In this document: positions 1 to 56,408 of the stretch, one piece after another
Layout of the letters: the number at the start of each line of letters is the position of its first letter
How positions within the stretch are numbered: the stretch's first letter is position 1
Assembly: GCA_002792635.1 (NCBI GenBank)
Contig: PFOR01000013.1
Location: forward strand, 1 to 56,408
Source: Candidatus Pacearchaeota archaeon CG_4_10_14_0_2_um_filter_35_33
Lineage (GTDB): Archaea > Nanobdellota > Nanobdellia > Pacearchaeales > GW2011-AR1
Length of the DNA: 56,408 nucleotides
Reading direction: 5' to 3'
Made by a program: the position numbers and the translations under genes
The notes under the pieces: generated by a model
Told to the model about the DNA's origin: nothing
Seen by the model: only the letters and a program-made list of their open reading frames with translations
The model's database searches: none

Positions 1-462
1 TACGAATTCCTCTGGCCTAGCTTCCCATGGGGTCTTTATGTAGGTGCGTTAATTTGGTTAAGCTACATGCTAATGAAGTTAGCGCTAAATATAAACAAGA
101 AAGTTGATAAAGTTCTAGAGCCATTTAAGAGTGATGCTAGACGCCGGAGAGATATAAGAAAACTTCAATCAGGTTGGCTAAACTTAATAGGAGGAAGCTA
201 TTGGAAAATAATTCCTGTCGGGTTAATAATCGCAATTCTTCTACAAGTTCCATTCATTTACACATTCATAAACATAATAACGTTTCAGGTTCTAGGGTTG
301 AATTGGTTCTTCCAAGGAATATTGATGGCATTTTATATTGGCCTTCTTCCTGGGGCAATAGAAGCCTATACTAGATACCGAACAAGAATGCGTTATTACA
401 AAAAGATAATGGAAGCCAAATATGGGGTAAGAATAGCAAGAGGAATGGCGCAAGGCGGATGA
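1..462 (+). CDS. Multi-pass membrane protein, 5'-partial (frame open to window edge); paralog of the next gene
   Basis: Frame 1 has no stop from nt 1 into tracked ORF 67..462. Hydrophobic helices. Aligns with the 459..1007 product (WLNLIGG/WLNFVAG, LLQVPFIYT/LMQVPIIST, IGLLPGAIE/IGYIPAIIE). Confidence 0.5.
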   Translation, partial: YEFLWPSFPWGLYVGALIWLSYMLMKLALNINKKVDKVLEPFKSDARRRRDIRKLQSGWLNLIGGSYWKIIPVGLIIAILLQVPFIYTFINIITFQVLGLNWFFQGILMAFYIGLLPGAIEAYTRYRTRMRYYKKIMEAKYGVRIARGMAQGG

Positions 463-1007
463 ACCTAAAAAAAATATTCTCACTAATTTTTTTGGGACTA
501 ATCTTAATAAACATAGCTTCTGATCAAGAAAATTGGTGGGATAAAACGAAAGGTTTTCTGGGAGAACATGTAGTTGATGTGACAAAAATAGGGCCATTTA
601 TAGGAAACTTCTTCATTGGCTTATTTGCGGGACTAATCCTCTATTTAACATATCTGATAATTTTATGGAAAAGAAGAATAGTTGACTTGAAAAAATCAAA
701 TAAAGATGATGTAGAACTATCAGAAGGTAGGACGAGGTGGCTTAATTTTGTTGCAGGGAGAATCCATAAACCTTTGTTTATAGGAATATTTTTTGCAACT
801 CTAATGCAAGTACCCATAATCAGCACAGTTTTGAAATTTGTTACGTTAGAATATTTTGGCTACTCTTGGTATTCCAGGATGGTTATGCTTGCAATCTTAA
901 TCGGATACATCCCTGCAATAATAGAAAACTTCAGAAAAGGAATGATGAAGAATAAATTAGAAAGAAAGGTAAACCAAGCTAGAGTAGCCGCAACCAGGGC
1001 TAATTAA
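459..1007 (+). CDS. Multi-pass membrane protein, tandem paralog of the previous gene
   Basis: ATGA start/stop overlap with the upstream gene. Three or four hydrophobic segments. Collinear similarity to the upstream product. Confidence 0.5.
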   Translation: MNLKKIFSLIFLGLILINIASDQENWWDKTKGFLGEHVVDVTKIGPFIGNFFIGLFAGLILYLTYLIILWKRRIVDLKKSNKDDVELSEGRTRWLNFVAGRIHKPLFIGIFFATLMQVPIISTVLKFVTLEYFGYSWYSRMVMLAILIGYIPAIIENFRKGMMKNKLERKVNQARVAATRAN

Positions 1008-1777
1008 ATAATAAATTCTCCAACAGACAAAGTTCTTACTTTAGCAGCATTAACTTGTAACTTCTTATTCGCAGAGCCAGTAGAAGGTCTACCCGCACGC
1101 ACCCAAGCCACATAAGAATCTTTAAGTTCTTTCTTTGCCTTATCAAATTCTTTCTGCTTTTCCATTATACAATACATAATTTCAGGAGTAACATTATGGT
1201 TATTTGCCATTTCTTCAAGATCTTTCATTCTATCAGAATTGACTACTATGTTTATCAGATTTCCCGCTCCATTTTTAGCAACATAAGTTGTGCCTTTAGC
1301 AATATTTCCTGCGATTTTACCACTAGCTTTAACAGTATAAATAGAACCATCTCTTAGATTACTATAAAAAGCCTGTATCTTGCCTCTAAGTGTAGATTCA
1401 CCAACAGTAGTCCAATTAAGTCTATTAGGTATACTAGAGTATTCCGGACGTTGTTTAGTAATATACTTAGCACTAGGATCTATAGATTCATATCTATTAG
1501 CATCTGTTACCATATGGATAGTACCTTTTCCAGTACCATAGATAGCACCCCAATTCTTAGCCACAACAGCTCCAGCAGCAGCACCAATAGGCCCATAAGT
1601 GAGCATAAATCCAGTAACAAGACCAAGAGTACCAGCAACTCCAAGATGTTCGACTGTCTTCCCTACAGCCCCTTTAACTAAATTAACAGGACCTCTAAGT
1701 AAAGCATTCCCCTTCTCTTTCTGAAGAGTGGCGTAAGCCTTCTCCTCATCTATTACTTCTTGCATGTAATCTCTCAT
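1004..1777 (-). CDS. Hypothetical protein with a glycine-zipper-like hydrophobic segment
   Basis: Long ORF. Segment GVAGTLGLVTGFMLTYGPIGAAAGAVVAKNWG. BRE/TATA-like gaaaggtttataaag about 30 nt upstream on the minus strand. Confidence 0.5.
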   Translation of the reverse strand: MRDYMQEVIDEEKAYATLQKEKGNALLRGPVNLVKGAVGKTVEHLGVAGTLGLVTGFMLTYGPIGAAAGAVVAKNWGAIYGTGKGTIHMVTDANRYESIDPSAKYITKQRPEYSSIPNRLNWTTVGESTLRGKIQAFYSNLRDGSIYTVKASGKIAGNIAKGTTYVAKNGAGNLINIVVNSDRMKDLEEMANNHNVTPEIMYCIMEKQKEFDKAKKELKDSYVAWVRAGRPSTGSANKKLQVNAAKVRTLSVGEFII

Positions 1778-1896
1778 GTTAAATCCCAGTTTTCTGGCTT
1801 TATAAACCTTTCTATTATGTTACTACTGCTAAATAACATGTTAGACACAAGAAAAAAGCTCCAAATCTTTAAAAGTCTGAAAGCCTTTTCCAAGGC

Positions 1897-2631
1897 ATGA
1901 AAAAGGTATTGGTGGTACTAACCTTGGTCCTATTGGTTGTTCCTTTAATAACTGCCCAGGGCCTTTTTAACCCGGAACTTAAGGAAGACGTAGAAAACAC
2001 TAAGGAAATTATAGACAATGTGAGGGAGACAATAGACGAGATAAAATCAGGCTCTTTAGAACTTAACTCATTGGAAGAAGAATGGTCTCTACTTTTTTAT
2101 GAAACCCCTGCAGGGGAAACAATCCTCTATTTTAATCCATTCATAAGAATAATAATTGGGATGAATTTCACTTTATCACGACTCTTTTTATTAACCCTGT
2201 TTATCTGGGTGGCCTTATTCCTTATAATATATAGGTTGTCCACAATACCATGGGCTTATATCCCAAAAACACCAAGAATCCCAATCAGCATACTATTAAT
2301 CGTAGCATTCAGCTGGATAGGTGGAACAAAAGCAGTATCTTTGTCTATAATGGCTATTGTTAATAGCATATCCTCTGGATTCATAAAAGGATTCACCTTC
2401 ATCATTCTAATCTTCCTTCTATTAGTTATAATAGTATATTCTAAAGCCCTAGAAGAAATAGCCTTAAGAATAAGCAAGGAAAGAAGACTGAAAAAGATAG
2501 AAAAGAGGACTAAACGAACAGAAAAAATGGCAGAAAGCATTGCATTTTCGGGAAGGCAAAAAACCGAAGAGGAAGAAATAGAAGAACAGGTCAGAAGCGA
2601 AATTCAGGGAATGTCTGACGAAGAGCTTTAA
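1897..2631 (+). CDS. Membrane protein with N-terminal signal sequence and acidic/basic C-terminal tail
   Basis: MKKVLVVLTLVLLVVPLITAQG signal-like start, several TM helices, TATA-like ctttaaaag about 25 nt upstream. Confidence 0.5.
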   Translation: MKKVLVVLTLVLLVVPLITAQGLFNPELKEDVENTKEIIDNVRETIDEIKSGSLELNSLEEEWSLLFYETPAGETILYFNPFIRIIIGMNFTLSRLFLLTLFIWVALFLIIYRLSTIPWAYIPKTPRIPISILLIVAFSWIGGTKAVSLSIMAIVNSISSGFIKGFTFIILIFLLLVIIVYSKALEEIALRISKERRLKKIEKRTKRTEKMAESIAFSGRQKTEEEEIEEQVRSEIQGMSDEEL

Positions 2632-3635
2632 AACAAAGTCTTCTGAGCTGCCTTTCCCCTTCCCTTTCTCAGTTTTTCAAGTTGCTTCTCCACTCTTTCA
2701 GGAGAAAAATCATGCCTTTCAACTAAAATCTCCTTGATTTTTGCCTCATCAATTTTAGGAAAATCTATCTTAACTTTCGCAACATTCGGCTTCTTAAAAA
2801 TCTCAAAGACCTCTTGCCAATTAAAATCCAATTTCTCCTCAACTTCCTTAAAAATTGCAACGGGATACTTCTTATCCTTCACTAACGCCAATGCCCTTTT
2901 AGGCCCTATCCCTGAAACGCCACCCTGATTAAAATCAGTTCCCGACAATATTGCTAAACAAATAAACTGGTCTGCATCTATCCCAAGTCCATTTAAGACT
3001 TTTTCATACTCAATCATTTCCGGACCTATATCAATAATGCCTGAATTAACCTTTCTTTTTTTAGCAAGAGTAAGGTTCTGTATCAATCTTTTACCTCCAA
3101 CAACCAATGCATCATAATCCTGACTTCCAACTGCCCATGCCTCTCCAGATTTAACCAGCTCTGCACACTGCATTTCTCCTTCTCCCGGAGCTTGAACAAC
3201 AGCAATACCCATTGCTTCTAATAATTCCATACTCTCTTCCAACATTCCTTCTTCCATCCTAACTCCCTGCTTAGCATACCTTCCAGCTTCGACAAAATCA
3301 CCCTTAATTATCGCTCTCTCATATCTCTCTTGGGCAACATCCTTAGATTCTTGTCTTCTCTCCTTTGTCTTACTCTTCAACTCCGGAGACTTTCCATCGA
3401 AAACATAAATCAATTTCATCCCCTCATTTAATAAATTAACATTTCTATAAAACAAACCAGAAAGATGTGAGGTTACTTTCCCTTTAGAATCCATTAAAGG
3501 AGTCCCATCATACTGCCTGATTGAAGAAAGAAACTGATAAATAGCATTATAAGCATCAACAGCTATCGTTTTTCCCCTTAAGTCCTCCAGCTTAATCCCT
3601 CTTCTAGAAACGATATCTCCTATCTGCAATCCCAT
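2628..3635 (-). CDS. fen: Flap endonuclease 1 (FEN-1)
   Basis: MGLQIGDIV..KTIAVDAYNAIYQFLSSIR..GTPLMDSKGKVTSHLSGLFYRNVNL..YVFDGK. XPG-N/XPG-I layout and length typical of archaeal FEN-1. Confidence 0.95.
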   Translation of the reverse strand: MGLQIGDIVSRRGIKLEDLRGKTIAVDAYNAIYQFLSSIRQYDGTPLMDSKGKVTSHLSGLFYRNVNLLNEGMKLIYVFDGKSPELKSKTKERRQESKDVAQERYERAIIKGDFVEAGRYAKQGVRMEEGMLEESMELLEAMGIAVVQAPGEGEMQCAELVKSGEAWAVGSQDYDALVVGGKRLIQNLTLAKKRKVNSGIIDIGPEMIEYEKVLNGLGIDADQFICLAILSGTDFNQGGVSGIGPKRALALVKDKKYPVAIFKEVEEKLDFNWQEVFEIFKKPNVAKVKIDFPKIDEAKIKEILVERHDFSPERVEKQLEKLRKGRGKAAQKTLF

Positions 3636-3669
3636 ACAAAACCCTATAATCCTAAGCTAATAAATTTAA

Positions 3670-4074
3670 TTATTTCCAACTCTGCATATGTCTTTGAGCA
3701 GCTCTTCTTGTCTTCCTGTAAACATTTCCAATTCTGGCATTACTGGCTTCTTCTATTTGAATTCTTTTACCGCCATTAATCTTCACATAATCATATCCTG
3801 ATTCTTTCAAAATTTCTCTTTTAGTTCCTGTTCCCATAAAGAGATTTTCCGGATTCAAATCGCTCTCTCTTTCCCTGACAAGTTTCATAAACAAATGATA
3901 ATCAATTTGCCTTCCTGATTTTCTCCGTCCTATTACATAAGAATCAGCCTGTCTCTCTTCTTCATAGTTATCTGGATGAATCCCCGCATTCATCATTTTT
4001 ATATCTTCCGGACTAACTCCTCTCGAAGTTATTCTATTGTAAGTCTGTAAATCCTTTTTGTTCATAAAAAGCAA
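3670..4074 (-). CDS. Hypothetical basic protein (likely start at MNKKD, nt 4065)
   Basis: ORF only; no motif recognised. Confidence 0.4.
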   Translation of the reverse strand: MLFMNKKDLQTYNRITSRGVSPEDIKMMNAGIHPDNYEEERQADSYVIGRRKSGRQIDYHLFMKLVRERESDLNPENLFMGTGTKREILKESGYDYVKINGGKRIQIEEASNARIGNVYRKTRRAAQRHMQSWK

Positions 4075-4407
4075 AAAAATACCATTATTTAAACCTTTCT
4101 TTTGTTCCCCCTGTTTAATAACAATTAAAAATAATACCCTTTTTTTCGGAGGAACATTATTTTCTATGCTCGATTCCTTACATACTCTTTTGCCTGCTCA
4201 ACCTGTATAAATCCAAGGCAGAAAGCAAGCTTGCAAGAACTTCATAAATGCCTTCTTAATACAATAAACCAATTAAGTCCTTGATTTTTTCGTATTAGTT
4301 TATCATTAGTGGAACAATTAAGCCACTGAAGAATTTAATCGGTCTGCCCTTAACCTTACTTTCGGATTATTCCTGAAGAACAATCTTTCAGAAACTCCCT
4401 ATTTGCA

Positions 4408-5187
4408 CTACTTCCACTCGCATTCCTGACCAAAACCAAAAGCACCATCACAGTTACATTTGATTTCAATAAAATTATAATATCCTCCTCTACGTGCATT
4501 TTCTACACATGCCCTTCTCTGTCCTTGCTGAGACTTTTCACAGGGTTTACCAAGCATATTTGGAATATCTGAATCTGAACAGCGGGGTGCTAACCAGGGG
4601 TTCCTGTTGCAATATTTTAAATCCCAATCCTTATAATAATCTCTACAAAGAGTATTTTTTATCCAGTGTTCCCGATTCAAATTATTCCATTCATCAAGCG
4701 TCATACAGAAATATTCATTAGTTTGTGGCTCAACTACGCAAACCCATTCCTGACCCTCATCATCTATATATCTTATTGAATTAATAGCATGTGAATCAAA
4801 CGCAAGTATTTGGCAAGAAGTAATCTCTTTAATATCTCTTGTTTCCTTACAGAAATCAAACGCAAAATGTGTACATACATAATCGGGAGAGTTATAATCT
4901 TTGTTATTTTTCGGCGGCAATGTAGGGGTTACAGGAGATTTAGGAAAACCACCAACAGACCCATATATCTCACATCCATTATCTAAATCATTAGGACTAG
5001 AATTAACAGGTATGGAATCAGGATGACCAGGCCCCCTTGATAGCATCACATTTTCTTCAGGCAGATAAACCACGCCTAACAGAATAATCGCAGCTACAAC
5101 CGCGATAATTAAAAATATATTTCTGTTCGCCATCTCTTTTCCATAATATGAAAGCTTAGCCAAGTTATAAATGTTTATATATGCCAA
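4408..5187 (-). CDS. Secreted/anchored cysteine-rich protein (about 16 Cys)
   Basis: Signal-anchor NIFLIIAVVAAIILLGVVYL (probable start MANRN at 5133) followed by a Cys-rich domain ending CNCDGAFGFGQECEW. Confidence 0.5.
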   Translation of the reverse strand: MAYINIYNLAKLSYYGKEMANRNIFLIIAVVAAIILLGVVYLPEENVMLSRGPGHPDSIPVNSSPNDLDNGCEIYGSVGGFPKSPVTPTLPPKNNKDYNSPDYVCTHFAFDFCKETRDIKEITSCQILAFDSHAINSIRYIDDEGQEWVCVVEPQTNEYFCMTLDEWNNLNREHWIKNTLCRDYYKDWDLKYCNRNPWLAPRCSDSDIPNMLGKPCEKSQQGQRRACVENARRGGYYNFIEIKCNCDGAFGFGQECEWK

Positions 5188-5627
5188 AACCTTACAATTT
5201 TATGGTAAACAAACTCTCAGCAGTAGTTTTGGCCAGCTCTCTTGCAATAGGCTGTACAAAGGATGATGGTTATAAACCTATGATTAGCCCAAACTCTGCT
5301 CTGGATCCTTGTCCGATATGCAGAGAGATAAATTCTGAAACAATAGAGTCTAGGGTAGGAACCTATGAGGACTATTCTGTAAAAGTAGTAATCAAAGAAA
5401 GTAGGTGGGGAGAGCCGATAGGTAAAAGGCAAAGGGCACACAGAATTAACCTTGGGGATTATCAGAATAACGCTCTTGTAGCAGAAATTCGTGCTAGAAC
5501 AGAATGGGGAAAGGAAGATTTTAATATATACTTCTCTAAATCCCCTAAACGCCATCCATTCCGCCAATACACTCCTAAAAAGCTAAAAGAAATCTACGAT
5601 TTAATAATGGATCAGGATAAAAAATAA
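5181..5627 (+). CDS. Putative lipoprotein
   Basis: Lipobox-like VVLASSLAIGC near the N-terminus (probable start MVNKL at 5202). Confidence 0.45.
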   Translation: MPKPYNFMVNKLSAVVLASSLAIGCTKDDGYKPMISPNSALDPCPICREINSETIESRVGTYEDYSVKVVIKESRWGEPIGKRQRAHRINLGDYQNNALVAEIRARTEWGKEDFNIYFSKSPKRHPFRQYTPKKLKEIYDLIMDQDKK

Positions 5628-5647
5628 TTCTTTCAATTAACCTGGGC

Positions 5648-5995
5648 TTAATTAGAAATTACGTAATGAACGAGCTGGTCAAGTATCCAGCATTCATCTT
5701 TTCTTCTGACAGCGTTTTCTACCTCTTTTATCTTCTTTAACTTTTTAGAGTTTGCAAGCACTTCCAACTTTATATAATCCACAAATATCCTAACGCCTGC
5801 TTTATAGACTATTTTATTAGAGACACACCAGAAACCTGTGGGCTTTAGCCATAGATGAATGGCGCCGTAATCTTTTTCTTTTGGAAGAATTAAAAAAGTT
5901 CTTGCGTGTTTGAACTTTTGGATGCTCAAGGTTGCATTCATTCTTGCACTAAAGTACATGGTTTTCCGCATCGGCAACCTTGACATAAAAAACAA
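5648..5995 (-). CDS. Hypothetical protein; its 5' region is repeated at nucleotide level at 9197..9251
   Basis: ORF only. The start region carries a 10-bp inverted repeat. See findings. Confidence 0.3.
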   Translation of the reverse strand: MFFMSRLPMRKTMYFSARMNATLSIQKFKHARTFLILPKEKDYGAIHLWLKPTGFWCVSNKIVYKAGVRIFVDYIKLEVLANSKKLKKIKEVENAVRRKDECWILDQLVHYVISN

Positions 5996-5998
5996 ATT

Positions 5999-6349
5999 CT
6001 ATTTTTTACTTCCTTTCATAAACTGAGCTAGTCTCATTGGCATCATGATTAAAGCAATCAGAATTCCAAACAGTAGAACATAAATTCCTGTGAGAATTTT
6101 TCCTACTCCGATTAATTTTAGCCTCAATAGCTCTGAAGGAAAGTTCTTTATCTCAACAAGTTCCCGATTTAATTCAGAACCAGCGGGAGCCATATCTCTT
6201 TCTGTCTTTGAAAGTGTCCAATATTCGGAATTTAGTTCGTGGAACCGTGCTTCTTGGTTGTTGACCTGTGCATGCATCTGGACTCCCCAAATGGAGTAGA
6301 CCAAAGAGACCAGCATTATCAACATCATCAAAATCATTATTGGCTTCAT
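5999..6349 (-). CDS. Two-TM membrane protein
   Basis: N-terminal and C-terminal hydrophobic helices flank a soluble loop. Directly abuts the downstream ORF. Confidence 0.45.
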   Translation of the reverse strand: MKPIMILMMLIMLVSLVYSIWGVQMHAQVNNQEARFHELNSEYWTLSKTERDMAPAGSELNRELVEIKNFPSELLRLKLIGVGKILTGIYVLLFGILIALIMMPMRLAQFMKGSKK

Positions 6350-6592
6350 TTTACACCTCCTTTATCATATGTAATCAAATGATGTTTTTAAGCTTTGAGT
6401 TAACTCGGTTGTTATCTTTTTCTTATAATTTAGCCCATTTACGAGCATAAATAATTACCCAAACACCAATAATATGATGAGTGATATCATACATTAAATC
6501 AATAGTCAATCCGTCGCCGGCAGCGAAATGGAAAATCTGGCGTGCAACAAAAAGTAGCATGTAAATTATACTAACACTATTAACAGTTTTAT

Positions 6593-6775
6593 CTATAACA
6601 TAGCAAAATAAAATATAACTCCGAGAAAATCGTTACGTATGATAAATATCTTTGACCATTTGCTTTCTGTAACAACGCGGCAGTCATGGTTCATTGGACA
6701 TACCAGAGGTTTCTTTTTGTAATGTTTCAAAACTAAATAGATTGAATTAATTATACCAATAAAAGATAAAACCAA
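6593..6775 (-). pseudogene. VKOR-like (vitamin K epoxide reductase family) N-terminal fragment, truncated or frameshifted
   Basis: TM1 plus loop pattern VCPMNHDCRVVTESKWSKIFIIRNDFLGVIFY (C-x6-C..V..S). No CxxC-containing second half. The ORF continues only in another frame (6424..6590). Confidence 0.3.
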
Positions 6776-6803
6776 GAAGGATGCAATTAATTACACCATT
6801 ATT

Positions 6804-7181
6804 TTACATCCTCTTGTAAGATAAAATCATTAGAGCAATTGCTGAAAAGAGTATTGCAATATCTCTAAAAACAATATCGAGCGCCCCAAGATTAGAGATG
6901 ACAATACCTAATATTGTTAGAGCAGATAACAAAGAGGCGTAGAAGACAGTTTTATTGGAAAGAAGCCAGAGTCCTAAAATAATTTCATAAAATGAAAAGG
7001 CGAAAAGCAACAAATTAGCATCAATTAAATTTCTTAAGAATAGAGGTATGAATCCAATCCATGAGGAAGGACTAAGAAATGAGGATATTGCCGCATATAA
7101 AAAAACCAATGCGAGTCCTACTCTTAAAAAGAAAGAGACTAAGCAAACCTTACTTTCTATAGCACTTATCTTCTTACTCAT
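6804..7181 (-). CDS. DoxX-family membrane protein
   Basis: About 125 aa with four TM helices. LRVGLALVFLYAAISSF.. pattern typical of DoxX. Confidence 0.55.
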   Translation of the reverse strand: MSKKISAIESKVCLVSFFLRVGLALVFLYAAISSFLSPSSWIGFIPLFLRNLIDANLLLFAFSFYEIILGLWLLSNKTVFYASLLSALTILGIVISNLGALDIVFRDIAILFSAIALMILSYKRM

Positions 7182-7211
7182 TATAGAACCTCTTTTAACA
7201 GTTTCGGTAAC

Positions 7212-7700
7212 TTACCCAACAATTATCGTTCCGCCAGAACCTGGATTAAGATGGTCATGATATTTCCAGCTTCCCGCTTCATTAAATGTAAATGAGTAAC
7301 TTTCTCCTTGCCTTAAACCGCGACAAGCATCAAAAATATTACTTTCTTCAGCACCACCACATTTACTAATACCAGAGCCGGGATAAACCGTGTGGGTTGG
7401 ATGAATATTACTCGCTGGCCAGCTCTGAGAAGAACCCAGATTAGTAAAAGTTACTCTGTCGCCTATGTTTACATTCAAAGTCGAAGGAGAAAATCCAGAA
7501 GAAGTAATTGTTATTGTATTTGATTCTTTAGAGTTATCCGGATTTACTGGCTGGGAGGGTTCTGAATTTTCTGAATTGGGCGTTATTCCAGATGACGAAC
7601 TAGAGCCACTATTAGAATTGAAGCTTCCGAACAAAACAAATCCTCCAACAAATAAGATAATTGCAAGGACGACAATAATTATTAAAACACCACTCTTCAT
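7212..7700 (-). CDS. Secreted cupredoxin-like domain protein
   Basis: Signal anchor, Ser/Pro linker, then ITITSSGFSPSTLNVNIGDRVTFTN..WKYHDHLNPGSGGTIIVG beta-sandwich pattern. Confidence 0.6.
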   Translation of the reverse strand: MKSGVLIIIVVLAIILFVGGFVLFGSFNSNSGSSSSSGITPNSENSEPSQPVNPDNSKESNTITITSSGFSPSTLNVNIGDRVTFTNLGSSQSWPASNIHPTHTVYPGSGISKCGGAEESNIFDACRGLRQGESYSFTFNEAGSWKYHDHLNPGSGGTIIVG

Positions 7701-7719
7701 TTGAAATGTAAGATGTAGA

Positions 7720-7736
7720 GATATATAAACTTTTCC
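7720..7736 (-). promoter_or_regulatory. BRE/TATA-like promoter of the cupredoxin-like gene
   Basis: Minus-strand ggaaaagtttatatatc, centred about 25 nt from ATG 7700. Same motif recurs before other genes. Confidence 0.4.
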
Positions 7737-7956
7737 TAAATTTTTGATTTTGAATCATGATAATTTTGTTAGTCAAAATATTTATTTGTTAGAAAAATGA
7801 TAACTCCGTTTACGGATAGCTTAAATACTAAAAAGCAATATGAACTTTGAGTTGTTGGAACAACGAAATACAAAAGTGGCCCTTGTCTGTAAATCAAACA
7901 AAGCAGGAATGTGCCAAGGACAGAAAATGAAAAAAATCAAATCTGAGAAGAAGCAA

Positions 7957-8071
7957 TTAAAACTCAGAGAATCCTTTGACTACCCCCGGCTTTAGCTCGG
8001 CGTGTGCAATTGGTTCTCGGCAGTGCTCAAGAGCCAGAAACGCCATACACTTTAGTGTATAGTTCTTGACA
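7957..8071 (+). repeat. Copy 1 of a 114-nt direct repeat (GC-rich core with hairpin)
   Basis: 4 mismatches against 10739..10853. Ends at the ATG of the DUF3179 gene. Confidence 0.95.
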
Positions 8072-9126
8072 TGTTACATAATAAGATGAAAAAAATAAAT
8101 AAGACCTATTGGACATCTGCAATTTTGATTTTGTTAGTTTTAGCTGTCCTTATAGCATTGAATTTCAATTCGGATAACAATATGGAAAAAACCATAAATT
8201 ATGAAAGCGATAATTCAGATTTAAAAACTTTGTCAGATGGAACTAAGTATTTGATAAATCCTGATAAAATTAAATCTGGAGGACCTCCGAGAGGAGGAAT
8301 TGGAGTTGACAGAGGAATCCCTGCACTTGCAGAAAAAAATATTAAATTTGTTTCTGTGAATGAGTCAGATAAATGGATAAAAGATAATGAATTAGTCCTT
8401 GCTCTAACTTACAATGGAGTTGAAAGAGTTTATCCGTTGCAAATACTTGTCTGGCATGAAATAATAAATGATAATGTTGCAGGAGACCCAATTTTAATAA
8501 CTTACTGCCCCTTATGTGGCTCTGGGATTGCTTATGAAAGAAAAATAGACTTAAATGGAGAAAAGGTTGAAACAAGATTTGGTACATCTGGAAAACTCTA
8601 TAATTCAAATCTTGTAATGTATGACAAGGAAACAGACACTTACTGGCAGCAGATAGATGGAAAAGCAATTGTTGGAACATTAACAGGACAGGAGCTAAAA
8701 GAGATTTCAATTGATACAGTAGTTTGGAGAGACTGGAAGAAAACTCATAAAAATTCAGAAGTTTTAAGCAAAGACACTGGATTTTCAAGACAATACGGAA
8801 AAGACCCATATGGAAATTACTATGAGGATAGCTTCCTTTTGTTTGATGTTGACTCTCAGGATGATAGGATACATCCAAAAACAGTCGTTTTTGGCATTGA
8901 GGTAAACGGAATTTACAAAGCATACAGAGAAAATGATTTAATTGCTGAAAAAATAATAAATGATAAAATAGGCGGAATCAATGTTAGAATTGAACGAGAA
9001 GATGAAGGTGTTGTTAAGATTACAAATCTAAACACAGGAGAAGAAATAGTGAAGGAAAGAGATTTTTGGTTTGCATGGTACGCCTTTCATCCGGAAACAA
9101 AACTTTATGGATTTGCTGAAAACTAA
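8071..9126 (+). CDS. DUF3179-family secreted protein
   Basis: YPLQILVWHEIINDNVAGDPILITYCPLCGSGIAYERK..RFGTSGKLYNSNLVMYDKETDTYWQQ. Signal anchor at the N-terminus. Confidence 0.8.
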   Translation: MLHNKMKKINKTYWTSAILILLVLAVLIALNFNSDNNMEKTINYESDNSDLKTLSDGTKYLINPDKIKSGGPPRGGIGVDRGIPALAEKNIKFVSVNESDKWIKDNELVLALTYNGVERVYPLQILVWHEIINDNVAGDPILITYCPLCGSGIAYERKIDLNGEKVETRFGTSGKLYNSNLVMYDKETDTYWQQIDGKAIVGTLTGQELKEISIDTVVWRDWKKTHKNSEVLSKDTGFSRQYGKDPYGNYYEDSFLLFDVDSQDDRIHPKTVVFGIEVNGIYKAYRENDLIAEKIINDKIGGINVRIEREDEGVVKITNLNTGEEIVKERDFWFAWYAFHPETKLYGFAEN

Positions 9127-9417
9127 AATTTTAAGCTTTCCGCAAGAAATCCTTGGCTTTCAAGCCAATGAATTATGACAATTATTTCTGAAATGATTAT
9201 GTCAAGGTTGTCTGAGCATTCAAGGGTTCAAACACGCAAGAACTTTTTTATTTTTTCTTTTCCACTCAATTTATCAAAGGAATTAAGACATTCATTAGTT
9301 TTATACAGGTCACTATTCAACAATGGTGGTTTTTCATGTTTATTCCAATAGGAATAATGCTTCTCCCCATATATCTTATTTAGCTTCTAAAAAAGAATAA
9401 GGAAAAGCGAATTATTT

Positions 9418-10095
9418 TTAACCGAAAACCCTAAACACAAAAAACAGATAATAAATTGAGATTCCAAGCATTATCAATCCGGAGATTAGGTTTATCTTTC
9501 TCTTGTTTTTCGTTAAAAAACCAATAATCTTTTTACTCCATTGTCCAGAGGTTATGCTTAATACCAATAGCGGAAATCCGAGACCTACCCCAAAGGAGAG
9601 GAAATTAAACATGCTGGAGAAGAAATCTCCAAATAAAAGCGCTCTTGCAAAAAATGCGGCGATAAACGCGGGATTGCAGGGAAGAACAATCGCTCCAAAA
9701 AAGAAACCAAAAACAAAGGCGCTTTTTAGAGGACTTTTATCTTCTGTCTGAACATTTGATTTGGGAATAAATCTTGAAAAATCAAAGTCAAATATCAAAG
9801 CCAAGCTTATAACTCCTAAAATTCCAAATGCAATTGGAGAAACTATTCCTATAACGCTAGTAAGTGACTTTTGTAACAAGGTTGTGAAAACAACGCCTAA
9901 TGAAATCATAAAAATAATTATTCCTGTCAGAATTACCAAACCAAAAAGGAAAAAAGTTTTTCTGCTTTCTCTCCCTGAAAATCTATTTGATAAAAATGCA
10001 AGAAATCCCGGATAAAGAGGAAGAACACAAACGGCTGTCAGAGGAGTCAATAAACCAAGAACAAAAGAACTTAAGATATCTAAAAGTAAGGACAT
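9418..10095 (-). CDS. ccdA: Cytochrome c biogenesis/thiol-disulfide transporter CcdA (DsbD-like) family
   Basis: Six TM helices. TPLTAVCVLPLYPGFLAFL and GAIVLPCNPAFI conserved Cys motifs. Confidence 0.8.
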   Translation of the reverse strand: MSLLLDILSSFVLGLLTPLTAVCVLPLYPGFLAFLSNRFSGRESRKTFFLFGLVILTGIIIFMISLGVVFTTLLQKSLTSVIGIVSPIAFGILGVISLALIFDFDFSRFIPKSNVQTEDKSPLKSAFVFGFFFGAIVLPCNPAFIAAFFARALLFGDFFSSMFNFLSFGVGLGFPLLVLSITSGQWSKKIIGFLTKNKRKINLISGLIMLGISIYYLFFVFRVFG

Positions 10096-10096
10096 T

Positions 10097-10654
10097 TTAA
10101 CATCCTCTTTCTAATTCTTCTTTTAACTCTTTAACATTTCTTGAGCCATAACCTCCAAGTTTCCTGTAACTTCCATCTTCACAAATAAGAACAACTGGAG
10201 CACTCGGAGCATTTATTATACCATTTCCAAAGTCGGACATTAGTGACTGCGTCATTTGAATTGGCGAAATAGCATAATACCATTCAAATCCATTCTCATT
10301 AATATGAGTCAATATCTTAGCTTCATCTTCATTCTGGTCCGTGTCTAAAGAAATTGAAACAATAGAATCTCCAAACTCTTCATGAAGTTTTTTCAGTTCT
10401 TTTTGTTGTTTTGTGCAAGTCGGACACCAAACGGCAAAGCTTTCTAACAAAACCGGCTTTCCTTCAAAATCACTTATTTTAAAATTTTCTCCTGTTCTCA
10501 CATCTTCCAGTTTGGTATTCATCCAAGATACCCCTCTTTTGTTCTCGCTTGTTAAATTTTCCGGCTGAATTAGATTGCCTGAAAGGAAAATTACTCCAAC
10601 AACCACAATCACGAAAATTACAACCCAAAGCCAAATATTATTTTTTATTTTCAT
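10097..10654 (-). CDS. Membrane-anchored thioredoxin-like protein (TlpA/ResA-like)
   Basis: Signal anchor plus FAVWCPTCTKQQKEL CxxC thioredoxin motif. 1-nt gap to ccdA. Confidence 0.8.
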   Translation of the reverse strand: MKIKNNIWLWVVIFVIVVVGVIFLSGNLIQPENLTSENKRGVSWMNTKLEDVRTGENFKISDFEGKPVLLESFAVWCPTCTKQQKELKKLHEEFGDSIVSISLDTDQNEDEAKILTHINENGFEWYYAISPIQMTQSLMSDFGNGIINAPSAPVVLICEDGSYRKLGGYGSRNVKELKEELERGC

Positions 10655-10738
10655 GGCAACCTAAATAAACGCTCTTTTATAAAACTTGAGAGAACTAAGT
10701 TAACTAAACTTTTATACATCCTACAATCAAATAATGTA

Positions 10739-10853
10739 TTAAAACTCCGAGAATCCTTTGACTACCCCCTGCTTTAGTTCGGCGTGTGCAATTGGTTCTC
10801 GGCAGTGCTCAAGAGCCAGAAACGCCATACACTTTAGTATATAGTTCTTGACA
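10739..10853 (+). repeat. Copy 2 of the 114-nt direct repeat
   Basis: Same orientation as 7957..8071. Followed only by a 14-codon ORF. Confidence 0.95.
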
Positions 10854-11315
10854 AATGAGAGAAATTTTTTTAGACAGCACATTGAAATTAACGACCTAAC
10901 TATAAATTGGAAATTATCAAAGAAAATCAAATTAAGTCGAACTCCACGCAATTGCATATTTTTATCTGTATCAAAAAAAAGAAATCTTCCAACCGCCGTA
11001 TAACACTTGTTTTATTGGAAGTTGAAAAATCTCTTGTAAGGGCAACTCTCAATCGTTAAAAGGGTATTCCTGTCAGGGTGGTTTAACAAGCCATCCTCCA
11101 TTCCACCCACAGTTCAAACTCACCAATCTCAGGCACCTCATTTTTAGCCATGTCTTTGAGAGAACCATTACTATCTGACTTACTAACGTCCAATGTATCA
11201 AAAAGCGACCTCTAACAGAATAATCCCTCGGCTTTCTTTTACTTATAAAAAACAGCCCAAATCCATTATTTAAACCTTCACAAAAATCTTTAAACATAAT
11301 TTTCCTAGAACCAAT

Positions 11316-13646
11316 ATGAAATTACACAAGGGTTTTATAGTTTCCATTTCAACAAAAACCAATTATGATTCTACTTACATCCAGTTATTTGGAAAGCTCG
11401 AAAATGGAAAATCCTTCTCATCAATTCACCCATATACCCCTTATTTTTTCATACAAGAGTCCAACCTAAAAAAAGCATCCATTTTACTAAAAAAATTCAA
11501 ATCAGAAAAAACAGAATTAACAAACTTCCAAGGGAAAAAAGTAGTAAAAATAATTTCCGAAAAACATCTTGATTTAGCAAAACTCTCTCACGCTTTACAT
11601 AAAAAGGATATTGAGACTTATGAGGCAGACTTAAATCCAACAATCAAATTCATAATAGATAATAATCTTCTAGGCTCAATAGAAATATCTGGAGAATCAG
11701 AACCGACAGAAAGAGTAGACCTATTTTTTGAGAATCCTGAAATAAAACCCTCAACGTATAAACCTGAACTAAAAATAGCTTCCATAGATATAGAAACAGA
11801 CAAAAAACAAAATTCACTATATTGTATTGGGATACACTCAAAAAATTATAAGAAAAACTTTATCGTTTCAAAAGAAAAGCTACCTAATGCCATTTCTTGC
11901 AAAACAGAAGAAGAATGCTTATCAAAATTCAAAGAAGAATTAATTTCACTAGATCCAGATATAATAACTGGATGGCACGTAATCGATTTCGACTTAGCTT
12001 TCCTTAAAAAGAAATTTGAAGAACACAAGATTCCTTTTGATATTGGAAGAACAAATGAATCTGCAAGAATCAAAATAGAATCCAATTTCTTCCGTTCTTC
12101 TTCAGCATCGGTTCCAGGGAGGCAAGTGCTAGATGGATTAAACCTAATTAGGGACCCTTTTATAAAAGAAGCTCCTTCAATAAAAACCAAGAACTTTGAA
12201 TCATATACTCTAGAGAATGTTTCAAGAGAAATATTAGGTGATGGAAAAATAATAAAAGGAAAAGCAAGACATCAGGAAATAGAAAAACTTTATCAAAAAA
12301 ATCAAAAAAAATTGGTTGAATATAATCTGAAAGATTGCGAGCTTGCATATAAAATTCTAGAAAAAACAAAAATAATTGATTTAGCAATAGAAAGAACCCA
12401 TCTAACAGGATTGCCATTCAATAGGCTAACAGCATCAATAGCTGCGTTTGATTCATTGTATATCAGACAAGCAAGAAAAGCAGGACTCGTATCTCCAACT
12501 TCTCATTATAAAGAAAGAACTGAGAGAATAACAGGAGGATACGTCATGGAATCCAAACCTGGAATCTATCACAATGTATTAGTTCTAGATTTTAAATCCC
12601 TATATCCATCAATAATAAAAACATTTAACATAGATCCCTCATCACTATTAGAAAGAAAAACCCCTGGATCAATAGAGACTCCAAACAAAGCATATTTCAT
12701 AAATCAAACAGGCATTTTACCTAAAATAATAGAAACACTCCATACTGCTAGAGAGAAAGCAAAAAAAGAAAACCGAGAATTGTCATCTTATGCTATAAAA
12801 ATAATTATGAACTCCTTCTTCGGAGTTCTTGCAAATCCAAACTGCAGATATTATTCTCTAAAAATGGGAAATGCAATAACTCATTTTGCCCAATTTATCA
12901 TAAAACTTACAGCAAAGAAAATTGAAGAATCTGGATATAAAGTCATATACTCAGACACAGACTCTGTATTTGTAGACACAGGTTTAGGAAAAGAAAAAGC
13001 AAATCAGCTTGGAAAACAAATCCAGGATTATATAAATAAATTCTTTAAAAAATACGTAGAAGAAAACTACCGCAGAGATTCCTATTTAGAACTGGAATTT
13101 GAAAAACAATACCTCTCATTCCTAATACCCAAAGTTAGAGGCTCGGAATCTGGTTCTAAAAAAAGATATGCTGGGCTAATAGAAAAATCAGGCAAAGAGG
13201 AAATACAAGTCATCGGTCTTGAAGCTATAAGGGGAGACTGGACAGAAGTAGCAAAAGAATTCCAATTAAAATTACTAGATAAAATCTTTCATAAAGAAGA
13301 GTTTGTTAGTTTCATAAGAAAATATGTAAGGGATATCAAATCTGGAAAATTTGACGAAAAACTAGTATATAGAAAGTCTATAAGAAAAGCCTTAGATTCT
13401 TACACAAAAACAACGCCTCCTCATGTTAAAGCTGCAAGAAAACTGGATTCTTTAGATTCAAACATAATAGAATATTATATAACAACAAAAGGCCCGGAGC
13501 CAATACAGAAATTAAAAAATAAAATAGATTACAAACATTACATAGATAAACAGATTAAACCTATCGCAAACACAATCCTATTCTTCTTTGAAAAAGATTT
13601 TGAAGAAATCTTAGAATCCACAAAGCAGATGAAGTTATTCCATTAA
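11316..13646 (+). CDS. polB: Family-B DNA polymerase, E. coli Pol II-like
   Basis: SIDIET (Exo I), ITGWHVIDFDLAFL (Exo II), DFKSLYPSII (motif A), KIIMNSFFGVL (motif B), YSDTDSVFV (motif C), GSKKRYAGL, PPHVKAAR. Confidence 0.95.
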   Translation: MKLHKGFIVSISTKTNYDSTYIQLFGKLENGKSFSSIHPYTPYFFIQESNLKKASILLKKFKSEKTELTNFQGKKVVKIISEKHLDLAKLSHALHKKDIETYEADLNPTIKFIIDNNLLGSIEISGESEPTERVDLFFENPEIKPSTYKPELKIASIDIETDKKQNSLYCIGIHSKNYKKNFIVSKEKLPNAISCKTEEECLSKFKEELISLDPDIITGWHVIDFDLAFLKKKFEEHKIPFDIGRTNESARIKIESNFFRSSSASVPGRQVLDGLNLIRDPFIKEAPSIKTKNFESYTLENVSREILGDGKIIKGKARHQEIEKLYQKNQKKLVEYNLKDCELAYKILEKTKIIDLAIERTHLTGLPFNRLTASIAAFDSLYIRQARKAGLVSPTSHYKERTERITGGYVMESKPGIYHNVLVLDFKSLYPSIIKTFNIDPSSLLERKTPGSIETPNKAYFINQTGILPKIIETLHTAREKAKKENRELSSYAIKIIMNSFFGVLANPNCRYYSLKMGNAITHFAQFIIKLTAKKIEESGYKVIYSDTDSVFVDTGLGKEKANQLGKQIQDYINKFFKKYVEENYRRDSYLELEFEKQYLSFLIPKVRGSESGSKKRYAGLIEKSGKEEIQVIGLEAIRGDWTEVAKEFQLKLLDKIFHKEEFVSFIRKYVRDIKSGKFDEKLVYRKSIRKALDSYTKTTPPHVKAARKLDSLDSNIIEYYITTKGPEPIQKLKNKIDYKHYIDKQIKPIANTILFFFEKDFEEILESTKQMKLFH

Positions 13647-14891
13647 CTCTTTCTTTTCCCTATTCTTTTTATATAAGTAATAAGCCAATAATCCTGCAAT
13701 AATCAGCAATATTATTGCAATGGATATCAATAAGGCTCTGTACCAAAGACTAGCAGGAGAAAGCCTGAATGCATTGCTTGAACTAGCCTTCTTATCATTA
13801 TAACTTAATTCCACGTAAAAGAGGTATCTGCCATAATCTAATTCTTTTGGAATCTCAAACTCTCTATCGAGAGACAAAAATCCATTAACTTGTAAATTCT
13901 CACTACCTAAAAAGAATGAATTATCCTCAAAATCCTTAATGAAATAACTAGTATTTACTACAACAGGACCTTGGTTAGAAATATCCGTCATGTTGATATT
14001 AGCAAAAATCTTATCATTCTTCAATAAGATACTAGAATCTAATTCGGAATTAACATCAAAAAGAATTCCTGAATCTAAAACATTAATGATGAGATTAACC
14101 GTTCTCGAAACAGTTCCCGCCTTAAAAGTCACACCTCCTGTATTTATGCCTGGCTGTTGTGAAGAAGGAATATCAAAAATTATATCGAAGGCCCTCTCTG
14201 AACCCGAATCCAGATTGAAGTTGATAGGAGTCACACTAAAGAGATTTGTAGAACCAACAAAGGAAGAACTAATAGCCAAACCAACATCTCCGGTATTCTT
14301 CACCACAAGAGTTTGAGTTAATTCCTGTCCCTGTTTCAAATCGACATCAATCAAATCCCTTGAAACAGTAAAGTTAGCTAACCCTCCATCCCCTCCTCCT
14401 CCGCTCCCACCACCAGAATCACATGCTACTAAAGTCAAATCAATATTCCATTCAACACTAGCTAAATCAAAACCATCAGAAATCTCTACCTTAACTTTTC
14501 TATCTCCTTTAACACCACACCCAAAATTAAAATCGAATTCATCAAATCCACTTCCTAAAAACCCTGTAGTCTTCTTAATATCATTACCGTCGACAAACCA
14601 TTTCACATTCAAAAAATCGCCATCCACATCTTCGAAAGTAACATTAAAGTACAAGTCATCAGTACCCAAAGCATTCAAGGATAAATCACCCGGATTATGT
14701 TCTGTTATAACAGGAGCATTATTATCCTCAACGTTAACAGTTGCGTCAATAGGAGAAAGTCTTTCCCCAGGACTGAACATCATATCACTAGTTTTAGGAA
14801 CTGAAACTAGAACCAGGCTTAATAAAACCAAAACTCCCAATAAAGATATAACTGCAAATAATATATTCTCCTCCCTCATCATCAAGAACAA
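13635..14891 (-). CDS. Surface protein: signal anchor, cadherin/PKD-like module, Gly linker, CARDB-like module, C-terminal TM
   Basis: NAPVITEH..VTFEDVDGDFLNVKW, SGGGSGGGGDGG, VKNTGDVGL, C-terminal ALLISIAIILLIIAGLLAYYLYKK. Last gene of the operon. Confidence 0.6.
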   Translation of the reverse strand: MFLMMREENILFAVISLLGVLVLLSLVLVSVPKTSDMMFSPGERLSPIDATVNVEDNNAPVITEHNPGDLSLNALGTDDLYFNVTFEDVDGDFLNVKWFVDGNDIKKTTGFLGSGFDEFDFNFGCGVKGDRKVKVEISDGFDLASVEWNIDLTLVACDSGGGSGGGGDGGLANFTVSRDLIDVDLKQGQELTQTLVVKNTGDVGLAISSSFVGSTNLFSVTPINFNLDSGSERAFDIIFDIPSSQQPGINTGGVTFKAGTVSRTVNLIINVLDSGILFDVNSELDSSILLKNDKIFANINMTDISNQGPVVVNTSYFIKDFEDNSFFLGSENLQVNGFLSLDREFEIPKELDYGRYLFYVELSYNDKKASSSNAFRLSPASLWYRALLISIAIILLIIAGLLAYYLYKKNREKKELME

Positions 14892-14903
14892 TATACAAAT
14901 TAT

Positions 14904-15527
14904 TTAAACATTCCTTTCTGCAATAGGTGGCTGGCGCAAACTTTCAAAAGCTAAATTAGATCTCCTTCTCCTAACATATACAAAAATAATCAGAATCAAC
15001 ACAACAATCATCAGAGAAATAATCAAATAGGCCAAATTGAAGAAAGTATCTATAGACTCCAATTCACTTTCCTTGCCAACTTCAGCATCGCCCCCCTTCC
15101 TATTAATGCCTATATCCTTTAAACTTTCTCCAGTCAAAACAAAAAAAGAGGTTACATAACTAGGAGAAAGCTGAACTTTTCCTTCCTCTCCAGAATCTAA
15201 AGAATCAGATAATATTTTAACCTCATACTCTGCCTCTGCATTCACCGGAACTTTAATTTCTATCGGGACCATCACAATATCTCCTGTCTTTAATTCAAAT
15301 ATTGTATCTCCCAAAAATCTGGCTATTTCTCGTCCTTCCAAAAAGCTAAGCTCAACTCTACTAGTATCCACAGATGGATTAGTTAATCTCACTTCAAACT
15401 CTTTAATACTGCCAGGTTCAACAACTAAGGGATTATTCTGATTATAAGGACTACTAAAAGAAAAAGATGAGGAGACTAAGCCAATACAAAAAACAAAAAT
15501 AACAAACCACATAAAAATCTTGTTCAT
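14904..15527 (-). CDS. Surface protein with signal peptide and C-terminal TM anchor
   Basis: MNKIFMWFVIFVFCIGLVSS.., Ig/CARDB-like PLVVEPGSIKEFEVRLTNPS, C-terminal LIISLMIVVLILIIFVYVRRRR. Confidence 0.55.
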   Translation of the reverse strand: MNKIFMWFVIFVFCIGLVSSSFSFSSPYNQNNPLVVEPGSIKEFEVRLTNPSVDTSRVELSFLEGREIARFLGDTIFELKTGDIVMVPIEIKVPVNAEAEYEVKILSDSLDSGEEGKVQLSPSYVTSFFVLTGESLKDIGINRKGGDAEVGKESELESIDTFFNLAYLIISLMIVVLILIIFVYVRRRRSNLAFESLRQPPIAERNV

Positions 15528-15557
15528 CTTAATCTAAAATAAATGAACATTAAAAAC

Positions 15558-16070
15558 TTACCTCTTCTTCTTCATAGAAGACAAAACTAACCATATAATC
15601 AAAATCAATACTATAATCCCTATCACCCACCACCAAACACTACTTCCAGCATCAGTCTCATTAGTCGTAACAGTTTGATTATCATCGGGCTGAGCAAGAA
15701 CTTCCATTTCCCAAGAAAGCCTTACACCAGGACTCAATGCAACAGTCTCTCCACCAGCACCCTCTGTACTAACCTTCATAGAAACACTAGCTGTTGAACC
15801 AACAGGTGGAACACTATTCAATTTAGCAGGCACTTTCTTAAATCCACCTGCTTCTATAACATAACTCGTACCCTGTGGAAACGAAACACCCTCATAATCG
15901 CTAATCACAAAACTAGCTGTATCTCCTGGATTCTGTATAGTAACAATAAAATTACCATCTGGATAAACAACCTGTGAATGAGCCACTCCAAACGCACTAA
16001 CAGACCCTGCTAGAGCTACAATAAATCCAAACAGCATCAAAAACTTAATTTCTTTCATCATTTTAAACAA
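15558..16070 (-). CDS. Small surface protein with signal peptide and C-terminal TM anchor
   Basis: FLMLFGFIVALAGSVSAFG signal; C-terminal WWWVIGIIVLILIIWLVLSSMKKKR. Confidence 0.55.
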   Translation of the reverse strand: MFKMMKEIKFLMLFGFIVALAGSVSAFGVAHSQVVYPDGNFIVTIQNPGDTASFVISDYEGVSFPQGTSYVIEAGGFKKVPAKLNSVPPVGSTASVSMKVSTEGAGGETVALSPGVRLSWEMEVLAQPDDNQTVTTNETDAGSSVWWWVIGIIVLILIIWLVLSSMKKKR

Positions 16071-17106
16071 CCAAATCTACCTCCCATTGTGTTCCACCCG
16101 AAGTACTATAAGATGGCGAACTAAATATAAGTCCCGTAGTATCTAACCGCTGCCATATGCAGAAGAACATCTCTTCACCCGGATTAGCCGGAGGGCTTCC
16201 AGCACCATAAGCTAAACTAATGCCTGAGATAATTGAAGGTGAACTATCATTTAATGCAGGACTTGCACAAGAACCACTATTAGAACCCCCGACAGTATCT
16301 CCTGCGCTGAAAGCATCAGCGGGCAAATTATCACCTGTACTATCAGTTGGAGGTAAATCGTAAGCAGTAACTTCCGCCGAACTAAAATCTACATTGCCTT
16401 GGTTAACAAAACCAACAGGACCATCGGCAGCCTGGTCTTCAACATCTAAACTTATAGAAGCCCACCCAACAGCAGGGTCATAGCCAAAAGCGGACAACTC
16501 CTGATAAAGAAAATTAATAGCAGATGAATTAGATTGGTTAGAGGCATCCGCTACTTGAACAGTCAACTCCCAGTTTACTGCAGGTTCATAATAATAGTGC
16601 ATAGGTATAGTACACAAATACTCAACAGTATTAGCATTTTGAGTGTTAGCAGTACAATTACCATCAGAGTAATAATAAGTCGGAGCATAATCATTCCCAG
16701 GATTCCTTAAAGAAACATACAAGTTACAGGTTCCCAGTCCAAATCCGGTCTCATTAGAACATTCAATAATTGCCTTACTTCCACCAGGCAAATCATTAAC
16801 ACCATTGTTATCTTCAACTTTAGCTGAAATCTCAACATTGTTTGCTCCATTAATCACAGGTGTAACATCATTAGTTGTATTGTATATCTTATCTCTAACT
16901 TCAGAAGCAGTGATAGTCGGTGCAGCATTCTGAACATTAACATCCACATTAACTGGAGATTCCCTAGGACTATCAAACGGCCAAATTGCACTACCAACTG
17001 AAATAAACATCACAACAAAAACCAAACCCAAAACAAAATTCTTTTTCACCATTTTCTCCATACTCTGAAAACTTCCACATTTATAAACATTTTTATTCTC
17101 TATCAT
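16063..17106 (-). CDS. Secreted/anchored surface protein with cadherin-like module
   Basis: Signal anchor FVLGLVFVVMFISVGSA. NAAPTITASEV..VEDNNGVNDLPGG module. 4-nt overlap with the upstream giant gene. Confidence 0.55.
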   Translation of the reverse strand: MIENKNVYKCGSFQSMEKMVKKNFVLGLVFVVMFISVGSAIWPFDSPRESPVNVDVNVQNAAPTITASEVRDKIYNTTNDVTPVINGANNVEISAKVEDNNGVNDLPGGSKAIIECSNETGFGLGTCNLYVSLRNPGNDYAPTYYYSDGNCTANTQNANTVEYLCTIPMHYYYEPAVNWELTVQVADASNQSNSSAINFLYQELSAFGYDPAVGWASISLDVEDQAADGPVGFVNQGNVDFSSAEVTAYDLPPTDSTGDNLPADAFSAGDTVGGSNSGSCASPALNDSSPSIISGISLAYGAGSPPANPGEEMFFCIWQRLDTTGLIFSSPSYSTSGGTQWEVDLVV

Positions 17107-20100
17107 TTTACTTTTTTCTTAGCTCTTGAATACAATGTCCAAACATTCCTATTATCTTTTCCTATCAATTCGGCAATCTCTAAATTACCCATATCTTTCC
17201 TAAGATAATAAACAATAGCTTCCAAGATGCTAAGCCCACTATTAAACACATTAACCGGAATCACCATACCCTCTGTAACCACAAGTCTTCCTTTTTTCTT
17301 CTTTAAAGCATTATTATAATTGTTCCAAACAGTCCTCTGATCCCTTCCAATTGTTTCAGCAATTTCACTAAACTTCATCCCTTCATTTTCTTTCAAATAC
17401 TTACATAATACCTCGGCAGGACCCAACTTATTATCCCTGAATATAGATAATGGAATACGGATTTCCATCTTCCTCACCTTATTAGAAACTAATTTATCTC
17501 TAAGCAATTCCAACAACTCATCACTCGATAAATTCCCTGCCAAATCCCTCAACTCATTTCTCCTCTTCAAAGAAAGAGGTAATCCAAACATCGTTGCCCA
17601 TCCAATAATCAAAGCAAACAAGATTTCCCAAGCACCAGAATAACTTCCAGTAGACAATCCTGTTGGCACCTCCTCAGCACAATAATCCAATACTTCCTGC
17701 GAATTCTCCCCCCTCGGCAAAACAGCATTAGGAATAGTAACTGGATTCCCATCAACAAGCCTAAATTCATTACATATCAAATCATCAGCATTAACACTAA
17801 ATTTATCAGAAATTATTTGATTTATTCCATTACTTAATGGGTTCCCTGTAACAGTTATAGAGGTGAAATCCTTATTTCCCAAATTCAGAATTATAAGATT
17901 ATCATCCGCGGGAATATCAGTCCCTCCCGGGACTAATCCAGACCATACAATTGAAAACGGTTCGTTAACATACTGAGACTCCCACAAATTAAATTCGTTA
18001 TTATCTCTCTTCGAGTTCTGCTGACTCAGGCTGTCTGTAGCCCTGGCACCCACATCCCATAATCCTGGCTCATCATAATACTGAATCCCAACAACACAAT
18101 CAAACTCAGCAGTAGTTGGATTAATTATCGTCCCTTTAGCACAATCCAAGTCATCTCTTGTTAGAGGATCACTAGGAGGGAAGAAACTTGTTTCAACTAA
18201 AGTTATGTCCCCATGTCCATCGGGATCTGAAACAGTTATCGTTGCGAGAACATTAGAAATGTCTCCTTCTACAATAAGTTGATCAGGGTCAACATAAATA
18301 TTTTGAATTGTGGGTGGCTGATTAACGGCTCCTGCTTCTCCTATGTAATAATAGCTAAACCCTGTAACGTTAAACTTGACAGTTTCTGCATTCAAATTGG
18401 TAAATGCTGTGCATTCATTTCCACAATCTAAACCATCCCTCCTAATTGCAGGGTCCACAAAGTTACCAGGCATGTTTCTAAATGTTATATTCGCCTCTTT
18501 ATTCAATGCGCCTAGCTCGGGAACAATATTAACATAAGCATAATTATAACTAACCTCTGTATTTGAATCGAGATTTCCGAATCTTGGATCCAAAGAATCT
18601 GTAGCATTCCATTCTATAGAGCCCCCTTGATAAGAACTGTTAATCAAACTTAATGCAAACTTAATACCATAATGAACGCCAAAATCTTCAAATCCTTTTG
18701 AATAGTTTATAGAAATCCTTCCGGTATCCCCATCAGCACCTGTAATTTGTCCCCTTCCTTCCTTAACACTTATGTGAACTCCCTTCATGTCTACAAAATC
18801 ATTTTCGAAATATATGTTTCCTCCGTCTCCAGGCGATTGCTCAAAGGTAGCTGCACTCCCACCATGTAAATTTGCATTAGAAGTAACATTAGAATTAAAT
18901 AAGAACAAGCTACCTCCGTGTACTCCTGTGCCTTGTCCACTTCCACCTCCTGTATTTCCGTAAAGCAAAACGTCTTCTACTTCAGAATTATACATAGTTA
19001 CATTGGGTCTCGACCTTGGGGTACTTCCCAAAGCTTCTATAGAACTTCCAAAATTAGTAACTCTCGTATTCTTAAGAGTGAAATTCTTAACATCAGCCCT
19101 TGTAAGGTTTATCCCCACACTATCCGGTGCTCCATCACCTGTGATAACAAAACCATTTCCATTCAAAGAAATATCATTAGCATTAACTTGTATACAAACT
19201 TCAGACCCTGACACGTCAGATGACAAAACATATTCTTTCCCTGCTTGATTTAAAATAGCACAAGTTGAAATTCCAGATTCATCAACAGAAAAATCAACAC
19301 TTTCTGTATTATTAATCAATCCAGAATTATCTCCCGTATAAAATAGAATTGTGTAGTCTCCAGTATTAAGAGTGTCCAAATCGTAATTGAAATTAATTCC
19401 ATCTGTAGTAGACATTGTAAAGTTTGTAGCCCAATTATCAAGGGTAAAGTTAACACTTCCAACACCTTCATCCAAACTTACCGTAACTGGAATTGGAAAT
19501 TCATTGGCATTATAAATTCTTGATTCAGGAGATGTAATATCAACGTCAGGAGGGCTATCTCCAATAACTGTAACCTCATCAACAACGCACCTCTCCCCTC
19601 CACCACTATTATCAATGATACATTCGAACGTAACTGTCATCTGGTTCGTGAAAGAGAGTTGATTTTGAAGTTTTCCAAATTTAGCATATCCAAGAGTAGA
19701 GCCCGGAGGAATACTTTGATCAACACTATCAGCAAAAATGCTACTTAATATGACTGGCACATCAACTCCGTTATCTAAATGAACAACCATTCCCTCACCA
19801 ACATCAACCTTGTAAAGTTTGTAACTAAGAGACAAATTTGCTGTGCTAAAACCGGATAAATCGAAAGTCTCGCTAAGGTTAAATGAACATGGCCCATTAA
19901 GACATTCAAACCCGGGATTGCTCGCACATGTTCCAGAAAAAGCCCCCCCAGGCAAATCCCAGGAACCAAAAGGAACATTCTGCCAGTTTCCAAGACTGTT
20001 ACAAGATTCGTACATAACTGTTTCAGCAGGGGCAAAAGAAATCTCCTCTTGTCCAAAAAAGTTCATACCCATCAACAACAGACCAAACAAAAGCAAAATA

Positions 20101-20402
20101 ACAGCTGACAAAACAAACTTCTTATTGACGACAAATCCAGGTTTCTTCTTAGAATAAAAATCCAAATATTTCTGATAGACATCTATTGTTTTATCGTAAT
20201 AGTTCATCCATTCACTTAATTTCCTTCCATCCAAACCTTTATCCAACAACTGCTTGTAAGTTTCCTCATTTAAATGCCCGGATTCATGTTGAGCAATCAA
20301 ATCTTCAACAAATCCTCTCTTTCTCTTCTTGGCAGCCTCAGCCTCGTTAATTTTTTCGTTTATCTCATTAATCCTTCTATTAATCTCTTCCATGCTTGCC
20401 AT
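17103..20402 (-). CDS. Giant two-TM surface protein: cytoplasmic coiled coil, TM, lectin-like + Ig-like + right-handed beta-helix ectodomain, TM, two cytoplasmic HTH modules
   Basis: TM1 FVLSAVILLLFGLLLMGMNFF. NosD/beta-helix-like CIQVNANDISLNGNGFVITG..GINL. TM2 AWEILFALIIGWATMFGLPLSL. Tail repeats ..FSEIAETIGRDQRTVWNNYNNALKK and ..LEIAELIGKDNRNVWTLYSRAKKK. Confidence 0.7.
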   Translation of the reverse strand: MASMEEINRRINEINEKINEAEAAKKRKRGFVEDLIAQHESGHLNEETYKQLLDKGLDGRKLSEWMNYYDKTIDVYQKYLDFYSKKKPGFVVNKKFVLSAVILLLFGLLLMGMNFFGQEEISFAPAETVMYESCNSLGNWQNVPFGSWDLPGGAFSGTCASNPGFECLNGPCSFNLSETFDLSGFSTANLSLSYKLYKVDVGEGMVVHLDNGVDVPVILSSIFADSVDQSIPPGSTLGYAKFGKLQNQLSFTNQMTVTFECIIDNSGGGERCVVDEVTVIGDSPPDVDITSPESRIYNANEFPIPVTVSLDEGVGSVNFTLDNWATNFTMSTTDGINFNYDLDTLNTGDYTILFYTGDNSGLINNTESVDFSVDESGISTCAILNQAGKEYVLSSDVSGSEVCIQVNANDISLNGNGFVITGDGAPDSVGINLTRADVKNFTLKNTRVTNFGSSIEALGSTPRSRPNVTMYNSEVEDVLLYGNTGGGSGQGTGVHGGSLFLFNSNVTSNANLHGGSAATFEQSPGDGGNIYFENDFVDMKGVHISVKEGRGQITGADGDTGRISINYSKGFEDFGVHYGIKFALSLINSSYQGGSIEWNATDSLDPRFGNLDSNTEVSYNYAYVNIVPELGALNKEANITFRNMPGNFVDPAIRRDGLDCGNECTAFTNLNAETVKFNVTGFSYYYIGEAGAVNQPPTIQNIYVDPDQLIVEGDISNVLATITVSDPDGHGDITLVETSFFPPSDPLTRDDLDCAKGTIINPTTAEFDCVVGIQYYDEPGLWDVGARATDSLSQQNSKRDNNEFNLWESQYVNEPFSIVWSGLVPGGTDIPADDNLIILNLGNKDFTSITVTGNPLSNGINQIISDKFSVNADDLICNEFRLVDGNPVTIPNAVLPRGENSQEVLDYCAEEVPTGLSTGSYSGAWEILFALIIGWATMFGLPLSLKRRNELRDLAGNLSSDELLELLRDKLVSNKVRKMEIRIPLSIFRDNKLGPAEVLCKYLKENEGMKFSEIAETIGRDQRTVWNNYNNALKKKKGRLVVTEGMVIPVNVFNSGLSILEAIVYYLRKDMGNLEIAELIGKDNRNVWTLYSRAKKKVK

Positions 20403-20429
20403 AATAATTACTTAAAGTGTGTTAAAATA

Positions 20430-20446
20430 GATATATAAACCTTTCC
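20430..20446 (-). promoter_or_regulatory. BRE/TATA-like promoter of the surface operon
   Basis: Minus-strand ggaaaggtttatatatc, about 33 nt upstream of ATG 20402. Confidence 0.45.
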
Positions 20447-20471
20447 AAATTAAGTATTTTATACCTATTTT

Positions 20472-20620
20472 GTATTAATAAAGAACTTAATATGTGTTAT
20501 TTAAACTTAATATGTGTTATTTAAACTTAATATGTGTTATTTAAACTTAATATGTGTTATTTAAACTTAATATGTGTTATTTAAACTTAATATGTGTTAA
20601 TAAAGAACTTAGTATGTATT
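20472..20620. repeat. Perfect 20-bp tandem repeat array (acttaatatgtgttatttaa x5 plus a 15-nt partial) with related flanking half-units
   Basis: Units at 20485, 20505, 20525, 20545, 20565, partial at 20585. Flanks gtattaataaagaacttaatatgt and gtgttaataaagaacttagtatgt. Confidence 0.95.
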
Positions 20621-20686
20621 ACATATCATTCAAAAATATAAGCTAAAGACTAAAAAATTTTACTTAACTTGTATTAAGTAACAGAA

Positions 20687-20917
20687 TTATTCCCGGTAGT
20701 CTGCATCAATTGTTTCTGTCGTTTCAACTCTATCCATAAAAGAACCCTCATCTGTTAGATTTACCAAATGCATTCCTCTTCTAGCAAGACCCATTTCCGA
20801 AGGATCTCTTCTAGCTTCACTCAAAAACAAACCAGGAACTCTCCCTGTTAACTCTTGTGCTTTAACGGCTGTGTCATACACAACGTCAGTTTTAGGTTCA
20901 GTATATCCATTTTCCAT
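20687..20917 (-). CDS. Hypothetical small acidic protein
   Basis: ORF with a locally higher GC look; no motif recognised. Confidence 0.4.
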   Translation of the reverse strand: MENGYTEPKTDVVYDTAVKAQELTGRVPGLFLSEARRDPSEMGLARRGMHLVNLTDEGSFMDRVETTETIDADYRE

Positions 20918-21042
20918 ATATTACAAAATTTCTTTCTCTTTTTAAATTTTTCTCTGGGCGGGTTAATCTTACAGGCTAAGCGGGGTTTTAACACAAGAAT
21001 CCTAAGAGAAAACTATAAATATTCACTAAAAGTAGAGAATTT

Positions 21043-21231
21043 ATGGAAAACAAAGAAATAATAAGCCTTAGAAAAGATGTAAATAATCTGAAAGAAGTAG
21101 TTGAAAATCTGACTATTTTAATGAATAGAAGACTGATAAGCGAATTAAAGGAAGAGGCAGATAATATAGAAGCAGGGAAATTTTTAACTGAAGAAGAATT
21201 TGAGAAGAAACATAAGGTTAAAATTCAGTAA
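21043..21231 (+). CDS. Small coiled-coil protein with antitoxin-like C-terminus
   Basis: TATA-like aactataaatatt about 25 nt upstream. C-terminal NIEAGKFLTEEEFEKKH resembles addiction-module component tails. Its 3' end overlaps the relE-like gene by 14 nt, convergently. Confidence 0.45.
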   Translation: MENKEIISLRKDVNNLKEVVENLTILMNRRLISELKEEADNIEAGKFLTEEEFEKKHKVKIQ

Positions 21232-21514
21232 TGTCTTTTGAATAGCCTCTTCTAATATAATCATCACACTCATCTTTGTGTTTTACAGATAAAATCCAGA
21301 TTTCCTTAGCATTTTCCTGAACAATGTAAAACACCCTATAAACCTCTGCCTTAAATTCCCATAAAGTTGGCTTCGTATGTGACAAAGGCTTTCCAACACT
21401 TTCAGGATTTTCTTTTAGGCGAGTCAACTTTTTGATAATTTGTGATGATATTGACTTATCAATCTTCTCAAACTCTTTATCGAACTTCTTTCCAAACTTG
21501 AGAATAAAAAGCAT
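21218..21514 (-). CDS. RelE/ParE-family toxin
   Basis: About 98 aa. KKFDKEFEKIDKSISSQIIKKLTRLKENP..GKPL..LWEFKAEVYRVFYIVQENAKEIWILSVKHKDE is the typical RelE/ParE layout. Confidence 0.7.
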   Translation of the reverse strand: MLFILKFGKKFDKEFEKIDKSISSQIIKKLTRLKENPESVGKPLSHTKPTLWEFKAEVYRVFYIVQENAKEIWILSVKHKDECDDYIRRGYSKDITEF

Positions 21515-21532
21515 TATTTCCTTAAACTATTC

Positions 21533-21691
21533 TCATTTAATTAGTTTTCTCAACAAATCACTAAAACTAAGACCAAAATTCTGGTTTCTACAAGAGAAAC
21601 ATCTTAGAATAAGATGAGGAACTTTGTCTCTTATTGGATATTAAGTGACTTTAGCACGAGCTGGTGGGCGAACAGCCCTCATATCTTGCAT
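21533..21691 (-). pseudogene. RHH-like antitoxin gene interrupted by an in-frame TAA (codon 17)
   Basis: 53-codon frame MQDMRAVRPPARAKVT*YPIRDKVPHLILRCFSCRNQNFGLSFSDLLRKLIK ends 18 nt before the toxin ATG. Stop at 21641..21643. Confidence 0.35.
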
Positions 21692-21813
21692 ATTTGTTTG
21701 AAAATCGCCTTTGAGCGTGATTGACAAACAATTTTTTTCATGAGAAGGTCCTTTTTTACCTCATAGAAAGTTTTAAAAAAAATTTAAACACTCATGTCCT
21801 AAAAAACATCTTT

Positions 21814-22380
21814 TTACTCTTCAATCTCTATTTCTCCAGTCATTCCTTCACCCTCGTCAACGCCATGGGCTTTATCAATTTCTTTTCTAACATTTTCCTC
21901 GTCCATCTTTTGCAAATCTGCCAAAGTAACTTCCCGGGTAACTTTCTCCTTTCTTAATGTAATTCCTAAAATACTCTCTATCCTGGCAATCAACGCAAAA
22001 TTATCTTCTGGTAATCCGCCATTCTCAACAACCTTCAAAACATCCTCATCCTTCCCTAATTGATCAGCAAACTGTTTTCTAGACAGTCCCAATCCACGTC
22101 TCTTCTTAACAATTTCCCAATGAAAATTATCTACTAAGGAGGCCAAAACATCATTTCTCTTATAAACATCCTTCCTCCAAGTCTCAACCCTTGGCACCTT
22201 TCTCTTAGGCTTATAAGTTAAATCCAACGTCTTGCTTTCTCTTGACTCTTCCATATTTTTCTCAACAGCTGCATCTGGAAAGTTTCTAAGAATAAACAGC
22301 TCCTCATCTCTTGCTTGAGATTCTGGAACTCTTATTATCTCTCCTTCTTTTATCACTTCTACGATTCTTTCAGACATCAA
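21814..22380 (-). CDS. HTH XRE-family (MBF1-like) DNA-binding protein
   Basis: IVKKRRGLGLSRKQFADQLGKDEDVLKVVENGGLPEDNFALIARIESILGITL is a Cro/C1-type HTH. No N-terminal zinc ribbon. Confidence 0.65.
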   Translation of the reverse strand: MMSERIVEVIKEGEIIRVPESQARDEELFILRNFPDAAVEKNMEESRESKTLDLTYKPKRKVPRVETWRKDVYKRNDVLASLVDNFHWEIVKKRRGLGLSRKQFADQLGKDEDVLKVVENGGLPEDNFALIARIESILGITLRKEKVTREVTLADLQKMDEENVRKEIDKAHGVDEGEGMTGEIEIEE

Positions 22381-22404
22381 AAAACATCTTCTTATGCATT
22401 TAAA

Positions 22405-23073
22405 TTAATTATTGGCATCAAAAACAATATTCCTGGCGTCTTCTAGGGTTATAATATCGTCAATAATTCTTTCTTCGTCTATTAAAACAACAGGTAATTC
22501 AGTCAAATCATAATTCTCCAGAGCAATATTAACAGACTCTAAATCCAAGTTAGCGGCAATTGGGATAAGTAAAATCTCTTCAGGATTTCCACCCTTAATG
22601 TCTCCCAAAAGTCTTGAAAAAAAGATCTGTTGAGATCTTACGCCAACATCTTGTGTTTCATACTCATAAAAATAAACAACAGTATGGAACCCATCTCCGC
22701 ACCTATCCTTCAGCTTAATACTCTCCACCCATAATAGAGTTCTTAACAAGTCATACCTTCTATGGATTATCTTCAAATCGTTCGTAAATTTGCTCGCAGA
22801 ATCATACTTTTCTAATTTAAGAGCCTCTCCGTAGATTTTATCAGCAAATCCAAAAGTACTTTCAATTGCTAAATCACAACTAAGATTCAGATTCTCAATT
22901 ATCTGGTTCCTTAGTTGTTCATCCAACAAATTCAATTCAGAGTTGGCAAGATTAATTTCAATTTCCTGCGCCCTTCCTCTTTCAAGCACAAAACCAAGAA
23001 GCATCCCAAATAAAAAAACTACAATTGTAAAAATCAATGCCTGCCAAAAAGCATGTTTAGGATTCATTACCAT
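22405..23073 (-). CDS. Membrane-anchored hypothetical protein (co-transcribed with GT2)
   Basis: N-terminal TM AFWQALIFTIVVFLFGMLLGFVL. 7-nt overlap with the upstream GT2 gene. Confidence 0.5.
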   Translation of the reverse strand: MVMNPKHAFWQALIFTIVVFLFGMLLGFVLERGRAQEIEINLANSELNLLDEQLRNQIIENLNLSCDLAIESTFGFADKIYGEALKLEKYDSASKFTNDLKIIHRRYDLLRTLLWVESIKLKDRCGDGFHTVVYFYEYETQDVGVRSQQIFFSRLLGDIKGGNPEEILLIPIAANLDLESVNIALENYDLTELPVVLIDEERIIDDIITLEDARNIVFDANN

Positions 23074-24305
23074 GTATAATTTCTCCTTATCATTTTGTAT
23101 ATGGCGTGAACCACAATGAAGGGGTACAAAGCCAGGTATATTGTGAGATAAAAGAGGATATTAAAAATTTTATTGTTCTTGGCCGTAGAGTCACTAAGGA
23201 TAGTCAGGGATAAAATAGTAAATGCCCCCCCTAAAACAAAAAGAACTCCTCCAAAAAAATTCAAAATAGAGGGAGAGAAGGTTAAATCCTGTAAACTTAC
23301 AATAGTTGAACTAGCGTAAATGGAATATTTAGTCGAAAGATAAGAGACCAAAACTCTCTTAAAAATCAAATAAGCAAATAGCCCCAAACCAAAAACTCCT
23401 AAAAACAAAGAAGTTGCAAACCAAGGCACAACAAAAAAACCAAGCATGTGTCTCCTAAAAAGATATTTTCTATATTTCCATAAAGTCTGCTTTCCACCAA
23501 TGTTCCACCTTATCCTCTGCTTCCACCATTTTTTAAAACTATTAGGAGTCTCTGAATAGGTTCGAGTAGCTAGACTCATCCTAGTCAAATAACCGCGAGA
23601 CATCATCTTCCAAGAAATTTCTATATCTTCAGTCATATTTTTTACATCAAATAAACCAACTTCAAACAACACTTTCTTATCATACAATGCAAATGGACCT
23701 GGCGTAACATAAACCGCATCAACCATATCTAAAAGTTTTCTGTTGAATGCTATTACTGCATACTCTATCGCCTGCAACTTTTGAATAAATGTTTTGGGAT
23801 TCTTAGTCAAAATAGTGCAAGTAACTGCCCCCACTTTTTTGTCAGTCTGCAAGAAGCCAATCATTTTCTTTAAAGCATCTGGATTGGGAGTGGAATCAGC
23901 ATCTGCAACTGCCACATAATCAAACTTAGAAGCCCTAATACCAATATTCCTGGGTTCTGCCGCACCACCTGAATTCCTCTCATTCACAATCAACTTAACA
24001 TTATCATACTTCTTCACATATTTCCTCACAACTTCTACACTGTTATCTGTGCTCTTATCATCAACAACTATAATTTCTAATTTGTCCTTGGGCCAATCTA
24101 GGCTCACCAAAGATTTTATGCCTGCTCCAATTTCCTTTGCTTCATTATAACATGGAATAACAATGGTAACTCCTTCTATTCTTCCCGGAGGATAATCAAA
24201 AACTTTTTTTCTATTAGGGAAATATATGAAAACAAATAAAGCTAGCATATAAAGACCAATAAACACATAAGCAAAAAATACAAAATCAACAAAACTATTA
24301 ACCAT
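23067..24305 (-). CDS. Family-2 glycosyltransferase, processive type (PgaC/NodC/cellulose-synthase-like)
   Basis: VTIVIPCYNE, IIVVDDKSTDNS, VADADSTP, TEDIEISWK, QRIRWNIG (QxxRW). TM helices at both ends. Confidence 0.85.
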   Translation of the reverse strand: MVNSFVDFVFFAYVFIGLYMLALFVFIYFPNRKKVFDYPPGRIEGVTIVIPCYNEAKEIGAGIKSLVSLDWPKDKLEIIVVDDKSTDNSVEVVRKYVKKYDNVKLIVNERNSGGAAEPRNIGIRASKFDYVAVADADSTPNPDALKKMIGFLQTDKKVGAVTCTILTKNPKTFIQKLQAIEYAVIAFNRKLLDMVDAVYVTPGPFALYDKKVLFEVGLFDVKNMTEDIEISWKMMSRGYLTRMSLATRTYSETPNSFKKWWKQRIRWNIGGKQTLWKYRKYLFRRHMLGFFVVPWFATSLFLGVFGLGLFAYLIFKRVLVSYLSTKYSIYASSTIVSLQDLTFSPSILNFFGGVLFVLGGAFTILSLTILSDSTAKNNKIFNILFYLTIYLALYPFIVVHAIYKMIRRNYTW

Positions 24306-24825
24306 TCTCTATTCTATAAACCTGCTTGCCCTGATCAACTTGAAAATAATCATAAAATTCATCACTCAAAGTAAGCTCAGATGTATGCCCTATCTTTTTC
24401 TTTTTAATCAATCCCATTTCAACAAACTTCTTAACATGATCATAAGCCTTATTACCCCTTATTTTAACTAATACTGATTGTTTCATAGGCTGTTTGTATG
24501 CAATGATTGCCAAACTTTCTTGCTCAGCGTTACTAAATTCACTACTCCCTCCAGCCAGTTTGTTAACCATTCCGGTAAATTCCTGAGAGACATCCATCTT
24601 CCATTTGCCCTCCCTTTTAATTATTTCAATCGCCGAATCCGAATACCTCTCTTTTAAATCATCCAAAATCCTCCTAAGGAGAATTGGATTAACATCAGTT
24701 AGACCTATTAATTCCTGTAAACCTAAAAATCTACCAGAAATAAACAAGGCAGCTTCAACTTTCCTGGTGTTTTCTAAATCACTCTCCCTGTCTATCTCAT
24801 CAACACTCTTGCTAGAAATTTCCAT
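24298..24825 (-). CDS. scpB: Segregation and condensation protein B (ScpB)
   Basis: VEAALFISGRFLGLQELIGL.., second winged helix SNAEQESLAIIAYKQPMKQSVLVKIRGNKAYDHVKKFVEMGLI. Confidence 0.8.
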   Translation of the reverse strand: MEISSKSVDEIDRESDLENTRKVEAALFISGRFLGLQELIGLTDVNPILLRRILDDLKERYSDSAIEIIKREGKWKMDVSQEFTGMVNKLAGGSSEFSNAEQESLAIIAYKQPMKQSVLVKIRGNKAYDHVKKFVEMGLIKKKKIGHTSELTLSDEFYDYFQVDQGKQVYRIENG

Positions 24826-24856
24826 AACAATCTCTATAAATTGATGTTTTTAAAAC

Positions 24857-25456
24857 CTATCCCAGTCCAATCAACAACCCTTCAATAATCGCTGCCACTA
24901 TCAGCAAGGGCAAGATTATAGTTAAGAACACCTTTAAAGAACTCCGGAGCCTTCTGTAAAATTCTTTTTTTATATTTTTGCCAGAAAACCAAAAAGTGCC
25001 AAATTTTATTCCTAAACCGACAGCAATAAAAATCGCAGGAAGCTCAAATATTCCATGAGGAGCAAGCCTCCAGAATGTAAAGATGCCTTCAACCGCAATT
25101 GCCTTATTCATGACAAAACCCAACAAAACCCCATTCACCAAAATACTCATCACAGGGACAATTCCTAAGAGCATGCCTGAAAGAATAGAAATAAAAGCAG
25201 AGCCTAAATTATTCCAAAATATAAATAAAATTAATCCTTCTGTACTCAATCCCTCAGTCTTATCAACCAAATCCCGGATAATTTCTAAAAGATAATTTTC
25301 AAAATACCCCTGGAATATAAAACCAACCAATCCCCCAGCCAAAAATAAAAAGATGGCAGAATAGATATAATTCTTGCTCTCCTTTATGTAATCCCAACTA
25401 TCCTTAAACCAATTACTCCTCTTTCTATTTATCCTCGTTCTTTGTTTCTTTCTCAT
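24857..25456 (-). CDS. SpoIIM-family (DUF95) membrane protein
   Basis: Multi-TM. LAPHGIFELPAIFIAVGLG motif. Confidence 0.7.
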   Translation of the reverse strand: MRKKQRTRINRKRSNWFKDSWDYIKESKNYIYSAIFLFLAGGLVGFIFQGYFENYLLEIIRDLVDKTEGLSTEGLILFIFWNNLGSAFISILSGMLLGIVPVMSILVNGVLLGFVMNKAIAVEGIFTFWRLAPHGIFELPAIFIAVGLGIKFGTFWFSGKNIKKEFYRRLRSSLKVFLTIILPLLIVAAIIEGLLIGLG

Positions 25457-26181
25457 CTAAACATCCTATTCAATAATTTTACCTTTCTTGAATACTTATT
25501 CCTTAAGTAAAATCCATATATGACTCCTACTACCAATCCCCCAAAATGAGCTGTATTGCCAATTGGCCAATTTCCTAAAGCAGAAACTATCCACAATCCA
25601 AACATTAAAAATACCATCCCTGCCCACAGAGGCATAGGGATAATGAAAAATACCAGAACCCTAAGTTTTGGAAGCAAAACTGCCAATAGTCCGCCAATCC
25701 CAAACAATGCACCGGAAGCCCCAACAGCAAACGCATCAATACTTCCAAACAATCTTTCTCCACCGGGCACATAAAGTCCAAGATATGCAAGACCAACGAA
25801 AAACAAACCCGCTGCAATTCCCGAAATCAAATAAAACCACAAAAACCTTTTCCTTCCAATTATCTTCTCAACTAAATTCCCAATAAAGAACATTGAAACC
25901 ATATTAACAAACAAATGGGTAAAACTTCCATGCATAAACATACTTGTAATCAAAGTCCAGATATATCCCTGAACAAACAACTGCGGGTTCAACGCTAAAT
26001 ACTGTAAAAAGCTTCCTCCAAATGCATCAACACTAGTTAAATTAACACTTAATATAACAATCAAAAGTAAAACCAAGAGAAATACAATAACATTCAGATA
26101 AATCAAAAGATTTGTTAAACTAATTCTTTCAAAAAAACCCTTCTTATATCTACGAAGATATCTTTTAGAATGCCTCCTCAT
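25453..26181 (-). CDS. Rhomboid-family intramembrane serine protease
   Basis: HGSFTHLFVNM, GASGALFGIGG (catalytic Ser), AHFGGLVVG (catalytic His). Confidence 0.85.
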   Translation of the reverse strand: MRRHSKRYLRRYKKGFFERISLTNLLIYLNVIVFLLVLLLIVILSVNLTSVDAFGGSFLQYLALNPQLFVQGYIWTLITSMFMHGSFTHLFVNMVSMFFIGNLVEKIIGRKRFLWFYLISGIAAGLFFVGLAYLGLYVPGGERLFGSIDAFAVGASGALFGIGGLLAVLLPKLRVLVFFIIPMPLWAGMVFLMFGLWIVSALGNWPIGNTAHFGGLVVGVIYGFYLRNKYSRKVKLLNRMFR

Positions 26182-27141
26182 TTATTTCCTCCTTCCCTTA
26201 AATGCTTTAGAAATTGATTTTCCCTTACCACTTGAAGGTTTCTTTCCTTTCTTGGGCTTCTCCCTCTTCACGACTTTTGACTTTGGCTTCTTAGATTTTT
26301 TAATTTTCATTACAGGTTTTTTCTTTCCTGTTTTTTTAACACCCTTCTTTCCCTTCTTAGGCTCTTTCCTTCCCGTCTTCTTTCCTGTTTTTTTAGAGGA
26401 CCCCTCCATCTCTCTTTCCCTTTTCTTTCTTCTAGCAGCCCTTTCTGCTTTCTTTTTCTTTTCCTCTCGCTTTAGCTTCCTCATGACTGCAGCATCTTCT
26501 TTCTTAACCATCTTATCAAATTCCTCATTAGCAATATCTAAATCTTTCTTTAACTTGTCTATTTCTTGTCTAATTTGACCTAAAACTTCTTCATTGTCCT
26601 TAAGATGCAAAACATCTCCGCATTCAGGACATGCAAAATAATTATGTAATGCATCTTCCTCTGAAAACTCGACATCACAATTAGGACAATGATAAAATCT
26701 CGCCTCTTTTCTAATTTCAAAAGCCCTTTCCAGCTCTTTTATTCTCTTCTCTAACAATGTTTTCAAATTCTCTAAAGACCTTGTGGTTTCAAAAGTCCAA
26801 AAATAAGTGTACCATCCCCCATTTTTCTTATCCTTTTTTCTAACAAAACTAACCAATCCTTCATCCGAAAGCTTATACAACAAGTTCCTAGTTTGGTTTA
26901 TAGTAATCTTTAACTTCTCAGCTATAGTAAATTCATTAACATTTTTCTTACCAAATAAAATATCGACAATAGTTACAGCATCCTCTCCAACACTGGACTG
27001 CACAACATCTCTGACTAAATTTATCTGAACAGAATCTGGACTTTTCTTACTCGTCTTAGTTCCATTATCAATCCTCTTGTTCTTCTTCACGACTTTTGAC
27101 CTTGATTTTTTAACTTTTTTTATAGATTTCCTAGGGGGCAT
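26182..27141 (-). CDS. tfe: Transcription factor E alpha (TFE) with Lys-rich N- and C-terminal extensions
   Basis: Winged helix FTIAEKLKITINQTRNLLYKLSDEGLVSF..GWYTYFW. Zinc ribbon CPNC-x17-CPEC. About 90-aa KKxGKK tail. Confidence 0.8.
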   Translation of the reverse strand: MPPRKSIKKVKKSRSKVVKKNKRIDNGTKTSKKSPDSVQINLVRDVVQSSVGEDAVTIVDILFGKKNVNEFTIAEKLKITINQTRNLLYKLSDEGLVSFVRKKDKKNGGWYTYFWTFETTRSLENLKTLLEKRIKELERAFEIRKEARFYHCPNCDVEFSEEDALHNYFACPECGDVLHLKDNEEVLGQIRQEIDKLKKDLDIANEEFDKMVKKEDAAVMRKLKREEKKKKAERAARRKKREREMEGSSKKTGKKTGRKEPKKGKKGVKKTGKKKPVMKIKKSKKPKSKVVKREKPKKGKKPSSGKGKSISKAFKGRRK

Positions 27142-27254
27142 AACTACCTATTAAAAACACCAAATAAAAACCTTTCGCCTGTCAGCTTTAGACATATCTT
27201 TCGCAACATATATAAACCAAATTAACCAAATGAGAGTATACTAAAGAGGGAAAA

Positions 27255-27806
27255 ATGTTATTCAAGAAAAAAGAGGACAATGCTGGAAAATTACCTGACT
27301 TGCCTCCTGCACCCAACTCCAGAATCAACATGCCTCCAATAAGACCACTCAATGAAAAAAGAGAGGCCATGCCAGAGGTTCCTCCTGTAAAACCCTATCC
27401 TGCACAAAAAATAAAAGAAGGGTTTCAACCATCTATTAAACCAAATCTTCCTCCCTTGCCTGAGTTTAAAGATGACAGGCCAATATCAGAAGTAGGAAAG
27501 ATACCTAATTTCCCTGAAAAACCAGAGCCTGAGGTTATACCTGCCCAAGTTTCTTTACCTTCCTCATATGAACAGGAACCGAAGACAAAAGGACCCATTT
27601 TCATAAAACTAGAAAAATTCAAATCGGCTAAAAATTCAATAGATAAAATACAAGAGAAGCTAGAAGAAATCGATGAACTCCTAAAGAAAACCAGAGAAAT
27701 AAGAACAAAAGAAGAACAAGAGTTATCGTACTGGGAAAAAGAAGTACAAGACTTAAAGCTTAGATTGGAAAGAGTAAACAACAGCATATTTGAAAAAGTA
27801 GAATGA
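27255..27806 (+). CDS. Pro-rich / coiled-coil protein, unknown function
   Basis: N-terminal LPDLPPAPN..PPLPEF repeats, C-terminal heptad-like KIQEKLEEIDELLKKTREIRTKEEQEL. Confidence 0.45.
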   Translation: MLFKKKEDNAGKLPDLPPAPNSRINMPPIRPLNEKREAMPEVPPVKPYPAQKIKEGFQPSIKPNLPPLPEFKDDRPISEVGKIPNFPEKPEPEVIPAQVSLPSSYEQEPKTKGPIFIKLEKFKSAKNSIDKIQEKLEEIDELLKKTREIRTKEEQELSYWEKEVQDLKLRLERVNNSIFEKVE

Positions 27807-28129
27807 CATCTGAATACGTAAAACTAAATCGTTCTGAAAAGATAATGGGGCAAAAAGACCTTTTAAACTGTGAAGTGCTTCTCCTAGATTCTATTAAAAG
27901 GATGCAAAACTATAAGGAACTTCGAAAAGAAGAGTTGGCTGCTAAAATTGTGCTCAAGAAAAAAGCAAATGAGGCCGTAGACGAAATAAAGGTATTAGAA
28001 AAAGTGCTACCAAAGACAAAAGATACAAAAGATGAAGAAGAGCCAAAAAAGAAAACGTCAACAGAGAGGCGCCAAGATTTAGAATTAGAAATCGATGAAA
28101 TAATGCGAAAAATCGAAACTCTAAAGTAA
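27803..28129 (+). CDS. Coiled-coil protein, unknown function
   Basis: ATGA overlap with the previous gene; heptad-rich sequence. Confidence 0.45.
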   Translation: MTSEYVKLNRSEKIMGQKDLLNCEVLLLDSIKRMQNYKELRKEELAAKIVLKKKANEAVDEIKVLEKVLPKTKDTKDEEEPKKKTSTERRQDLELEIDEIMRKIETLK

Positions 28130-28163
28130 ACAAATTTAAAACCTCTAAATATCTAGGATATTA

Positions 28164-29933
28164 ATGGAAAGAAAAGAATTAATCAAGAAATATCTGGATT
28201 TTTTCAAATCAAAAAAGCACAAGGAAATTCCAAATGCTTCATTAATCCCGGTAAATGATCCTACTGTATTATTCACAACAGCTGGAATGCACCCTCTTGT
28301 TCCTTACCTAACGGGAAACAAACACCCATTAGGAAAAAGACTTGTTAATGTTCAAAGATGCATCAGAACAGGAGATATAGATGAAGTCGGAGACCCAGTA
28401 CACCATACTTTTTTTGAGATGCTCGGAAACTGGTCTTTGGGAGATTACTGGAAAGATGAGGCAATAAAATACACTTTCGAATTCCTAACTAAAATTCTTA
28501 AAATGCCAAAGGAAAAACTAGCAGTCTCTTGTTTTAAAGGAGATAAAACTGCTCCAAAAGACGAAGAATCTGCAAAGATATGGGCATCTCTCGGAATAGC
28601 AGAATCCCGAATCGCATTTCTTGGAAAAGAAGACAATTGGTGGGGCCCAGCAGGAAAAACAGGCCCATGCGGTCCAGATACAGAAGTTTACTATTGGACA
28701 GCTTCAGGACCAGCTCCAAAATCATTTAATCCTGAAAACAAAAATTGGATGGAAATAGGTAACGATGTATTAATGCAATACAACAAAGCTTCAGAAACCG
28801 AATATTTAGAGTTAGAACAAAAAAATGTCGATTTCGGAGGCGGTTTAGAAAGAACACTTGCCATACTCAACAAATTAGATGATAATTATCTTTCCCCCAT
28901 ATTTTATCCAATAATAAAAGAAATTGAAAGACATTCCTCAAAGAAATACGACAACACACTCTATACTGCCTCGATGAGAATTATTGCAGATCACATCAAA
29001 GCAGCAGTTATGATTCTTGCTTCTGGATTCATCAAGCCCAATAATGTAGAACAAGGATACGTCTTGAGAAGATTAATTAGAAGAGCAATAAGTCATGGGA
29101 AAAAACTTGGAATCGAAGAAAACTTTACAGCCAAACTGGTTCCAACAATCCTTTCAATCTATCCTGATTACCCTGAATTAAATAAAAATAAAAATTTTAT
29201 TATAACCCAATTAGATGAAGAAGAAAATAAGTTCCGTAAAACATTAGAAAGGGCATTACGTGAATATAAAAAATTTGCAAAAAATAAAAAGATATCTGGA
29301 AAAGAAGGCTTCCTCTTATTCCAAAGTTATGGGCTCCCAATAGAAATGACAGAAGAACTGGCTAAAAACGACAAGGTGACATACGATGCTAGCACATCTT
29401 ACGCATTATTAACCAAACATCAAGCACTATCAAGAACACAGTCTGCAGGAACTTTTAAATCCGGCTTAGCAGACCACTCAGAACAAACAACCAAATTACA
29501 CACAGCCACTCATTTATTAAACGCAGCACTTAGAAGAGTCCTCGGTCCTGAAGTAAAACAACGCGGCTCTAACATAACTCCTGAAAGATTAAGGTTTGAT
29601 TTCAATTTCCCAAGAAAAATGACAGAAGATGAAATAAAAAAAGTTGAAAATCTCGTCAATAAAAAAATATCTCAATCTCTAACAGTCAAAAGAGAAGAAA
29701 TGACTCTAAAAAAGGCCCTAAAAGAAAAAGCTCAGGCAGAATTCGGAGCCAAATATCCGAACAAGGTATCTGTTTACACTATTTTGGATAAAACTGAAAA
29801 ATCTGGCTTTTTCTCTAAAGAAATTTGCACTGGTCCTCATGTATCAAACACAAAAGAAATCGGAACATTTAAAATACTCAAAGAACAATCATCATCAGCA
29901 GGTATAAGGAGGATAAAGGCGGTTATAAAATGA
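28164..29933 (+). CDS. alaS: Alanyl-tRNA synthetase, short bacterial-type (no C-Ala domain)
   Basis: DPTVLFTTAGMHPLVPYL, QRCIRTGDIDEVGD..HHTFFEMLGNWSLGDYWK, editing HTATHLLNAAL and CTGPHV. Confidence 0.9.
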   Translation: MERKELIKKYLDFFKSKKHKEIPNASLIPVNDPTVLFTTAGMHPLVPYLTGNKHPLGKRLVNVQRCIRTGDIDEVGDPVHHTFFEMLGNWSLGDYWKDEAIKYTFEFLTKILKMPKEKLAVSCFKGDKTAPKDEESAKIWASLGIAESRIAFLGKEDNWWGPAGKTGPCGPDTEVYYWTASGPAPKSFNPENKNWMEIGNDVLMQYNKASETEYLELEQKNVDFGGGLERTLAILNKLDDNYLSPIFYPIIKEIERHSSKKYDNTLYTASMRIIADHIKAAVMILASGFIKPNNVEQGYVLRRLIRRAISHGKKLGIEENFTAKLVPTILSIYPDYPELNKNKNFIITQLDEEENKFRKTLERALREYKKFAKNKKISGKEGFLLFQSYGLPIEMTEELAKNDKVTYDASTSYALLTKHQALSRTQSAGTFKSGLADHSEQTTKLHTATHLLNAALRRVLGPEVKQRGSNITPERLRFDFNFPRKMTEDEIKKVENLVNKKISQSLTVKREEMTLKKALKEKAQAEFGAKYPNKVSVYTILDKTEKSGFFSKEICTGPHVSNTKEIGTFKILKEQSSSAGIRRIKAVIK

Positions 29934-30067
29934 GCGAAGATTCATGTATTTTTCCAAAGTGTCCAAAATGCAACGAAGGATATCTATTACCCTTTTCATT
30001 CAAAGAAGATGTCTTTGAAAAATGGATGTGCACTAAATGTGAACACTTGATTAGAAAACCTAGATAA
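29930..30067 (+). CDS. 45-aa zinc-ribbon protein (below the ORF-track cutoff)
   Basis: ATGA overlap with the alaS stop. MSEDSCIFPKCPKCNEGYLLPF..WMCTKCEHLIRKPR carries CPKC and CTKC pairs. Confidence 0.5.
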   Translation: MSEDSCIFPKCPKCNEGYLLPFSFKEDVFEKWMCTKCEHLIRKPR

Positions 30068-30070
30068 ATT

Positions 30071-30850
30071 CTAACTTACACTAATATACAACCCGAGAGC
30101 AATAGCGAGAAGCATACAATACAGGCCAAACCATGCTAAATTCTTTCGGGAAACAAGAAGATAATTGAAGATTAAGTGGATACTAAGAATCCCAACAACA
30201 AAACTAACAACTGTAGCCCAAATCAACTCAGGAGGGATTGAACTATTTCCAATAGTCAAAACATTAGCGCCGAAAACAACTGGAATTGAAAGTAAAAACG
30301 CAAATTTCATAGCAGCCTTTTCATCTAAACCCATCATAATACCACCTGAAATTGTAGACCCTGATCTAGAAATTCCTGGAATTATTGCCATTGCCTGAGC
30401 AACACCTATAAAAAAAGCACCTTTCCAGCCCAATTTTTCTATTTTAACATTTCCAGGAACACTAGCAATAAATAAAAACAATCCGGAAAGACCAAACCCT
30501 AAAGCCAGCAAACCCAGATTAGTCAAAACCGCATCAAAATAATCTCGAGCGAAATAACCTACAAAAAAAACAGGAATAGAAGCAACAATCAATAACAAAC
30601 CCAATCGCCCATTTTCGCTCTTAAATTTGCCCTTTAACAAATCCTCTATTATATCAACAATATCTTTCCCAAAATAAACAAAAACAGCCATTAATGTTCC
30701 AAAATGCAAGGCAACATCGAAAGTCAAACCCCCATCATATCCCAGAATAGCCTCAAATAAGACCAAATGCCCTGAACTTGAGACTGGCACCCACTCAGTA
30801 ATCCCTTGTATAACGGCTAAAATCACAGCCGAGATTATTTCATTCATCAA
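30071..30850 (-). CDS. uppP: Undecaprenyl-diphosphatase (UppP/BacA)
   Basis: QGITEWVPVSSSGHLVL, IIPGISRSGSTISGG; about 8 TM helices. Confidence 0.9.
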   Translation of the reverse strand: MMNEIISAVILAVIQGITEWVPVSSSGHLVLFEAILGYDGGLTFDVALHFGTLMAVFVYFGKDIVDIIEDLLKGKFKSENGRLGLLLIVASIPVFFVGYFARDYFDAVLTNLGLLALGFGLSGLFLFIASVPGNVKIEKLGWKGAFFIGVAQAMAIIPGISRSGSTISGGIMMGLDEKAAMKFAFLLSIPVVFGANVLTIGNSSIPPELIWATVVSFVVGILSIHLIFNYLLVSRKNLAWFGLYCMLLAIALGLYISVS

Positions 30851-30887
30851 ATCCGCAGTTAAAAGTCATTAATAAATTATATTATAC

Positions 30888-31109
30888 TCAATCCATATTC
30901 TCCCACATTAATTCCAATTCTTCCTCCTCTTCCCCACTAATATTCTCAGTCTTCCCAGTCATCTTAGAAAACAAAGAAATAACCCGACATTTCCAGCAGA
31001 GCGGTTCTGCCAATCCATCCTCGCTCCAGTCAAACCCTGCCAGGTCATACTTCAAATCAAACAATCTTTTACATTTCAAACACCGTTCCGGTACAAGCAA
31101 ACTTTCCAT
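30888..31109 (-). CDS. Small zinc-ribbon protein with acidic tail
   Basis: CLKC..(29)..CWKC cysteine pairs. Confidence 0.45.
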   Translation of the reverse strand: MESLLVPERCLKCKRLFDLKYDLAGFDWSEDGLAEPLCWKCRVISLFSKMTGKTENISGEEEEELELMWENMD

Positions 31110-31227
31110 ACTATATAATGTGGTTTCTAATATATATACAAATAACTGCCTCTAAAACATCTTTCTTGGAACAATTCACCTTAAATAGAATAGCATTTTA
31201 CAATAACAAAGCAGATGATGTCGCAGA

Positions 31228-32460
31228 TTAGGTTGTTTTAGCCATTTTTATCTCTCCTGTCGCTTTCGGTTGTTTAATTGAGTTTAACAGTATAGTTTCC
31301 CATCTGTTTCCATTAACTCCTATCCCACATCTTTCAGCGGGTGTCATTTTATCCTTAACTCCTTTTCTTACGAAGTTATGGAATACTTTAAAGCCATCAG
31401 CGTAAGTTTGAGTTTCATTAATACCTCTCCTTATTTTCTCAAATTCTTTCTGATGAGTGTGGTGGTTTTCTATTGCGTTATTGTTAATTTGTTTTCTTCT
31501 GCCTAAAATTGAAGTATGCTTTACTTTTCTCTCATTACCCCAATTCCTAAATGTCTTTCTTATTCCATCTTGATATGATGGAAGTTTATCAGTTATGATT
31601 TGATAAGGTATTTTTCCATTTTGCCTATATGCTTCTGTCATAACTTTTTGAGCATCTTTCTTGCTTCTTGTATGTCCAGACACTTCCGAAGCTAAAAGGA
31701 ATTGTGTGCCTTTGTCCATTACATTCCATTTATATTCGTAATCTGCTCCTACTTTTCTATTTCCTTTTTTTGTTCTTACCATAGTTTCATCAGCGTGCCA
31801 GATATTAGTTACATTCTTTGGTTGGATTGTCTTGCTGTATTTTTCCATAACTTTAACAAATCTTAAAACCCATCTCCTTATTGTTTCATGGTGTAAATCC
31901 AAACCATAAAATTGCTTAAATTGGTCTGCTATATCTCTATAAGATAATCCTTTGTAATAACAATCCATAGCTAAACAAACAAGTTTAGCATTTCCTTTTA
32001 TGTTTTTAATTGGGCTTAAAACGAATTTCTTTTGGCAATCTTTACAATTAAATCTCTGCTTTTCTCCAATTTGGGTTTTTCTTGTTCCAAACTTAATTAT
32101 ATTTTTAGAAGAACAATAAGGGCAACAATCATTAAGAGGTTTTTCTATTATTAGCTCTATTTCTGGCTTAATCTTTTCCTCAACTTCGTAAGAAGTTTTT
32201 AGTTTCTCAAAAAGAAGTATGGCTTTAATATGTTTGCAGTATAATCCTTTTCCTTTACATCTTCTTTCAAAATCTTGACATTCACAAGAATAAGCGTCTA
32301 TGTGAGTAACCTTATATTTTTTTGAGCTATCAAACTGCGAAGGCACTAAATAAGTAAATTCATCTAAAAGCTGTGGCTCTCCTTTTTGTAAGATAGCTTC
32401 AGCTCTCTTGCTTCTCTTGTCTGCAAATTCTCTTATTTGGTTTTGGTCTGTTTGTATCAT
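31228..32460 (-). CDS. DDE transposase (IS6/IS240-like catalytic region) with N-terminal SWIM finger and IS1/IS1595-like zinc ribbon
   Basis: SWIM YSCECQDFERRCKGKGLYCKHIKAI. CPYC..RFNCKDC ribbon. WHADETMV.., ITDKLPSYQDGI, NNNAIENHHTHQKEFEKIRRG. Confidence 0.8.
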   Translation of the reverse strand: MIQTDQNQIREFADKRSKRAEAILQKGEPQLLDEFTYLVPSQFDSSKKYKVTHIDAYSCECQDFERRCKGKGLYCKHIKAILLFEKLKTSYEVEEKIKPEIELIIEKPLNDCCPYCSSKNIIKFGTRKTQIGEKQRFNCKDCQKKFVLSPIKNIKGNAKLVCLAMDCYYKGLSYRDIADQFKQFYGLDLHHETIRRWVLRFVKVMEKYSKTIQPKNVTNIWHADETMVRTKKGNRKVGADYEYKWNVMDKGTQFLLASEVSGHTRSKKDAQKVMTEAYRQNGKIPYQIITDKLPSYQDGIRKTFRNWGNERKVKHTSILGRRKQINNNAIENHHTHQKEFEKIRRGINETQTYADGFKVFHNFVRKGVKDKMTPAERCGIGVNGNRWETILLNSIKQPKATGEIKMAKTT

Positions 32461-32563
32461 TTTATTGTATTAGTTATTTACTAATTATATTAGTATATGG
32501 TTATATATAAACCTTTCGGTTTTTTCTGGAAACCTTTAAATATATGGATACCTATGGATACCC
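32461..32563. promoter_or_regulatory. Divergent promoter region inside the transposon, with tandem tatggatacc x2
   Basis: Minus-strand aaaggtttatatata (32502..32519). Plus-strand ggaaacctttaaatatat (32528..32545). 10-nt direct repeat 32543..32562 abuts ATG 32564. Confidence 0.45.
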
Positions 32564-32752
32564 ATGATAAATGTAAATACGACGACAGCAAAAAAACTTA
32601 TCTTAGAAAGTGGATATGAAAAGATTTATACCGACGAGGTTAAAACAAATGGTGGTAATTCTGGGAAGATTGGATGTAAAAAAGAGTTTATCGGCAGAGA
32701 AGTTGTTATTTTTGTTCTAAAAGAAAGAGGAGATAAAAAAGATGGAAAGTGA
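32564..32752 (+). CDS. Small AbrB/SpoVT-like protein resembling DUF2080 (archaeal transposon-encoded protein)
   Basis: GYEKIYTDEVKTNGGNSGKIGCKKEFIGREVVIFV matches the remembered DUF2080 pattern (..GNSG.v.lPk.w.Gk.V.v). Confidence 0.45.
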   Translation: MINVNTTTAKKLILESGYEKIYTDEVKTNGGNSGKIGCKKEFIGREVVIFVLKERGDKKDGK

Positions 32753-32957
32753 ATTAAGATTAGCCATAAAATTATTTGAAGAAAAAGTTAATAATACCGA
32801 AGAAGAATATAAAAAAAGATGTAATGGAAATTTTGATAAGGAAAAGATGAGGCGATATGTTAATAGGAAACTCAAAAAAGAGATTATGATACTTAATTAT
32901 GTTAATCTTTTTCCTTCTGCTCGTGCTATAACTTTAACCAAAAAGTTTAAATACTAA
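32742..32957 (+). CDS. Hypothetical basic coiled-coil protein
   Basis: ORF overlapping the previous gene by 11 nt. Confidence 0.35.
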   Translation: MESELRLAIKLFEEKVNNTEEEYKKRCNGNFDKEKMRRYVNRKLKKEIMILNYVNLFPSARAITLTKKFKY

Positions 32958-32969
32958 TTATCTTTCCTA

Positions 32970-33230
32970 TTGACTAATATGGTTAATCCAATTCCAAAAT
33001 GGGTGTGGAAGCGTTACGCTTTGCTATGGAAAAAGTTTGGTGATAAAAACTTTACTTTTGAACAGGCGAAGAAAGAATTAAAATTTGTAGATGGAAATGT
33101 AGTAAGCGTTATGTTTAATGAATTAAAAAATGCGGGATGGATTGCTGTTAATCTTGACGAGAAAGATAGCAGGAAAAGAGTTTATAATTTATTAAATCCT
33201 ATAACTATCGTGGAGAGTGTTACCAAATGA
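32970..33230 (+). CDS. Small winged-helix DNA-binding protein (possible controller of the R-M genes)
   Basis: FTFEQAKKELKFVDGNVVSVMFNELKNAGWIAVNLDEKDSRKRVYNLLNP. ATG at 32979 is the more likely start. Confidence 0.5.
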   Translation: MTNMVNPIPKWVWKRYALLWKKFGDKNFTFEQAKKELKFVDGNVVSVMFNELKNAGWIAVNLDEKDSRKRVYNLLNPITIVESVTK

Positions 33231-33278
33231 TTTTAAGACCAACAAAAACAGAACATGCAGACATCTGGAGTTATCTAA

Positions 33279-34985
33279 ATGGCAAAACCAAATTATACTA
33301 ATTGGAATAAAGAAGATTTGATTAAAGAAGTTGAAGCATTAAAGAAACAAAAGACTTTTGGATTGGTTTGGGAGAGAGATAAAACAAAAGAGGTTTTTGA
33401 TTATTATCTTAATTGGGATGGAACACAAAATAAAGAAACTTTTGGAGAAGAAGAGGGAAAATTTCCTGTATTGCAAGAAGTTAAAACCAAATCAATAGAC
33501 AACCAAGACCCAAAATATAATATTATGATTGAAGGAGATAACTACCATGCTCTTGCTGTTCTAAATTTCACACATAACAAAGCAATAGATGTTATCTACA
33601 TAGACCCACCTTATAACACAGGTGCGAGAAATTGGAAATATAATAATGATTATGTTGATAAAGAAGACGCTTACAGACATAGCAAATGGTTAAATTTTAT
33701 GGAGAAGAGATTAAAGATTGCTAAAAATCTCTTAAAAAAAGATGGTGTATTAATCTGTGCTATTGATGAGAATGAGTTATGGAGATTAGGTTGTTTGCTT
33801 GAAGAAGTTTTTTTTGATTATGAAACTCATTTAGTAACAATAGTCCATAACCCCAAAGGAGTTCAAGGTAAAAATTTTTCATATACTAATGAATTTGCTT
33901 TTTTTGTTGTTCCCAGAGGACAGAAAGTTATAGGTAATAGAAAGTTAAGAGAAGATGAGATATATTGGAGTAATTTGAGAAATTGGGGTGGCGAATCACT
34001 AAGGACAGACGCAAGAAATTGTTTTTATCCTATAATTGTTAAGGGAGATAAAATTGTTGGATTTGGTGATGTTCCTAAGAATGATTTTCATCCAAAAGCA
34101 CAAACAGAGAAAAAGGGAGATTTATATCACATCTATCCTATAGACATACAAGGAGTAGAGAGAAAATGGAGATATGCTCGTCAGAGTGTAGAATCTATAA
34201 AAGATTTCTTAAAAGTTAGAAAATCTAAAGATAGAATAGAAATTGAGATAGGAAAAGATTTTGGAACTGTTAGAACTGTCTGGCAAGATGCCAAATATGA
34301 CGCTTCCGAATATGGCACTAAATTAGTAAATGCTTTAGTTCCTAATGGAAATTTTGATTTTCCAAAATCTGTTTATGCTGTTTTTGATTGCATTTATCCA
34401 ATAATCTCGGAAAGAAAAAATGCAGTTGTTCTTGATTATTTTGCTGGGTCAGGAACAACAGGACACGCCACTATGATGTTAAACAAACAAGATGGTGGAA
34501 ATAGAAAGTTTATACTTTGCACTAATAACGAAAACAAAATATCGGAAGAGGTTTGCTATCCAAGAATAAAAGCCGTAATAAAAGGAAATGAAAAATACCA
34601 AGACATCACAGGAATAAAAGACAATTTCAAATATTTTAAAACAGATTTCGTTGATTCCGCACCAACAGACCAGAACAAAAAGAAAATAGTAGATAAATCC
34701 ACAGAAATGTTATGTATTAAGGAGAATGCCTTTAAACCAATTATTGACAAGAAGGGATATAAAGTTTTCAAAAATTCAGACATCCATTTAGGAATTATTT
34801 TTGATGATGAACAGATAGATAAATTTGTTAAAGAAGCAAAAAGCATTAAAGGAAAATTCCATGTTTATGTTTTCTCTTTTGATGACAGCGTTCCAAAAGA
34901 AGAATTTAAAATTATGGAGGGAAGAATTAAATTATGTCCTATTCCAGAGGTTATACTTCATGTTTATAGGAAAATTTTCAAATGA
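33279..34985 (+). CDS. mod: Type III R-M DNA methyltransferase (Mod), beta-class N6A/N4C
   Basis: IDVIYIDPPYNTG (motif IV) precedes VLDYFAGSGTTGHA (motif I). Size and order typical of type III Mod. Confidence 0.9.
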   Translation: MAKPNYTNWNKEDLIKEVEALKKQKTFGLVWERDKTKEVFDYYLNWDGTQNKETFGEEEGKFPVLQEVKTKSIDNQDPKYNIMIEGDNYHALAVLNFTHNKAIDVIYIDPPYNTGARNWKYNNDYVDKEDAYRHSKWLNFMEKRLKIAKNLLKKDGVLICAIDENELWRLGCLLEEVFFDYETHLVTIVHNPKGVQGKNFSYTNEFAFFVVPRGQKVIGNRKLREDEIYWSNLRNWGGESLRTDARNCFYPIIVKGDKIVGFGDVPKNDFHPKAQTEKKGDLYHIYPIDIQGVERKWRYARQSVESIKDFLKVRKSKDRIEIEIGKDFGTVRTVWQDAKYDASEYGTKLVNALVPNGNFDFPKSVYAVFDCIYPIISERKNAVVLDYFAGSGTTGHATMMLNKQDGGNRKFILCTNNENKISEEVCYPRIKAVIKGNEKYQDITGIKDNFKYFKTDFVDSAPTDQNKKKIVDKSTEMLCIKENAFKPIIDKKGYKVFKNSDIHLGIIFDDEQIDKFVKEAKSIKGKFHVYVFSFDDSVPKEEFKIMEGRIKLCPIPEVILHVYRKIFK

Positions 34986-37171
34986 TAGAATTAAAAGATT
35001 ATCAGGAAAAAGCAATAGAGAAATTAAAAGACGAAGTTAATGAGTTATTAGAATCTGATGATAGTAAAATCTGCGTCTTTAAATCTCCGACAGGTTCAGG
35101 AAAAACTTTAATGATGGCAGAAGCATTAAAGAGATTAGTAAGATTAAGAGAAGACAACAAAAAACTATCTTTTATTTGGATTTCTGTAAATAAACTCCAT
35201 GACCAAAGCAAAGATAGTTTAGACAGATATTACGAAGATATCAGAATAATAAAGTGTTCTAATTTTGAAGATTTGCAGGATAAAACAATAGATGAGAATG
35301 AGATTTTATTTTTTAATTGGCAGAGCATTAACAAGAAAGATAACATTTACATAAGAGAAAATGAACAAGATAATAACCTTTCCAATATTATAACAAATAC
35401 AAAAGATGAAGGAAGAGAAGTTATTTTAATAATTGATGAGAGCCATCATACAGCGAAAGCAGAAAAATCAAAAGAAGTTATTGAAGCAATAAATCCAAAA
35501 GTTACTATTGAAGTTTCAGCTACACCACAAATAAAAGACCTCTCCAGAATTGTTGAAGTTGATTTTAAGAAAGTTCAAGAAGAAGGCATGATTAAGAAAG
35601 AAGTTACAATAAATCCTGAAATTGATAAGATAAAAGTGGGTGGAAAAAGCACAGATGACATAGTTATTGATTCTGCATTAAAGAAAAGAAAGGAATTAAA
35701 AAAACTTTATGAGAAAGTCGGCTCAAATATTAATCCTCTTATTCTTATTCAGTTGCCAGACAGCAAAGCAGGAGTTCTTGACAGAAAAGACGAGGTTATA
35801 GAAACTCTAAAGAAAAAAGGAATAACAACAGACAATAGAAAATTAGCAATTTATCTTTCAGATAAAGATAGTAAGATTAATCTTGAGAACATAAGCAAAC
35901 CAGATAACGAAGTGGAAGTTTTATTATTCAAACAAGCGATAGCATTAGGATGGGATTGCCCAAGAGCACAGATTTTAGTTTTATTTAGAGATTGGAAAAG
36001 TATAGAGTTTTCAATTCAGACAATAGGCAGAATAATGAGGATGCCTGAATTTTATCATTATGATGAAAACGAGTTAAATAGGGGTTTTGTTTTTACGAAT
36101 TTATCAGATGTAAAAATTGCAGAGGATATAGCAAAGGACTACATTACAATTCACGAGGCAAAAAGAAGGGACGAGTATAAGGAGATTAAAATTAATTCTT
36201 CTTATTTGAAAAGACAAAGGGAGAAAACAAGATTATCTGGAGAATTTTCTAAGATATTTTTAGATGTTGCCAAAAAAGACAATTTGAAAGATAAGATAAA
36301 CAAAAATCCTTCTGATTTAGTTAATACTTTAATCATAGACGGACGAATAGTTAATTTGGATAAGATTCAAGATGTTAAATCTAAGAATCATTTAGAAGTT
36401 AAAAAGACAGCAAGGGAATTACAATACCATTTTGATTTATTTCTTCGTTCTGTCTGCACACCCTACGCTCCTGTTCGTTCAAGTGAAATAATTAGGACTT
36501 CTTTATATCGTTTTTTCGCTAAAGAAATTGTAATAGACGACTATACAGAAATTCAAAAGATTATTTTAGGAACAGAAAATAATCAGTATTTTATAGATTC
36601 TTTAAATAATGCTAAAGAAGTTTATGATAAAGAAGTTGTGCAAAAGCTAAAAGAAGAAAGAGAAAGCGAGGAGTATGTTTGGGAAGTTCCTGAATCTGTG
36701 ATGTATAACAGCAGAGCAAAAGAAGTGGATTATAAAAAATCTGTAATGAAACCTCACTTTACAAAAGCCGAAAGCACACCAGAAAAGGATTTTATCGGCT
36801 TTTTAGAAAAATCTGATAATGATGTAGTATGGTGGTATAAGAATGGAGAAGGAGAGAAAAAGTATTTTTCCGTTAAGTATAGAGATAGTAAAAAAGTTCC
36901 AAGAGGATTTTATGTTGATTTTATTGTTTTAACTAAAGATGGAAAGATAGGACTTTTTGATACAAAAGCAGGAAGAACAGCAGAAGATTCAAAACAAAAA
37001 GCCGAAGCCCTGCAAAAATACATAAAAGAACAAAATGAGAAGCATAATAAGAAGTTATGGGGTGGGATAGTCGTGCCGAAGAATGACAGCTTTAGATATA
37101 ACTCACAAGAGAAATATCAGTTTAATGAAGCAAATTTAGGAGAAGATTGGGATTTTTTGAGTTTTAGTTAA
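34982..37171 (+). CDS. res: Type III restriction enzyme Res subunit (SF2 helicase + PD-(D/E)xK-like C-terminus)
   Basis: FKSPTGSGKT, LIIDESHH, SATP, QTIGRIMR. C-terminal YVDFIVL..GLFDTKAG. 4-nt overlap with mod. Confidence 0.9.
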   Translation: MIELKDYQEKAIEKLKDEVNELLESDDSKICVFKSPTGSGKTLMMAEALKRLVRLREDNKKLSFIWISVNKLHDQSKDSLDRYYEDIRIIKCSNFEDLQDKTIDENEILFFNWQSINKKDNIYIRENEQDNNLSNIITNTKDEGREVILIIDESHHTAKAEKSKEVIEAINPKVTIEVSATPQIKDLSRIVEVDFKKVQEEGMIKKEVTINPEIDKIKVGGKSTDDIVIDSALKKRKELKKLYEKVGSNINPLILIQLPDSKAGVLDRKDEVIETLKKKGITTDNRKLAIYLSDKDSKINLENISKPDNEVEVLLFKQAIALGWDCPRAQILVLFRDWKSIEFSIQTIGRIMRMPEFYHYDENELNRGFVFTNLSDVKIAEDIAKDYITIHEAKRRDEYKEIKINSSYLKRQREKTRLSGEFSKIFLDVAKKDNLKDKINKNPSDLVNTLIIDGRIVNLDKIQDVKSKNHLEVKKTARELQYHFDLFLRSVCTPYAPVRSSEIIRTSLYRFFAKEIVIDDYTEIQKIILGTENNQYFIDSLNNAKEVYDKEVVQKLKEERESEEYVWEVPESVMYNSRAKEVDYKKSVMKPHFTKAESTPEKDFIGFLEKSDNDVVWWYKNGEGEKKYFSVKYRDSKKVPRGFYVDFIVLTKDGKIGLFDTKAGRTAEDSKQKAEALQKYIKEQNEKHNKKLWGGIVVPKNDSFRYNSQEKYQFNEANLGEDWDFLSFS

Positions 37172-37290
37172 GCTACCAACCGCTATGCGACACCTAAATC
37201 ATCAACCGAAAGTGCGACAACATCAACAAAGCATAGCTTTATAATGAGACTCACCATACTTTCAGACACAAATTAATTACTTTTCAGAGA

Positions 37291-39702
37291 TTACTCCACA
37301 AAAATCCCTGGCCTTCCGGGCTTCACCTTCTTTGATTTTCCTTGAGGGTCATACTTCTTGGAATCATTAACTGCAAACACCTTAACAGGTAATCCAACTT
37401 TCTCGCTCAAAAATCCTTCATCATAATTTTTAACTTCCTGAGGAAGAACGTAAACGTAAACTTTCTCTCCCTTGCCAATCAATTTCAAAACGTGTGCGAT
37501 ATCATTAACAGTCTTGCTTAGGGCTTCATCTGCTTTCTCAATTGAATCATTAATCTTCTTCTCATCAAACTTAGGCCAACTACTTTTAGAAACCAATCCC
37601 TTTCCGAATCTAGACCATAATTCCTCCCCGACATGCGGGCAAAATACAGAAAGCATCTTAACAAACGATTCCATATCTTTCTTCGAACATCCAGATTCAA
37701 TCACATCAAATACCTTTCTCAATTTTATAACAGCTAAATTATATTTCATATATTCAATATCTTCTGCAATTTCCTTAATCGATTTATTAACATAATGTTC
37801 AACCCTTTCATCACTCTTCTTAGCCCTCCATTTATGCTTCATAACTCTCATCAAAAATCTCAAACTTCCTTCAATTCCTTTATCACTCCAATTAAAATCT
37901 TTATCAGACGAGGCAACAGAAACCAAAAATAATCTTAACGTATCTGCCCCATACTTTTCAATTATCTTCAATGGCTCAATAACATTCCCTCTGCTTTTAC
38001 TCATTTTCTCTCCATCTTTGGCATGAACAATTCCTTGTGTGAAATACCTCCTAACAGGTTCATCTATCTGGATTAGTCCTAAATCTCTCAAGAATTTAGT
38101 ATAAAATCTGGCATATATCAAATGCATCGTTATATGCTCAGGCCCTCCAATATAAAAGTCAACAGGCATCCAGTAATTCGCCTTCTTCGAATCAAATATC
38201 CTCTTATTATTTCCAGAATCTGTATATCTTAAGAAATACCAGCTGCTATTAGCAAAAGTATCCATTGTGTCTGTTTCCCTTCTTGCTCCTCCAGAACATT
38301 TAGGACATTTCACTTTAATCCAACTCTCATTAGTCAATAAAGGATTCCCTTTTCCAAATTCGACTTTCTTTGGAAGTTTAACAGGCAAATCTTTCTCTCT
38401 TACGGTCTGTATCCCACATTTATCACAATAGATAATTGGAATCGGGGTTCCCCAATACCTCTGTCTAGAAATCAACCAATCACGAAGTCTAAATGCTTTC
38501 TTCTTCCTTCCCAAATTCTTCATCTGCAAGGCATTAGTAATATGGTTCTTCGCCTCCTCACTCTTCAATCCATCAAACCCTTCTGAATTAACCAAAACAC
38601 CATATCCACTAAACGGCAACTTATCCGCTTCAACAACTTTCTTTATCTCCAATTGATACTTCTTAGCGAAATCATAATCTCTTTCATCATGCCCTGGTAC
38701 TGCCATCACCATTCCACTTCCATAATCAGCAACAACAAAATTACCGGTCCATATCGGGATTTCTTCTCCGGTTAAAGGATGTTGAGCATAGCTTCCAGTA
38801 AACACACCTTCCTTTTCCAGCTTGTCCATGTCTTCCTGCTTAGTACTCTTAATCTTCTTCAAAAATTTCCTTACATCGGTCTCCTGTTCTTTTGTAACAA
38901 GACTCATCAACTCAGGGTGTTGGGCTGAAATCACCAGGAAGGTTACACCAAATAAAGTATCAACTCTTGTTGTAAACACCTTCCATAAATTTCCATTAAC
39001 ATCAAAATCAACTTCCGTACCCTCACTTCTACCAATCCAATTTCTCTGAAGTTTCTTGGCCCTCTCACTCCAATCCAATTTATCCAAGCCATCGACTAAC
39101 TCATCGGCATAATCAGTTATCTTCAAAAACCATTGTTCCAATTGCTTCACTTCAACTTCTTGCTCCTCATGCCTCCAACACCTGCCATTAACAACCTGCT
39201 CATTCGCCAGAACTGTCTGACATTTTCCACACCAATTCACTCCTGATTTCTTTCTATATGCTAATCCTCGTTCAAACATCTTCAAAAAAATCCATTGATC
39301 CCACTTATAGAAATCAGAGTCATCTGTTCTTACAATTCTACTCCAATCATAACTCCACCCCATCGCTTTCTGCTGTTTCATAAAATTAGCAGTCGTCCTC
39401 TTGTTGTAATCCATAGGGTGCTCTTTATATTTTATTGCCGCATTTTCTGCTGGAAGACCAAGAGCATCATATCCCATAGGATAAAGAACATTAAACCCTT
39501 GTAATCTCTTAAACCTGGCATAAATATCGCCAAGAGTAAAGACAAACGCGTGTCCTATGTGCAACCCCTCTCCGGATGGATATGGAAACATATCCAACAC
39601 ATAATACTTCTCCTTTTGATTCCTAGTAACTGCAAACGCCTTCTCCTTCTCCCAGCGCTTCTGCCACTTTCTTTCTATCTTTCCAAAATCTATCATCTTC
39701 AT
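37291..39702 (-). CDS. leuS: Leucyl-tRNA synthetase, bacterial-type
   Basis: MFPYPSGEGLHIGH, PMGYDALGLPAENAAIK, VNWCGKCQTVLANEQV, QRNWIGRSEG, KMSKSRGN. Start set at MKMIDFGK; the track ORF extends to 39780. Confidence 0.95.
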   Translation of the reverse strand: MKMIDFGKIERKWQKRWEKEKAFAVTRNQKEKYYVLDMFPYPSGEGLHIGHAFVFTLGDIYARFKRLQGFNVLYPMGYDALGLPAENAAIKYKEHPMDYNKRTTANFMKQQKAMGWSYDWSRIVRTDDSDFYKWDQWIFLKMFERGLAYRKKSGVNWCGKCQTVLANEQVVNGRCWRHEEQEVEVKQLEQWFLKITDYADELVDGLDKLDWSERAKKLQRNWIGRSEGTEVDFDVNGNLWKVFTTRVDTLFGVTFLVISAQHPELMSLVTKEQETDVRKFLKKIKSTKQEDMDKLEKEGVFTGSYAQHPLTGEEIPIWTGNFVVADYGSGMVMAVPGHDERDYDFAKKYQLEIKKVVEADKLPFSGYGVLVNSEGFDGLKSEEAKNHITNALQMKNLGRKKKAFRLRDWLISRQRYWGTPIPIIYCDKCGIQTVREKDLPVKLPKKVEFGKGNPLLTNESWIKVKCPKCSGGARRETDTMDTFANSSWYFLRYTDSGNNKRIFDSKKANYWMPVDFYIGGPEHITMHLIYARFYTKFLRDLGLIQIDEPVRRYFTQGIVHAKDGEKMSKSRGNVIEPLKIIEKYGADTLRLFLVSVASSDKDFNWSDKGIEGSLRFLMRVMKHKWRAKKSDERVEHYVNKSIKEIAEDIEYMKYNLAVIKLRKVFDVIESGCSKKDMESFVKMLSVFCPHVGEELWSRFGKGLVSKSSWPKFDEKKINDSIEKADEALSKTVNDIAHVLKLIGKGEKVYVYVLPQEVKNYDEGFLSEKVGLPVKVFAVNDSKKYDPQGKSKKVKPGRPGIFVE

Positions 39703-39720
39703 ACCCTTCTCAACTCTCAC

Positions 39721-39750
39721 CCAATTATAAATTTTCCCATAATTTAAATA
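39721..39750. promoter_or_regulatory. Back-to-back TATA boxes for divergent leuS and endA
   Basis: Minus-strand aaaatttataatt about 25 nt from 39702. Plus-strand aatttaaata about 26 nt from ATG 39772. Confidence 0.4.
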
Positions 39751-39771
39751 TCCTTCATCCTTAAACAAAGT

Positions 39772-40284
39772 ATGATACAAGCCAAGTTATCCAGAGACAA
39801 ATTATATTCAAATAGTACTTTCGCATTTTCCTTATTTGAAAAATCAAGGTTCGGAGAAAAGAAACCAAACAAGATAGAATACTCTGGATATGAAGCCCTC
39901 TTCCTATTACAACAAAAAAAACTAAAAATATTTCAAAATAAAAAACAATTAACAGAAGACCAACTCCTATCAAGATTAAAAAGAAAGGACAAAAATTTTG
40001 AAACTAAATCTCTCGTTTTCAATTATCTAAGAAAAAAGGGATATATAGTTAAAACAGCCCTAAAATTTGGGGCGGACTTTCGCGTCTATCAGAAAGGTAT
40101 CAAACCTGGCCAGGACCATGCCCTATGGTTAGTCCATTGTGTTCGAGAATCGGAAAAAATCAGCTGGTACGAATTTTCAGCCAAAAACAGAGTAGCTCAT
40201 TCATCTAGAAAAACCCTTTTACTAGCTATTGTAGATGATGAATCTGGAATCATATTCTACGAAATTGCCTGGAAGAAGCCTTAG
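39772..40284 (+). CDS. endA: tRNA-splicing endonuclease
   Basis: GYIVKTALKFGADFRVYQKG, HALWLVHCV, RVAHSSRKTLLLAIVDD. Confidence 0.85.
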   Translation: MIQAKLSRDKLYSNSTFAFSLFEKSRFGEKKPNKIEYSGYEALFLLQQKKLKIFQNKKQLTEDQLLSRLKRKDKNFETKSLVFNYLRKKGYIVKTALKFGADFRVYQKGIKPGQDHALWLVHCVRESEKISWYEFSAKNRVAHSSRKTLLLAIVDDESGIIFYEIAWKKP

Positions 40285-40323
40285 ACATAACAATATTTAT
40301 ATTCTCAAGCTCTAACTATTTCC

Positions 40324-41229
40324 ATGCCTGATGTACAAAAAGTGGTGGAAACAAAAGATAAAATAATGTCAACCATAAAAGAAAAAGGTCCGACATACCC
40401 TGCAAGAATTGCTAGAGACGCTGGCCTTTCTCCCTTATTCACTTCAGCATTTCTATCAGAATTAGTGAAAGAAAGAAAACTAAAACTATCGAACATGAAA
40501 GTTGGATCTAGCCCAATTTATTACATAGAAGGTCAAGAAGAACAACTAGCAGACTTCGCAGAATACCTTAATCATAAAGAAAGAGAAGCATTTGAAACAT
40601 TAAAAAAACAAGAAATTCTAAAGGATGATGACCAACAACCAGCAATCCGTGTTGCCCTAAGAAAGCTAAAAGACTTCGCAATTCCTGTTCAAGTAAGAAT
40701 TGACGGAGAATCCCAATTATTCTGGCGCTACTTTCAATTTCCGGACTCTCAAACTAGGGGGAAAATCAGGGATTTGCTAAGCCCTTCACAAACACCCCAA
40801 GAACCAAAACCACAAAAGCCAATAACCAAAGAAAAACCAAAAACGGAAAACGCCGAAGAAAAACCAACACAAACCCAAGAAACCATAATTAAACCCCGAA
40901 AACCAAAACAAACAACATCAGAATTCGCAGAATCCATTAAAGATTATCTAGCAGCCAAAGATGTTGAAGTCCTTGAAGAGTTATCTGTCAAGAAAAAAGA
41001 ATTCCAAGCCAAGGTAAGAACAGACACCTTATTCGGAAAACAAGAATACCTTCTAACAGCCAAAGACAAGAAAAAAATATCTCAGGATGATTTAACTATA
41101 GCAACTCAAAATGCTCAGGGAAAAAGAATGCAAGCCCTATTCCTCACACCAGGCCAATTAGACACAAAAGCCAAAGATTATTTAGAAGCCTGGCGAAACA
41201 TAATAAAATTCGAGAAAATCAAAATATAA
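40324..41229 (+). CDS. Winged-helix protein (TFE/RPC34-like N-terminus), low-complexity linker, uncharacterised C-terminal domain
   Basis: GPTYPARIARDAGLSPLFTSAFLSELVKERKLKLSNMKVGSSPIYY, then a PQEPKPQKP linker. Confidence 0.45.
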   Translation: MPDVQKVVETKDKIMSTIKEKGPTYPARIARDAGLSPLFTSAFLSELVKERKLKLSNMKVGSSPIYYIEGQEEQLADFAEYLNHKEREAFETLKKQEILKDDDQQPAIRVALRKLKDFAIPVQVRIDGESQLFWRYFQFPDSQTRGKIRDLLSPSQTPQEPKPQKPITKEKPKTENAEEKPTQTQETIIKPRKPKQTTSEFAESIKDYLAAKDVEVLEELSVKKKEFQAKVRTDTLFGKQEYLLTAKDKKKISQDDLTIATQNAQGKRMQALFLTPGQLDTKAKDYLEAWRNIIKFEKIKI

Positions 41230-41261
41230 ACCTTTAAAAACTCTCTCCCTCAACACTAATC

Positions 41262-41492
41262 ATGGGTAGAATAAAATCTGCACTAATCAAGAGAACCTCT
41301 CATCAGCTATTGAAAGAGGATAATGATTTTACAGACAGTTTTGACTATAATAAGAAATTACTTAAAGATACGATGCCTAGTAAAAAGACCAGAAATAAGA
41401 TAGCTGGGTATCTAGCAAGGCTCAAAAAAGCTGAGACTAAGAAACACGAGAAAGATGCCTCACCAACCCAACCAAAGCCCGAAGAACGATAA
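41262..41492 (+). CDS. rps17e: Ribosomal protein eS17
   Basis: MGRIKSALIKRTSHQLL..NKKLL..SKKTRNKIAGYLARL. Confidence 0.9.
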   Translation: MGRIKSALIKRTSHQLLKEDNDFTDSFDYNKKLLKDTMPSKKTRNKIAGYLARLKKAETKKHEKDASPTQPKPEER

Positions 41493-41760
41493 TTCCGTAT
41501 TTATTGGAAATAAGCCTATAATGAATTATGTAACCAGTGCTGTAATACAATTAAAAAACGGTTCCCCTGAAATCACAATCAAAGCAAGAGGAAAATTCAT
41601 CTCAAAGGCAGTCGATGTCGCGGAAATAACCAGGAAAAGATTCCTCAAGGAACTTAACTTACAAGTAAATGACATCCAGATAGACACAGAGGAATACCAA
41701 CAAAACGATAAGGAAATCAAAGTTTCTACAATAGATATTACAATTTCTAAATCTAACTAG
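41455..41760 (+). CDS. albA: Chromatin protein Alba
   Basis: NSVFIGNKPIMNYVTSAVIQL..ITIKARGKFISKAVDVAEITRKRF. 38-nt overlap with rps17e. Confidence 0.9.
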   Translation: MPHQPNQSPKNDNSVFIGNKPIMNYVTSAVIQLKNGSPEITIKARGKFISKAVDVAEITRKRFLKELNLQVNDIQIDTEEYQQNDKEIKVSTIDITISKSN

Positions 41761-41794
41761 GAACACTTAAAAACCATTTATTATTTCTACTCGA

Positions 41795-41867
41795 GACGCT
41801 GTAGTGTAGCGGTTAACACGCGGCTCTCATGAGGCCGAGATCGAGGGTTCAACTCCCTCCAGCGTCA
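41795..41867 (+). tRNA. tRNA-Met(CAT) (elongator type, or Ile2 if C34-modified); no encoded CCA
   Basis: Acceptor GACGCTG/CAGCGTC, D GTGT/ACAC, anticodon stem CGGCT/GGCCG with loop CTCATGA, T GAGGG-TTCAACT-CCCTC. Confidence 0.85.
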
Positions 41868-41949
41868 TATTTTTCTCAAACTTAGAATTCAATTCTCTGC
41901 ATTTTTAAAAACTATAACTATTGTCGTATTCAACAAAGCCCGAAAATCT

Positions 41950-42431
41950 CTACTTACGTTTATTCTTAATAAAACCAACTTTTTTTCAAACAATGATAAA
42001 TTTTCTTTCCCGCTAAATTGAAATTTTTATCTATCTTGAACTTTCTTCCAACGATAATCGTATTTATTCCGCTTACATTTATAAAAACGTCCCTTCAAGC
42101 CCAACTTAATAAGATAATCGTGAATTTGAGACAATAACTCCTTACATATAGCCTGTGACTCCAGCATTGGATAATATTAAGTTGAATTCTTTGTCAAGAC
42201 TAAACTACCATCTGTTGCAAAGAATCCCTGAATTATATATCTAATCAATCCAGTTTCGTAAAAGTAATCTGGAATTGTAACTTTTCTTCCTTTTTTACCG
42301 ATAGGAAACCCATAAGGATGAATCAAATCAAATAGCCTGTAATCTGTGAAATTAAAAACATAACCATTATAACTCCTCAATCCCTCTAAACAACATGAAC
42401 CAATTAGAAAAAGAGTTGAAAAGATACACAA
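41950..42431 (-). pseudogene. LAGLIDADG homing-endonuclease remnant (truncated N-terminus, in-frame stops)
   Basis: ..GFPIGKKGRKVTIPDYFYETGLIRYIIQGFFATDGSLVLTKNST*YYPMLESQAICKELLSQIHDYLIKLGLKGRF..* then ..VGFIKNKRK* in a further broken frame. Confidence 0.55.
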
Positions 42432-42607
42432 CAGCAGAAAAAATACTATTCTTTTTTGACATCATACTTGCAATAGCAATCATAATTACAACCAGGACAT
42501 TGCTAGAAACACAATTCGGAAAAGCAGTATTAACATTCGGGATAATCATGCTTGCCCTAATAACATCGCTAAAAATACTAAGATTATGGGGCCCTGGGAA
42601 ATACTAA
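42395..42607 (+). CDS. Small two-TM membrane protein
   Basis: Two clear hydrophobic helices. Overlaps the upstream end of the LAGLIDADG remnant. Confidence 0.35.
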   Translation: MNQLEKELKRYTTAEKILFFFDIILAIAIIITTRTLLETQFGKAVLTFGIIMLALITSLKILRLWGPGKY

Positions 42608-42981
42608 CCTCCCACCCTACTAACTAGCCTAACCCCGTCCCCTTCTTTCCTTGGAACTATATGAATATGGGCATGCATCACTACTTGTCCAGCGACTTCC
42701 AAATTGTTCATCACTATATTAAATCCATCTCCAAACTTTTCTTCCATAAGTCTTTCAGCCACTTTCTTAACAAAATTCAACATTTCAACCCCTAACTTAT
42801 CAGGAATATCTAATAATGTAACAAAATGCTTTTTAGGAACAACTAGAGTATGCCCTTCATTAACTGGACTGCCATCCCTAAATGCAACAAAGTTATCACT
42901 CTCATAAAAAGGCCCTTTCTTTATCTCTTTTTTAGCAATCTTGCAAAATATACAATTTTTATCTTTCATTCTAATTTTCAA
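42604..42981 (-). CDS. HIT-family (histidine triad) nucleotide hydrolase
   Basis: CIFCKI.., GQVVMHAHIHIVPR. Confidence 0.9.
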   Translation of the reverse strand: MKIRMKDKNCIFCKIAKKEIKKGPFYESDNFVAFRDGSPVNEGHTLVVPKKHFVTLLDIPDKLGVEMLNFVKKVAERLMEEKFGDGFNIVMNNLEVAGQVVMHAHIHIVPRKEGDGVRLVSRVGG

Positions 42982-43771
42982 ATATGCTACTATAAAAACT
43001 TTCTCTCAACATCTCTCTATTAACATCTTCTTTTCCAGGTCTACTAAACCAACCCTTCTTTTTTTCCTTTATCCCAATCATGGCGGCAGCCAACTTGCCT
43101 ACTTCCTTGCTAAATTGGCTTTTCCTGGAAAACAAAGGCATTGGAATTCTATGATACAAACTTAGGTTCACTTTCCTATTTTCCATAATCTTCGCAACAA
43201 CCGGAACACCCACACTTTCCTGAACCTCTCCCAAACTAATTTGGCTATTCCCTTTATGAACTCTATTTAAAATCATTCCTGAAATTTCTGCACCTCTATT
43301 CCTCGCTACCTTCGTAATTTTCATGCTACAGCTCAAAGTAGGATAGTCTGGCGTACTGACAAGAAATAAACTATCGCTAGCGAGCATGGAAGAAATAATT
43401 TCCTCATTTAACGCTGGACTAGAATCAATAATAACAAAATCATAACCTCTCTTCAGAGAAGCCAGCTTCGCTCTTAACTTCATTGGGTTAAAATCCCTAT
43501 TAAACATGAAATTCCCTGGAATAACATCGACATTATATTTTTCATGAACTGCAGCACTCATCCTGGTTCTTGAAGATGAAAGAGCATCATGCACGGTCTT
43601 CCCAGGAGAAATAATATCCATGTGTAACCCAAGATTAGGAGCAGAATAATTCCCATCTACTAACAAAACCCTTTTCCCATAAGTATTCGCCAATTCAGTT
43701 GCAAGAGACGCCGATAGTGTGGTCTTCCCAACTCCACCTTTCAATGAAACAAAGCTTATCACCCTTCCCAT
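42971..43771 (-). CDS. MinD/ParA-family P-loop ATPase
   Basis: Deviant Walker A SLKGGVGKTT; VIIDSSPAL. Confidence 0.85.
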   Translation of the reverse strand: MGRVISFVSLKGGVGKTTLSASLATELANTYGKRVLLVDGNYSAPNLGLHMDIISPGKTVHDALSSSRTRMSAAVHEKYNVDVIPGNFMFNRDFNPMKLRAKLASLKRGYDFVIIDSSPALNEEIISSMLASDSLFLVSTPDYPTLSCSMKITKVARNRGAEISGMILNRVHKGNSQISLGEVQESVGVPVVAKIMENRKVNLSLYHRIPMPLFSRKSQFSKEVGKLAAAMIGIKEKKKGWFSRPGKEDVNREMLRESFYSSIFEN

Positions 43772-43801
43772 CTCAGGATTAATTAAAAGAAATTTATAAA
43801 C

Positions 43802-44551
43802 CTAATGTCCAAGCAAAGAGGTAGCAAAATATAAGACGACTAATCCCAAAACAAAAAATACCAATGCTAAAAATGCCTTTCCTGGCTTTTCTTCCTTCGA
43901 AAGTTCAGGAATCAAATCTGAGGCGGCAATATACAAAAAGCTACCTGCAACAATTGGCAACAAAATTTCGACAAACTCTGCATCCTTCAAAATAAACCAT
44001 CCCAGAACTGCCCCAACGACGGCAAATAAAGCACTAAGAAAATTCAATAACAATGCTTTCTTCCTACTAAATCCAGAATAAATTAAGATTCCAAAATCTC
44101 CAATTTCCTGTGGCACTTCATGCGTAATTACTGCAATTGTAGTTGCAATTCCAACAGGAATAGAAACAATATAACCTACGGCTATCAAAACTCCATCCAA
44201 AAGATTATGGACTCCATCACCTATCAAATTTAAAATTCCGAAATTTTTCTTATGTCCGTGCTCTTCATGTTTTCCAGTCTTATGACAATGATGCCAATAC
44301 AAACCTTTTTCCAAAACAAAAAATAATGCGAATCCAGTCATTAATAAGATACTAAACATTAAAGGCTCCATTGACTCTAAAGCCTCGGGCATTATATGAA
44401 AAAACGCATTCCCTAACATCGCACCAGCAGCAAATGCAATCAAAATAAACAATATCTTTTCCAAAAGATTCTTATTGACACTCAAAAATAAGATTCCGAT
44501 AAACGCCAATAAGCTCACAATCAGACTGCTTATCAATACATAACTAAACAT
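43802..44551 (-). CDS. ZIP-family divalent metal transporter (ZupT-like)
   Basis: HEVPQEIGDFGIL and a His-rich loop HHCHKTGKHEEHGHKK. Start set at MFSYVLIS, just after the glyS stop. Confidence 0.85.
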   Translation of the reverse strand: MFSYVLISSLIVSLLAFIGILFLSVNKNLLEKILFILIAFAAGAMLGNAFFHIMPEALESMEPLMFSILLMTGFALFFVLEKGLYWHHCHKTGKHEEHGHKKNFGILNLIGDGVHNLLDGVLIAVGYIVSIPVGIATTIAVITHEVPQEIGDFGILIYSGFSRKKALLLNFLSALFAVVGAVLGWFILKDAEFVEILLPIVAGSFLYIAASDLIPELSKEEKPGKAFLALVFFVLGLVVLYFATSLLGH

Positions 44552-44552
44552 T

Positions 44553-46232
44553 TTACTTAACTCTGGTCTCAACCAATTTTCCAGCATTAATAAAGTTAAC
44601 CTTGTCATTAATCAAATCCCTTAAAACTCCTATTAACCTATCAATCTTAACTCTTATCTGTCTAGTTGAATCCCTATCTCTAATTGTAACACTTTTATCC
44701 TTTAAAGAATCCTGGTCAACTGCAATACAATAAGGCGTTCCAATCTCGTCCTGTCTGCTATATCTTCTCCCAATTGAACCAGATTTATCAAACAAAACAT
44801 TCCATTCCTCTTTTAATTCCTTGAAGATTGAATATCCCATATCTGCAACATCTCCTTTTCCAACTAAAGGCAAGACAGTCGCCTTATAAGGTGCAATCTT
44901 GGGATTCAAGTGCAAAACAACATTATCTCTTTTCTGATCCATTTCATAAGCATCTAGCAAGAAAACTAGGAATGCTCTTCCAATTCCAAGAGAAGGCTCA
45001 CAAGCCACTTCAGCTAAAATTCTTTTCTTACTTTCCTCATCAAAAACCTCAAAACTCTTTTTGCTAGCTTCTTGATGTTGAGTCAAATCATAATTCCCCC
45101 TATTAGCAAAACCCTGCAACTCTCTCCAACCCATGGGAAATTTATATTCTAAGTCCCATGTGTCAACAGCATAATGGCTCTTTTCTTTTTCAGTATGCTG
45201 TCTAGCCCTAAAATGCTCGGGATTTGCACCATTAAGAATAAACCAACCATATTCCTGCGCAAGCCAATAAGCCTGCCAATCTCCAATCAAACCCTTCTTC
45301 CAAGCATCATAAATTTCTATTTCTTTCCCTTCGCTATTTTCATTCTGATCCTTACCAGTAAGCATTCTAATCTTAATTCCCTGTATCTCATCAATCCATT
45401 CACACTTCATTCCAGGTTTGATAAAATATTCAATCTCCATTTGTTCAAATTCTCTGCTTCTAAACAAAAATTCCCTTGGCGCAATTTCATTTCTAAATGC
45501 CTTCCCGATTTGTGCTATTCCTCCTGGAAGCTTCATCCTAGCATTATCAAAAACATTCCTAAAATTAACAAAAATTGACTGTGCTGTTTCAGGACGTAAA
45601 TAAGAATCCTGTCCATTCGTAGGCCCAACTTTAGTCACAAACATAGGATTAAACTTTCCCTCAATCTTATATCTATCATCTTTATAATTATCCAATTCAT
45701 GAGCATCAACTTTAAACCTCTCTTTCTTCTTTTTATCATAAACTATGTAGTCCAAAAAACTTTCAACATGTCCTGAAGCCTCCCAAACTTTTGGATTTGT
45801 GATAATTGATCCATCAATCCCCTCCATATCCTCTCTATTCCTGACATGGAAATTCCACCAAGAATCTTTTATATTTCTCACAACTTCAACACCTAAATGC
45901 CCAAAATCCCAGAATCCTGAAAGGCCACCATAGACCTCTGCAGAAGGGTAAACAAACCCTTTCCGCTTACAATAACTAGCCAACTCATCAATCCCTATTT
46001 CAGTTTTCTCCCATCTTTTATCTTTTTTCTCGCTCATTTCCTTACTTTTATCTTCTGGCTTTTTAATTTCTTTCCTATTTTTCTCTTCAAAATCTCTCAT
46101 CTTTCTTTCAGCCTCTTTCCTAGTCTTTCCAAGATAAGTAACAGTCACAGCCTTAACTTTTCCCTTCACCCTCTTCGACTCTCTAAGATAATAATACCCC
46201 TTGCCATTAATCTTCTTCTCCACAATAAACAT
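44553..46232 (-). CDS. glyS: Glycyl-tRNA synthetase (alpha2 archaeal/eukaryotic type) with about 85-aa N-terminal extension
   Basis: RKGFVYPSAEVYGGLSGFWDFGHLG, GKAFRNEIAPREFLFRSREFEQME, PSLGIGRAF. Extension carries GKGYYYLRESKRVKGKVK..YLGK. Confidence 0.95.
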   Translation of the reverse strand: MFIVEKKINGKGYYYLRESKRVKGKVKAVTVTYLGKTRKEAERKMRDFEEKNRKEIKKPEDKSKEMSEKKDKRWEKTEIGIDELASYCKRKGFVYPSAEVYGGLSGFWDFGHLGVEVVRNIKDSWWNFHVRNREDMEGIDGSIITNPKVWEASGHVESFLDYIVYDKKKKERFKVDAHELDNYKDDRYKIEGKFNPMFVTKVGPTNGQDSYLRPETAQSIFVNFRNVFDNARMKLPGGIAQIGKAFRNEIAPREFLFRSREFEQMEIEYFIKPGMKCEWIDEIQGIKIRMLTGKDQNENSEGKEIEIYDAWKKGLIGDWQAYWLAQEYGWFILNGANPEHFRARQHTEKEKSHYAVDTWDLEYKFPMGWRELQGFANRGNYDLTQHQEASKKSFEVFDEESKKRILAEVACEPSLGIGRAFLVFLLDAYEMDQKRDNVVLHLNPKIAPYKATVLPLVGKGDVADMGYSIFKELKEEWNVLFDKSGSIGRRYSRQDEIGTPYCIAVDQDSLKDKSVTIRDRDSTRQIRVKIDRLIGVLRDLINDKVNFINAGKLVETRVK

Positions 46233-46237
46233 ATCTT

Positions 46238-46317
46238 ACCCACTACACCAGCATATTTAAATGTTGATTTTATAGGCACTACATTACCCACTACAGCAAA
46301 TAATTAGGCACTACACA
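46238..46317. repeat. Four copies of TA(CCC/GGC)ACTACA in the glyS upstream region
   Basis: tacccactaca 46238, taggcactaca 46273, tacccactaca 46286, taggcactaca 46305. TATA-like tttaaata (minus strand) at about 46253..46262. Confidence 0.6.
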
Positions 46318-46347
46318 AATTTTATTTCGGAACATTCGAATCCAACA

Positions 46348-46421
46348 AGCGCAGGGCCGGATTCGAACCGGCGGAATACCCGGGTTGCAGCCGAGCGCGT
46401 TAACCACTTCGCCACCTGCGC
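46348..46421 (-). tRNA. tRNA-Cys(GCA)
   Basis: Minus strand GCGCAGG..CTCGG-CTGCAAC-CCGGG..GCCGG-TTCGAAT-CCGGC-CCTGCGC-T (U73 discriminator). Confidence 0.85.
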
Positions 46422-46459
46422 ATGATTTATCTACAAGTAAAGCGTATTTAAAAATATCC

Positions 46460-47184
46460 TTAGGGTAAACCTATGACATTACTAGCCTCATTATTAAATT
46501 CATCAACCTCGTCTATCCTAGCCGAAGTATCTATATTGAACCTAACAGATAAGTCTCCAAAAGACCTATTTGTATATTGATAAGTAACATTAATAGCACC
46601 TCCAACAGGAACGATAGCAGTGGCTTTTACAAGTTGAAGCAAATCTCCATTTTCAGTATCAATAAAACTACAGAAGAAATCTTCCTCAATGGGAACACTT
46701 CCTGTGTTAGTAACAGTCCCTATTAAATCAATTTTACAGGTCGCATTTCCTCCCCCCCGCATTCAACAATACTAAGTGTTAATTTAGACGCCTCCAAATC
46801 CACAACTCCTTCCTCAATCACTTCTTCAAAATAAAAACTACAAGAGGAACTATTAGAATTCCAAACACAACCGCATTCAACAGCATCTCCACAACCATTA
46901 GAATTCCATTCATCTTGGTCAATAGCGACATTTTCCGAATCTAAATTGCAAGCCTCCTCCGCTAAATAGTCGGAACACACTGGTTTTACAGGAACAGGCA
47001 AATCATCTGAAAGTAAACCTTCATCCGGGTTTTCTGTTGACTGTTCATCTTGTCCGGTTTCACTACCATCAGAACTACCAGCGAACCAGTCTCCAACAGG
47101 AAAAAACAAAGTGAATATAACAATTACACCTATAACAACAATGAACATCAAAGCAATCGCATAATACCCTCTTTTATTCATCAA
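46460..47184 (-). pseudogene. Surface protein gene (signal anchor, Cys-rich region, CARDB-like domain) split by a frameshift at a G7 tract
   Basis: ORFs 46723..47184 and 46460..46762 overlap at C7 (plus strand 46752..46758). One extra G would fuse ..SIVECGGGGNATCKIDLIGTVTNTG.. C-terminal ..IDEVDEFNNEAS is CARDB-like. Confidence 0.6.
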
Positions 47185-47241
47185 CTAAGAAAGAAAACCC
47201 AATTTAAAATCTTTTTCCAACAACCTCCGACAAGTTTGATA

Positions 47242-47316
47242 CGGCCCCGACAGGATTCGAACCCGCGACCTACTGCTTAGAAGGCAGTCGCTCTATCCAG
47301 ACTGAGCTACAGGGCC
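47242..47316 (-). tRNA. tRNA-Arg(TCT)
   Basis: Minus strand GGCCCTG-TA-GCTC-AGTCTGGATA-GAGC-G-ACTGC-CTTCTAA-GCAGT-AGGTC-GCGGG-TTCGAAT-CCTGT-CGGGGCC-G. Confidence 0.8.
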
Positions 47317-47419
47317 ACAGATTAAAAGATAAAAATAGTTATTTAAACGTTACTCTTATCCCATATGTGTTATCAGAACTTAGGAGTTAAGCCTTACAGA
47401 TTAGAATAAATCCCCTCCT

Positions 47420-47581
47420 TTACTTCCTTCTTAACCCTATGAATCTCTTTGAGAATCTCTTGCCACAATCCTTACAGCCGAACCTTTGGACTTCACCTCT
47501 GTTTTGGGTTTTTCTTGTTCCTTTCCTTATCACATTGTCAGAATTACAAAAATACAGGAAACCTTTTATATTTCTCCTCTC
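47420..47581 (-). pseudogene. Fragment of a transposase N-terminal zinc-ribbon region (no start codon)
   Basis: ..CNSDNVIRKGTRKTQNRGEVQRFGCKDCGKRF.. aligns with CSSKNIIKFGTRKTQIGEKQRFNCKDCQKKF of the 31228..32460 transposase. Confidence 0.45.
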
Positions 47582-47751
47582 TTATCTCTTTAGATTTCAT
47601 TTGATGTCGCAATTGGTAAAATCTGAGGGTTCTTCGAAATCTTCACCCACTTAGGTATAACCTATCTAGGTAATAATACTATTTAAACATTTCTATAGTA
47701 AAGTATAACCTTTGCAGGTAAGTTTATATACTCATGATTCTCTATAAAAAT

Positions 47752-47898
47752 ATGGGAAAAATAAAAATTCAGGTTGAGGGGTTCAAGTGTGATAGATGTG
47801 GGCATGAATGGATTCCTAGAAGCAAAGAATATCCAACGATATGTCCAAAGTGCAAAAGCCCATATTGGGATAAACCCAGAAAGAAAAAGAAAACTTAA
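47752..47898 (+). CDS. 48-aa zinc-ribbon protein (below the ORF-track cutoff)
   Basis: MGKIKIQVEGFKCDRCGHEWIPRSKEYPTICPKCKSPYWDKPRKKKKT. TATA-like aagtttatatact about 25 nt upstream. Confidence 0.5.
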   Translation: MGKIKIQVEGFKCDRCGHEWIPRSKEYPTICPKCKSPYWDKPRKKKKT

Positions 47899-47944
47899 TT
47901 TTTTACTTGTTTAAGTCCCGCAGATGCAACAATACATTCCAAGC

Positions 47945-50900
47945 TTAATTTTTCAATTTGATGTGTCTTTTCTCGTGGTGGATGTTATGTCTAGTCTTAT
48001 AATGGTATTTTCTAATAAGCTTCAAAACAAAAACAACAGAACCTAAAATAAGAACTATCAATCCAAACAAAGACAAGGATCTTAAATTACTATCCGAAAT
48101 CGCGAATCCTGCAAGTCCTGATTCGCTCAGCAAAACTGCTCTTTCCAAAACAATACTTTCATCCCCATTAGATGCTTCTAAAACTAGGCTAAATTCGCCA
48201 AACGCATCCTTAGGAAGCGGAACTTCAAAGCCAAATTCCTGTTCTAAACCACCGTTAAGATAAACATTTTCAACACCAGAGCCTACCTCAATTCCACTGG
48301 GGTTGTACAACTGATAAGAAATCTCAATACCTTGTCCTTCATCTACAAAACTTATCAAATTCGTAGTAACATCTAATTCAGTTCCCTTTCTGACAGCACT
48401 CAAAAATTCAAAATTAAAATCAGAAGGTGTTACAACAATGTTAAATCCTGCAAATGCCGTAACCTCTGTGCAAGCCACCCTCAAATTAGATTCATACTCT
48501 CCAGGTTCTGCATTTAATGGAATATTTACATCAAATAAAAAATTAACAGACTGTCCCGAAGCAAGAGATTCAATCTGATCCGATTCAATCCATGAACTAA
48601 TTTCGCCTAAGCCCGTTACTTCACAATCATTCAAAAACCTCTGTCCGGTATTCAAAACAAAAAGACCTACTTGCTGAGACTCCCCTCTCTTCAGGCTAAC
48701 TGAATCAACACCACCAATATCCAATCCTGCATTTCCCTCAAGTCCCGGATTTCCTCCACCCCCGCCTCCACCACCTCCACCTCCACCCCCACTTCCAGAA
48801 CCTGCTGAAACTGTAAATCTACTTGTCTTAGATTCGCTATTTCCTGCTGAATCTTCTCCAGTTACTTCAATATTATAAGTTCCTGTAACCAAAACATTTA
48901 TCGTTGTGTTTGTGCACCCCGAAATAACACCCACGGTAACTTCCACACCGTTGCTTGCTAAAGTAACATTATAAGTGCATAAAACAGGGCTTAAGTTATC
49001 ACTAACATTAACTGTAACTGGAATATTGGGCGTGCTTGTATAAGTTCCCGTAGGCTCTTCTATCGTAATATTTGGAGGAGTAACATCAGAAACCAAACTC
49101 CTATTCCCTGTCCAAACAACACTTCCATCGTCACAAGAAATGGCCCAACTATAATTTCCTTCTGCCAGTTCCAGATTAAAACTATTTTCCTGACCAGATA
49201 TGGCTCCAGAGTCAGTTTGGTTCAAAGAATAAGTCCCATTAAAATCACCATGCAAACTACATGAGCTCAAGCTCCCAGATTCGGGAATGTAAACAAAGTC
49301 TACCGAACTAACATTGGTATAATTATTCTGCTTAGGATATAAAAGATGGATTCCTAAATTGCCTGAATCAACAAAGAACATCAAATTATCAACATCTTCC
49401 AATCCTTCAACACTTTCATTTACATAAACTTTCAAATCATAAACTCCGTCTCCTCCAACACTCAGACTGCTATTAGCACATCCAGGCAGAGTATTATTTG
49501 TTCCACCATCTAGGGAGTACCCGCATGAATCAACACTACCTTGAACAGAAAAATTCAAATCAATAGTGGTTAAATTATAAACAGATGCATAACTTGGATA
49601 AACAACACTAACATTTGGTTGAACTGCTACCTGGGAAGGAAATTCAACATTGAACACAACACTGCTTGAATTTTCATTTCCGGCACTATCATTAATCCAT
49701 GCCTGCCAAGTATTGCTTCCCTCATCTGCCATCAGGCTTGCGTTTTCTCCACAGATAAGGCTGGTGTTTGTTGTTCCCCCATCAACACTATACCAACAGC
49801 TATCTGGATTAATTTCTGTAAATGTGTAATTCAAATCAATAGAAGTATAATTATAACTAATATTCAAAGGATTTGTAATGTTTATCTCAGGATAGATGCT
49901 ATCAACAAAGAATGTAACACTGCTTGAATTTTCATTTCCGGCACTATCATTAATCCATGCCTGCCAAGTATTGCTTCCCTCATCTGCCATCAGGCTTGCG
50001 TTTTCTCCACAGATAAGGCTGGTGTTTGTTGTTCCCCCATCAACACTATACCAACAGCTATCTGGATTAATTTCTGTAAATGTGTAATTCAAATCAATAG
50101 AAGTATAATTATAACTAATATTCAAAGGATTTGTAATGTTTATCTCAGGATAGATGCTATCAACAAAGAATGTAACACTGCTTGAATTTTCATTTCCTGA
50201 TGTGTCATTTGCCCATACTATCCATGTGCTACTTCCTTCCTCCGAATCCAGGCTAGTAACATTATCTCCGCATGTTATGGATGTATTTGTTGTTCCAGAA
50301 TCTACTGAATACCAACAACTATCCAAGGCAGTCTCATCACTAGCCGAATAATTTAATTCTGTCTGCACAGAATTATAACTTGTATTGGCTGGATATACAA
50401 GCTCAACCAAAGGAAGAGTTGTATCTGAAACAGTAGCATCGCCCGTAATTATAATGTTATCAATAGCACAATAATCGGCACTCGTAAGAGGAGATTCAAC
50501 CCTTATGCCTGCACCAGACAAAAGCCCATGCATTGTAATATTATAAGAATAAGGATCATAATCATCATCCTCATTAGTTAAATTCAACAATTGAACATCA
50601 TCAGTCCCATTAGTGTAATAATAATAACAATATTCATCAGATTCAAGAGATTGTGCAGTTGCAAAAAAACTAAGGTTAACAAAACTGTATCCACTGCTAT
50701 CAAAACCTCTTGTTGCAACACATGCTGAATCCCCCCTCATATGATAATTTCCTATCGATCCACCCAATCCAGTAATTTTACATCCACCAGAAAAAGCCCA
50801 TGCTCCATCCCAACCAGAACCACAATTATTAGCACCACATTCAAAATCATCCGCTGCAATCTGTACAGCAGATACTGCAGAAACAAGAAACATAAATATA

Positions 50901-51055
50901 AACAACACAATAACCATCTTTCCTCCCTTGCTTAAAATTTCTTTCATAACTAATTCTATTTTCTTTGAAAAAATGGTGGCATTATCTTTGCAGTATTTCT
51001 GAAAAGCTTTGTAAACCTTAGAATCAATACTAAGAGTCACCTTCTTTTTCGCCAT
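47945..51055 (-). CDS. Giant two-TM surface protein with N-terminal RHH-like module, lectin-like domain, Ig-like repeats, poly-Gly linker, CARDB-like region, C-terminal TM and His/Lys tail
   Basis: MAKKKVTLSIDSKVYKAFQKYCKDNATIFSKKIELVMKEIL, then MVIVLFIFMFLVSAVSA. Repeated ..CWYSVDGGTTNTS.. modules, G13 linker, C-terminal LFGLIVLILGSVVFVL. Confidence 0.7.
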   Translation of the reverse strand: MAKKKVTLSIDSKVYKAFQKYCKDNATIFSKKIELVMKEILSKGGKMVIVLFIFMFLVSAVSAVQIAADDFECGANNCGSGWDGAWAFSGGCKITGLGGSIGNYHMRGDSACVATRGFDSSGYSFVNLSFFATAQSLESDEYCYYYYTNGTDDVQLLNLTNEDDDYDPYSYNITMHGLLSGAGIRVESPLTSADYCAIDNIIITGDATVSDTTLPLVELVYPANTSYNSVQTELNYSASDETALDSCWYSVDSGTTNTSITCGDNVTSLDSEEGSSTWIVWANDTSGNENSSSVTFFVDSIYPEINITNPLNISYNYTSIDLNYTFTEINPDSCWYSVDGGTTNTSLICGENASLMADEGSNTWQAWINDSAGNENSSSVTFFVDSIYPEINITNPLNISYNYTSIDLNYTFTEINPDSCWYSVDGGTTNTSLICGENASLMADEGSNTWQAWINDSAGNENSSSVVFNVEFPSQVAVQPNVSVVYPSYASVYNLTTIDLNFSVQGSVDSCGYSLDGGTNNTLPGCANSSLSVGGDGVYDLKVYVNESVEGLEDVDNLMFFVDSGNLGIHLLYPKQNNYTNVSSVDFVYIPESGSLSSCSLHGDFNGTYSLNQTDSGAISGQENSFNLELAEGNYSWAISCDDGSVVWTGNRSLVSDVTPPNITIEEPTGTYTSTPNIPVTVNVSDNLSPVLCTYNVTLASNGVEVTVGVISGCTNTTINVLVTGTYNIEVTGEDSAGNSESKTSRFTVSAGSGSGGGGGGGGGGGGGNPGLEGNAGLDIGGVDSVSLKRGESQQVGLFVLNTGQRFLNDCEVTGLGEISSWIESDQIESLASGQSVNFLFDVNIPLNAEPGEYESNLRVACTEVTAFAGFNIVVTPSDFNFEFLSAVRKGTELDVTTNLISFVDEGQGIEISYQLYNPSGIEVGSGVENVYLNGGLEQEFGFEVPLPKDAFGEFSLVLEASNGDESIVLERAVLLSESGLAGFAISDSNLRSLSLFGLIVLILGSVVFVLKLIRKYHYKTRHNIHHEKRHIKLKN
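49661..50196. repeat. Perfect 258-nt tandem duplication (2.07 copies) inside the giant gene; a third diverged copy follows
   Basis: actgcttgaattttcatttcc.. recurs at 49661, 49919 and 50177. Encodes an identical 86-aa Ig-like module twice. Confidence 0.95.
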
Positions 51056-51182
51056 TTGAACCTAAACGAATTCAAACTTATAAAGATTTTCCTTTTACAG
51101 CAAAATACATATCTATCCTTACATATACAGAAATATACATAAGAAATTTAAAATCAAAAAAGGAAAAGAAAAAAAGAAAAAA

Positions 51183-52559
51183 TTACTCAGCCAAAACTCT
51201 GACGTTATCTACATAACAGCTTTCCGAAACAGCCCCAACTTCACACTTAAATCTAATCTTGCTGGTGCCACTTGGTATGCTAAAGCTCTTGAAGACAAAA
51301 TTGCTATTCGTCTCCCCTTCACTTCCTAAATGCTCAACTGAAACCCAATTACCATCGAAATAGCTGACTTCAAAATCGTCTGCGGCATCTAATCCAACAA
51401 GTTTCCTATAATACTCAAGCATAGCACTTGAATAACCAGAAACGTCTATCGTTGTCTCTAAAAAGCTATCATCTCCAGCCCCTGTTCTTTTTGCTCTTGC
51501 TACCCAGTTTCCTTCAAATGCGCCATCAGACGCATACCATTCTCTTCCTGTTCCATACAGGTTCCATCCAGCTAAATCGCCAGATTCAAATCCATCTGCA
51601 AAGATTTCAACAGGACCAATAGGATCTGTTTCATCATTGTCATCAGCACTTGAACAGCCAGGATCAGCCATATCAATTAACTGATCTCCATCGTTGTCAA
51701 TACCATCATTACACTGCTTAGGTTGTGCATAAGGGGGAACATAGAAGTTCGTTCCAGAAACATCATTGATATTGTTGGCAAGCCATTTGTAGTTTTCAGT
51801 TCTCTGCTCAGTTGTCAATCCAGAAATTCCGTCATCCTCGTAAGCCTCTGCATGTACACTCATCAAAAGCATATTTTCATACTTTATAGACGAAGGTAAA
51901 TCGCTCGGTATATCCGAAAAGCTCATAATCTTTTCTCCAAGAATATCCGAAGGTGTATCTCTCCAACCTCTTGTAGGGCCACCATAATAAATCATCTCAT
52001 GACCATTGTCCATGGTTGTAAGAGCATATCCTGGATTTTCGTCATAATTAGCTATATCTGTTATAGAGCCTTCCAATGTAGGATACCTTCCTAACAAATC
52101 AGGCCAATCATAGTAATCACCCTGCCAGTGATAATCACCAGCCATATAGAAGAATCCTGCACAAATTCCAAGATAACTTCCGCCATCATTGTCTATAAAG
52201 TCAAGAATGTTAGCCTTTCCTTCAGCTCCGAGAGACCTTTGCATGTAATAAGCATTACCTCCCGGCTGGACATAAAGCTCCACGTTTGGGTAATCGGACA
52301 AATCACAATTATTGGAAACATCTCTGCTATCCAAAAATACATAGTTTATGGAAGAATCATAAGATTTCCACCAATCCATGAACTGGGTTATCCAGGACTT
52401 GCTAAGATCCCCAACGCCTCCAAATCCAGTATCTCCATATACAACAACATTTGTATCTGGTTTTATTGGACACTTAACTGGTTTTCCAGCTTCAGCATAA
52501 CCCACGAAAACGAAGGCAACTAATAGAAAAACTACAAATAAAACAAAATACTTATTCAT
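51183..52559 (-). CDS. Secreted protein: BPL_N/GATase1-like domain, Ca-binding-like DNDGD motif, C-terminal lectin-like beta-sandwich
   Basis: Signal peptide. LYVQPGGNAYYMQ..GGSYLGICAGFFYMAGDY, CNDGIDNDGDQLIDMADPGC, FESGDLAGWNLYG..CYVDNVRV. Confidence 0.55.
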   Translation of the reverse strand: MNKYFVLFVVFLLVAFVFVGYAEAGKPVKCPIKPDTNVVVYGDTGFGGVGDLSKSWITQFMDWWKSYDSSINYVFLDSRDVSNNCDLSDYPNVELYVQPGGNAYYMQRSLGAEGKANILDFIDNDGGSYLGICAGFFYMAGDYHWQGDYYDWPDLLGRYPTLEGSITDIANYDENPGYALTTMDNGHEMIYYGGPTRGWRDTPSDILGEKIMSFSDIPSDLPSSIKYENMLLMSVHAEAYEDDGISGLTTEQRTENYKWLANNINDVSGTNFYVPPYAQPKQCNDGIDNDGDQLIDMADPGCSSADDNDETDPIGPVEIFADGFESGDLAGWNLYGTGREWYASDGAFEGNWVARAKRTGAGDDSFLETTIDVSGYSSAMLEYYRKLVGLDAADDFEVSYFDGNWVSVEHLGSEGETNSNFVFKSFSIPSGTSKIRFKCEVGAVSESCYVDNVRVLAE

Positions 52560-52656
52560 CTTAATACCTCCTTTCAGCTATATTACACCCAAATGTTTTA
52601 AACTTTTAAAGATTTGTATAACAAAGTTATATAAAACTAAAATCATTCATTAAAAT

Positions 52657-53559
52657 ATGAAAGTCAAGACAACTTTCTTAGGAACATCAACTGCAATTCC
52701 CACAAAAACAAGAAATCACCCAGCCATGCTCATCTCTTTTCTAAATGAAAATATCCTAGTAGACTGTGGAGAAGGAACACAAAGACAATTCCAAAAAGCT
52801 AAAATTAATTCATGCAAGCTCACAAGGATATTAATAACGCACTGGCATGCAGACCACATAGCAGGCCTCCCAACACTATTGGAAACGTTGGCAATGTCTG
52901 AATATTCTAAAACCCTTTACATCTATGGACCCAAGGGAACAAAACAAAAGTTCAAAGCCCTTGAGGCCATATACGGAAGAATAAGAATCAATCACAAGAT
53001 AAAAGAGGTTTCAGGACAATTTTTCAAAAACAATGACTTTGTATTAGAGGCCACTCCAATGCAACACGGGATTGCAGCAAACGCCTATTCAATCACGCTA
53101 AAAGACAAAACACGATTAGACAAAAATAAATTGAAAAAACTAAAACTGCCCAATTCCTCAGTCCTAAAAAAACTTCAAGAAGGAAAAGACATAACCCATA
53201 ACAAGAAAAAAATCAAAGCCAAAGATGTAACCTATACTGAACCAGGAAAAAAAATAACAGTCATTCTTGATACAAAGTTCAATCAAAAAGCAATCACATT
53301 AGCAAAAGACTCGGACTTATTAATAACAGAAGCCTCATTTCTTGCAAATTCCAAAAAGGGAAAAGAAAAAGCTAAACTTTACAAGCACTTAACAGCAAAA
53401 CAAGCAGCAATTATCGCCAAAAGGTCAAAGTCAAAAAAACTTGCGCTTATTCACATCTCTAGAAGATACGAAAAATCACTTTCCAAGATAGAAAAAGAAG
53501 CCAAAGCTACATTCAAACACACAATAATACCTGATGATTTAGATAAAATGGAAATTTAA
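52657..53559 (+). CDS. rnz: Ribonuclease Z (tRNA 3' endonuclease)
   Basis: Metallo-beta-lactamase LITHWHADHIAGL. Short-form length. ..LIHISRRY. Confidence 0.85.
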   Translation: MKVKTTFLGTSTAIPTKTRNHPAMLISFLNENILVDCGEGTQRQFQKAKINSCKLTRILITHWHADHIAGLPTLLETLAMSEYSKTLYIYGPKGTKQKFKALEAIYGRIRINHKIKEVSGQFFKNNDFVLEATPMQHGIAANAYSITLKDKTRLDKNKLKKLKLPNSSVLKKLQEGKDITHNKKKIKAKDVTYTEPGKKITVILDTKFNQKAITLAKDSDLLITEASFLANSKKGKEKAKLYKHLTAKQAAIIAKRSKSKKLALIHISRRYEKSLSKIEKEAKATFKHTIIPDDLDKMEI

Positions 53560-53801
53560 TCCAGATTAGTTCCAGCAGGAGAAATAAAGATTATTGTATC
53601 TCCTCTCAAGAACGTTAATCCAAGATTCTTCTTAACTTCTCCATCTTTCATTTCCTTCGTATTATCAAGAACGATGTTTATGTGAATGTCAAAAGCCATC
53701 AGAGTTCCAACAAACTGTTTCTCGTTCTTCAGTTGTATTAGAACTTCTTTTCCCTTCGACACATTCAACAAATCCAAAGGTCTTTCAATTCCGTTCGCCA
53801 T
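53556..53801 (-). CDS. Sm-like archaeal protein (LSm/SmAP)
   Basis: Sm1 KEVLIQLKNEKQFVGTLMAFDIHINIVL, Sm2 LTFLRGDTIIFISP. Confidence 0.9.
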   Translation of the reverse strand: MANGIERPLDLLNVSKGKEVLIQLKNEKQFVGTLMAFDIHINIVLDNTKEMKDGEVKKNLGLTFLRGDTIIFISPAGTNLD

Positions 53802-53891
53802 GTTGTGTTCTTATTTTATGAGTATTTAAACATTTCTCTTTAACGACAATTAAAAGCAAATCTTTTTAAACCAATCAGAACAAAATAGGAT

Positions 53892-54260
53892 ATGAATAAG
53901 GGAAGAAAGATAACAAGCGGAAAATATCACGCAAATAGAAAGAAAAAGAAGTACGAAAGAAAAGGTATTGTCAACAAAACATCAGTTGGCGAAACAAAAA
54001 AGAAAACAAAAAGAGGAAAGGGTGGACACAAAAAGACAATTATCTTAAGAACTAATACTGCAAACATCAAATCAGGAAACAAAGTCCAAAAAACAGAAAT
54101 CAAAAACGTTGTTGAAACCCCTCAAAACAGATTCCTTGCCAGACAGAACAGATTAATGAAAGGTTCAATTATAGAAACATCTCTTGGAAAAGCCAAGATT
54201 ACCAACAGACCGAGCCAAGAAGGTTGTGTGAATGCCGTCCTAATTAAGGATAAAGAATAA
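53892..54260 (+). CDS. rps8e: Ribosomal protein eS8
   Basis: GRKITSGKYHANRKKKKYE.. and C-terminal ..AKITNRPSQEGCVNAVLI. Confidence 0.9.
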   Translation: MNKGRKITSGKYHANRKKKKYERKGIVNKTSVGETKKKTKRGKGGHKKTIILRTNTANIKSGNKVQKTEIKNVVETPQNRFLARQNRLMKGSIIETSLGKAKITNRPSQEGCVNAVLIKDKE

Positions 54261-54327
54261 ACCAAAAGATTTAAATACCATATCTTGCGTAACTCTTTTT
54301 AAACCTTATGGTTAGTGTTTTTTAATA

Positions 54328-55251
54328 ATGAGTCACGTAAAAAGTTGCCCGGAATGCGAAAGTATAGATTTAACGTATGATGATCAAAAAGGCGAAATCA
54401 TTTGTAACGACTGTGGTCTAATTGTAGAAGATAAAATGGTTGATACCGGTCAGGAAGCCGGAGGACAATTCGATAAATCTGAAAAGAAAGGCCGTGGTGG
54501 AGCCCCATTATCAATGCAAAAATTCGACAAAGGGCTAACAACAAACGTCGGAGAAATCTCAGACATCTATCGCCTAGAATCAGGACAAACAAGAAAATTC
54601 TTAAGATTGAAAAAATGGCAAGAAAGAGTTTCCACATCAATTGAAAGAAATCTCCGTTTAGCCATGGCCGAATTAAGAAGAGTCTCCTCATTCTTATCAC
54701 TCCCATCCGTAGTAAGGGACGAAGCATCAAGAGTTTACAATTTCGTTCTTCAACGTGGTCTAGTAAGAGGAAGATCAATGGAATCTGTTATCGCTGCCTG
54801 TATCTACGCCGCATGCCGTTCATATAACATCCCAAGAACATTAGATGAAATCGCAGTAGCATCAGACGTGCCAAGAAAAGAAATTGGAAGAACATACAGA
54901 TTTATTATTAGAAAATTAGGAATTAAAGTAAAGCCATCATCTCCTAAAGATTATATCTCAAGATTTTCTAGCATCCTTCATTTATCACCAAAAACGCAAA
55001 ATGAAGCTCTTAAAGTTTTAAAGAAAGCTGACGTCTCCGAATTAACTTCAGGAAGAGGGCCTGCAGGAATTGCAGCTGCAGCCCTATATGTAGCAGCATT
55101 AATGAATGATGAAAAGAAAACACAAAGAGAAGTCGCAGATGTTGCCGGAATCACAGAAGTTACAATTAGAAATAGATACAAAGAATTAATAGACAGACTA
55201 GGAATAGAAGACAAATTGAAACAAAAAGAATCTGAATCCAAAAAAAAATAA
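54328..55251 (+). CDS. tfb: Transcription initiation factor IIB (TFB)
   Basis: Zinc ribbon CPEC..CNDCGLIVED, B-reader/linker, two cyclin-fold repeats (..RGRSMESVIAACIYAACR.. / ..GRGPAGIAAAALYVAA..). Confidence 0.95.
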   Translation: MSHVKSCPECESIDLTYDDQKGEIICNDCGLIVEDKMVDTGQEAGGQFDKSEKKGRGGAPLSMQKFDKGLTTNVGEISDIYRLESGQTRKFLRLKKWQERVSTSIERNLRLAMAELRRVSSFLSLPSVVRDEASRVYNFVLQRGLVRGRSMESVIAACIYAACRSYNIPRTLDEIAVASDVPRKEIGRTYRFIIRKLGIKVKPSSPKDYISRFSSILHLSPKTQNEALKVLKKADVSELTSGRGPAGIAAAALYVAALMNDEKKTQREVADVAGITEVTIRNRYKELIDRLGIEDKLKQKESESKKK

Positions 55252-55332
55252 TTCTAAAACATTAACTTTAAAACCACAATTATTTTAGTTTCCTTGAGAG
55301 TCTAAGACTATTATAGTTTTTGGAACTCTTAG

Positions 55333-55355
55333 AAACCTTTTTTCTAAAAAGGTTT
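55333..55355 (+). other. Perfect 10-bp stem / 3-nt loop hairpin between tfb and tRNA-Leu
   Basis: aaaccttttt-tct-aaaaaggttt. Ends 5 nt before the tRNA 5' end. Confidence 0.5.
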
Positions 55356-55359
55356 GTAA

Positions 55360-55442
55360 GCGGGGGTACCGAAGTGGTCAAACGGGCCGGGTTTAGGCCC
55401 CGGGGCTTAGTGCCTGCCTAGGTTCGAATCCTAGTCCCCGCA
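55360..55442 (+). tRNA. tRNA-Leu(TAG), long variable arm
   Basis: GCGGGGG..CCGGG-TTTAGGC-CCCGG, variable arm, CTAGG-TTCGAAT-CCTAG-TCCCCGC-A. Confidence 0.85.
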
Positions 55443-56386
55443 TTTCTACCCTTTTTAAGAAAAATCAGGTTTCCAAGAACCTTTGCATTATTTAATTCGG
55501 TGCAATATATCTCCTTCTTCGGGTGTGATTCCTTGCATTTCTGAAGGTTAATCTCAATTATAGAATTTTTAAAGGTGCCAATCTCATCATCAAACAAGAT
55601 ATCTCTTTCAAAAAACTTATTGTCCCGAATAATCATATCGGTAGAAGATGTTGAATCAAATATCAGAAAATAATCCCTATTCCTCTTAACTTCATAAGGG
55701 GAGTTTTTGTAATCTCCAGGATTTGAAAGAAGATTAACATAAGGTTCGTTATCAATAGCCTCCAAAAAATTTTTAATCACCGAATTATTTTTAATCACCG
55801 AATTATATAGATTAGTAGAAGAAAAAATCCACACATCTCCTCTTAAACGATTACCAAAGTTCTCGCTCAGAACCGTTCCAACCACCTTAGGCTGATATTC
55901 GCCCACAAAAACACTGATAGCTTCCCCTATCCGATTTTCAAAATAAATTCCTGTATATATATCGCCCAAATAAATTTCATCCTTATTATCCTTATATATA
56001 ATGTTATAGTCTTCTATGGTTTTTTCCTGCCCGTCATCCACTCCATCATTAGAAGTATCTGTCTCTTGCCCATTCCCACCCCCTCCATTATTCCCAGAAA
56101 TACCTGTCTGCTCATTCCCAGAACTACCTGCTGGGGTCTCCTCGGCGAGTTGCTCTTTTCTCGCAGCATCATTTGTAGAGATTATATTCCTATCATCAAC
56201 CCTGAATTTCCCGAGATAATCTATTATGCCTTCATCAACACCTTTATCTTTTAATAATTTCTGCCCCGAAGAAGTGATCTCGGCAACCCCCTTGTCAGGA
56301 TCATAATTACCAACATTTTCCTCCCTCCACCCCCAATGAAGTCCCATAAACATAATCTCCCTATGAAACATCAACTTATCCCCCAT
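55418..56386 (-). CDS. Hypothetical protein with Gly/Asn/Asp-rich linker
   Basis: ORF only. Its last 8 codons overlap the tRNA-Leu 3' end on the opposite strand. Internal 18-nt tandem duplication (NSVIKN x2). Confidence 0.4.
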   Translation of the reverse strand: MGDKLMFHREIMFMGLHWGWREENVGNYDPDKGVAEITSSGQKLLKDKGVDEGIIDYLGKFRVDDRNIISTNDAARKEQLAEETPAGSSGNEQTGISGNNGGGGNGQETDTSNDGVDDGQEKTIEDYNIIYKDNKDEIYLGDIYTGIYFENRIGEAISVFVGEYQPKVVGTVLSENFGNRLRGDVWIFSSTNLYNSVIKNNSVIKNFLEAIDNEPYVNLLSNPGDYKNSPYEVKRNRDYFLIFDSTSSTDMIIRDNKFFERDILFDDEIGTFKNSIIEINLQKCKESHPKKEIYCTELNNAKVLGNLIFLKKGRNAGTRIRT

Positions 56387-56408
56387 TAGATATAATCCTG
56401 TCGGCTTA

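Follow-up and report, generated by a model that had tools for sequence, protein, structure and literature searches.

We found that a 1099-residue predicted membrane-anchored surface protein of a DPANN archaeon (Candidatus Pacearchaeota archaeon CG_4_10_14_0_2_um_filter_35_33) ends in two predicted cytoplasmic helix-turn-helix (HTH) modules and belongs to a large, apparently undescribed family. Its most likely role, inferred from sequence alone, is to bind a conserved, repeated DNA motif in its own promoter, which would link the cell-surface machinery directly to its own gene expression. The window analysed here is the whole 56,408-nt stretch of contig PFOR01000013.1, and the coordinates of all features are collected in Table 1. 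A preliminary description of this sequence had noted two hydrophobic spans and a tail with two HTH-like repeats, and this observation is confirmed. Its interpretation as a surface-to-transcription relay that plausibly senses host contact is only partly supported.

Table 1 Features of the giant surface-protein gene and its surroundings (window coordinates).
Position (strand)	Feature	Residues	Supporting observations
17103..20402 (-)	Gene for the giant surface protein, stop codon included	1-1099	Identical protein on at least 24 public contigs
20118..20402 (-)	N-terminal cytoplasmic domain; three helices with a conserved G-x-I...EY...L...EW-x-YYD-x-Y signature	1-95	Conserved in full-length homologs; pLDDT about 90 in the full-length model; no significant Pfam or PDB match
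20052..20117 (-)	TM1	96-117	Kyte-Doolittle (KD) peak 2.4, K/R on the N side; same position in 17 homolog loci
17631..20051 (-)	Ectodomain; acidic, Cys- and sequon-bearing, beta-rich; N-terminal two thirds vary between relatives	118-924	Composition and full-length model; sub-threshold Big_7 hit at aa 285-352
17631..18335 (-)	Conserved membrane-proximal ecto-module (beta-sandwiches); always travels with TM2 and the HTHs in relatives	690-924	Part of the best matched stretch in most of the top 150 representatives; pLDDT about 88
17568..17630 (-)	TM2 (WEILFALIIGWATMFGLPLSL)	925-945	KD peak 2.04; W-x-I, a hydrophobic stretch of ~16 aa and a polybasic stretch in 93 of 102 family representatives
17463..17567 (-)	Polybasic stop-transfer stretch (KRRNELR) and two-helix linker	946-980	Charge pattern; structural model of the tail
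17292..17456 (-)	HTH repeat 1; recognition helix RDQRTVWNNYNNALKK (17298..17345)	983-1037	Profile, model, superposition and repeat identity
17106..17261 (-)	HTH repeat 2; recognition helix KDNRNVWTLYSRAKKK (17112..17159)	1048-1099	Profile, model, superposition and repeat identity
20484..20599 (-)	Perfect 20-bp x5.8 tandem array, each unit carrying the family motif in gene orientation (AACACATATTAAGTT); candidate distal operator array		4 to >=7 copies in other assemblies that encode the identical protein
20606..20675 (-)	Two imperfect upstream motif copies: AATACATACTAAGTT (20606-20620) and AATACAAGTTAAGTA (20661-20675)		Motif search
20450..20456 (-)	Inverted half-site TACTTAA just upstream of the BRE/TATA		Same element, co-varying with the motif, in 9 homolog promoters
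20431..20441 (-)	BRE/TATA-like box GGTTTATATAT, starting 37-39 nt before the ATG; predicts a leaderless or very short-leader mRNA		Inferred from the archaeal promoter consensus
20409..20423 (-)	Proximal, degenerate motif copy AACACACTTTAAGTA between the TATA box and the ATG		3 mismatches to the unit; equivalent proximal copies at -11 to -34 in homolog loci
13635..17106 (-)	Four downstream, overlapping or closely abutting genes for small anchored surface proteins (347, 170, 207 and 418 aa); probably co-transcribed		Homologs of the 347-, 207- and 418-aa products directly downstream of the giant gene in many homolog loci

Predicted topology and fold of the tail

To assess the topology, we calculated hydropathy in Kyte-Doolittle windows of 19 aa and examined the charge distribution around the two peaks. 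K/R residues flank the predicted cytoplasmic sides (KKKPGFVVNKK before TM1 and KRRNELR after TM2), whereas the ecto flanks are acidic. The segment aa 118-922 has a net charge of -72 with 14 Cys and 14 N-x-S/T sequons, while the N-terminal 95 aa and the tail are net positive, with 0 and 1 Cys, respectively. This composition fits an N-in/C-in arrangement, although TM2 is short and only moderately hydrophobic in many relatives (KD 1.0-1.6), and the predicted topology rests on hydropathy, the positive-inside rule, composition and family conservation.

The preliminary description had made an HTH fold in profile or structure searches a condition for its reading. The tail (aa 946-1099) corresponds exactly to 17106..17567, and its two repeats are 42% identical (BLASTP E 3e-11). 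The Pfam profile Sigma70_r4_2 (PF08281) scores 41.7 bits on the tail and 34.7 bits on the whole protein against a cut-off of 25.7, with two matched stretches. An AlphaFold2 model of the tail built with a 29-sequence alignment reached a mean pLDDT of 90.5 and a pTM of 0.73 and shows two copies of a short strand plus helices. Using Foldseek, we obtained local superpositions below 1.5 Å on SigF, SigR and sigma-A region 4. One repeat superposes on solved sigma region 4 domains, with 8jzt at 0.8 Å over 45 columns and 5fgm at 1.4 Å over 46 (both probability 1.00), and 1rio was matched at 2.2 Å over 50 columns, the probabilities ranging from 0.97 to 1.00, although the global E-values are weak (>=0.05) because the domain is short. 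The LuxR-type alternative, which had also been suggested, found no profile support, since GerE (PF00196) is not among the Pfam hits at E<=1 and SdiA, EvgA and RcsB appear as structural neighbours only at weak E-values.

The proposed lectin/beta-helix nature of the ectodomain is only weakly supported. Pfam gave a single sub-threshold hit (Big_7), the full-length model is beta-rich but of low confidence over most of the ectodomain, and Foldseek returned only generic Ig-like hits, while database names for relatives are LamG-like or NosD.

A large family of DPANN surface proteins

An exhaustive phmmer search yielded 2565 hits at E<=1e-3 and 176 cluster representatives at E<=1e-30, most of which are DPANN proteins of 1,000-4,800 aa that end in the same module of last ectodomain, W-x-I span, polybasic stretch and 2xHTH. 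Most of the top 150 representatives align query aa ~690-1099 to their own C-terminus, and the full-length orthologs are P0031 (42% identity) and P0032 (39%). Among 44 related genomic loci, about 29 carry the 2xHTH at the end of ORFs of 1084 to >2800 aa, with TM1 at aa ~90-125. The window protein and its locus have every feature by which we propose to define the family: the conserved N-terminal cytoplasmic domain and TM1, the C-terminal ecto-module, the W-x-I span, the polybasic stretch, two HTHs, motif copies bracketing the promoter, and downstream genes for small surface proteins.

These data refute an assembly or frameshift fusion of a surface-protein gene with a neighbouring regulator gene. 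The identical 1099-aa ORF is present on at least 24 independent contigs from several samples, and the same C-terminal architecture recurs in more than 90 cluster representatives and about 29 genomic loci. Split arrangements do exist in relatives, but there the HTH gene lies upstream of the giant gene rather than downstream.

We also considered whether the HTH pair is additionally, or mainly, made as a separate soluble protein of ~121 aa from an internal start at Met979, in which case the locus would behave like the split operons and the tether would be incidental. An SD-like AAGGTGAGGAAG lies immediately before the internal ATG at 17466-17468, this genome uses SD-like sequences at 11 of 51 genes against a 9% background, and stand-alone homologs are of similar size. 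However, the internal Met is not conserved in relatives, and an SD-like 4-mer is expected by chance in about 9% of such positions. The only separate 134-aa call in the database starts mid-helix and comes from contigs of <=1.8 kb, so it is a truncated record. TM2, the polybasic stretch and the linker are conserved together with the HTHs, which argues that the fusion itself is under selection. We regard this alternative as very doubtful.

A promoter motif associated with the giant genes

A 15-bp motif (CATACATATTAAGTA) brackets the TATA box of these genes in about 14 of 17 genomes, and in the window it is amplified into the 20-bp x6 array. With up to one mismatch, the core ACATATTAAGT occurs 8 times in the window, 7 of them in this promoter, against 2.0 expected from shuffles. 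In 534 kb of homolog loci, 24 of the 39 hits (<=1 mismatch) lie within 350 nt upstream of giant ORFs, always on the gene strand and typically as two copies 53-55 nt apart around a TATA box. We additionally scanned metagenomes without bias for the exact 16-mer. The five promoter-like hits (a TATA box and, in four of them, a second copy 42-54 nt away) all precede membrane-anchored ORFs, of which one exceeds 2210 aa and three are cut by the contig end. The promoter, TATA and transcription start-site assignments are predictions from consensus only.

In relatives, we further observed split versions of the fused architecture. Nine stand-alone 2xHTH genes of 150-190 aa, plus three more with uncertain start codons, overlap or abut the start of a surface-protein gene on the same strand. 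Eleven of these downstream ORFs are giant (>=1070 aa, several cut by the contig end), and the remaining one, at locus L034, is 180 aa. Most of the nine genes with assigned starts sit behind arrays of 4-6 direct repeats of a related motif that end at a TATA box, while locus L042 shows none. Since the related loci were retrieved with patterns taken from the HTH itself, the ratio of fused to split forms is biased.

The motif also varies together with the HTH1 recognition helix. The four loci in which this helix reads RDRRTI[S/G] have the motif end TAAG[A/C]N, whereas the window and 12 other loci with R[DN][QED]RT.. have TAAGT[A/T] (locus L008 has no detectable motif). The association (Fisher about 4e-4) rests on four variant loci and is not corrected for phylogeny, although the four loci fall in at least two places in a tail dendrogram. 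The inverted half-site changes in step (TACTTAA, GTCTTAA, GCTTAA).

A membrane-tethered autoregulator as the favoured hypothesis

Taken together, we favour, with moderate confidence, a membrane-tethered autoregulator of a probable five-gene surface operon. In this reading, the protein belongs to a large family specific to DPANN archaea (MAGs labelled Pacearchaeota, Woesearchaeota or Nanoarchaeota) of two-pass giant surface proteins with one shared layout: a helical cytoplasmic N-terminus of ~95 aa, TM1, a variable ectodomain, the membrane-proximal module, TM2 with a polybasic stretch, a helical linker, and two ECF-sigma-region-4-like HTHs in the cytoplasm. The tail would most likely act as a tandem bipartite reader of the asymmetric ~15-bp motif, of which the window has six perfect 20-bp units plus two imperfect ones upstream, an inverted half-site next to the BRE, and one degenerate copy between the TATA box and the start codon. 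Occupancy of the latter site should repress, while the distal array could recruit or concentrate tails, or activate. Archaeal transcription, translation and membrane insertion are coupled, so the nascent protein is held near its own gene, which makes cis-autoregulation by a tethered tail physically plausible. Our analysis establishes the HTH fold and family membership, the conservation of the architecture, the motif and its specificity to these promoters, the pairing of split and fused genes, and the co-variation. That the tail binds DNA at all and is what reads the motif, that it controls transcription from the membrane, the direction of regulation, and any input from the ectodomain are inferences.

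It remains possible, though unlikely, that a different regulator binds the repeats and that the tail acts otherwise on nucleic acid or protein at the membrane, for example by tethering chromosomal or incoming DNA to the surface complex or by recruiting a partner. The 20-bp array resembles iteron- or centromere-like repeats, split-type giant proteins end in K/R-rich cytoplasmic tails of ~120-150 aa that could bind nucleic acid non-specifically, and other DPANN giant surface proteins carry cytoplasmic domains with non-regulatory roles, such as a VirB4-like ATPase (PMC10266531). Against this, the motif copies are placed precisely around the TATA box and start codon in many genomes, which is regulatory rather than centromere-like positioning, and their concentration at this promoter within the window, the co-variation with the recognition helix, and the HTH genes preceding giant genes in split operons likewise count against this reading.

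The signal relay of the preliminary description, in which the ectodomain senses host contact or another external cue and the signal passes across the two TM helices or releases the tail by regulated proteolysis, would refine rather than exclude our hypothesis, but we consider it only a tentative possibility. The claim that the tail is a tandem sigma-r4/ECF-type HTH on the cytoplasmic side of a second hydrophobic span is supported, and the transcription-factor role proposed for it is now backed by the motif, the split forms and the co-variation. Host-contact sensing, by contrast, is pure inference, as nothing in our data shows that the ectodomain modulates the tail. In favour of a relay, the architecture is that of one-component transmembrane regulators (PMC10269533), the membrane-proximal ecto-module, TM2 and the tail are conserved as one block, and a conserved cytoplasmic N-terminal domain sits on the same side as the tail. 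TM2 often contains helix-destabilising Pro (26 of 93) or Gly (63 of 93) residues, which in SREBP- and RseA-type substrates favour intramembrane cleavage, but for this family these residues are merely suggestive. However, no ligand-binding or sensor domain was identified in the strongly variable ectodomain, no protease gene lies in the operon, and no anti-sigma-like signal was found in the N-terminal domain. In the split forms the HTH protein is soluble, so tethering is not required for function.

A more speculative and unlikely version, which would be of great interest if true, is an archaeal Notch-like or 'receipt'-type pathway. Here the conserved Y-S-T..G-x-W-x-I motif, the short TM2 and the polybasic stretch would form a processing signal, either sortase-like or for intramembrane proteolysis. 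Cleavage on surface maturation or host engagement would free the tandem HTH to bind the polymorphic operator array and reset expression of the surface operon, so that each installed or engaged giant adhesin would report itself to its own promoter, with the copy number of the 20-bp operator tuning the set-point.

DPANN archaea are mostly uncultivated, their biology is thought to depend on huge, fast-evolving surface proteins that mediate attachment to hosts, and almost nothing is known about how these genes are controlled. The present analysis provides a defined protein family, a defined cis-element with lineage-specific variants, and a natural split/fused pair that ties the two together. This yields a concrete candidate pair of trans-factor and operator that is accessible in vitro without cultivating the organism, and a candidate example of a structural surface protein that carries its own transcription regulator. 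If the tether matters, it would extend membrane-bound transcription control in archaea well beyond ArnR and offer a simple explanation for how cells with tiny genomes and few regulators dose very costly surface proteins. The polymorphic number of operator units among populations with identical proteins suggests a fast-evolving expression dial.

Comparison with known systems

The preliminary description was not aware of a characterised archaeal example of such a protein, but membrane-bound archaeal regulators are already known. ArnR and ArnR1 of Sulfolobus acidocaldarius are characterised membrane-bound regulators (PMC6396743), and Demey et al. 2023 (PMC10269533) predict 1,384 transmembrane transcription regulators in 367 of 404 archaeal species. 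What appears undescribed is this particular family and its cis-element.

With two hydrophobic spans and a PF08281 domain, the protein satisfies the operational definition of that census (a TM region plus a DNA-binding domain in one protein), which does not denote a homologous family. As in ToxR/TcpP, CadC and the wider class of bacterial transmembrane transcription regulators, one polypeptide combines an extracytoplasmic part, membrane span(s) and a cytoplasmic predicted DNA-binding domain that would act on promoters from the membrane. In contrast to these, the HTHs are C-terminal, tandem and of the sigma-r4/ECF type rather than an N-terminal winged helix, two spans place both ends inside the cell, the ectodomain of 800 to >4000 aa looks like a structural surface protein rather than a small sensor, and the likely target is its own operon. 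The family is archaeal (DPANN), and neither DPANN, Nanoarchaeota nor sigma is mentioned in the main text of the census.

ArnR and ArnR1 are likewise archaeal, membrane-bound one-component regulators that bind promoters of cell-surface structures (archaellum and pili genes). ArnR has an N-terminal HTH, a HAMP-like region and two C-terminal TM helices with essentially no ectodomain, whereas here the HTHs are C-terminal, after TM2. The tail's matches are to sigma-70 region 4, and no sequence relationship to ArnR was detected in these searches, which did not include a direct comparison. ArnR regulates other genes rather than being the structural protein itself.

Each repeat matches the profile and fold of ECF sigma region 4.2, and the recognition helix ..NVWTLYSRAKKK resembles ..TVKSRLHRARKKL. 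However, sigma region 2 is absent from the Pfam hits and TIGR02937 scores only 19.2-25.5 bits against a cut-off of 42.9, matching only model positions 117-160. The protein is therefore not a sigma factor, and archaea do not use sigma factors. The layout of a cytoplasmic helical N-domain, a TM and an extracytoplasmic part resembles class I anti-sigma factors (RseA-type), but the N-terminal domain shows no similarity to an anti-sigma domain: a profile of 29 N-terminal domains searched against PDB gave a best E of 0.013 (CdvA coiled coil), and Pfam gave only weak PAH, TAFH and SHOCT-like hits.

In eukaryotic membrane-tethered transcription factors with large ectodomains (Notch, SREBP, ATF6), a large extracytoplasmic part is likewise covalently linked to a cytoplasmic or nuclear-acting transcription module through a TM helix that often carries helix-breaking residues. 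There is no homology, those factors act only after proteolytic release, and in a prokaryotic cell without a nuclear barrier release would not necessarily be required. Finally, the 'SPEARE' proteins of Nanohaloarchaeota (PMC10266531) are also very large, strain-variable, membrane-anchored DPANN surface proteins that are rich in Ig-like, LamG or beta-helix domains and carry a functional cytoplasmic domain. They come from a different DPANN lineage, and their cytoplasmic part is a VirB4/TraG-like ATPase, read as part of a secretion apparatus, whereas here it is a predicted tandem HTH tied to a promoter motif.

Two predicted HTH modules at the C-terminus of a 1099-residue surface protein

The preliminary description, which placed two HTH modules at the end of a giant surface protein, proved correct: the segment that it singled out corresponds exactly to the last 154 codons of a 1099-codon ORF. 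Kyte-Doolittle windows give two hydrophobic spans, at aa 96-117 (2.4) and aa 925-945 (2.04). Judged from hydropathy, charge and composition alone, the flanks follow the positive-inside rule for an N-in/C-in protein, with KKKPGFVVNKK preceding TM1, KRRNELR following TM2 and acidic flanks on the ectodomain side. The composition agrees, as aa 118-922 carry a net charge of -72, 14 Cys and 14 N-x-S/T sequons, whereas the N-terminal 95 aa and the tail are net positive, with 0 and 1 Cys, respectively. The two repeats in the tail are 42% identical (E 3e-11), and Pfam Sigma70_r4_2 scores above its curated cut-off with two matched stretches (41.7 bits on the tail, cut-off 25.7). NCBIfam hits are confined to the region-4 end of ECF sigma models and lie below their cut-offs, and a phmmer search of the tail against PDB sequences gave only chance-level hits (E>=0.038). 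AlphaFold2 with a 29-sequence alignment predicts the tail with a pLDDT of 90.5 and two copies of a short strand followed by helices. Foldseek places single repeats of this model on solved sigma region 4 domains at 0.8-2.2 A, although global E-values are weak because the domain has only about 45 residues.

Table. Coordinates of the features discussed, in the window unless a related locus is named.
Feature	Location	Strand
Gene for the 1099-aa giant surface protein	17103..20402	-
C-terminal tail with two HTH repeats	17106..17567	-
SD-like sequence and in-frame ATG (Met979)	17466..17480	
Inverted half-site TACTTAA	20450-20456	
Perfect 20-bp x5.8 array	20484..20599	
76-aa acidic ORF	20687..20917	-
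62-aa ORF	21043..21231	+
ParE/RelE-type toxin gene	21218..21514	-
Gene for the 347-aa product	16063..17106	-
Overlap of the last surface-operon gene with the DNA polymerase gene	13635..13646	
Family B DNA polymerase gene	11316..13646	+
Gene for a second large surface-type protein (1036 aa)	47945..51055	-
Giant protein of the split type, locus L028	8020..13266	
Giant protein of the split type, locus L032	8386..13779	
Giant protein of the split type, locus L036	8363..13897	
Long leader, locus L001	~370-620	

A family of giant surface proteins

A word-indexed homology search with the full-length protein found only the protein itself, and a search with the N-terminal 140 aa found nothing. A search with the tail found 28 relatives, most of which are soluble 145-190-aa proteins made of the same two repeats, while two are short-contig fragments showing ectodomain, TM, polybasic stretch and both HTHs. 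The alignment of 29 sequences contained no stretch conserved enough for a scan of related loci, and we therefore scanned one genome per species with an alignment of 6 close sequences. This returned 44 loci (L numbers here and below denote related loci and assemblies), all but three of which come from MAGs labelled Pacearchaeota, Woesearchaeota, Nanoarchaeota/Nanoarchaeia or simply 'archaeon'; the three exceptions (L032, L042, L043) are labelled uncultured Methanosarcinales. In about 29 of these loci the repeats end an ORF of 1084 to >2800 aa in which TM1 lies at aa ~90-125, the ~95-aa N-terminal domain is clearly conserved (G-x-I...EY...L...EW-x-YYD-x-Y), and the HTHs are preceded by a conserved Y-S-T..G-x-W-x-I motif, a hydrophobic stretch and RRKRKKK.

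The extent of the family became visible only in an exhaustive phmmer search of 1.84 billion representatives, which gave 2565 hits at E<=1e-3 and 176 at E<=1e-30. Most of the top 150 are 1,000-4,800-aa proteins in which query aa ~690-1099 aligns to their very C-terminus. The conserved unit is therefore the last ~230 aa of ectodomain, TM2, the linker and the tandem HTH, and 93 of 102 representatives have the hydrophobic-plus-polybasic signature 55-90 residues before HTH1. One relative, P0033 (a 1252-aa JGI metagenome protein), carries four HTH repeats at its C-terminus as a tandem duplication of the whole pair, and several other representatives show three HTH-like matches. Source databases call these proteins hypothetical, LamG-like or NosD-domain proteins.

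The rest of the ectodomain is variable. In the full-length AlphaFold2 model (pLDDT 64) it is beta-rich but mostly of low confidence, and Foldseek returned only generic Ig-like matches, which neither support nor exclude a specific lectin; the preliminary description had labelled the ectodomain lectin/beta-helix. The idea that the N-terminal domain is an anti-sigma domain that sequesters the HTHs gained no sequence support, and this domain has no detectable relatives.

A motif shared by the promoters of the family

Upstream of the ATG lie three elements, namely a BRE/TATA-like GGTTTATATAT starting 37-39 nt before it, the perfect 20-bp array, and imperfect copies further up. Lining up the upstream regions of 17 full-length homologs from different MAGs shows the same 15-bp asymmetric motif in about 14 of them, with the consensus CATACATATTAAGTA. 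The motif is always on the gene strand and usually occurs as two copies 53-55 nt apart, one upstream of a TTTATAA box and the other between that box and the ATG, often running into the ATG itself. Its core (<=1 mismatch) occurs 8 times in the 56-kb window, 7 of them here, against 2.0 expected, and in 534 kb of homolog loci 24 of the 39 hits (<=1 mismatch) lie within 350 nt upstream of the giant ORFs. An inverted half-site (TACTTAA) lies next to the BRE in nine homolog promoters, and also in this one.

We additionally scanned metagenome contigs for the exact 16-mer, which returned mostly isolated chance hits in unrelated DNA, and no wider regulon emerged. Only the five hits in a promoter-like context (a TATA box, and in four of them a second copy 42-54 nt away) were informative: all precede membrane-anchored ORFs, two of which hit the N-terminal-domain HMM at 1e-18 and 2e-27, and one of which exceeds 2210 aa. 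The upstream 20-bp array pointed out in the preliminary description is thus a local amplification of a family-wide, promoter-specific element. A CRISPR-like array was rejected because the units are contiguous without spacers, and a general promoter element because the motif is absent from other promoters in the window.

In the largest paralogs, the motif pair and TATA box lie 100-350 nt upstream of the ATG (leaders of L001, L044, L113, L053 and L008). The long leader contains complementary GTGTGTGAGA(C/T) and (A/G)TCTCACACAC segments, plus GC-rich hairpins followed by T runs just before the ATG, and looks like an attenuator or anti-terminator. Rfam found nothing in the window region or in three homolog leaders (L113, L045 and L053).

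Split and fused forms

Nine stand-alone tandem-HTH genes, plus three more with uncertain start codons, overlap or abut the start of a surface-protein gene on the same strand. Eleven of these downstream ORFs are giant (>=1070 aa, several cut by the contig end), while the remaining one, in L034, is 180 aa, with a >1520-aa ORF about 3.4 kb further downstream. Most of the nine with assigned starts are preceded by arrays of 4-6 direct repeats of a related motif (for example ATACATA-ACAGTA or ACAAAAGAAGTA), spaced about 20-22 nt apart and ending at a TATA box; L042 shows no such array. The same two components, a tandem HTH and a giant surface protein, therefore occur either as adjacent co-oriented genes or as one polypeptide, behind the same kind of repeat array, which is the strongest argument that the HTH pair is the dedicated regulator of the giant-protein operon. 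Giant proteins of the split type in L028, L032 and L036 end in a TM helix followed by a ~120-150-aa, extremely K/R-rich, low-complexity cytoplasmic tail, which could bind nucleic acid or the soluble tandem-HTH protein.

Co-variation of recognition helix and motif

Four loci whose HTH1 recognition helix reads RDRRTI[S/G] have the motif 3' ends TAAGAC, TAAGCT or TAAGCG. In contrast, the window and 12 other loci with R[DN][QED]RT[VIL][WAG] have TAAGT[A/T], with L008 showing no detectable motif in the short upstream stretch available. The four variant loci fall in at least two places in a dendrogram of the tails. The inverted half-site changes in step, from TACTTAA to GTCTTAA in L017 and GCTTAA in L020. 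This suggests, without correction for phylogeny, that HTH1 reads the TAAGTA half. L017 and L020, with the recognition helix RDRRTIS, use a clearly different motif variant (TAAGACAA or TAAGC), and L017 has 3.5 tandem ~21-bp units upstream, so array formation at the distal site is not unique to the window.

Operon, neighbouring genes and population data

The four genes downstream (347, 170, 207 and 418 aa) overlap or closely abut, and all have signal or anchor features. Homologs of three of them follow the giant gene in many loci. The 347-aa product of the next gene is a paralog of the giant protein's conserved C-terminal ecto-module, and its tblastn hits fall both inside and downstream of the giant ORFs in many loci. 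The last gene of the surface operon (minus strand) converges with the family B DNA polymerase gene and overlaps it by 12 nt, and there is therefore no room for a terminator between them. On the other side, a 76-aa acidic ORF directly upstream of the repeat array is called as a gene in public records but has no Pfam match and no homolog in the 44 related loci. About 800 nt upstream of the giant gene lies a ParE/RelE-type toxin gene (PF05016, E 4.9e-9), whose 3' end is overlapped convergently by a 62-aa ORF with no family match; neither has an obvious partner in the usual co-oriented arrangement. The second large surface-type protein in the window (1036 aa; Big_13 and NPCBM-associated hits) has no HTH tail and no copy of the promoter motif.

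The identical 1099-aa protein is present on 24+ contigs from several samples, which, together with the recurrence of the architecture across the family, refutes an assembly fusion. The number of 20-bp units differs among these assemblies (L165-L174), with 4, 5, 6, 7 and >=7 compared with the array of the window. Several contigs end, or have N gaps, inside the array, and L165 also lacks the ~37 nt between the array and the BRE. This is either real population polymorphism or assembly instability.

Proposed mechanism

The best-supported reading, which we hold with moderate confidence, is a membrane-tethered tandem HTH that binds the motif copies around its own promoter and autoregulates a five-gene surface operon. 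A site between the TATA box and the start codon (here the proximal site, AACACACTTTAAGTA) is a repressing position in archaeal regulators, whereas the distal array could activate or act as a sink. Coupled transcription, translation and membrane insertion would keep the gene next to the nascent protein. While the family, the promoter motif and the two gene arrangements were observed in the sequences, DNA binding by the tail, the sign of regulation and any role of the ectodomain or the N-terminal domain are inferred and not shown.

The surface-to-transcription relay suggested in the preliminary description is supported only in part: a true external-signal relay, with or without proteolytic release, appears unlikely as a separate explanation, although it is largely a refinement of the reading preferred here. 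It is also possible, but doubtful, that the tail has another nucleic-acid or protein role while a different factor reads the motif. A separately translated soluble tail is very unlikely. An SD-like AAGGTGAGGAAG lies immediately upstream of the in-frame ATG of Met979, four codons before HTH1, and could provide an internal start for a soluble 121-aa tandem-HTH protein, but this Met is not conserved in relatives.

Comparison with known regulators

Literature searches on DPANN with Sigma70_r4, on giant proteins with HTH and on surface proteins with autoregulation found no description of this family, its motif or the split and fused pairing. The value of the finding lies less in the single protein than in the testable, putative regulator-operator system that it reveals for the surface proteins of uncultivated DPANN archaea. 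Membrane-bound one-component regulators as such are an established class in bacteria, are characterised in archaea, where ArnR and ArnR1 are examples (PMC6396743), and are predicted to be common there, with 1,384 in 367 of 404 archaeal species (PMC10269533). The preliminary description, which was not aware of a characterised archaeal example, therefore overstated the novelty on this point. The present protein differs from known transmembrane regulators in that its predicted DNA-binding domain is a tandem of the sigma-r4 type and lies at the C-terminus, its ectodomain is giant and looks structural, its likely target is its own gene, and its host is a DPANN archaeon. It is not a sigma factor, because there is no region 2 and full-length sigma models score below their cut-offs.

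Follow-up and report, generated by a model that had tools for sequence, protein, structure and literature searches.

The systems closest to the locus described here come from several unrelated settings. In Vibrio cholerae, the membrane-anchored factor ToxR reads TTTTGAT heptads upstream of the ctxAB promoter, and the number of heptads, which differs among strains from 3 to 8, scales promoter output. ToxR is a bacterial protein with an N-terminal OmpR-type winged helix and a single transmembrane (TM) segment, its unit is 7 nt long, and the sigma-70 promoter on which it acts is that of another gene. Iteron-binding initiators of plasmids (RepA / pi type) are monomers with two unlike DNA-binding subdomains (winged helices) that bind asymmetric, head-to-tail sites of about 20 nt and repress their own promoters. 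In Saccharolobus solfataricus, Ss-LrpB, a soluble member of the Lrp family whose dimers bind palindromic boxes, has several regularly spaced, helically phased sites before its own gene and is subject to concentration-dependent feedback. In Haemophilus, 7-nt repeats lie upstream of hmw1A and hmw2A, and change in their number acts as a graded expression dial across the population; in bacterial promoter-repeat contingency loci, the units are 1-7 nt long and act by changing spacing. ArnR and ArnR1 of Sulfolobus acidocaldarius are reportedly membrane regulators of genes for cell-surface structures; ArnR has an N-terminal helix-turn-helix (HTH) and C-terminal TM segments. The DPANN archaea are uncultivated, ultra-small and probably host-dependent, and to our knowledge almost nothing has been learned about their gene regulation. 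Membrane-bound one-component transcription regulators are established in bacteria and archaea, and a survey of transmembrane transcription regulators makes no mention of DPANN (PMC10269533).

The window (the whole 56,408-nt stretch of DNA that was analyzed) is chromosomal DNA of a low-GC (35%) archaeon, encoding a family-B DNA polymerase (PolB), TFB, TFE-alpha, ScpB, FEN1, a tRNA-splicing endonuclease, aminoacyl-tRNA synthetases and ribosomal protein S8e. The nearest relatives of its genes are found in Pacearchaeota, Woesearchaeota and Nanoarchaeota (DPANN) genomes, and 24 groundwater and aquifer metagenome runs contain 73-99% of its sampled words; the array locus turned up in none of the RNA runs. 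The species itself is not among the GTDB species genomes, where the best identity to the protein tail discussed below is 59% and an exact 35-mer of the array is absent. An Rfam scan of the window returned four tRNAs and nothing else, and a scan for sigma-70 promoters and hairpin terminators was uninformative for an archaeon. The upstream regions of 44 window genes yielded a promoter consensus, RAAAGG-TTTAWATA, which sits 30-37 nt before the ATG; most of the mRNAs are thus expected to be nearly leaderless.

The 284 nt that contain the array separate two minus-strand genes: a 76-aa ORF (20687..20917), whose 3' end bounds this regulatory gap, and a giant gene (17103..20402) for a protein of 1099 aa. 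Tandem Repeats Finder (TRF) places it at 20484..20599, with a period of 20, 5.8 copies, 100% matches and a score of 232, which makes it the top short-period repeat of the window by a wide margin and, in form, a minisatellite made of head-to-tail copies of one unit. The initial annotation had described five full, perfect units (20485..20584) followed by a 15-nt partial unit (20585..20599), and this description stands. Read on the strand of the giant gene (minus), the unit consists of 15 nt of core, TAACACATATTAAGT, and a spacer of 5 nt, TTAAA; the core occurs six times in identical form (20485-99, 20505-19, 20525-39, 20545-59, 20565-79 and 20585-99). If up to 3 mismatches are allowed, the window contains 6 occurrences of the 20-mer ACTTAATATGTGTTATTTAA, where 0.03 are expected, and all of them belong to the array. 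With up to 1 mismatch, TAAYACANNNTAAGT occurs 10 times, against 0.82 expected, and all 10 occurrences are on the minus strand within 20410..20676, so that the motif is over-represented at the giant-gene promoter relative to the remainder of the window. A reading of the array as coding sequence was rejected because every one of the six reading frames contains stop codons.

Four copies of the core lie outside the array. Two of these (20463..20477 and 20607..20621) flank it, each at a 22-nt offset; they had been taken for half-units bracketing the array, and are instead full-length, degenerate 15-nt cores. A third copy (20410-24) is between the TATA box and the ATG, and the fourth (20662-76) is within a palindrome by the stop codon of the upstream gene. 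The differences among copies concentrate at core positions 4 and 8-10, while the ends, TAA.ACA and TAAGT, are retained. The palindrome, TTACTTAA-N6-TTAAGTAA (20660..20681), is followed on the minus strand by a T6 run (20652-57) which, to judge from the T-run itself, probably ends the transcript of the upstream 76-aa gene. That gene is also called in two other assemblies; it has no match in family searches and no relative in a metagenome contig collection from which this organism seems to be absent. Two details of spacing differ from the earlier description. From the proximal edge of the array (20485) it is 38 nt to the BRE and 45 nt, rather than about 30 nt, to the TATA box, and the units do not all face one side of the helix: because 20 nt is 1.9 helical turns, the phase drifts by about 34 degrees per unit.

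The giant gene encodes what appears to be a two-pass surface protein with a cytoplasmic double-HTH tail. Its 1099 residues are laid out as an N-terminal cytoplasmic coiled-coil (1-95), TM1 (96-114), an ectodomain of about 810 aa, TM2 (about 925-945) and the tail (about 960-1099, encoded by 17106-17525). The Lys/Arg-rich flanks of both hydrophobic segments place both termini in the cytoplasm (hydropathy, positive-inside rule), so that the protein combines TM segments with a predicted DNA-binding domain on the cytoplasmic side, as expected of a transmembrane regulator. The tail matches Pfam Sigma70_r4_2 in two stretches (E 1.3e-8, above the Pfam cut-off); the candidate regulated gene thus itself encodes a DNA-binding domain. 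An AlphaFold2 model of the tail from a 22-sequence alignment (pLDDT 94.5, pTM 0.84) consists of two similar strand-plus-four-helix repeats, each of which superposes on sigma region 4 (SigR, SigF) at 0.6-0.7 A over 42-43 residues and also on LuxR-type domains (RcsB). Sequence and fold searches of the PDB returned single sigma-region-4 or LuxR-type HTHs and no match to the whole double-HTH module, and no NCBIfam family covers the tail.

Downstream of the giant gene, on the same strand, are four genes for secreted or membrane proteins of 347, 170, 207 and 418 aa (13635..17106). In tblastn comparisons, homologues of the 347-, 207- and 418-aa proteins lie close downstream of the giant gene in many related loci (L003, L006, L009 and others), and the 170-aa protein has no match in the related loci. 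A rhomboid protease gene is located 5 kb away. The initial annotation had also put forward, for binding tests, the proposed RHH module of the protein encoded at 47945..51055; we found nothing tying that protein to the array locus.

A word-index protein search with the 1099-aa protein matched only the protein itself; the relatives came from an exhaustive HMMER search, which found 2565 at E<=1e-3 and 1407 at E<=1e-10. The part common to the giant family is the C-terminal 400 residues, comprising a membrane-proximal domain, a TM segment and the double HTH. The tail is at the very C-terminus in 137 of 139 giant-protein relatives, members range from about 500 to 4800 residues by virtue of differing ectodomains, and 48 of the 150 top matches have the N-terminal cytoplasmic module as well. 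There are in addition soluble members of 160-240 aa, without a TM segment, which carry the double HTH and have the same promoter as the giant members. A search of the GTDB species genomes with the tail alignment gave 330 tail-encoding loci, of which 79 were fetched; a complete ORF was called for 62 family ORFs in these loci, and 60 of them have at least 150 nt of upstream sequence. The double-HTH module of sigma-region-4/LuxR type is DPANN-wide, occurring as the tail of giant two-pass proteins or as small soluble proteins.

One motif, visible by eye, is common to the family upstream regions. The 8-mer ATAATAAG is present in 30 of the 60, against 0.022 expected per 250 nt, and a 17-nt matrix derived from these regions has the consensus ACATACATAATAAGTAT, describing an asymmetric site of 15-17 nt. 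Across the 79 loci, all from other genomes, this matrix matched 114 times within the 18.3 kb that lie upstream of family genes, or 6.2 times per kb, compared with 66 matches (0.029 per kb) over the other 2.24 Mb, an enrichment of about 210-fold; training and scoring used the same upstream regions, a circularity that the k-mer test, the test on the window and left-out loci mitigate. Most of the 66 hits elsewhere are also just upstream of family genes, with starts uncalled or leaders long (e.g., L081, L026, L039, L045, L051, L004, L007 and L017), and two strong sites (L005 517 and L011 1338) face divergent non-family genes. At least one site is found in 52 of the 60 family promoters, the mode being two, and the orientation is constant, with the 114 sense hits against a handful antisense. 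The core of the array unit is the local variant of this motif, which supports the suggestion that the unit is a regulator-binding site.

The arrangement of the sites around the TATA box is also constant. A proximal site follows the 8-nt TATA box by 7 nt in 31 of 49 family promoters and abuts the ATG in 16; on the upstream side, 19-23 nt separate the end of a distal site from the TATA box, and the distance between distal and proximal sites is 51-56 nt. Where there are extra sites, they are spaced by 20-22, 30-34, 42-45 or 62-63 nt, each roughly a whole number of helical turns. Both the motif and its position are therefore conserved at orthologous and paralogous promoters in other genomes. Multi-site arrays recur as well: a perfect repeat of 64 nt x 2.3 with five sites in L028, eight sites in the complete genome GW2011_AR20 (L081), and arrays of 21-22 nt x 3.5-4.1 in L069, L079, L033, L058 and L027. 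Upstream of family genes, repeats of period 15-70 nt identified by TRF reach 6.7 times the density found elsewhere, and the array in the window is an extreme case of this recurrent family feature. In Pacearchaeota archaeon UBA92 (L003), where the operon order is the same and the giant protein and PolB show 40% and 74% identity to those of the window, the syntenic ortholog has exactly the core TAACACATATTAAGT, repeated with a 20-nt period, twice before its TATA box and twice after it.

When the matrix from other genomes was run over both strands of the window, the eight best hits all fell in 20461..20676 on the strand of the giant gene, with the best hit outside that interval scoring 9.7; the matrix thus singles out this intergenic region, again in keeping with a regulator-binding site. 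The promoter of the giant gene fits the window consensus, with a BRE, GGAAAGG (20440-46), and a TATA box, TTTATATA (20432-39), together spanning 20432..20446 on the minus strand. The canonical distal operator-like site, TAATACAAAATAGGTAT (20461..20477, minus strand), ends 21 nt before the TATA box, inside the family range, and has the top matrix score of the entire window, 15.8. Between it and the BRE is an inverted half-site, TACTTAAT (20449..20456, minus strand), which has a counterpart at the equivalent place in 8 of 36 paired family promoters by a strict pattern and in more by eye. The proximal site, TAACACACTTTAAGTAA (20408..20424, minus strand), is a weak match, with a score of 6.9; it starts 7 nt after the TATA box, the gap that is the family mode, and ends 5 nt before the ATG, and so covers the expected transcription start. 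Five of the array copies score 14.7 and the sixth 11.7; beyond them are the degenerate distal copy, TAATACATACTAAGT (20605..20621, minus strand), 22 nt from the distal edge of the array with a score of 7.8, and the site within the palindrome, TAATACAAGTTAAGTAA (20660-76, minus strand), with a score of 14.2. The promoter therefore has a two-site core (20461-77 and 20408-24), six identical copies and two degenerate ones, ten sites in all on the same strand.

As to which protein reads these sites, the motif goes with the double-HTH module both where that module forms a tail and where it is a free-standing protein, and variants of the site go with variants of the module: one cluster of tails is paired with ACATA.ATAATAAGTA, the cluster including the window with TCATACATATTAAGTA or TAACACATATTAAGT, and the 169-aa soluble type with ACTTACATAATAT. 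Sites within a promoter differ at 2.9 of 17 positions, as opposed to 4.4 between promoters (Hamming distance), and tail distance is correlated with site-set distance (Mantel test, Spearman r 0.38, with 0 of 2000 permutations as high), a test that is confounded by phylogeny. Only the four same-genome paralogue pairs address the confounding: paralogues a few kb apart in L020, L034, L042 and L069 carry different site variants, which follow the tail type. The co-variation of site and DNA-binding domain is thus freed in part from phylogenetic confounding. Because the variants follow the module and because a non-palindromic site suits a monomer with two unlike HTHs, self-recognition is the best explanation, and we consider it quite likely that the double-HTH tail recognizes the sites of its own gene. 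The autoregulation by an HTH protein of the adjacent operon that the initial annotation put forward is accordingly in agreement with what we see, and the giant surface protein probably controls its own gene.

The array is not confined to a single assembly. Array k-mers are at raised multiplicity in 16 of the 16 public groundwater/aquifer runs examined, and the array is found in three independent assemblies, namely the window and two others that were recovered via the 76-aa protein, an ENA SPAdes scaffold (L001) and a JGI metagenome contig (L002). The scaffold is 100% identical to the window on either side of an N-gap that falls inside the array. The JGI sequence matches the window over 6231 nt with 0 mismatches and a single gap, which corresponds to one additional 20-nt unit (6.75 copies, compared with 5.75 in the window), so that array copy number is the sole difference over 6.2 kb. 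In every run the Logan contigs (k=31) end at the array, leaving two loop unitigs of 36 and 44 nt, and copy number can therefore be inferred only from unitig depth. The two unitigs correspond to the 6 k-mer phases expected n+1 times, and the 14 expected n times, where a sequence is periodic; for the allele in the window, n=4. Ratios of loop to flank depth in the 16 runs give n from 2.1 to 6.4, or about 3.9-8.2 copies, values that library AT-bias could distort; the two independent estimates obtained for each run have a correlation of 0.99. High-depth runs give 6.1, 6.2, 6.7 and 7.8 copies, making mixtures of alleles likely. The case for a difference in copy number thus consists of one explicit alternative assembly and of depth ratios, and given this and the possible AT-bias we regard polymorphism between samples as probable. 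The idea that the repeat number might change gains ground from these comparisons, and the time over which sites are gained or lost seems to be that of a single aquifer population.

Taking the canonical geometry of the window promoter together with the identical core in the UBA92 ortholog, the array would be an amplified auxiliary distal site; the account we favor, with somewhat better than even confidence, is that one auxiliary operator site of a conserved autoregulatory promoter was amplified recently and that the resulting array is unstable. Several other accounts deserve consideration. The site may be functional and its six-fold amplification neutral, a hypermutable minisatellite produced by slippage or unequal crossing-over with no effect on expression. 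Perfect identity and differing copy number suit such a young, drifting repeat, the canonical two-site promoter is complete without the array, and there are other perfect tandem duplications in this genome (258 nt x 2.1 and 18 nt x 2.1, by TRF). The excess of TRF arrays upstream of family genes and the recurrence there of multi-site arrays with 20-22, 32 and 41-44-nt spacing (L028, L081, L069, L079, L033, L058) speak against pure drift, however, and six strong sites beside a weak proximal one are unlikely to be silent, so that we think neutrality possible but rather unlikely. A different proposal accepts the motif as real and assigns it to another factor, such as an unlinked regulator of the surface operon or a specialised general transcription factor, with the HTH tail having some different target or role. 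The association of motif and gene could indeed reflect a shared regulon rather than self-recognition, and the two strong sites facing divergent non-family genes (L005, L011) fit that picture. A single unlinked regulator does not predict that the site variants of same-genome paralogues follow the tail type, however; the soluble members, which are little more than the module, have the same promoter, and the asymmetric site fits a monomer with two unlike HTHs as modeled by AlphaFold2. We therefore regard a separate reader as distinctly improbable.

The array might also be read as a row of promoters, since the unit junction, GTTTAAATAA, resembles a TATA box and could provide five extra TBP/TFB entry sites or start points directed at the giant gene. 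The word TTTAAATA occurs 19 times in the window, 5 of them in the array, and the four other copies of GTTTAAATAA are all intergenic and on the strand of a downstream gene; three are clearly at promoter distance from one (tRNA-Arg, 3670..4074 and 13635..14891), and for the fourth (11266) no gene was identified. The junction is not preceded by the BRE consensus RAAAGG, however, but by TTAAG, and the TATA-like word is not conserved in the ortholog or the family, because the L003 spacer is ATAAA and the base after AAGT is A in 88% of family sites. The family motif, moreover, already accounts for 15-17 of the 20 nt of the unit, and it is very improbable that each unit is a promoter. Direct repeats of about 20 nt do look like replication-origin iterons, as the initial annotation had remarked, but the larger ORFs of the window include no Orc1/Cdc6 or Rep, the context is one of chromosomal housekeeping genes, and cumulative GC skew is monotonic at 20.5 kb, with no turn there; on gene content and skew we rejected an origin. 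Short-read assemblers can mis-size repeats, and the gap in the L001 scaffold falls in the array, but array k-mers reach 3-8 times the flank depth in the 16 runs, the flanks are identical in the three assemblies, and the array, at 116 nt, is shorter than an assumed read length of 150 nt. The assembly artefact feared at the outset was therefore rejected too, and we give either of these last two readings scarcely any credence.

Returning to the amplified operator of an autoregulated gene, the best reading of the locus is that of an operator cluster which would be read by the gene's own membrane-tethered tail. What we infer beyond the conservation of the motif and its link to the module runs as follows. 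One tail, with its two unlike HTHs, would bind one asymmetric site, and the conserved pair of sites, five helical turns apart, would clamp the BRE and TATA box. Binding at the proximal site would block recruitment of RNA polymerase and so give negative feedback. The strong distal sites, seven in this gene, would hold membrane-tethered tails near the promoter and help to fill the weak proximal site cooperatively, making the feedback dose-dependent. If the distal sites do hold tails and fill the proximal site in this way, slippage or unequal recombination that adds or removes 20-nt units would shift the set-point of surface-operon expression among cells. The sign of the regulation is a guess from the position of the sites and is the least secure step. 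Archaeal factors that bind between the TATA box and the start (MDR1, LrpA, Phr) block recruitment of RNA polymerase, factors that bind upstream of the BRE (Ptr2, SurR) can help TBP/TFB, and the same archaeal factor can repress or activate, depending on occupancy.

A more speculative extension, to which we attach little confidence, is that the giant DPANN surface proteins are one-component contact sensors. The ectodomain would read the outside, perhaps a host cell, the tail, still in the membrane or released by cleavage, would signal to the promoter of its own gene, and slippage-prone arrays would spread expression set-points. If that were true, this would be the first contingency-type locus described in archaea. 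The family-wide, testable pair of site and protein is of greater interest than the array alone. It would amount to a concrete regulatory unit, made of a 17-nt site, a 140-residue candidate DNA-binding module with a confident fold and a constant promoter geometry, with site and protein varying in concert across hundreds of natural examples, and it would appear to link the largest and most variable surface proteins of the cell directly to transcription. Our literature searches found no description of the double-HTH family or of its motif; the family, the motif, the archaeal promoter geometry and the apparently polymorphic archaeal operator array all appear to be undescribed so far.

The regulatory logic, on the other hand, is familiar, and it may be the family-level result that is new. 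Like the known transmembrane regulators, ArnR and ArnR1 among them, the giant protein would be a one-component regulator acting on DNA from the membrane, and the archaeal examples also control genes for surface structures; a giant ectodomain, a double HTH and an amplified array of sites have not been described for them. Ss-LrpB shares with this locus an archaeal setting and several regularly spaced sites before the regulator's own gene, but it is soluble and binds palindromic boxes, and its sites are not known to show tandem amplification or copy-number polymorphism. The hmw1A and hmw2A contingency loci likewise have a variable number of repeats upstream of a surface-protein gene, although here, in an archaeon, each 20-nt unit makes up a complete candidate site for protein binding. 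For the way in which the sites might be read, the nearest analogy is with the iteron initiators of the RepA / pi type, in which a two-domain monomer binds same-orientation repeats of about 20 nt; the present locus differs in having no replication context, HTHs like those of sigma region 4, and sites that flank a TATA box. The nearest working analogy overall is ToxR at ctxAB, as both systems combine a membrane-anchored regulator, here a candidate one, with tandem direct repeats just upstream of a promoter. In place of the bacterial arrangement, however, this locus has an archaeal BRE/TATA promoter, a C-terminal double HTH resembling sigma region 4 in a giant two-pass protein, a unit of 20 nt, and as its proposed target the protein's own gene.

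The giant gene (17103..20402, minus strand), which encodes the two-pass surface protein with a cytoplasmic double-HTH tail, heads a cluster that is kept between the window (13635..20402) and the syntenic ortholog locus L003 of Pacearchaeota archaeon UBA92 (1433..8131). In both, the gene for the HTH-tailed protein precedes homologues of the genes for three secreted or membrane proteins (347, 207 and 418 aa), with the family-B DNA polymerase gene beside the cluster, and the giant gene with its downstream homologues recurs in many further loci. Eleven of the records bearing genes for the double-HTH module (L026, L041, L043, L051, L058, L060, L062, L064, L067, L075 and L080) carry the GTDB labels "uncultured Methanosarcinales" or "Bacillota bacterium"; judging by what they contain, they are probably DPANN contigs that were wrongly labelled or binned.

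Promoters with several copies of the candidate operator are also found in relatives. In the complete genome of archaeon GW2011_AR20 (L081), a giant family gene is preceded, at a distance of a few hundred nt, by eight motif sites (4478..4781) whose spacing alternates between 41 and 44 nt; a double-HTH tail is also encoded directly upstream of that gene's ATG, apparently as a small family gene. Upstream of a 180-aa soluble double-HTH gene in another locus (L028, 6649..6798), a perfect tandem repeat of 64 nt x 2.3 contains five motif sites, and this is a second case of very recent amplification of the candidate operator. Two soluble double-HTH paralogues (about 180 and 169 aa), some 5 kb apart, are present in each of L034, L042, L061 and L069; their site variants differ, ACATAnATAnTAAGTA versus ACTTACATAATAT, in L034, L042 and L069, while in L061 the difference was seen by eye only. 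Strong motif sites can also be oriented away from the family gene, as at L005 517 (minus strand, score 24.4), where a 118-aa ORF starts 48 nt downstream, and at L011 1338 (minus strand, score 20.5); the genes that these two sites face are possible extra regulon members.

The window holds other perfect tandem repeats. One, of 258 nt x 2.1 at 49658..50197, lies within the second gene for a giant surface protein (minus strand, 47945..51055), which has a Big_13 domain, and is a further very recent duplication in this genome. Another, of 18 nt x 2.1 (ATTTTTAATCACCGAATT, 55769..55806), falls within an ORF at 55418..56386.

Among the window's other genes, a DDE transposase gene (31228..32460) adjoins that of a DNA methylase (33279..34985), which is followed by a ResIII helicase gene (34982..37171). 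With its lower GC (30%) and reversed GC skew, the stretch 31228..37171 looks like an inserted restriction-modification island. A plus-strand ORF of 62 aa (21043..21231) converges on and overlaps the gene of a ParE-family toxin on the minus strand (21218..21514), an unusual layout for a toxin-antitoxin pair. A gene for a rhomboid intramembrane protease (25453..26181), at a distance of 5 kb from the giant gene, might be relevant if the HTH tail is freed by cleavage.

Gene starts across the window share a genome-specific promoter consensus, RAAAGG-TTTAWATA, 30-37 nt upstream of the ATG, and thus most window genes are nearly leaderless. At the tRNA-Arg gene (47241..47317) we found GTTTAAATAAC, the same word as at every array junction. 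In eight loci of relatives (L004, L005, L007, L011, L016, L017, L040 and L074), a leader of about 150-550 nt separates the site-TATA-site promoter from the giant-gene ATG. It contains one or two GC-rich hairpins that include CACACAC-type tracts and have T-runs after them, an arrangement reminiscent of attenuators or protein-binding RNA elements.

Follow-up and report, generated by a model that had tools for sequence, protein, structure and literature searches.

A unit transposon of 6011 bp, autonomous and recently active, in our estimate with a probability of about 0.9, spans positions 31214..37224 of the 56,408-nucleotide stretch of DNA analysed here (the window) and bears a type III restriction-modification (R-M) system. 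The host, an archaeon from groundwater, belongs to the Pacearchaeota (DPANN), in agreement with the DPANN-like affiliation given in an earlier, sequence-only reading of the same DNA. The transposase and the passenger genes lie together within one pair of terminal inverted repeats, internal ends being absent, and the GC content of the element is 0.28-0.32, compared with 0.34-0.38 in the flanks.

The boundaries of the element were read directly. At the left junction (31205..31225) aacaaagca is followed by GATGATGTCGCA, and at the right (37213..37233) TGCGACAACATC is followed by the same nine nucleotides. The two copies of this 9-bp target-site duplication, AACAAAGCA, lie at 31205..31213 and 37225..37233, and the sequence is present once in the empty-site contigs described below. 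The terminal inverted repeats and perfect 9-bp direct repeat proposed in the sequence-only reading are thereby confirmed, the former reaching, according to the repeat finder, 22 nt with 82% complementarity (31214-31235 against 37203-37224). The transposase-proximal repeat, GATGATGTCGCAGATTAGGTTG at 31214..31235, contains an outer bipartite site TGTCGCA-GATTA-GGTTG, and the stop codon of the transposase also falls within it; the repeat at the cargo end (37203..37224) contains the corresponding outer site, in reverse complement TGTCGCA-CTTTC-GGTTG. Each end has in addition an inner site: TGTCGCT-TTC-GGTTG at 31257..31272, within the 3' coding part of the transposase gene, and, located by motif search, TGTCGCA-TAGC-GGTTG (reverse complement) at 37177..37192. 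Across the 56-kb window CAACC-N4-5-TGCGACA occurs without mismatch at 31219-31235 (minus strand), 37177-37192 (plus) and 37203-37219 (plus), and nowhere away from the element ends. The two copies per end claimed earlier are present, but the coordinates given for the right-hand pair were off by 1-2 nt and the copy at 31257-31272, CTGTCGCTTTCGGTTG, deviates from the motif at one position. Motif and repeat searches found no further inverted-repeat partner near the 5' end of the transposase gene, so this gene is not a separate short insertion sequence (IS).

Deletion of the element with one copy of the 9-mer had been predicted to rebuild an intact intergenic spacer, and that exact allele, ...cattttacaataacaaagcatagctttataatg..., is carried by three contigs (L003, L004 and L005) from independent assemblies of the same Pacearchaeota population. 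These correspond to the window without 31214-37224 and without one of the two 9-mers, the other being left, and their flanks align to 22888-31213 and 37225-45129 with 3 mismatches in 16,231 nt (99.98% identity). The existence of precisely the predicted empty site in independent assemblies places the structure of the element beyond chance, and the near-identity of filled and empty flanks implies that insertion was very recent. The filled allele is likewise present in independent assemblies, from ENA, JGI and NCBI. Further copies of the element were also recovered: one that is 100% identical has another left flank in L009 and L096 (site 2), where the cargo is contiguous through mod and half of res, and a third left flank is seen in L010 and L013. 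Cargo is attached at these additional left-hand junctions in L009 and L010. Against three left-hand junctions, the only right-hand junction in any contig is that with leuS, and a second complete insertion of this element with a duplication of its own is therefore no more than possible. Contig L010, with a new flank on the left and the old one on the right, could represent a rearrangement, a product of replicative transposition or an assembly path through a repeat. Hybrid-flank contigs of this type fit cointegrates, but recombination or assembly explain them equally well.

The transposase (410 aa; 31228..32460, minus strand) matches Pfam DDE_Tnp_IS240 (1.3e-12; score 48 against a threshold of 27) and SWIM (7.7e-5). 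A SWIM zinc finger at residues 56-83 and a zinc ribbon of IS1/IS1595 type at 113-148 precede an IS6-like helix-turn-helix (HTH) and DDE region at 157-365. Residues D224, D291, E331 and K338, the last lying seven residues past the catalytic Glu, are invariant across the family (alignment A1). The NCBIfam IS6 model NF033587 aligns over positions 7-202 of 202 with 105.1 bits, under its cut-off of 125, and the IS256 and ISH6 models give weak, sub-threshold matches. A search yielded 418 homologues; tblastn revealed no second transposase copy in or beside the element. The chemistry may be IS6-like, that is, replicative with cointegrates resolved by host recombination, although this is an extrapolation given the score under the IS6 cut-off and a duplication of 9 rather than 8 bp.

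The gene content is as the sequence-only reading described it: a DDE transposase, a DUF2080 gene, a 71-aa ORF, a small, possibly winged-HTH protein and overlapping mod and res genes. The intergenic region from which the transposase gene and the operon of small genes and cargo diverge (32461..32563) contains TATA-like motifs on both strands, including aaacctttaaatata some 25 nt before the ATG at 32564, and these would be expected to act as promoters. Adjoining the transposase gene, and divergent from it, is a 62-aa DUF2080 protein (32564..32752, plus strand; Pfam PF09853, 7.9e-6), a DUF2080 ORF being found also in relative L059. It is followed on the same strand by the 71-aa ORF (32742..32957; cluster c10), with homologues at the same position in L041, L081, L100, L126, L134 and L139, and by an 86-aa ORF (32970..33230; 83 aa from the ATG at 32979; cluster c7), homologues of which occur in L041, L053, L081, L100, L106, L126, L134 and L139. 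The latter is possibly a winged-HTH protein, as suggested by a weak match to the MsvR HTH (E = 0.003), the sole source of the HTH call.

The remaining cargo is a type III R-M operon, mod lying directly upstream of res with a 4-nt overlap. Mod (568 aa; 33279..34985, plus strand) matches PADLOC MTase_III (1.7e-78) and Pfam N6_N4_Mtase (1.7e-22) and, among PDB sequences, Mbo45V (1.1e-41) and EcoP15I Mod (6.9e-19). Res (729 aa; 34982..37171, plus strand) matches PADLOC REase_III (3.6e-20) and Pfam ResIII (1.8e-25). The type III models match only the helicase part of Res, an SF2 domain; its nuclease domain was matched by no model and a search of the PDB gave no sequence match. A C-terminal PD-(D/E)xK-like motif, VDF...FDTK, can nonetheless be read from the sequence and is kept as PDF...IEPK in a Res of 24% identity. 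Judged from these matches, the cargo is a complete type III R-M operon plus three small genes, and the completeness asserted earlier is upheld. As in EcoP15I and EcoP1I, the order is mod-res with overlapping genes, Mod matches type III models as well as EcoP15I Mod itself, and Res combines the SF2 helicase domain with a C-terminal PD-(D/E)xK-like motif. Unlike theirs, the present Res is some 25% shorter and too divergent to match the solved Res structures.

Where the sequence-only reading saw one element, it proves to be one of a large family, most members of which have R-M genes. In 43 further non-redundant relatives (21 from genomes and 22 from metagenomes), like ends enclose 2.3-7.1 kb and a perfect 9-bp duplication, which was required for inclusion, flanks each. 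About 60% of family loci fall outside this census, short contigs, decayed copies and the requirement for a perfect duplication being among the reasons; nearly every locus that was resolved gave one solution only. Many family transposase genes are on contigs of 1.3-1.9 kb. The family comprises at least 44 transposons in Pace-, Woese- and Nanoarchaeota. The element end usually lies 14 nt past the transposase stop codon (sometimes 11, 8 or 7) and has the same bipartite motif, so that the termini identified in the window align with the true ends of the family. In all 24 elements of the first set the four bipartite sites are at fixed positions, that at +45 being present in every one; 16 of the 24 have the same box B at each of the four sites, and nearest transposase neighbours have a common box-B class in 18 of 22 cases. 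Variation in concert and agreement with transposase phylogeny are as expected for transposase-binding sites, and the four sites, already suspected of this role in the sequence-only reading, would accordingly be predicted to bind the transposase. An 8-bp duplication fits relatives that are more distant, at 24-44% identity (L070, L071 and the HinP1I element of L087).

All resolved elements carry passengers, and restriction or DNA-methylase domains are encoded by 34 of the 44, the window element included; the cargo of the family thus consists mostly of R-M or other DNA-modification and defence genes. Comparison of sequences indicates that cargo turns over faster than the backbone, while ends and transposase co-evolve: Res proteins share 91-93% identity among elements with transposases 66-69% identical to that of the window, and two transposases of 97% identity are accompanied by different cargo.

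The family inserts at a fixed distance from TATA-box-like motifs, typically 13 nt from the element end. In the window, TTTATAA (37238..37244) starts 13 nt beyond the end, the geometry preferred by the family. In 20 of 44 flanks of the first set, the start of TTTA[AT]A lies 12-15 nt outside the element, against 0.4 expected (P ~8e-30), and a second, independent set gave 17 of 43 (P ~3e-24). The motif is at the exact modal offset in 15/44 and 12/43 flanks, respectively, and almost never elsewhere within 55 nt. Such landing occurs in either orientation, and the site-2 junction of the window element shows the preferred geometry. Often the motif serves as core promoter for a leaderless gene that points outward from the element (the mode of the TATA-to-ATG distance is 29 nt), and insertion therefore leaves genes and promoters intact. 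In the window no outward ORF starts within 120 nt of the flanking motif, which may for that reason not be a working promoter.

The clustering could alternatively reflect survivorship in gene-dense genomes, or a general preference for AT-rich or bent DNA, rather than promoter recognition. DPANN genomes are compact and perhaps only insertions upstream of promoters persist; the motif is nearly palindromic; and six motif-bearing flanks besides that of the window are without an outward ORF start within 120 nt. Single-nucleotide precision such as that of the modal offset is not, however, expected from selection alone, and at the RadB locus the ends of two different family elements coincide to the nucleotide next to a single TATA-like motif, so that we regard this explanation as doubtful rather than negligible. 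Decidedly unlikely, in our view, is that a true unit transposon is now fixed or inactive, its left junctions and its presence or absence deriving from strain recombination and assembly chimeras. One right junction only has ever been seen, L010 has its mixed flanks and a mod gene that is a mosaic, with 43 mostly synonymous SNPs in clusters, L002 fuses the left 280 bp of the element to the restriction gene of another, and homologous recombination is reported to have shaped a related DPANN population at Crystal Geyser. Yet the transposase gene has an intact ORF, there is 100% identity between copies at different junctions, the insertion appears very recent from the flanks, and the junction at site 2 falls in the preferred position by a TATA-like motif.

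Two readings that dispense with a unit transposon altogether fare far worse. A short IS, consisting of the transposase gene alone or with DUF2080, might by chance adjoin an R-M island that was acquired on its own, with the far inverted repeat and 9-mer as coincidence or a solo relic. Typical members of the IS6 family are indeed single-gene ISs of 0.7-0.9 kb, almost never with passengers, and the short contigs bearing family transposase genes could be taken in the same sense; but the idea is contradicted by the empty site, which lacks transposase and R-M genes alike and keeps exactly one 9-mer, by the 43 relatives with cargo enclosed in the same architecture and a perfect duplication, and by L009, in which cargo and transposase gene are together at another junction. 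No end-like sequence, moreover, lies between the transposase gene and mod, and we consider such a chance neighbourhood extremely improbable. No more credence is due to site-specific recombination, with the 9-bp repeats as att cores, or to homologous recombination of a genomic island, in place of DDE transposition. Integrase-mobilised islands also have short direct repeats, and integrase-integrated R-M units are known, but the element has neither integrase nor recombinase gene and its ends form inverted repeats, the tips of which can be aligned with those of the transposase family. Each of the 44 insertions has a different 9-mer; the repeats are thus target duplications, and a shared att site is excluded. 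The unit transposon accordingly remains our preferred reading.

Among known systems, IS6/IS26 is the nearest in transposase. The catalytic core is homologous over the entire IS6 profile, with a Lys seven residues after the catalytic Glu, and in both a single transposase gene has its stop codon within the terminal repeat. GATGATGTCGCAGA may also resemble the IS26 terminus, GGCACTGTTGCAAA, through a TGT-GCA core. Differences are, besides the sub-threshold score (105 against 125 bits), a duplication of 9 bp in the window element and its 43 close relatives rather than 8 bp, inverted repeats of about 22 bp plus a second internal site per end rather than 14 bp, the added SWIM domain, and a length of 2.3-7.1 kb, always with passengers, in place of the single-gene 0.7-0.9 kb typical of IS6. 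An N-terminal zinc finger is also borne by some long IS6 members. ISfinder lists one IS6 member with a passenger, and IS6 elements usually mobilise cargo as IS-flanked pseudo-compound transposons. A composite or pseudo-compound structure is ruled out here, as the sequence-only reading had held, by the single transposase gene and the lack of flanking IS copies.

In overall organisation, with one set of ends enclosing transposition gene(s) and variable, defence-rich passengers that turn over faster than the transposition module, the element recalls bacterial unit transposons and passenger-carrying ISs (tIS) with defence cargo, among them the Tn3 family and Tn7-like elements (Benler et al. 2021, PMC8649781). 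Their machinery, however, is unrelated: they employ TnsABC(D/E) or a TnpA of ~1000 aa plus resolvase, in contrast to a single IS6-like DDE protein, and produce 5-bp duplications in bacterial hosts, in contrast to 9 bp in an archaeal one. TnsA, TnsB and TnsC domains are in none of the ORFs, ruling out a Tn7-like element; the 410-aa IS6-like transposase, 22-bp inverted repeats, 9-bp duplication and lack of a resolvase rule out Tn3, which has a large TnpA, ~38-bp repeats, a 5-bp duplication and a resolvase with res site. Bacterial transposon-like units in which R-M genes lie within imperfect inverted repeats and a short (8-bp) duplication, with the empty site verified, have been described (Furuta, Abe and Kobayashi 2010, PMC2853133). 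Those are isolated cases, none archaeal, and may be non-autonomous, as they are without a transposase, whereas the window unit is autonomous and one of a large family. In target choice the parallel is with TnGBS, ISLre2 and ISKra4 (Guerillot et al. 2014, PMC3942029), whose insertions lie 15-17 bp upstream of sigma-A promoter -35 boxes: there too a nucleotide-precise, fixed distance upstream of a core promoter element spares genes. The resemblance is functional only, those bacterial elements using Mutator-like transposases and -35 boxes; membership of the group is ruled out by a transposase that is IS6-like and not Mutator-like (p-MULT), and the motif here, in archaea, is TATA-like.

We propose that movement is driven by one IS6-related DDE transposase with added N-terminal SWIM and zinc-ribbon domains. 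It would bind the four bipartite sites, two per end, and then attach the 3' ends of the entire 6-kb unit to target DNA whose strands are cut 9 bp apart, from which the AACAAAGCA duplication would result.

According to a survey of 2019, passenger-carrying DNA transposons were yet to be detected in archaea, and Tn7-like elements were first reported there in 2025. No prior description of the present family was found in the literature searched, coverage of which was incomplete, consistent with the judgement 'undescribed' in the sequence-only reading. The family is thus large, archaeal, mostly R-M-carrying and apparently undescribed. For element and cargo the association may be of mutual benefit: the R-M system would be active and would stabilise the element through post-segregational killing, while the element would provide the R-M system with mobility.

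The element is bounded on the left by aacaaagca followed by GATGATGTCGCA (31205-31225) and on the right by TGCGACAACATC followed by aacaaagca (37213-37233). This direct reading of the window confirms the end sequences and the 9-bp duplication described in the sequence-only reading, whose site coordinates are also accurate except for those on the right-hand side, which were 1-2 nt off. A repeat finder delimits a terminal inverted repeat of 22 nt with 82% complementarity (31214-31235 against 37203-37224). The bipartite sequence CAACC-N4-5-TGCGACA is present without mismatches at 31219-31235 (reverse strand), 37177-37192 and 37203-37219, and nowhere else in the 56-kb window; a fourth copy, at 31257-31272, shows one deviation. 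End-like sequence was sought between the transposase gene and mod and none is present, so the element comprises 31214..37224, a length of 6011 bp. Its GC content is 0.28-0.32, compared to 0.34-0.38 in the flanks.

The transposase gene (31228-32460, reverse strand) encodes a protein of 410 aa whose DDE domain matches Pfam DDE_Tnp_IS240 and covers the whole NCBIfam IS6 profile, with a score of 105 bits that lies under the curated cut-off of 125. Some 155 additional N-terminal residues comprise a SWIM zinc finger and a zinc ribbon of the IS1/IS1595 type. Alignment of 20 family members shows residues D224, D291, E331 and K338 to be invariant. From their motif context and an E-to-K spacing like the seven residues of IS6 elements (PMC7986276), we take these to be the putative catalytic D-D-E-K residues. 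Divergent from the transposase gene are small ORFs encoding a DUF2080 protein of 62 aa, a 71-aa protein and an 83/86-aa protein, the last of these having only a weak HTH match. Downstream, mod (33279-34985) and res (34982-37171) overlap by 4 nt. Mod matches the PADLOC MTase_III model (1.7e-78) as well as the structurally solved type III Mods Mbo45V and EcoP15I, while Res matches REase_III (3.6e-20) over its helicase part. The C-terminal VDF...FDTK of Res aligns with PDF...IEPK of a 24%-identical Res carried by another element, and would fit a PD-(D/E)xK nuclease motif. As judged by sequence, mod and res form a complete type III restriction-modification (R-M) operon. Sequence searches of the PDB found no match for the transposase or for Res.

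The empty site was sought in public assemblies by means of the flanking 73-aa gene. In three contigs fetched for comparison (L003, L004 and L005) leuS lies directly beside this gene with the junction ...cattttacaataacaaagcatagctttataatg..., an exact match to the empty allele that had been predicted. Over 16.2 kb these contigs show 3 mismatches to the window (positions 22888-31213 and 37225-45129), one copy of the 9-mer being common to both aligned stretches. The filled allele is found in independent assemblies from ENA, JGI and NCBI, including GCA_001872325.1 and GCA_002790905.1. Another contig of these genomes encodes a protein assigned by name to a Candidatus Pacearchaeota archaeon of the Crystal Geyser series. 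The host therefore belongs to the DPANN archaea, and one of its populations is polymorphic for this very recent insertion.

An identical element is also seen with two further flanks on its transposase side. At site 2 (contigs L009 and L096) it adjoins a 68-aa gene and radB, and in L009 the cargo is contiguous and 100% identical as far as the contig end inside res. Site 3 (L010 and L013) presents a third, distinct left flank. All right-hand junctions retrieved are those with leuS, so that no second complete insertion of this element, flanked by a duplication of its own, was seen. Right-hand junctions or empty sites for sites 2 and 3 were not found by look-ups with Res, RadB and MazE: Res yielded leuS junctions only, RadB revealed that a different family element normally occupies site 2, and MazE re-found only that resident. 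An exact search of metagenome_contigs with the right-end 22-mer gave 0 matches, the JGI contigs holding this 22-mer evidently coming from samples outside that collection.

Two further configurations were encountered. L010/L020 (corresponding to window 33254-34937) combine the new left flank with the old leuS right flank and carry 43 SNPs relative to the window, which all lie within mod and form three clusters; most are synonymous, with 6 amino acids changed, and the pattern looks like gene conversion with a related mod. L002 still has the 73-aa gene and the duplication, and of the element itself only some 280 bp at the left end (L002 ~7627-7900, corresponding to window 31214 to ~31492), fused at a short imperfect microhomology within the R.HinP1I gene of another element; it is either a rearrangement joining two loci or a chimeric assembly. 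Both L010 and L002 could derive from replicative intramolecular transposition, a process known for IS6 elements (PMC7986276), but recombination, whether homologous or illegitimate, or an assembly path through a repeat would explain them just as well. As for the element in the window, a composite transposon, an integrase-mobilised island, an independent IS lying beside an island and an assembly artefact were each considered and rejected. Most likely it is an autonomous IS6-related unit transposon, recently inserted with a type III R-M cargo, and the original interpretation along these lines is supported.

Homologues of the transposase number at least 418 when clustered at 90% identity; they are typically around 410 aa long and 65-83% identical, and almost all those that are named bear Pace- or Nanoarchaeota labels. 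Loci were fetched from species-representative genomes (60) and metagenomes (80), and their boundaries sought with a script that places one end at a short fixed distance past the transposase stop codon, looks for an inverted partner upstream and demands identical flanking 8-10-mers. This resolved 21 and 22 non-redundant elements, respectively. Nearly always the element ends 14 nt after the stop codon and is flanked by a 9-bp duplication; since 18 offsets and three duplication lengths were tried, the single solution obtained at almost every locus serves as an internal control. Resolved lengths range from 2348 to 7084 bp and no bare IS is present among the resolved members. Two distant relatives (40-44% identity) fit 8-bp duplications. 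Viral contigs gave just 2 matches, and thus no sign that viruses are the main vehicle. The family is most likely a large DPANN group that moves R-M and other defence genes.

Alignment of both ends of the 24 elements of the first set shows that each has four bipartite sites of the form TGT(T/C)xxx-N3-5-box B, two of them around +6 and +33 as counted from the cargo end and two around +6 and +45 as counted from the transposase end. The sequence of box B, which may be GGGAG, GTGGC, GGTTG or GGGAC, is the same at all four sites in 16/24 elements. In the window's element it is GGTTG on all four occasions, with box A being TGTCGCA three times and TGTCGCT once. The box-B class is shared with the nearest transposase neighbour in 18 of 22 cases. 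Four separate sites change in concert with the protein, as expected for transposase-binding sites, and we infer that the transposase would bind them.

Going beyond the sequence-only reading, an alignment of flanks anchored at the element end brings out a TATA-box-like motif on one or both sides. In the first set TTTA[AT]A starts 12-15 nt past the end in 20/44 flanks, a figure that may be compared to the 0.4 expected from surrounding DNA (P ~8e-30); 15 of these 20 lie at exactly the modal offset, and the motif is almost never found elsewhere within 55 nt. The hypothesis formed on this set was then tested on 22 new elements from metagenomes, where the motif is present in 17/43 flanks (P ~3e-24); 17 of the 22 elements have a single such flank each. 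Insertions of the family cluster at a set distance from TATA-like motifs. Motif-bearing flanks usually continue into an ORF that reads outward, the distance from TATA to ATG having a sharp mode of 29 nt, which is the expected spacing for core promoters of leaderless archaeal genes. With the 9-bp duplication and a further 4 nt, the promoter keeps 13 nt of the DNA upstream of it, the expected place of a BRE, so that insertion should leave the promoter intact. The window's element has TTTATAA on its cargo side (37238-37244); an outward ORF was sought beyond this motif and none is present. The closest precedent for insertion at a set distance from a promoter comes from bacterial TnGBS, ISLre2 and ISKra4, whose insertion points lie 15-17 bp upstream from the -35 box (PMC3942029).

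The element resident at the radB locus of the same population lies outside the window (contig L087, 3923-7397) and is a distinct member of the family, 3475 bp long. Its genes encode R.HinP1I, an N6/N4 methylase and MazE, together with an IS6-like transposase of 319 aa that has no SWIM domain and is 24% identical to that of the window. Its inverted repeat is TGAGCTGTTAAGTTAGCGG and its duplication TTAAATAG (8 bp, with 9 bp ambiguous). Its end falls on the very nucleotide at which the element of the window abuts in L009/L096, as expected if both elements measure from one TATA-like motif. Elsewhere in the window, the reverse strand of 47450-47560 holds a short relic similar to the zinc ribbon of the family transposase (33 aa at 64% identity); stop codons interrupt it, leaving no intact ORF, and it probably represents the decayed remains of an older family element.

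Cargo ORFs were classed with Pfam and PADLOC, those of the second set by similarity transfer. Of the 44 elements, i.e. that of the window and its 43 relatives, 34 contain restriction or DNA-methylase domains. Type III mod/res genes are carried by the window's element, L041, L051 and L054, and in degraded form by L170. Type II pairs with an annotated restriction enzyme are seen in L032 (ApaLI-like with an N6/N4 methylase), L043 (AlwI-like with a Dam-like methylase) and L035 (HNH with a Dam-like methylase and EVE), while a methylase accompanies an unannotated ORF in L040, L146 and L152 (C5 methylase and a conserved ORF of ~255 aa), L037 (N6/N4 methylase and 263-aa ORF) and L100 (N6/N4 methylase and 408-aa ORF). 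A GmrSD/HNH nuclease is paired with an EcoRI-like methylase in L052, L056, L060, L122, L126, L134, L135 and L137, some of which also contain Fic, RelA/SpoT or an AAA ATPase, and lacks a methylase in L053. The juxtaposition of GmrSD-N/HNH with an EcoRI-like adenine methylase is unusual, the nuclease family being usually classed as modification-dependent. Type IIG or type I-like methylases, with or without an S subunit, are present in L031, L045, L050, L058, L081, L101, L108, L111, L138, L160 and L172, and L078, also counted in the 34, contains only a methylase fragment. The remaining 10 elements contain an AAA ATPase, DUF488 and SAM-dependent methyltransferase-domain ORFs, a recurrent module, or small ORFs with no assignment.

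This recurrent module (window 32742-33230; also in L041, L053, L081, L100, L106, L126, L134 and L139) occurs in elements with different R-M cargo or none. It consists of a small ORF beside the transposase gene, an ORF of ~70 aa, a possible wHTH ORF of 83-90 aa and a protein of 355-376 aa. The large protein is missing from the window's element and present in L041, which is otherwise collinear with it. Pfam and PADLOC (the latter with one representative of the large protein, c9) gave no match for the 355-376-aa protein, and the 71-aa ORF and several other cargo ORFs are likewise without a match.

The Res of the window shares 91-93% identity with the Res proteins of L041 and L051; the corresponding transposases are 66-69% identical to that of the window, and the ends of both elements have a box-B class that differs from its own. 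The Mod of L051 is 58% identical to that of the window, with a divergent middle part, and its specificity probably differs. L054 and L058 have transposases that are 97% identical, yet different R-M systems. Cargo turnover is faster than that of the backbone, and R-M cassettes evidently pass between transposon backbones.

In its working the window's element resembles a bacterial unit transposon or a passenger-carrying IS, with a transposase that is a relative of IS6. Set against the criteria for IS6, it differs in a profile score under the threshold (105 versus 125 bits), in having a 9-bp rather than an 8-bp duplication, in its longer, double-site ends and in always carrying cargo. A review of IS6 records only one member with a passenger gene, cargo moving instead through IS-flanked pseudo-compound transposons (PMC7986276). 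Transposon-like R-M units reported from bacteria, none being archaeal, lack a transposase (PMC2853133), whereas the window's element has its own. According to a survey of archaeal mobile elements, DNA transposons with passengers had not been detected in archaea (PMC6563490), and the Forterrea paper reports numerous transposons from the genome of a Crystal Geyser DPANN archaeon and mentions neither R-M cargo nor this family (PMC5905446). The literature, covered incompletely and without ISfinder, described neither this family nor any DPANN transposon with R-M cargo, and it is probable that the family is so far undescribed. From sequence we infer that the transposition chemistry would be IS6-like and the R-M system of the window's element active.

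Taken jointly, these results raise the tentative possibility, to which we would assign roughly one chance in three, that this is the first recognised archaeal family of autonomous, passenger-carrying DDE unit transposons, with R-M and other defence genes as the main cargo moved among DPANN genomes, and that the archaeal core promoter is what it reads to choose a target, its insertions falling exactly 13 nt upstream from the TATA box, possibly through sensing of the TBP/TFB-DNA complex. If true, this would be a prokaryotic counterpart of the promoter-tethered integration of the eukaryotic Ty3/Tf1 elements. With insertion beside TATA-like motifs precise to the nucleotide, the way in which an archaeal transposase chooses its target can be tested directly; if the targeting holds, it could yield a compact insertion tool made of a single protein that lands at a predictable position. 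The co-varying end sites, with at least four box-B classes, offer a ready system for learning how a transposase recognises its ends. The family extends to a unit-transposon form the IS6 lineage, which spreads antibiotic resistance in bacteria as IS-flanked units, and adds cargo-carrying DNA transposons to the archaea, where none were reported as detected (PMC6563490). Little is known of how DPANN archaea, host-dependent organisms with tiny genomes, acquire defence genes and exchange them. Self-mobile transposons with mostly R-M cargo represent a concrete route for such acquisition, and the family accounts for strain-variable R-M systems within a single aquifer population.

What the first reader, a model, noticed from the sequence alone, without database searches (positions are those of the whole stretch)
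50918..51055. Ribbon-helix-helix-like module fused in frame to the signal anchor of a 1036-aa adhesin-like protein
Residues 1-46 (MAKKKVTLSIDSKVYKAFQKYCKDNATIFSKKIELVMKEILSKGGK) have the strand-helix-helix spacing of CopG/Arc RHH domains. They run directly into MVIVLFIFMFLVSAVSA. Together with the C-terminal TM and His/Lys tail, this gives the same in-out-in hairpin topology as the 1099-aa protein. This is the second giant surface protein in the window that carries a cytoplasmic DNA-binding-like module, so it looks like a recurring design, not an accident. Alternatively, translation from Met47 yields an ordinary secreted protein and the RHH reading frame is a fused remnant.
Basis: inference. 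Interest (0 to 1): 0.7.

Follow-up and report, generated by a model that had tools for sequence, protein, structure and literature searches.

The report
DNA-binding module fused to signal peptide
A tiny ribbon-helix-helix DNA-binding protein, normally made from its own gene just upstream of surface-protein genes in DPANN archaea, is here joined in frame to the export signal of a giant surface protein; the same join recurs in dozens of related archaea.

Summary
ORF 47945-51055 (-) encodes 1036 aa. Residues 1-46 are a true ribbon-helix-helix (RHH) module (PHROG "Arc-like repressor", E=2.4e-5). They run without a stop into a signal peptide (aa 47-63), a glycosylation-rich ectodomain, a C-terminal TM and a basic tail. 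A second assembly (99.97% identical) has the same junction.

The module belongs to a DPANN-specific family of ~45-aa proteins. In about 35 of 44 genomes it is a separate gene overlapping or abutting (often ATGA) a gene for a signal-peptide protein. In 9 of 44 genomes, and about 20 of the best 150 library representatives, it is fused in frame as here. Homologs of the window's N-terminal domain are fused too, and most fusions have no Met at the junction. RHH codons in fused genes are under purifying selection (pN 0.16, pS 0.75). Fused linkers are purely basic and the AxA cleavage site is kept. A repeated motif, TAYTTCTWT, is 23-46-fold enriched upstream of these genes.

Best reading: an autoregulatory RHH that has become the cytoplasmic N-terminal extension of a cleavable signal peptide. 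DNA binding and cleavage are inferred, not shown. The "fused remnant / Met47 start" alternative is not supported. This is a new variant of known kinds.

The parts
47945..51055 (-). Whole fused ORF, 1036 aa: RHH, signal peptide, ectodomain, C-terminal TM, basic tail
50918..51055 (-). RHH module, aa 1-46 (beta-strand KKKVTLSID, helix 12-24, helix 26-44)
   Evidence: family alignment A1
50867..50917 (-). Signal-peptide h- and c-regions, aa 47-63 (MVIVLFIFMFLVSAVSA). Cleavage is predicted after Ala63 (V-S-A|V). The basic n-region is supplied by K43/K46 of the RHH tail.
   Evidence: sequence inspection; alignment with split relatives
50921..50926 (-). GGAGGA (Gly44-Gly45 codons), Shine-Dalgarno-like, with 3 nt (AAG) between it and the Met47 codon at 50915-50917. 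Possibly a vestige of the coupled-gene SD; not conserved in fused orthologs.
51077..51084 (-). TATA box TTTATAAG at -29..-22 from the ATG, implying a leaderless or near-leaderless transcript that starts at the RHH codon 1
   Evidence: same layout in related loci
51121..51150 (-). Two operator-like sites with an ATTTCT core (TAAATTTCTTATGTA and TATATTTCTGTATATGT). They are variants of the family-wide motif TATAYTTCTATRTA.
51156..51182 (-). T-rich tract directly after the stop of the upstream 458-aa gene (archaeal terminator-like), which separates the two transcription units
50438..50866 (-). N-terminal ectodomain, aa 64-206 (DDFECGxxxCGSGW type), homologous to the first domain of other RHH-fused proteins
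49658..50197 (-). Perfect 258-nt tandem duplication (2.1 copies) encoding Ig-like repeats
   Evidence: Big_13 hits
48749..48802 (-). Gly/Ser linker, aa 752-769; the same feature is present in fused homologs
48023..48076 (-). C-terminal transmembrane anchor, aa 994-1011
47948..48022 (-). Cytoplasmic His/Lys/Arg-rich tail, aa 1012-1036

Best explanation
The first 46 codons encode a real member of a DPANN-specific family of minimal (~45 aa) RHH DNA-binding proteins. In most genomes this protein is made from its own gene at the 5' end of a surface-protein operon. That gene overlaps the downstream gene by 1-17 nt, often as ATGA, so the two are translationally coupled. In the window's lineage the stop has been lost, and the RHH is translated from Met1 as one polypeptide with the signal peptide of a 973-aa surface protein. 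The basic end of the RHH now serves as the signal peptide's n-region. Inferred steps follow. The RHH stays on the cytoplasmic face. The h-region targets the chain to Sec. Signal peptidase cuts after Ala63. This leaves a 63-aa membrane-tethered RHH-signal-peptide stub and a mature, glycosylated protein anchored by its C-terminal TM. RHH dimers bind the TAYTTCT-type repeats upstream of and around the TATA box of their own promoter and autoregulate the operon, most likely by repression.
For: Shown: RHH profile hits and fold layout. All 24 closest homologs are free-standing proteins; 22 are 43-52 aa and two are 70 aa. In 44 genomes, about 35 loci are split and nearly all overlap or abut a gene whose product begins with a signal peptide or TM segment; 9 are in-frame fusions. 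Fusions occur in at least two unrelated body families, and one of these also has split members, so there were at least two fusion or fission events. About 20 of the best 150 library representatives are fusions, eleven of them 1007-1465 aa, with the same C-terminal architecture as the window protein. Window-type homologs P0025, P0043, P0096 and P0109 are all fused. RHH codons in fused genes give mean pN 0.16 against pS 0.75, with differences by codon position of 317:179:797. Fused linkers carry 0-1 acidic residues and a net charge of +1 to +3, while split tails have a median of 2 acidic residues (Mann-Whitney p=4e-4). The split n-region aligns onto the fused basic tail, and the nearly invariant c-region Ala, taken as the -1 residue, shares one column. 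Translation from Met47 would give a signal peptide with no basic n-region. The motif TAYTTCTWT occurs at 11.1/kb in the 150 nt upstream (34 of 42 loci), against 0.24/kb elsewhere, 0.48/kb in other intergenic DNA, and 1.95+/-1.4 hits in shuffles versus 70 observed. It is often tandem at 10-nt spacing, in forward orientation at about -60 to -147 and in reverse orientation clustered around the TATA box at about -26 to -53. The DNA-reading strand KVTLSI is invariant across the family. There are 43 N-glycosylation sequons in aa 64-990 and 1 in aa 1-63. Established knowledge: archaeal RHH repressors bind upstream sites and spread over TATA/BRE, and SvtR represses its own gene and a large structural-protein gene (PMC5569661).
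Against: No experiment shows DNA binding, autoregulation or signal-peptidase cleavage. No signal-peptide predictor was available. A folded, dimerising 46-aa n-region could hinder cleavage. aa 47-68 is long enough (22 residues) to stay as a TM anchor. The window's own upstream sites are variants and do not match the strict motif. The window module departs from the family consensus at three core positions (NATIFSKK versus NAIMLSKK). Foldseek found no PDB match. The PDB profile search (best hit SvtR, E=0.34) and hhalign against CopG (probability 4.7%) are weak. A GGAGGA followed by ATG at Met47 leaves internal initiation open in this one gene.
Confidence: 0.6

Rival explanations
1. The hydrophobic segment is an uncleaved signal anchor. 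The protein would then be a permanent in-out-in hairpin and act as a membrane-tethered one-component regulator, like ToxR/CadC or archaeal ArnR. Its giant ectodomain would sense contact with a host or surface, and the cytoplasmic RHH would read this out on DNA.
For: aa 47-68 spans 22 apolar residues and a C-terminal TM exists. The 1099-aa neighbour has non-cleavable TMs and two cytoplasmic HTH modules, so membrane-tethered DNA-binding domains on giant surface proteins do occur in this genome. Membrane-bound regulators of surface structures are known in archaea (PMC6396743). L023 carries an ~140-aa two-domain cytoplasmic region ahead of the hydrophobic segment.
Against: Most relatives make the RHH as a free protein, so covalent coupling to the ectodomain is not needed for its function. 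Every fused member keeps small -3/-1 residues and helix breakers, and in alignment A2 the nearly invariant c-region Ala falls in the same column as in the split relatives' signal peptides.
Confidence: 0.25
2. Translation of the surface protein starts at Met47, using the GGAGGA just upstream. The RHH frame would then be a decaying remnant, or a second, minor product.
For: GGAGGA lies 3 nt before ATG47. Some genes in this window use strong SDs, for example GGAGGT before the 458-aa gene. Five of the ten fused loci examined codon by codon (window included) have a Met at the start of the h-region.
Against: Most fused homologs have no Met or alternative start at the junction, including L009, P0025 and P0043. 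The SD-like codons are not conserved in them: GGCGGT in L009, and none in P0025. The RHH codons are under purifying selection in fused genes. A Met47 start leaves no basic n-region. GGAGG-N3-10-ATG occurs 19 times on this strand, mostly inside ORFs. The TATA box is placed for a leaderless start at Met1.
Confidence: 0.08
3. The fusion is an assembly or sequencing artefact, that is, a lost stop or an indel.
For: In most relatives the two genes lie 0-17 nt apart or overlap, so a single error could join them.
Against: A second deposited assembly has the identical junction. Neither a +1 nor a -1 shift at the junction restores a nearby stop (inspection of the sequence). Fusions with different junction sequences occur in at least 9 genomes from different studies and in about 20 cluster representatives.
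Confidence: 0.02
4. The small RHH is a type II antitoxin and the downstream gene is its toxin partner.
For: A small RHH gene overlapping the downstream gene by 4 nt is the classic toxin-antitoxin layout. One source names a homolog 'antitoxin component of RelBE/YafQ-DinJ'. There are weak CcdA and RelB_DinJ hits.
Against: The module has no C-terminal toxin-binding extension. The downstream products are 142 to more than 2500 aa, carry signal peptides and belong to many unrelated families.
Confidence: 0.02

Closest known systems
Minimal RHH autorepressors: CopG (45 aa, pMV158), Arc/Mnt of P22, SvtR of archaeal virus SIRV1
   Same: Size of about 45 aa, strand-helix-helix layout, first gene of its operon, repeated operator-like sites near its own promoter. 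SvtR also controls a >1000-aa structural-protein gene (PMC5569661). Profile hits to Arc-like and RepB/CopG-like families.
   Different: Sequence similarity is only at profile level. This family is DPANN-specific and tied to genes for signal-peptide proteins. In the window it is not a free protein but the N-terminal part of a secretory precursor.
Membrane-bound one-component regulators: ToxR/CadC/TcpP in bacteria, ArnR/ArnR1 in Sulfolobus (PMC6396743)
   Same: A cytoplasmic DNA-binding domain tethered to the membrane, with regulation of cell-surface structures.
   Different: Those use wHTH/HTH domains and stable TM anchors with dedicated sensor domains. Here the domain is an RHH, the hydrophobic segment looks like a cleavable signal peptide, and the 'sensor' would be the regulated cargo itself.
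Long signal peptides with post-targeting functions: HERV-K(HML-2) Env signal peptide (PMC2649029) and, from my own knowledge, the MMTV Rem signal peptide
   Same: A functional, nucleic-acid-related protein encoded as the extended n-region of a signal peptide and separated from the cargo by signal peptidase.
   Different: Those are eukaryotic retroviral cases. No homology. Release and function of the archaeal stub are untested.
Type II toxin-antitoxin operons with RHH antitoxins
   Same: A small RHH gene overlapping the next gene by a few bases; presumed autoregulation.
   Different: No toxin-binding tail. The partner is a large exported protein, not a toxin.

Membership tests
Ribbon-helix-helix (Arc/MetJ/CopG) superfamily | An N-terminal beta-strand with alternating polar and apolar residues, followed by two helices, within about 45 aa | tested here: met
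   KVTLSID alternation in alignment A1. The AF2 model has aa 1-11 extended and helices at 12-24 and 26-44. The strand is unpaired because a monomer was modelled.
Ribbon-helix-helix (Arc/MetJ/CopG) superfamily | Significant profile similarity to curated RHH families | tested here: met
   PHROG Arc-like repressor: E=2.4e-5 for the window module and 2e-7 for the best family member, with 23/24 members matching. Pfam DUF6364, RepB-RCR_reg and CcdA all match, but below the gathering thresholds.
Ribbon-helix-helix (Arc/MetJ/CopG) superfamily | Similarity to a solved RHH structure | tested here: inconclusive
   Foldseek against PDB gave no hits. The PDB profile search's top hit is SvtR (2KEL) at E=0.34. 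hhalign against CopG is in register but has probability 4.7%.
Ribbon-helix-helix (Arc/MetJ/CopG) superfamily | Dimerisation through the beta-ribbon and sequence-specific DNA binding | not testable with these tools
   Indirect only: single-chain double-RHH relatives (P0050, P0051), tandem RHH genes (L025, L042), and a conserved repeat motif upstream.
Sec-type class 1 signal peptide (signal peptidase I substrate) | A basic n-region, a 7-15-aa h-region, and a c-region with small residues at -3/-1 | tested here: met
   K43/K46, then MVIVLFIFMFLV, then SAVSA|V. The same pattern holds in all fused homologs, and in alignment A2 it aligns with split relatives' signal peptides. No SignalP-type predictor was available.
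Sec-type class 1 signal peptide (signal peptidase I substrate) | Actual cleavage | not testable with these tools
   Needs N-terminal sequencing or proteomics.
ToxR/CadC/ArnR-like membrane-bound one-component regulators | An OmpR-type wHTH or HTH domain, a stable TM anchor and a dedicated sensor domain | tested here: not met
   The DNA-binding domain is an RHH. The hydrophobic segment has signal-peptide features. The ectodomain is made of Ig-like and NPCBM_assoc-like adhesin repeats.
Type II TA antitoxin (RHH class) | A C-terminal toxin-neutralising extension and a small cytoplasmic toxin encoded downstream | tested here: not met
   The module ends 3-10 residues after helix 2. Downstream products are large and carry signal peptides.
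DPANN mini-RHH family defined here (alignment A1; weak match to Pfam DUF6364) | KVTLSIDSxxY...C..NA..LSKKIE signature at the 5' end of a gene or operon for a signal-peptide protein | tested here: met
   The window module is 54-72% identical to the members of alignment A1. All 13 invariant columns are kept, but two of the four nearly invariant ones differ (L29F, K31K retained, D11 and M37 retained). Context matches.

The most novel reading that the evidence does not exclude
The RHH is a transcription factor encoded inside a signal peptide. Each exported surface-protein molecule would leave one membrane-held RHH stub after signal-peptidase cleavage. An intramembrane or signal-peptide peptidase would then free the stub, so that repressor supply reports successful export: a secretion-coupled feedback loop. 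This has not been described in archaea or bacteria as far as I could find. Together with the 1099-aa HTH-bearing protein, it would indicate that tiny DPANN cells routinely wire giant surface proteins directly to DNA-binding domains.
Probability: 0.2. Interest if true: 0.85.

Novelty: new variant of a known kind. Interest (0 to 1): 0.66.

Why it matters
DPANN archaea depend on contact with host cells, and their giant surface proteins are thought to mediate that contact. How these genes are controlled is unknown, and the organisms are mostly uncultured. This finding defines a conserved, lineage-wide control module of promoter repeats, a mini-RHH and a coupled or fused signal peptide in front of such genes. 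It gives concrete sequences for EMSA, footprinting and cleavage assays. The split and fused forms are a natural Rosetta-stone pair that links a DNA-binding protein to protein export. If the RHH is released from the signal peptide, that would be a new way of coupling secretion to transcription in prokaryotes. No paper in the searchable library mentions DUF6364 or this architecture.

Tried and rejected
These attempts led nowhere or were inconclusive.
- phmmer of aa 1-46 against PDB sequences gave only a chance coiled-coil hit.
- Foldseek of the 46-aa monomer model against PDB gave no hits.
- hhalign of the family against CopG was in register but not significant.
- Exact look-ups of the 1036-aa and the 990-aa (Met47) products found neither on record. 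The N-terminal 144-aa fragment P0066 did lead to a second assembly.
- The strict operator pattern TAYTTCTWT does not occur in the window's own promoter; only variants do. Its other hits in the window lie inside ORFs, not in promoters. I therefore make no regulon claim for the window.
- A neighbour-joining tree of the 36-aa core is too poorly resolved to count fusion events. I used body-family membership instead.
- The internal SD argument was rejected as evidence, because GGAGG-N3-10-ATG is common inside ORFs on this strand.
- The toxin-antitoxin reading was rejected on gene content.
- The PD-(D/E)xK-like N-terminal extension seen in some relatives has no significant Pfam hit (only AntA at E=0.074), so its identity rests on motif inspection alone.
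- Literature searches for this fusion found nothing specific.

Full report
**Observation.** The minus-strand ORF 47945..51055 encodes 1036 aa. It starts MAKKKVTLSIDSKVYKAFQKYCKDNATIFSKKIELVMKEILSKGGK (aa 1-46, window 50918-51055). It runs without a stop into MVIVLFIFMFLVSAVSA (aa 47-63) and then VQIAADDFECG.... Hydropathy finds only two apolar segments, aa ~47-68 and aa 994-1011. The second is followed by a His/Lys/Arg tail. There are 43 N-glycosylation sequons in aa 64-990 and one in aa 1-63, which fits an exported middle part. The body carries Ig-like Big_13 repeats, a perfect 258-nt tandem duplication and a poly-Gly linker. A separately deposited contig (GCA_002790905.1, PFWB01000013.1) is 99.97% identical to window 50622-54055. 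Its gene call begins with the same 144 residues. The in-frame junction is therefore real.

**Is it an RHH?** Yes, at profile level.
- The window module matches PHROG 'Arc-like repressor' phrog_3180 end to end at E=2.4e-5. 23 of 24 family members match it and 19 match phrog_582.
- All 24 members hit Pfam DUF6364, 12 hit RepB-RCR_reg and 9 hit CcdA, all below the gathering cut-offs.
- NCBIfam gives weak hits to a YbfE-like family and to RelB/DinJ.
- AlphaFold2 gives an extended N-terminus and helices 12-24 and 26-44, mean pLDDT 82.
- Links to solved structures are weak. The top PDB profile hit is the archaeal-virus RHH SvtR at E=0.34. Foldseek found nothing. hhalign against CopG was in register but not significant.

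**What the module normally is.** The 24 closest homologs are free-standing proteins: 22 are 43-52 aa and two are 70 aa. The few with source names are from Pace-, Woese- and Nanoarchaeota. Thirteen positions are invariant, including the presumed DNA-reading strand KVTLSI and the helix-2 cap LSKKIE. In three long contigs the small gene ends ...AAATGA. It overlaps by 4 nt the start of a gene whose product begins with a signal peptide, and a GGAGG often lies inside the RHH's last codons.

A scan of one genome per species returned 44 loci, all from DPANN MAGs. In about 35 of them the module is a separate gene. It overlaps the next gene by 4 nt (12 distinct loci), by 1, 8, 11 or 17 nt, or lies 0-28 nt upstream, with few exceptions. 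The downstream products range from 142 to more than 2500 aa. Almost all start with a K/R-rich n-region, a hydrophobic stretch and an AxA-like site.

**The fusion recurs.**
- Nine of the 44 genomes have the module fused in frame to such a signal peptide, as in the window: L009, L012, L013, L015, L016, L018, L020, L023 and L051.
- A profile search of 1.84 billion cluster representatives found 432 family members. Among the best 150, about 20 are fusions. Eleven of these are full-length proteins of 1007-1465 aa with the same Gly linker, NPCBM_assoc-like domain, C-terminal TM and basic tail as the window protein.
- The four detectable homologs of the window's own N-terminal domain are all fused (P0025, P0043, P0096, P0109). 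P0025 and P0043 have no Met at the junction.
- Fusions occur in at least two unrelated body families. One of them (QGDFNNGTY type) also has split members, so fusion or fission happened at least twice.

**Is the fused RHH translated and functional?**
- Among fused genes the RHH codons show mean pN 0.16 against pS 0.75. Differences by codon position are 317:179:797. This excludes an untranslated or decaying remnant.
- The linker has adapted. Fused tails have 0-1 acidic residues in their last eight positions and a net charge of +1 to +3. Split tails have a median of 2 acidic residues (p=4e-4).
- In an alignment of one body family, the Met-Lys/Arg n-region of the split precursors lies on top of the basic RHH tail of the fused ones. 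The h-region and the nearly invariant c-region Ala share columns.
- Translation from Met47 would give a signal peptide with no basic n-region.
- The GGAGGA before Met47 is not conserved in orthologs. GGAGG-N3-10-ATG occurs 19 times on this strand, mostly inside genes. Internal initiation is therefore neither supported nor excluded for this one gene.

**Promoter and operator.** In the window a TATA box, TTTATAAG, sits at -29..-22 from the ATG. This predicts a leaderless start at Met1. A T-rich tract separates it from the upstream gene.

Across 42 non-redundant loci the 9-mer TAYTTCTWT (consensus TATAYTTCTATRTA) occurs 70 times in the 150 nt upstream, or 11.1 per kb, in 34 loci. The comparison values are 0.24 per kb in the rest of the loci, 0.48 per kb in other intergenic DNA, and 1.95 +/- 1.4 hits in shuffles. 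Copies are often tandem at 10-nt spacing. Forward copies lie at about -60 to -147. Reverse copies cluster around the TATA box at about -26 to -53, with others further upstream. The window has two variant sites at 51121-51150.

This matches how archaeal RHH repressors such as SvtR work: they bind upstream sites and spread over TATA/BRE (PMC5569661). DNA binding by this family remains an inference.

**Mechanism proposed.** A leaderless mRNA starts at the RHH codon 1. The RHH folds in the cytoplasm. The following h-region takes the chain to the Sec translocon. Signal peptidase cuts after Ala63. The mature protein stays anchored by its C-terminal TM, and a 63-aa RHH-signal-peptide stub stays in the membrane. 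RHH dimers act on the repeats at their own promoter.

Shown here: the sequence architecture, its recurrence, selection on the RHH codons, and motif enrichment. Inferred: topology, cleavage, DNA binding and the sign of regulation.

The main rival is an uncleaved anchor, giving a ToxR/ArnR-like tethered regulator (PMC6396743). It gains some support from the 1099-aa neighbour, which carries two Sigma70_r4_2 HTH modules behind its C-terminal TM.

**Comparison and novelty.** The module works like CopG, Arc or SvtR, and its gene layout resembles RHH antitoxin operons. It fails the antitoxin test because it has no toxin-binding tail and is followed by exported giants. It fails the ToxR-type test because it has a different DNA-binding fold and a signal-peptide-like segment. 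The nearest functional analogy to the fused form is the long retroviral signal peptides with a post-targeting role (PMC2649029). Literature searches found no description of this family or fusion. I rate it a new variant of known kinds, with interest 0.66.

Noticed in passing
window 17103-20402 (-): The 1099-aa surface protein has an N-terminal coiled coil plus TM, a large ectodomain, a C-terminal TM, and then two Sigma70_r4_2-type HTH modules (Pfam E=7.7e-11, above the cut-off). It is a second giant surface protein with a cytoplasmic DNA-binding part.
   Followed up: partly
window 20484-20599: A perfect 20-nt tandem repeat (5.8 copies, unit AACTTAATATGTGTTATTTA) lies directly upstream of the TATA box of the 1099-aa gene. 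It could be an operator array for that protein's own HTH modules.
   Followed up: partly
window 49658-50197: A 100%-identical 258-nt tandem duplication (2.1 copies) inside the fused gene encodes Ig-like repeats. This points to a very recent domain duplication or ongoing repeat-number variation.
   Followed up: partly
L023:3710-4120, L035:2576-3025, L046:2740-3144, L048:1239-1691; P0149: In some relatives a ~95-aa domain with a PD-(D/E)xK-like motif (CPDFIM...x11...VELET) precedes the RHH. In L023 this gives a triple fusion of nuclease-like domain, RHH, signal peptide and giant protein. It has no significant Pfam match (only AntA at E=0.074).
   Followed up: partly
L025:4001-4377, L042:4004-4272; P0050, P0051: Tandem duplicated RHH genes, and single-chain proteins with two RHH modules (like viral AvtR). 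Both fit a dimer as the working unit.
   Followed up: no
P0164, P0171, P0182, P0187: A more distant subfamily has the RHH followed by a long low-complexity tail that ends in a conserved motif P-x-[IL]-[DE]-x-L-[RK]. It has no TM segment.
   Followed up: no
window 51183-52559 (-): The upstream neighbour (458 aa) is a secreted protein with a BPL_N/GATase-like domain. Its C-terminal domain (FADGFESGDLAGW...) resembles the first ectodomain of the RHH-fused protein family. It is preceded by a strong GGAGGT Shine-Dalgarno sequence.
   Followed up: no
window 21043-21514: A small ORF pair on opposite strands (62 aa on the plus strand, 98 aa on the minus strand) lies next to the repeat array. The 98-aa product looks like a RelE/ParE-type toxin by eye; this was not tested.
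   Followed up: no
L001:7003-12138 and similar loci: In split loci the RHH can head an operon of several large surface-protein genes (YadA_head-like, Laminin_G_3), not just one.
   Followed up: no
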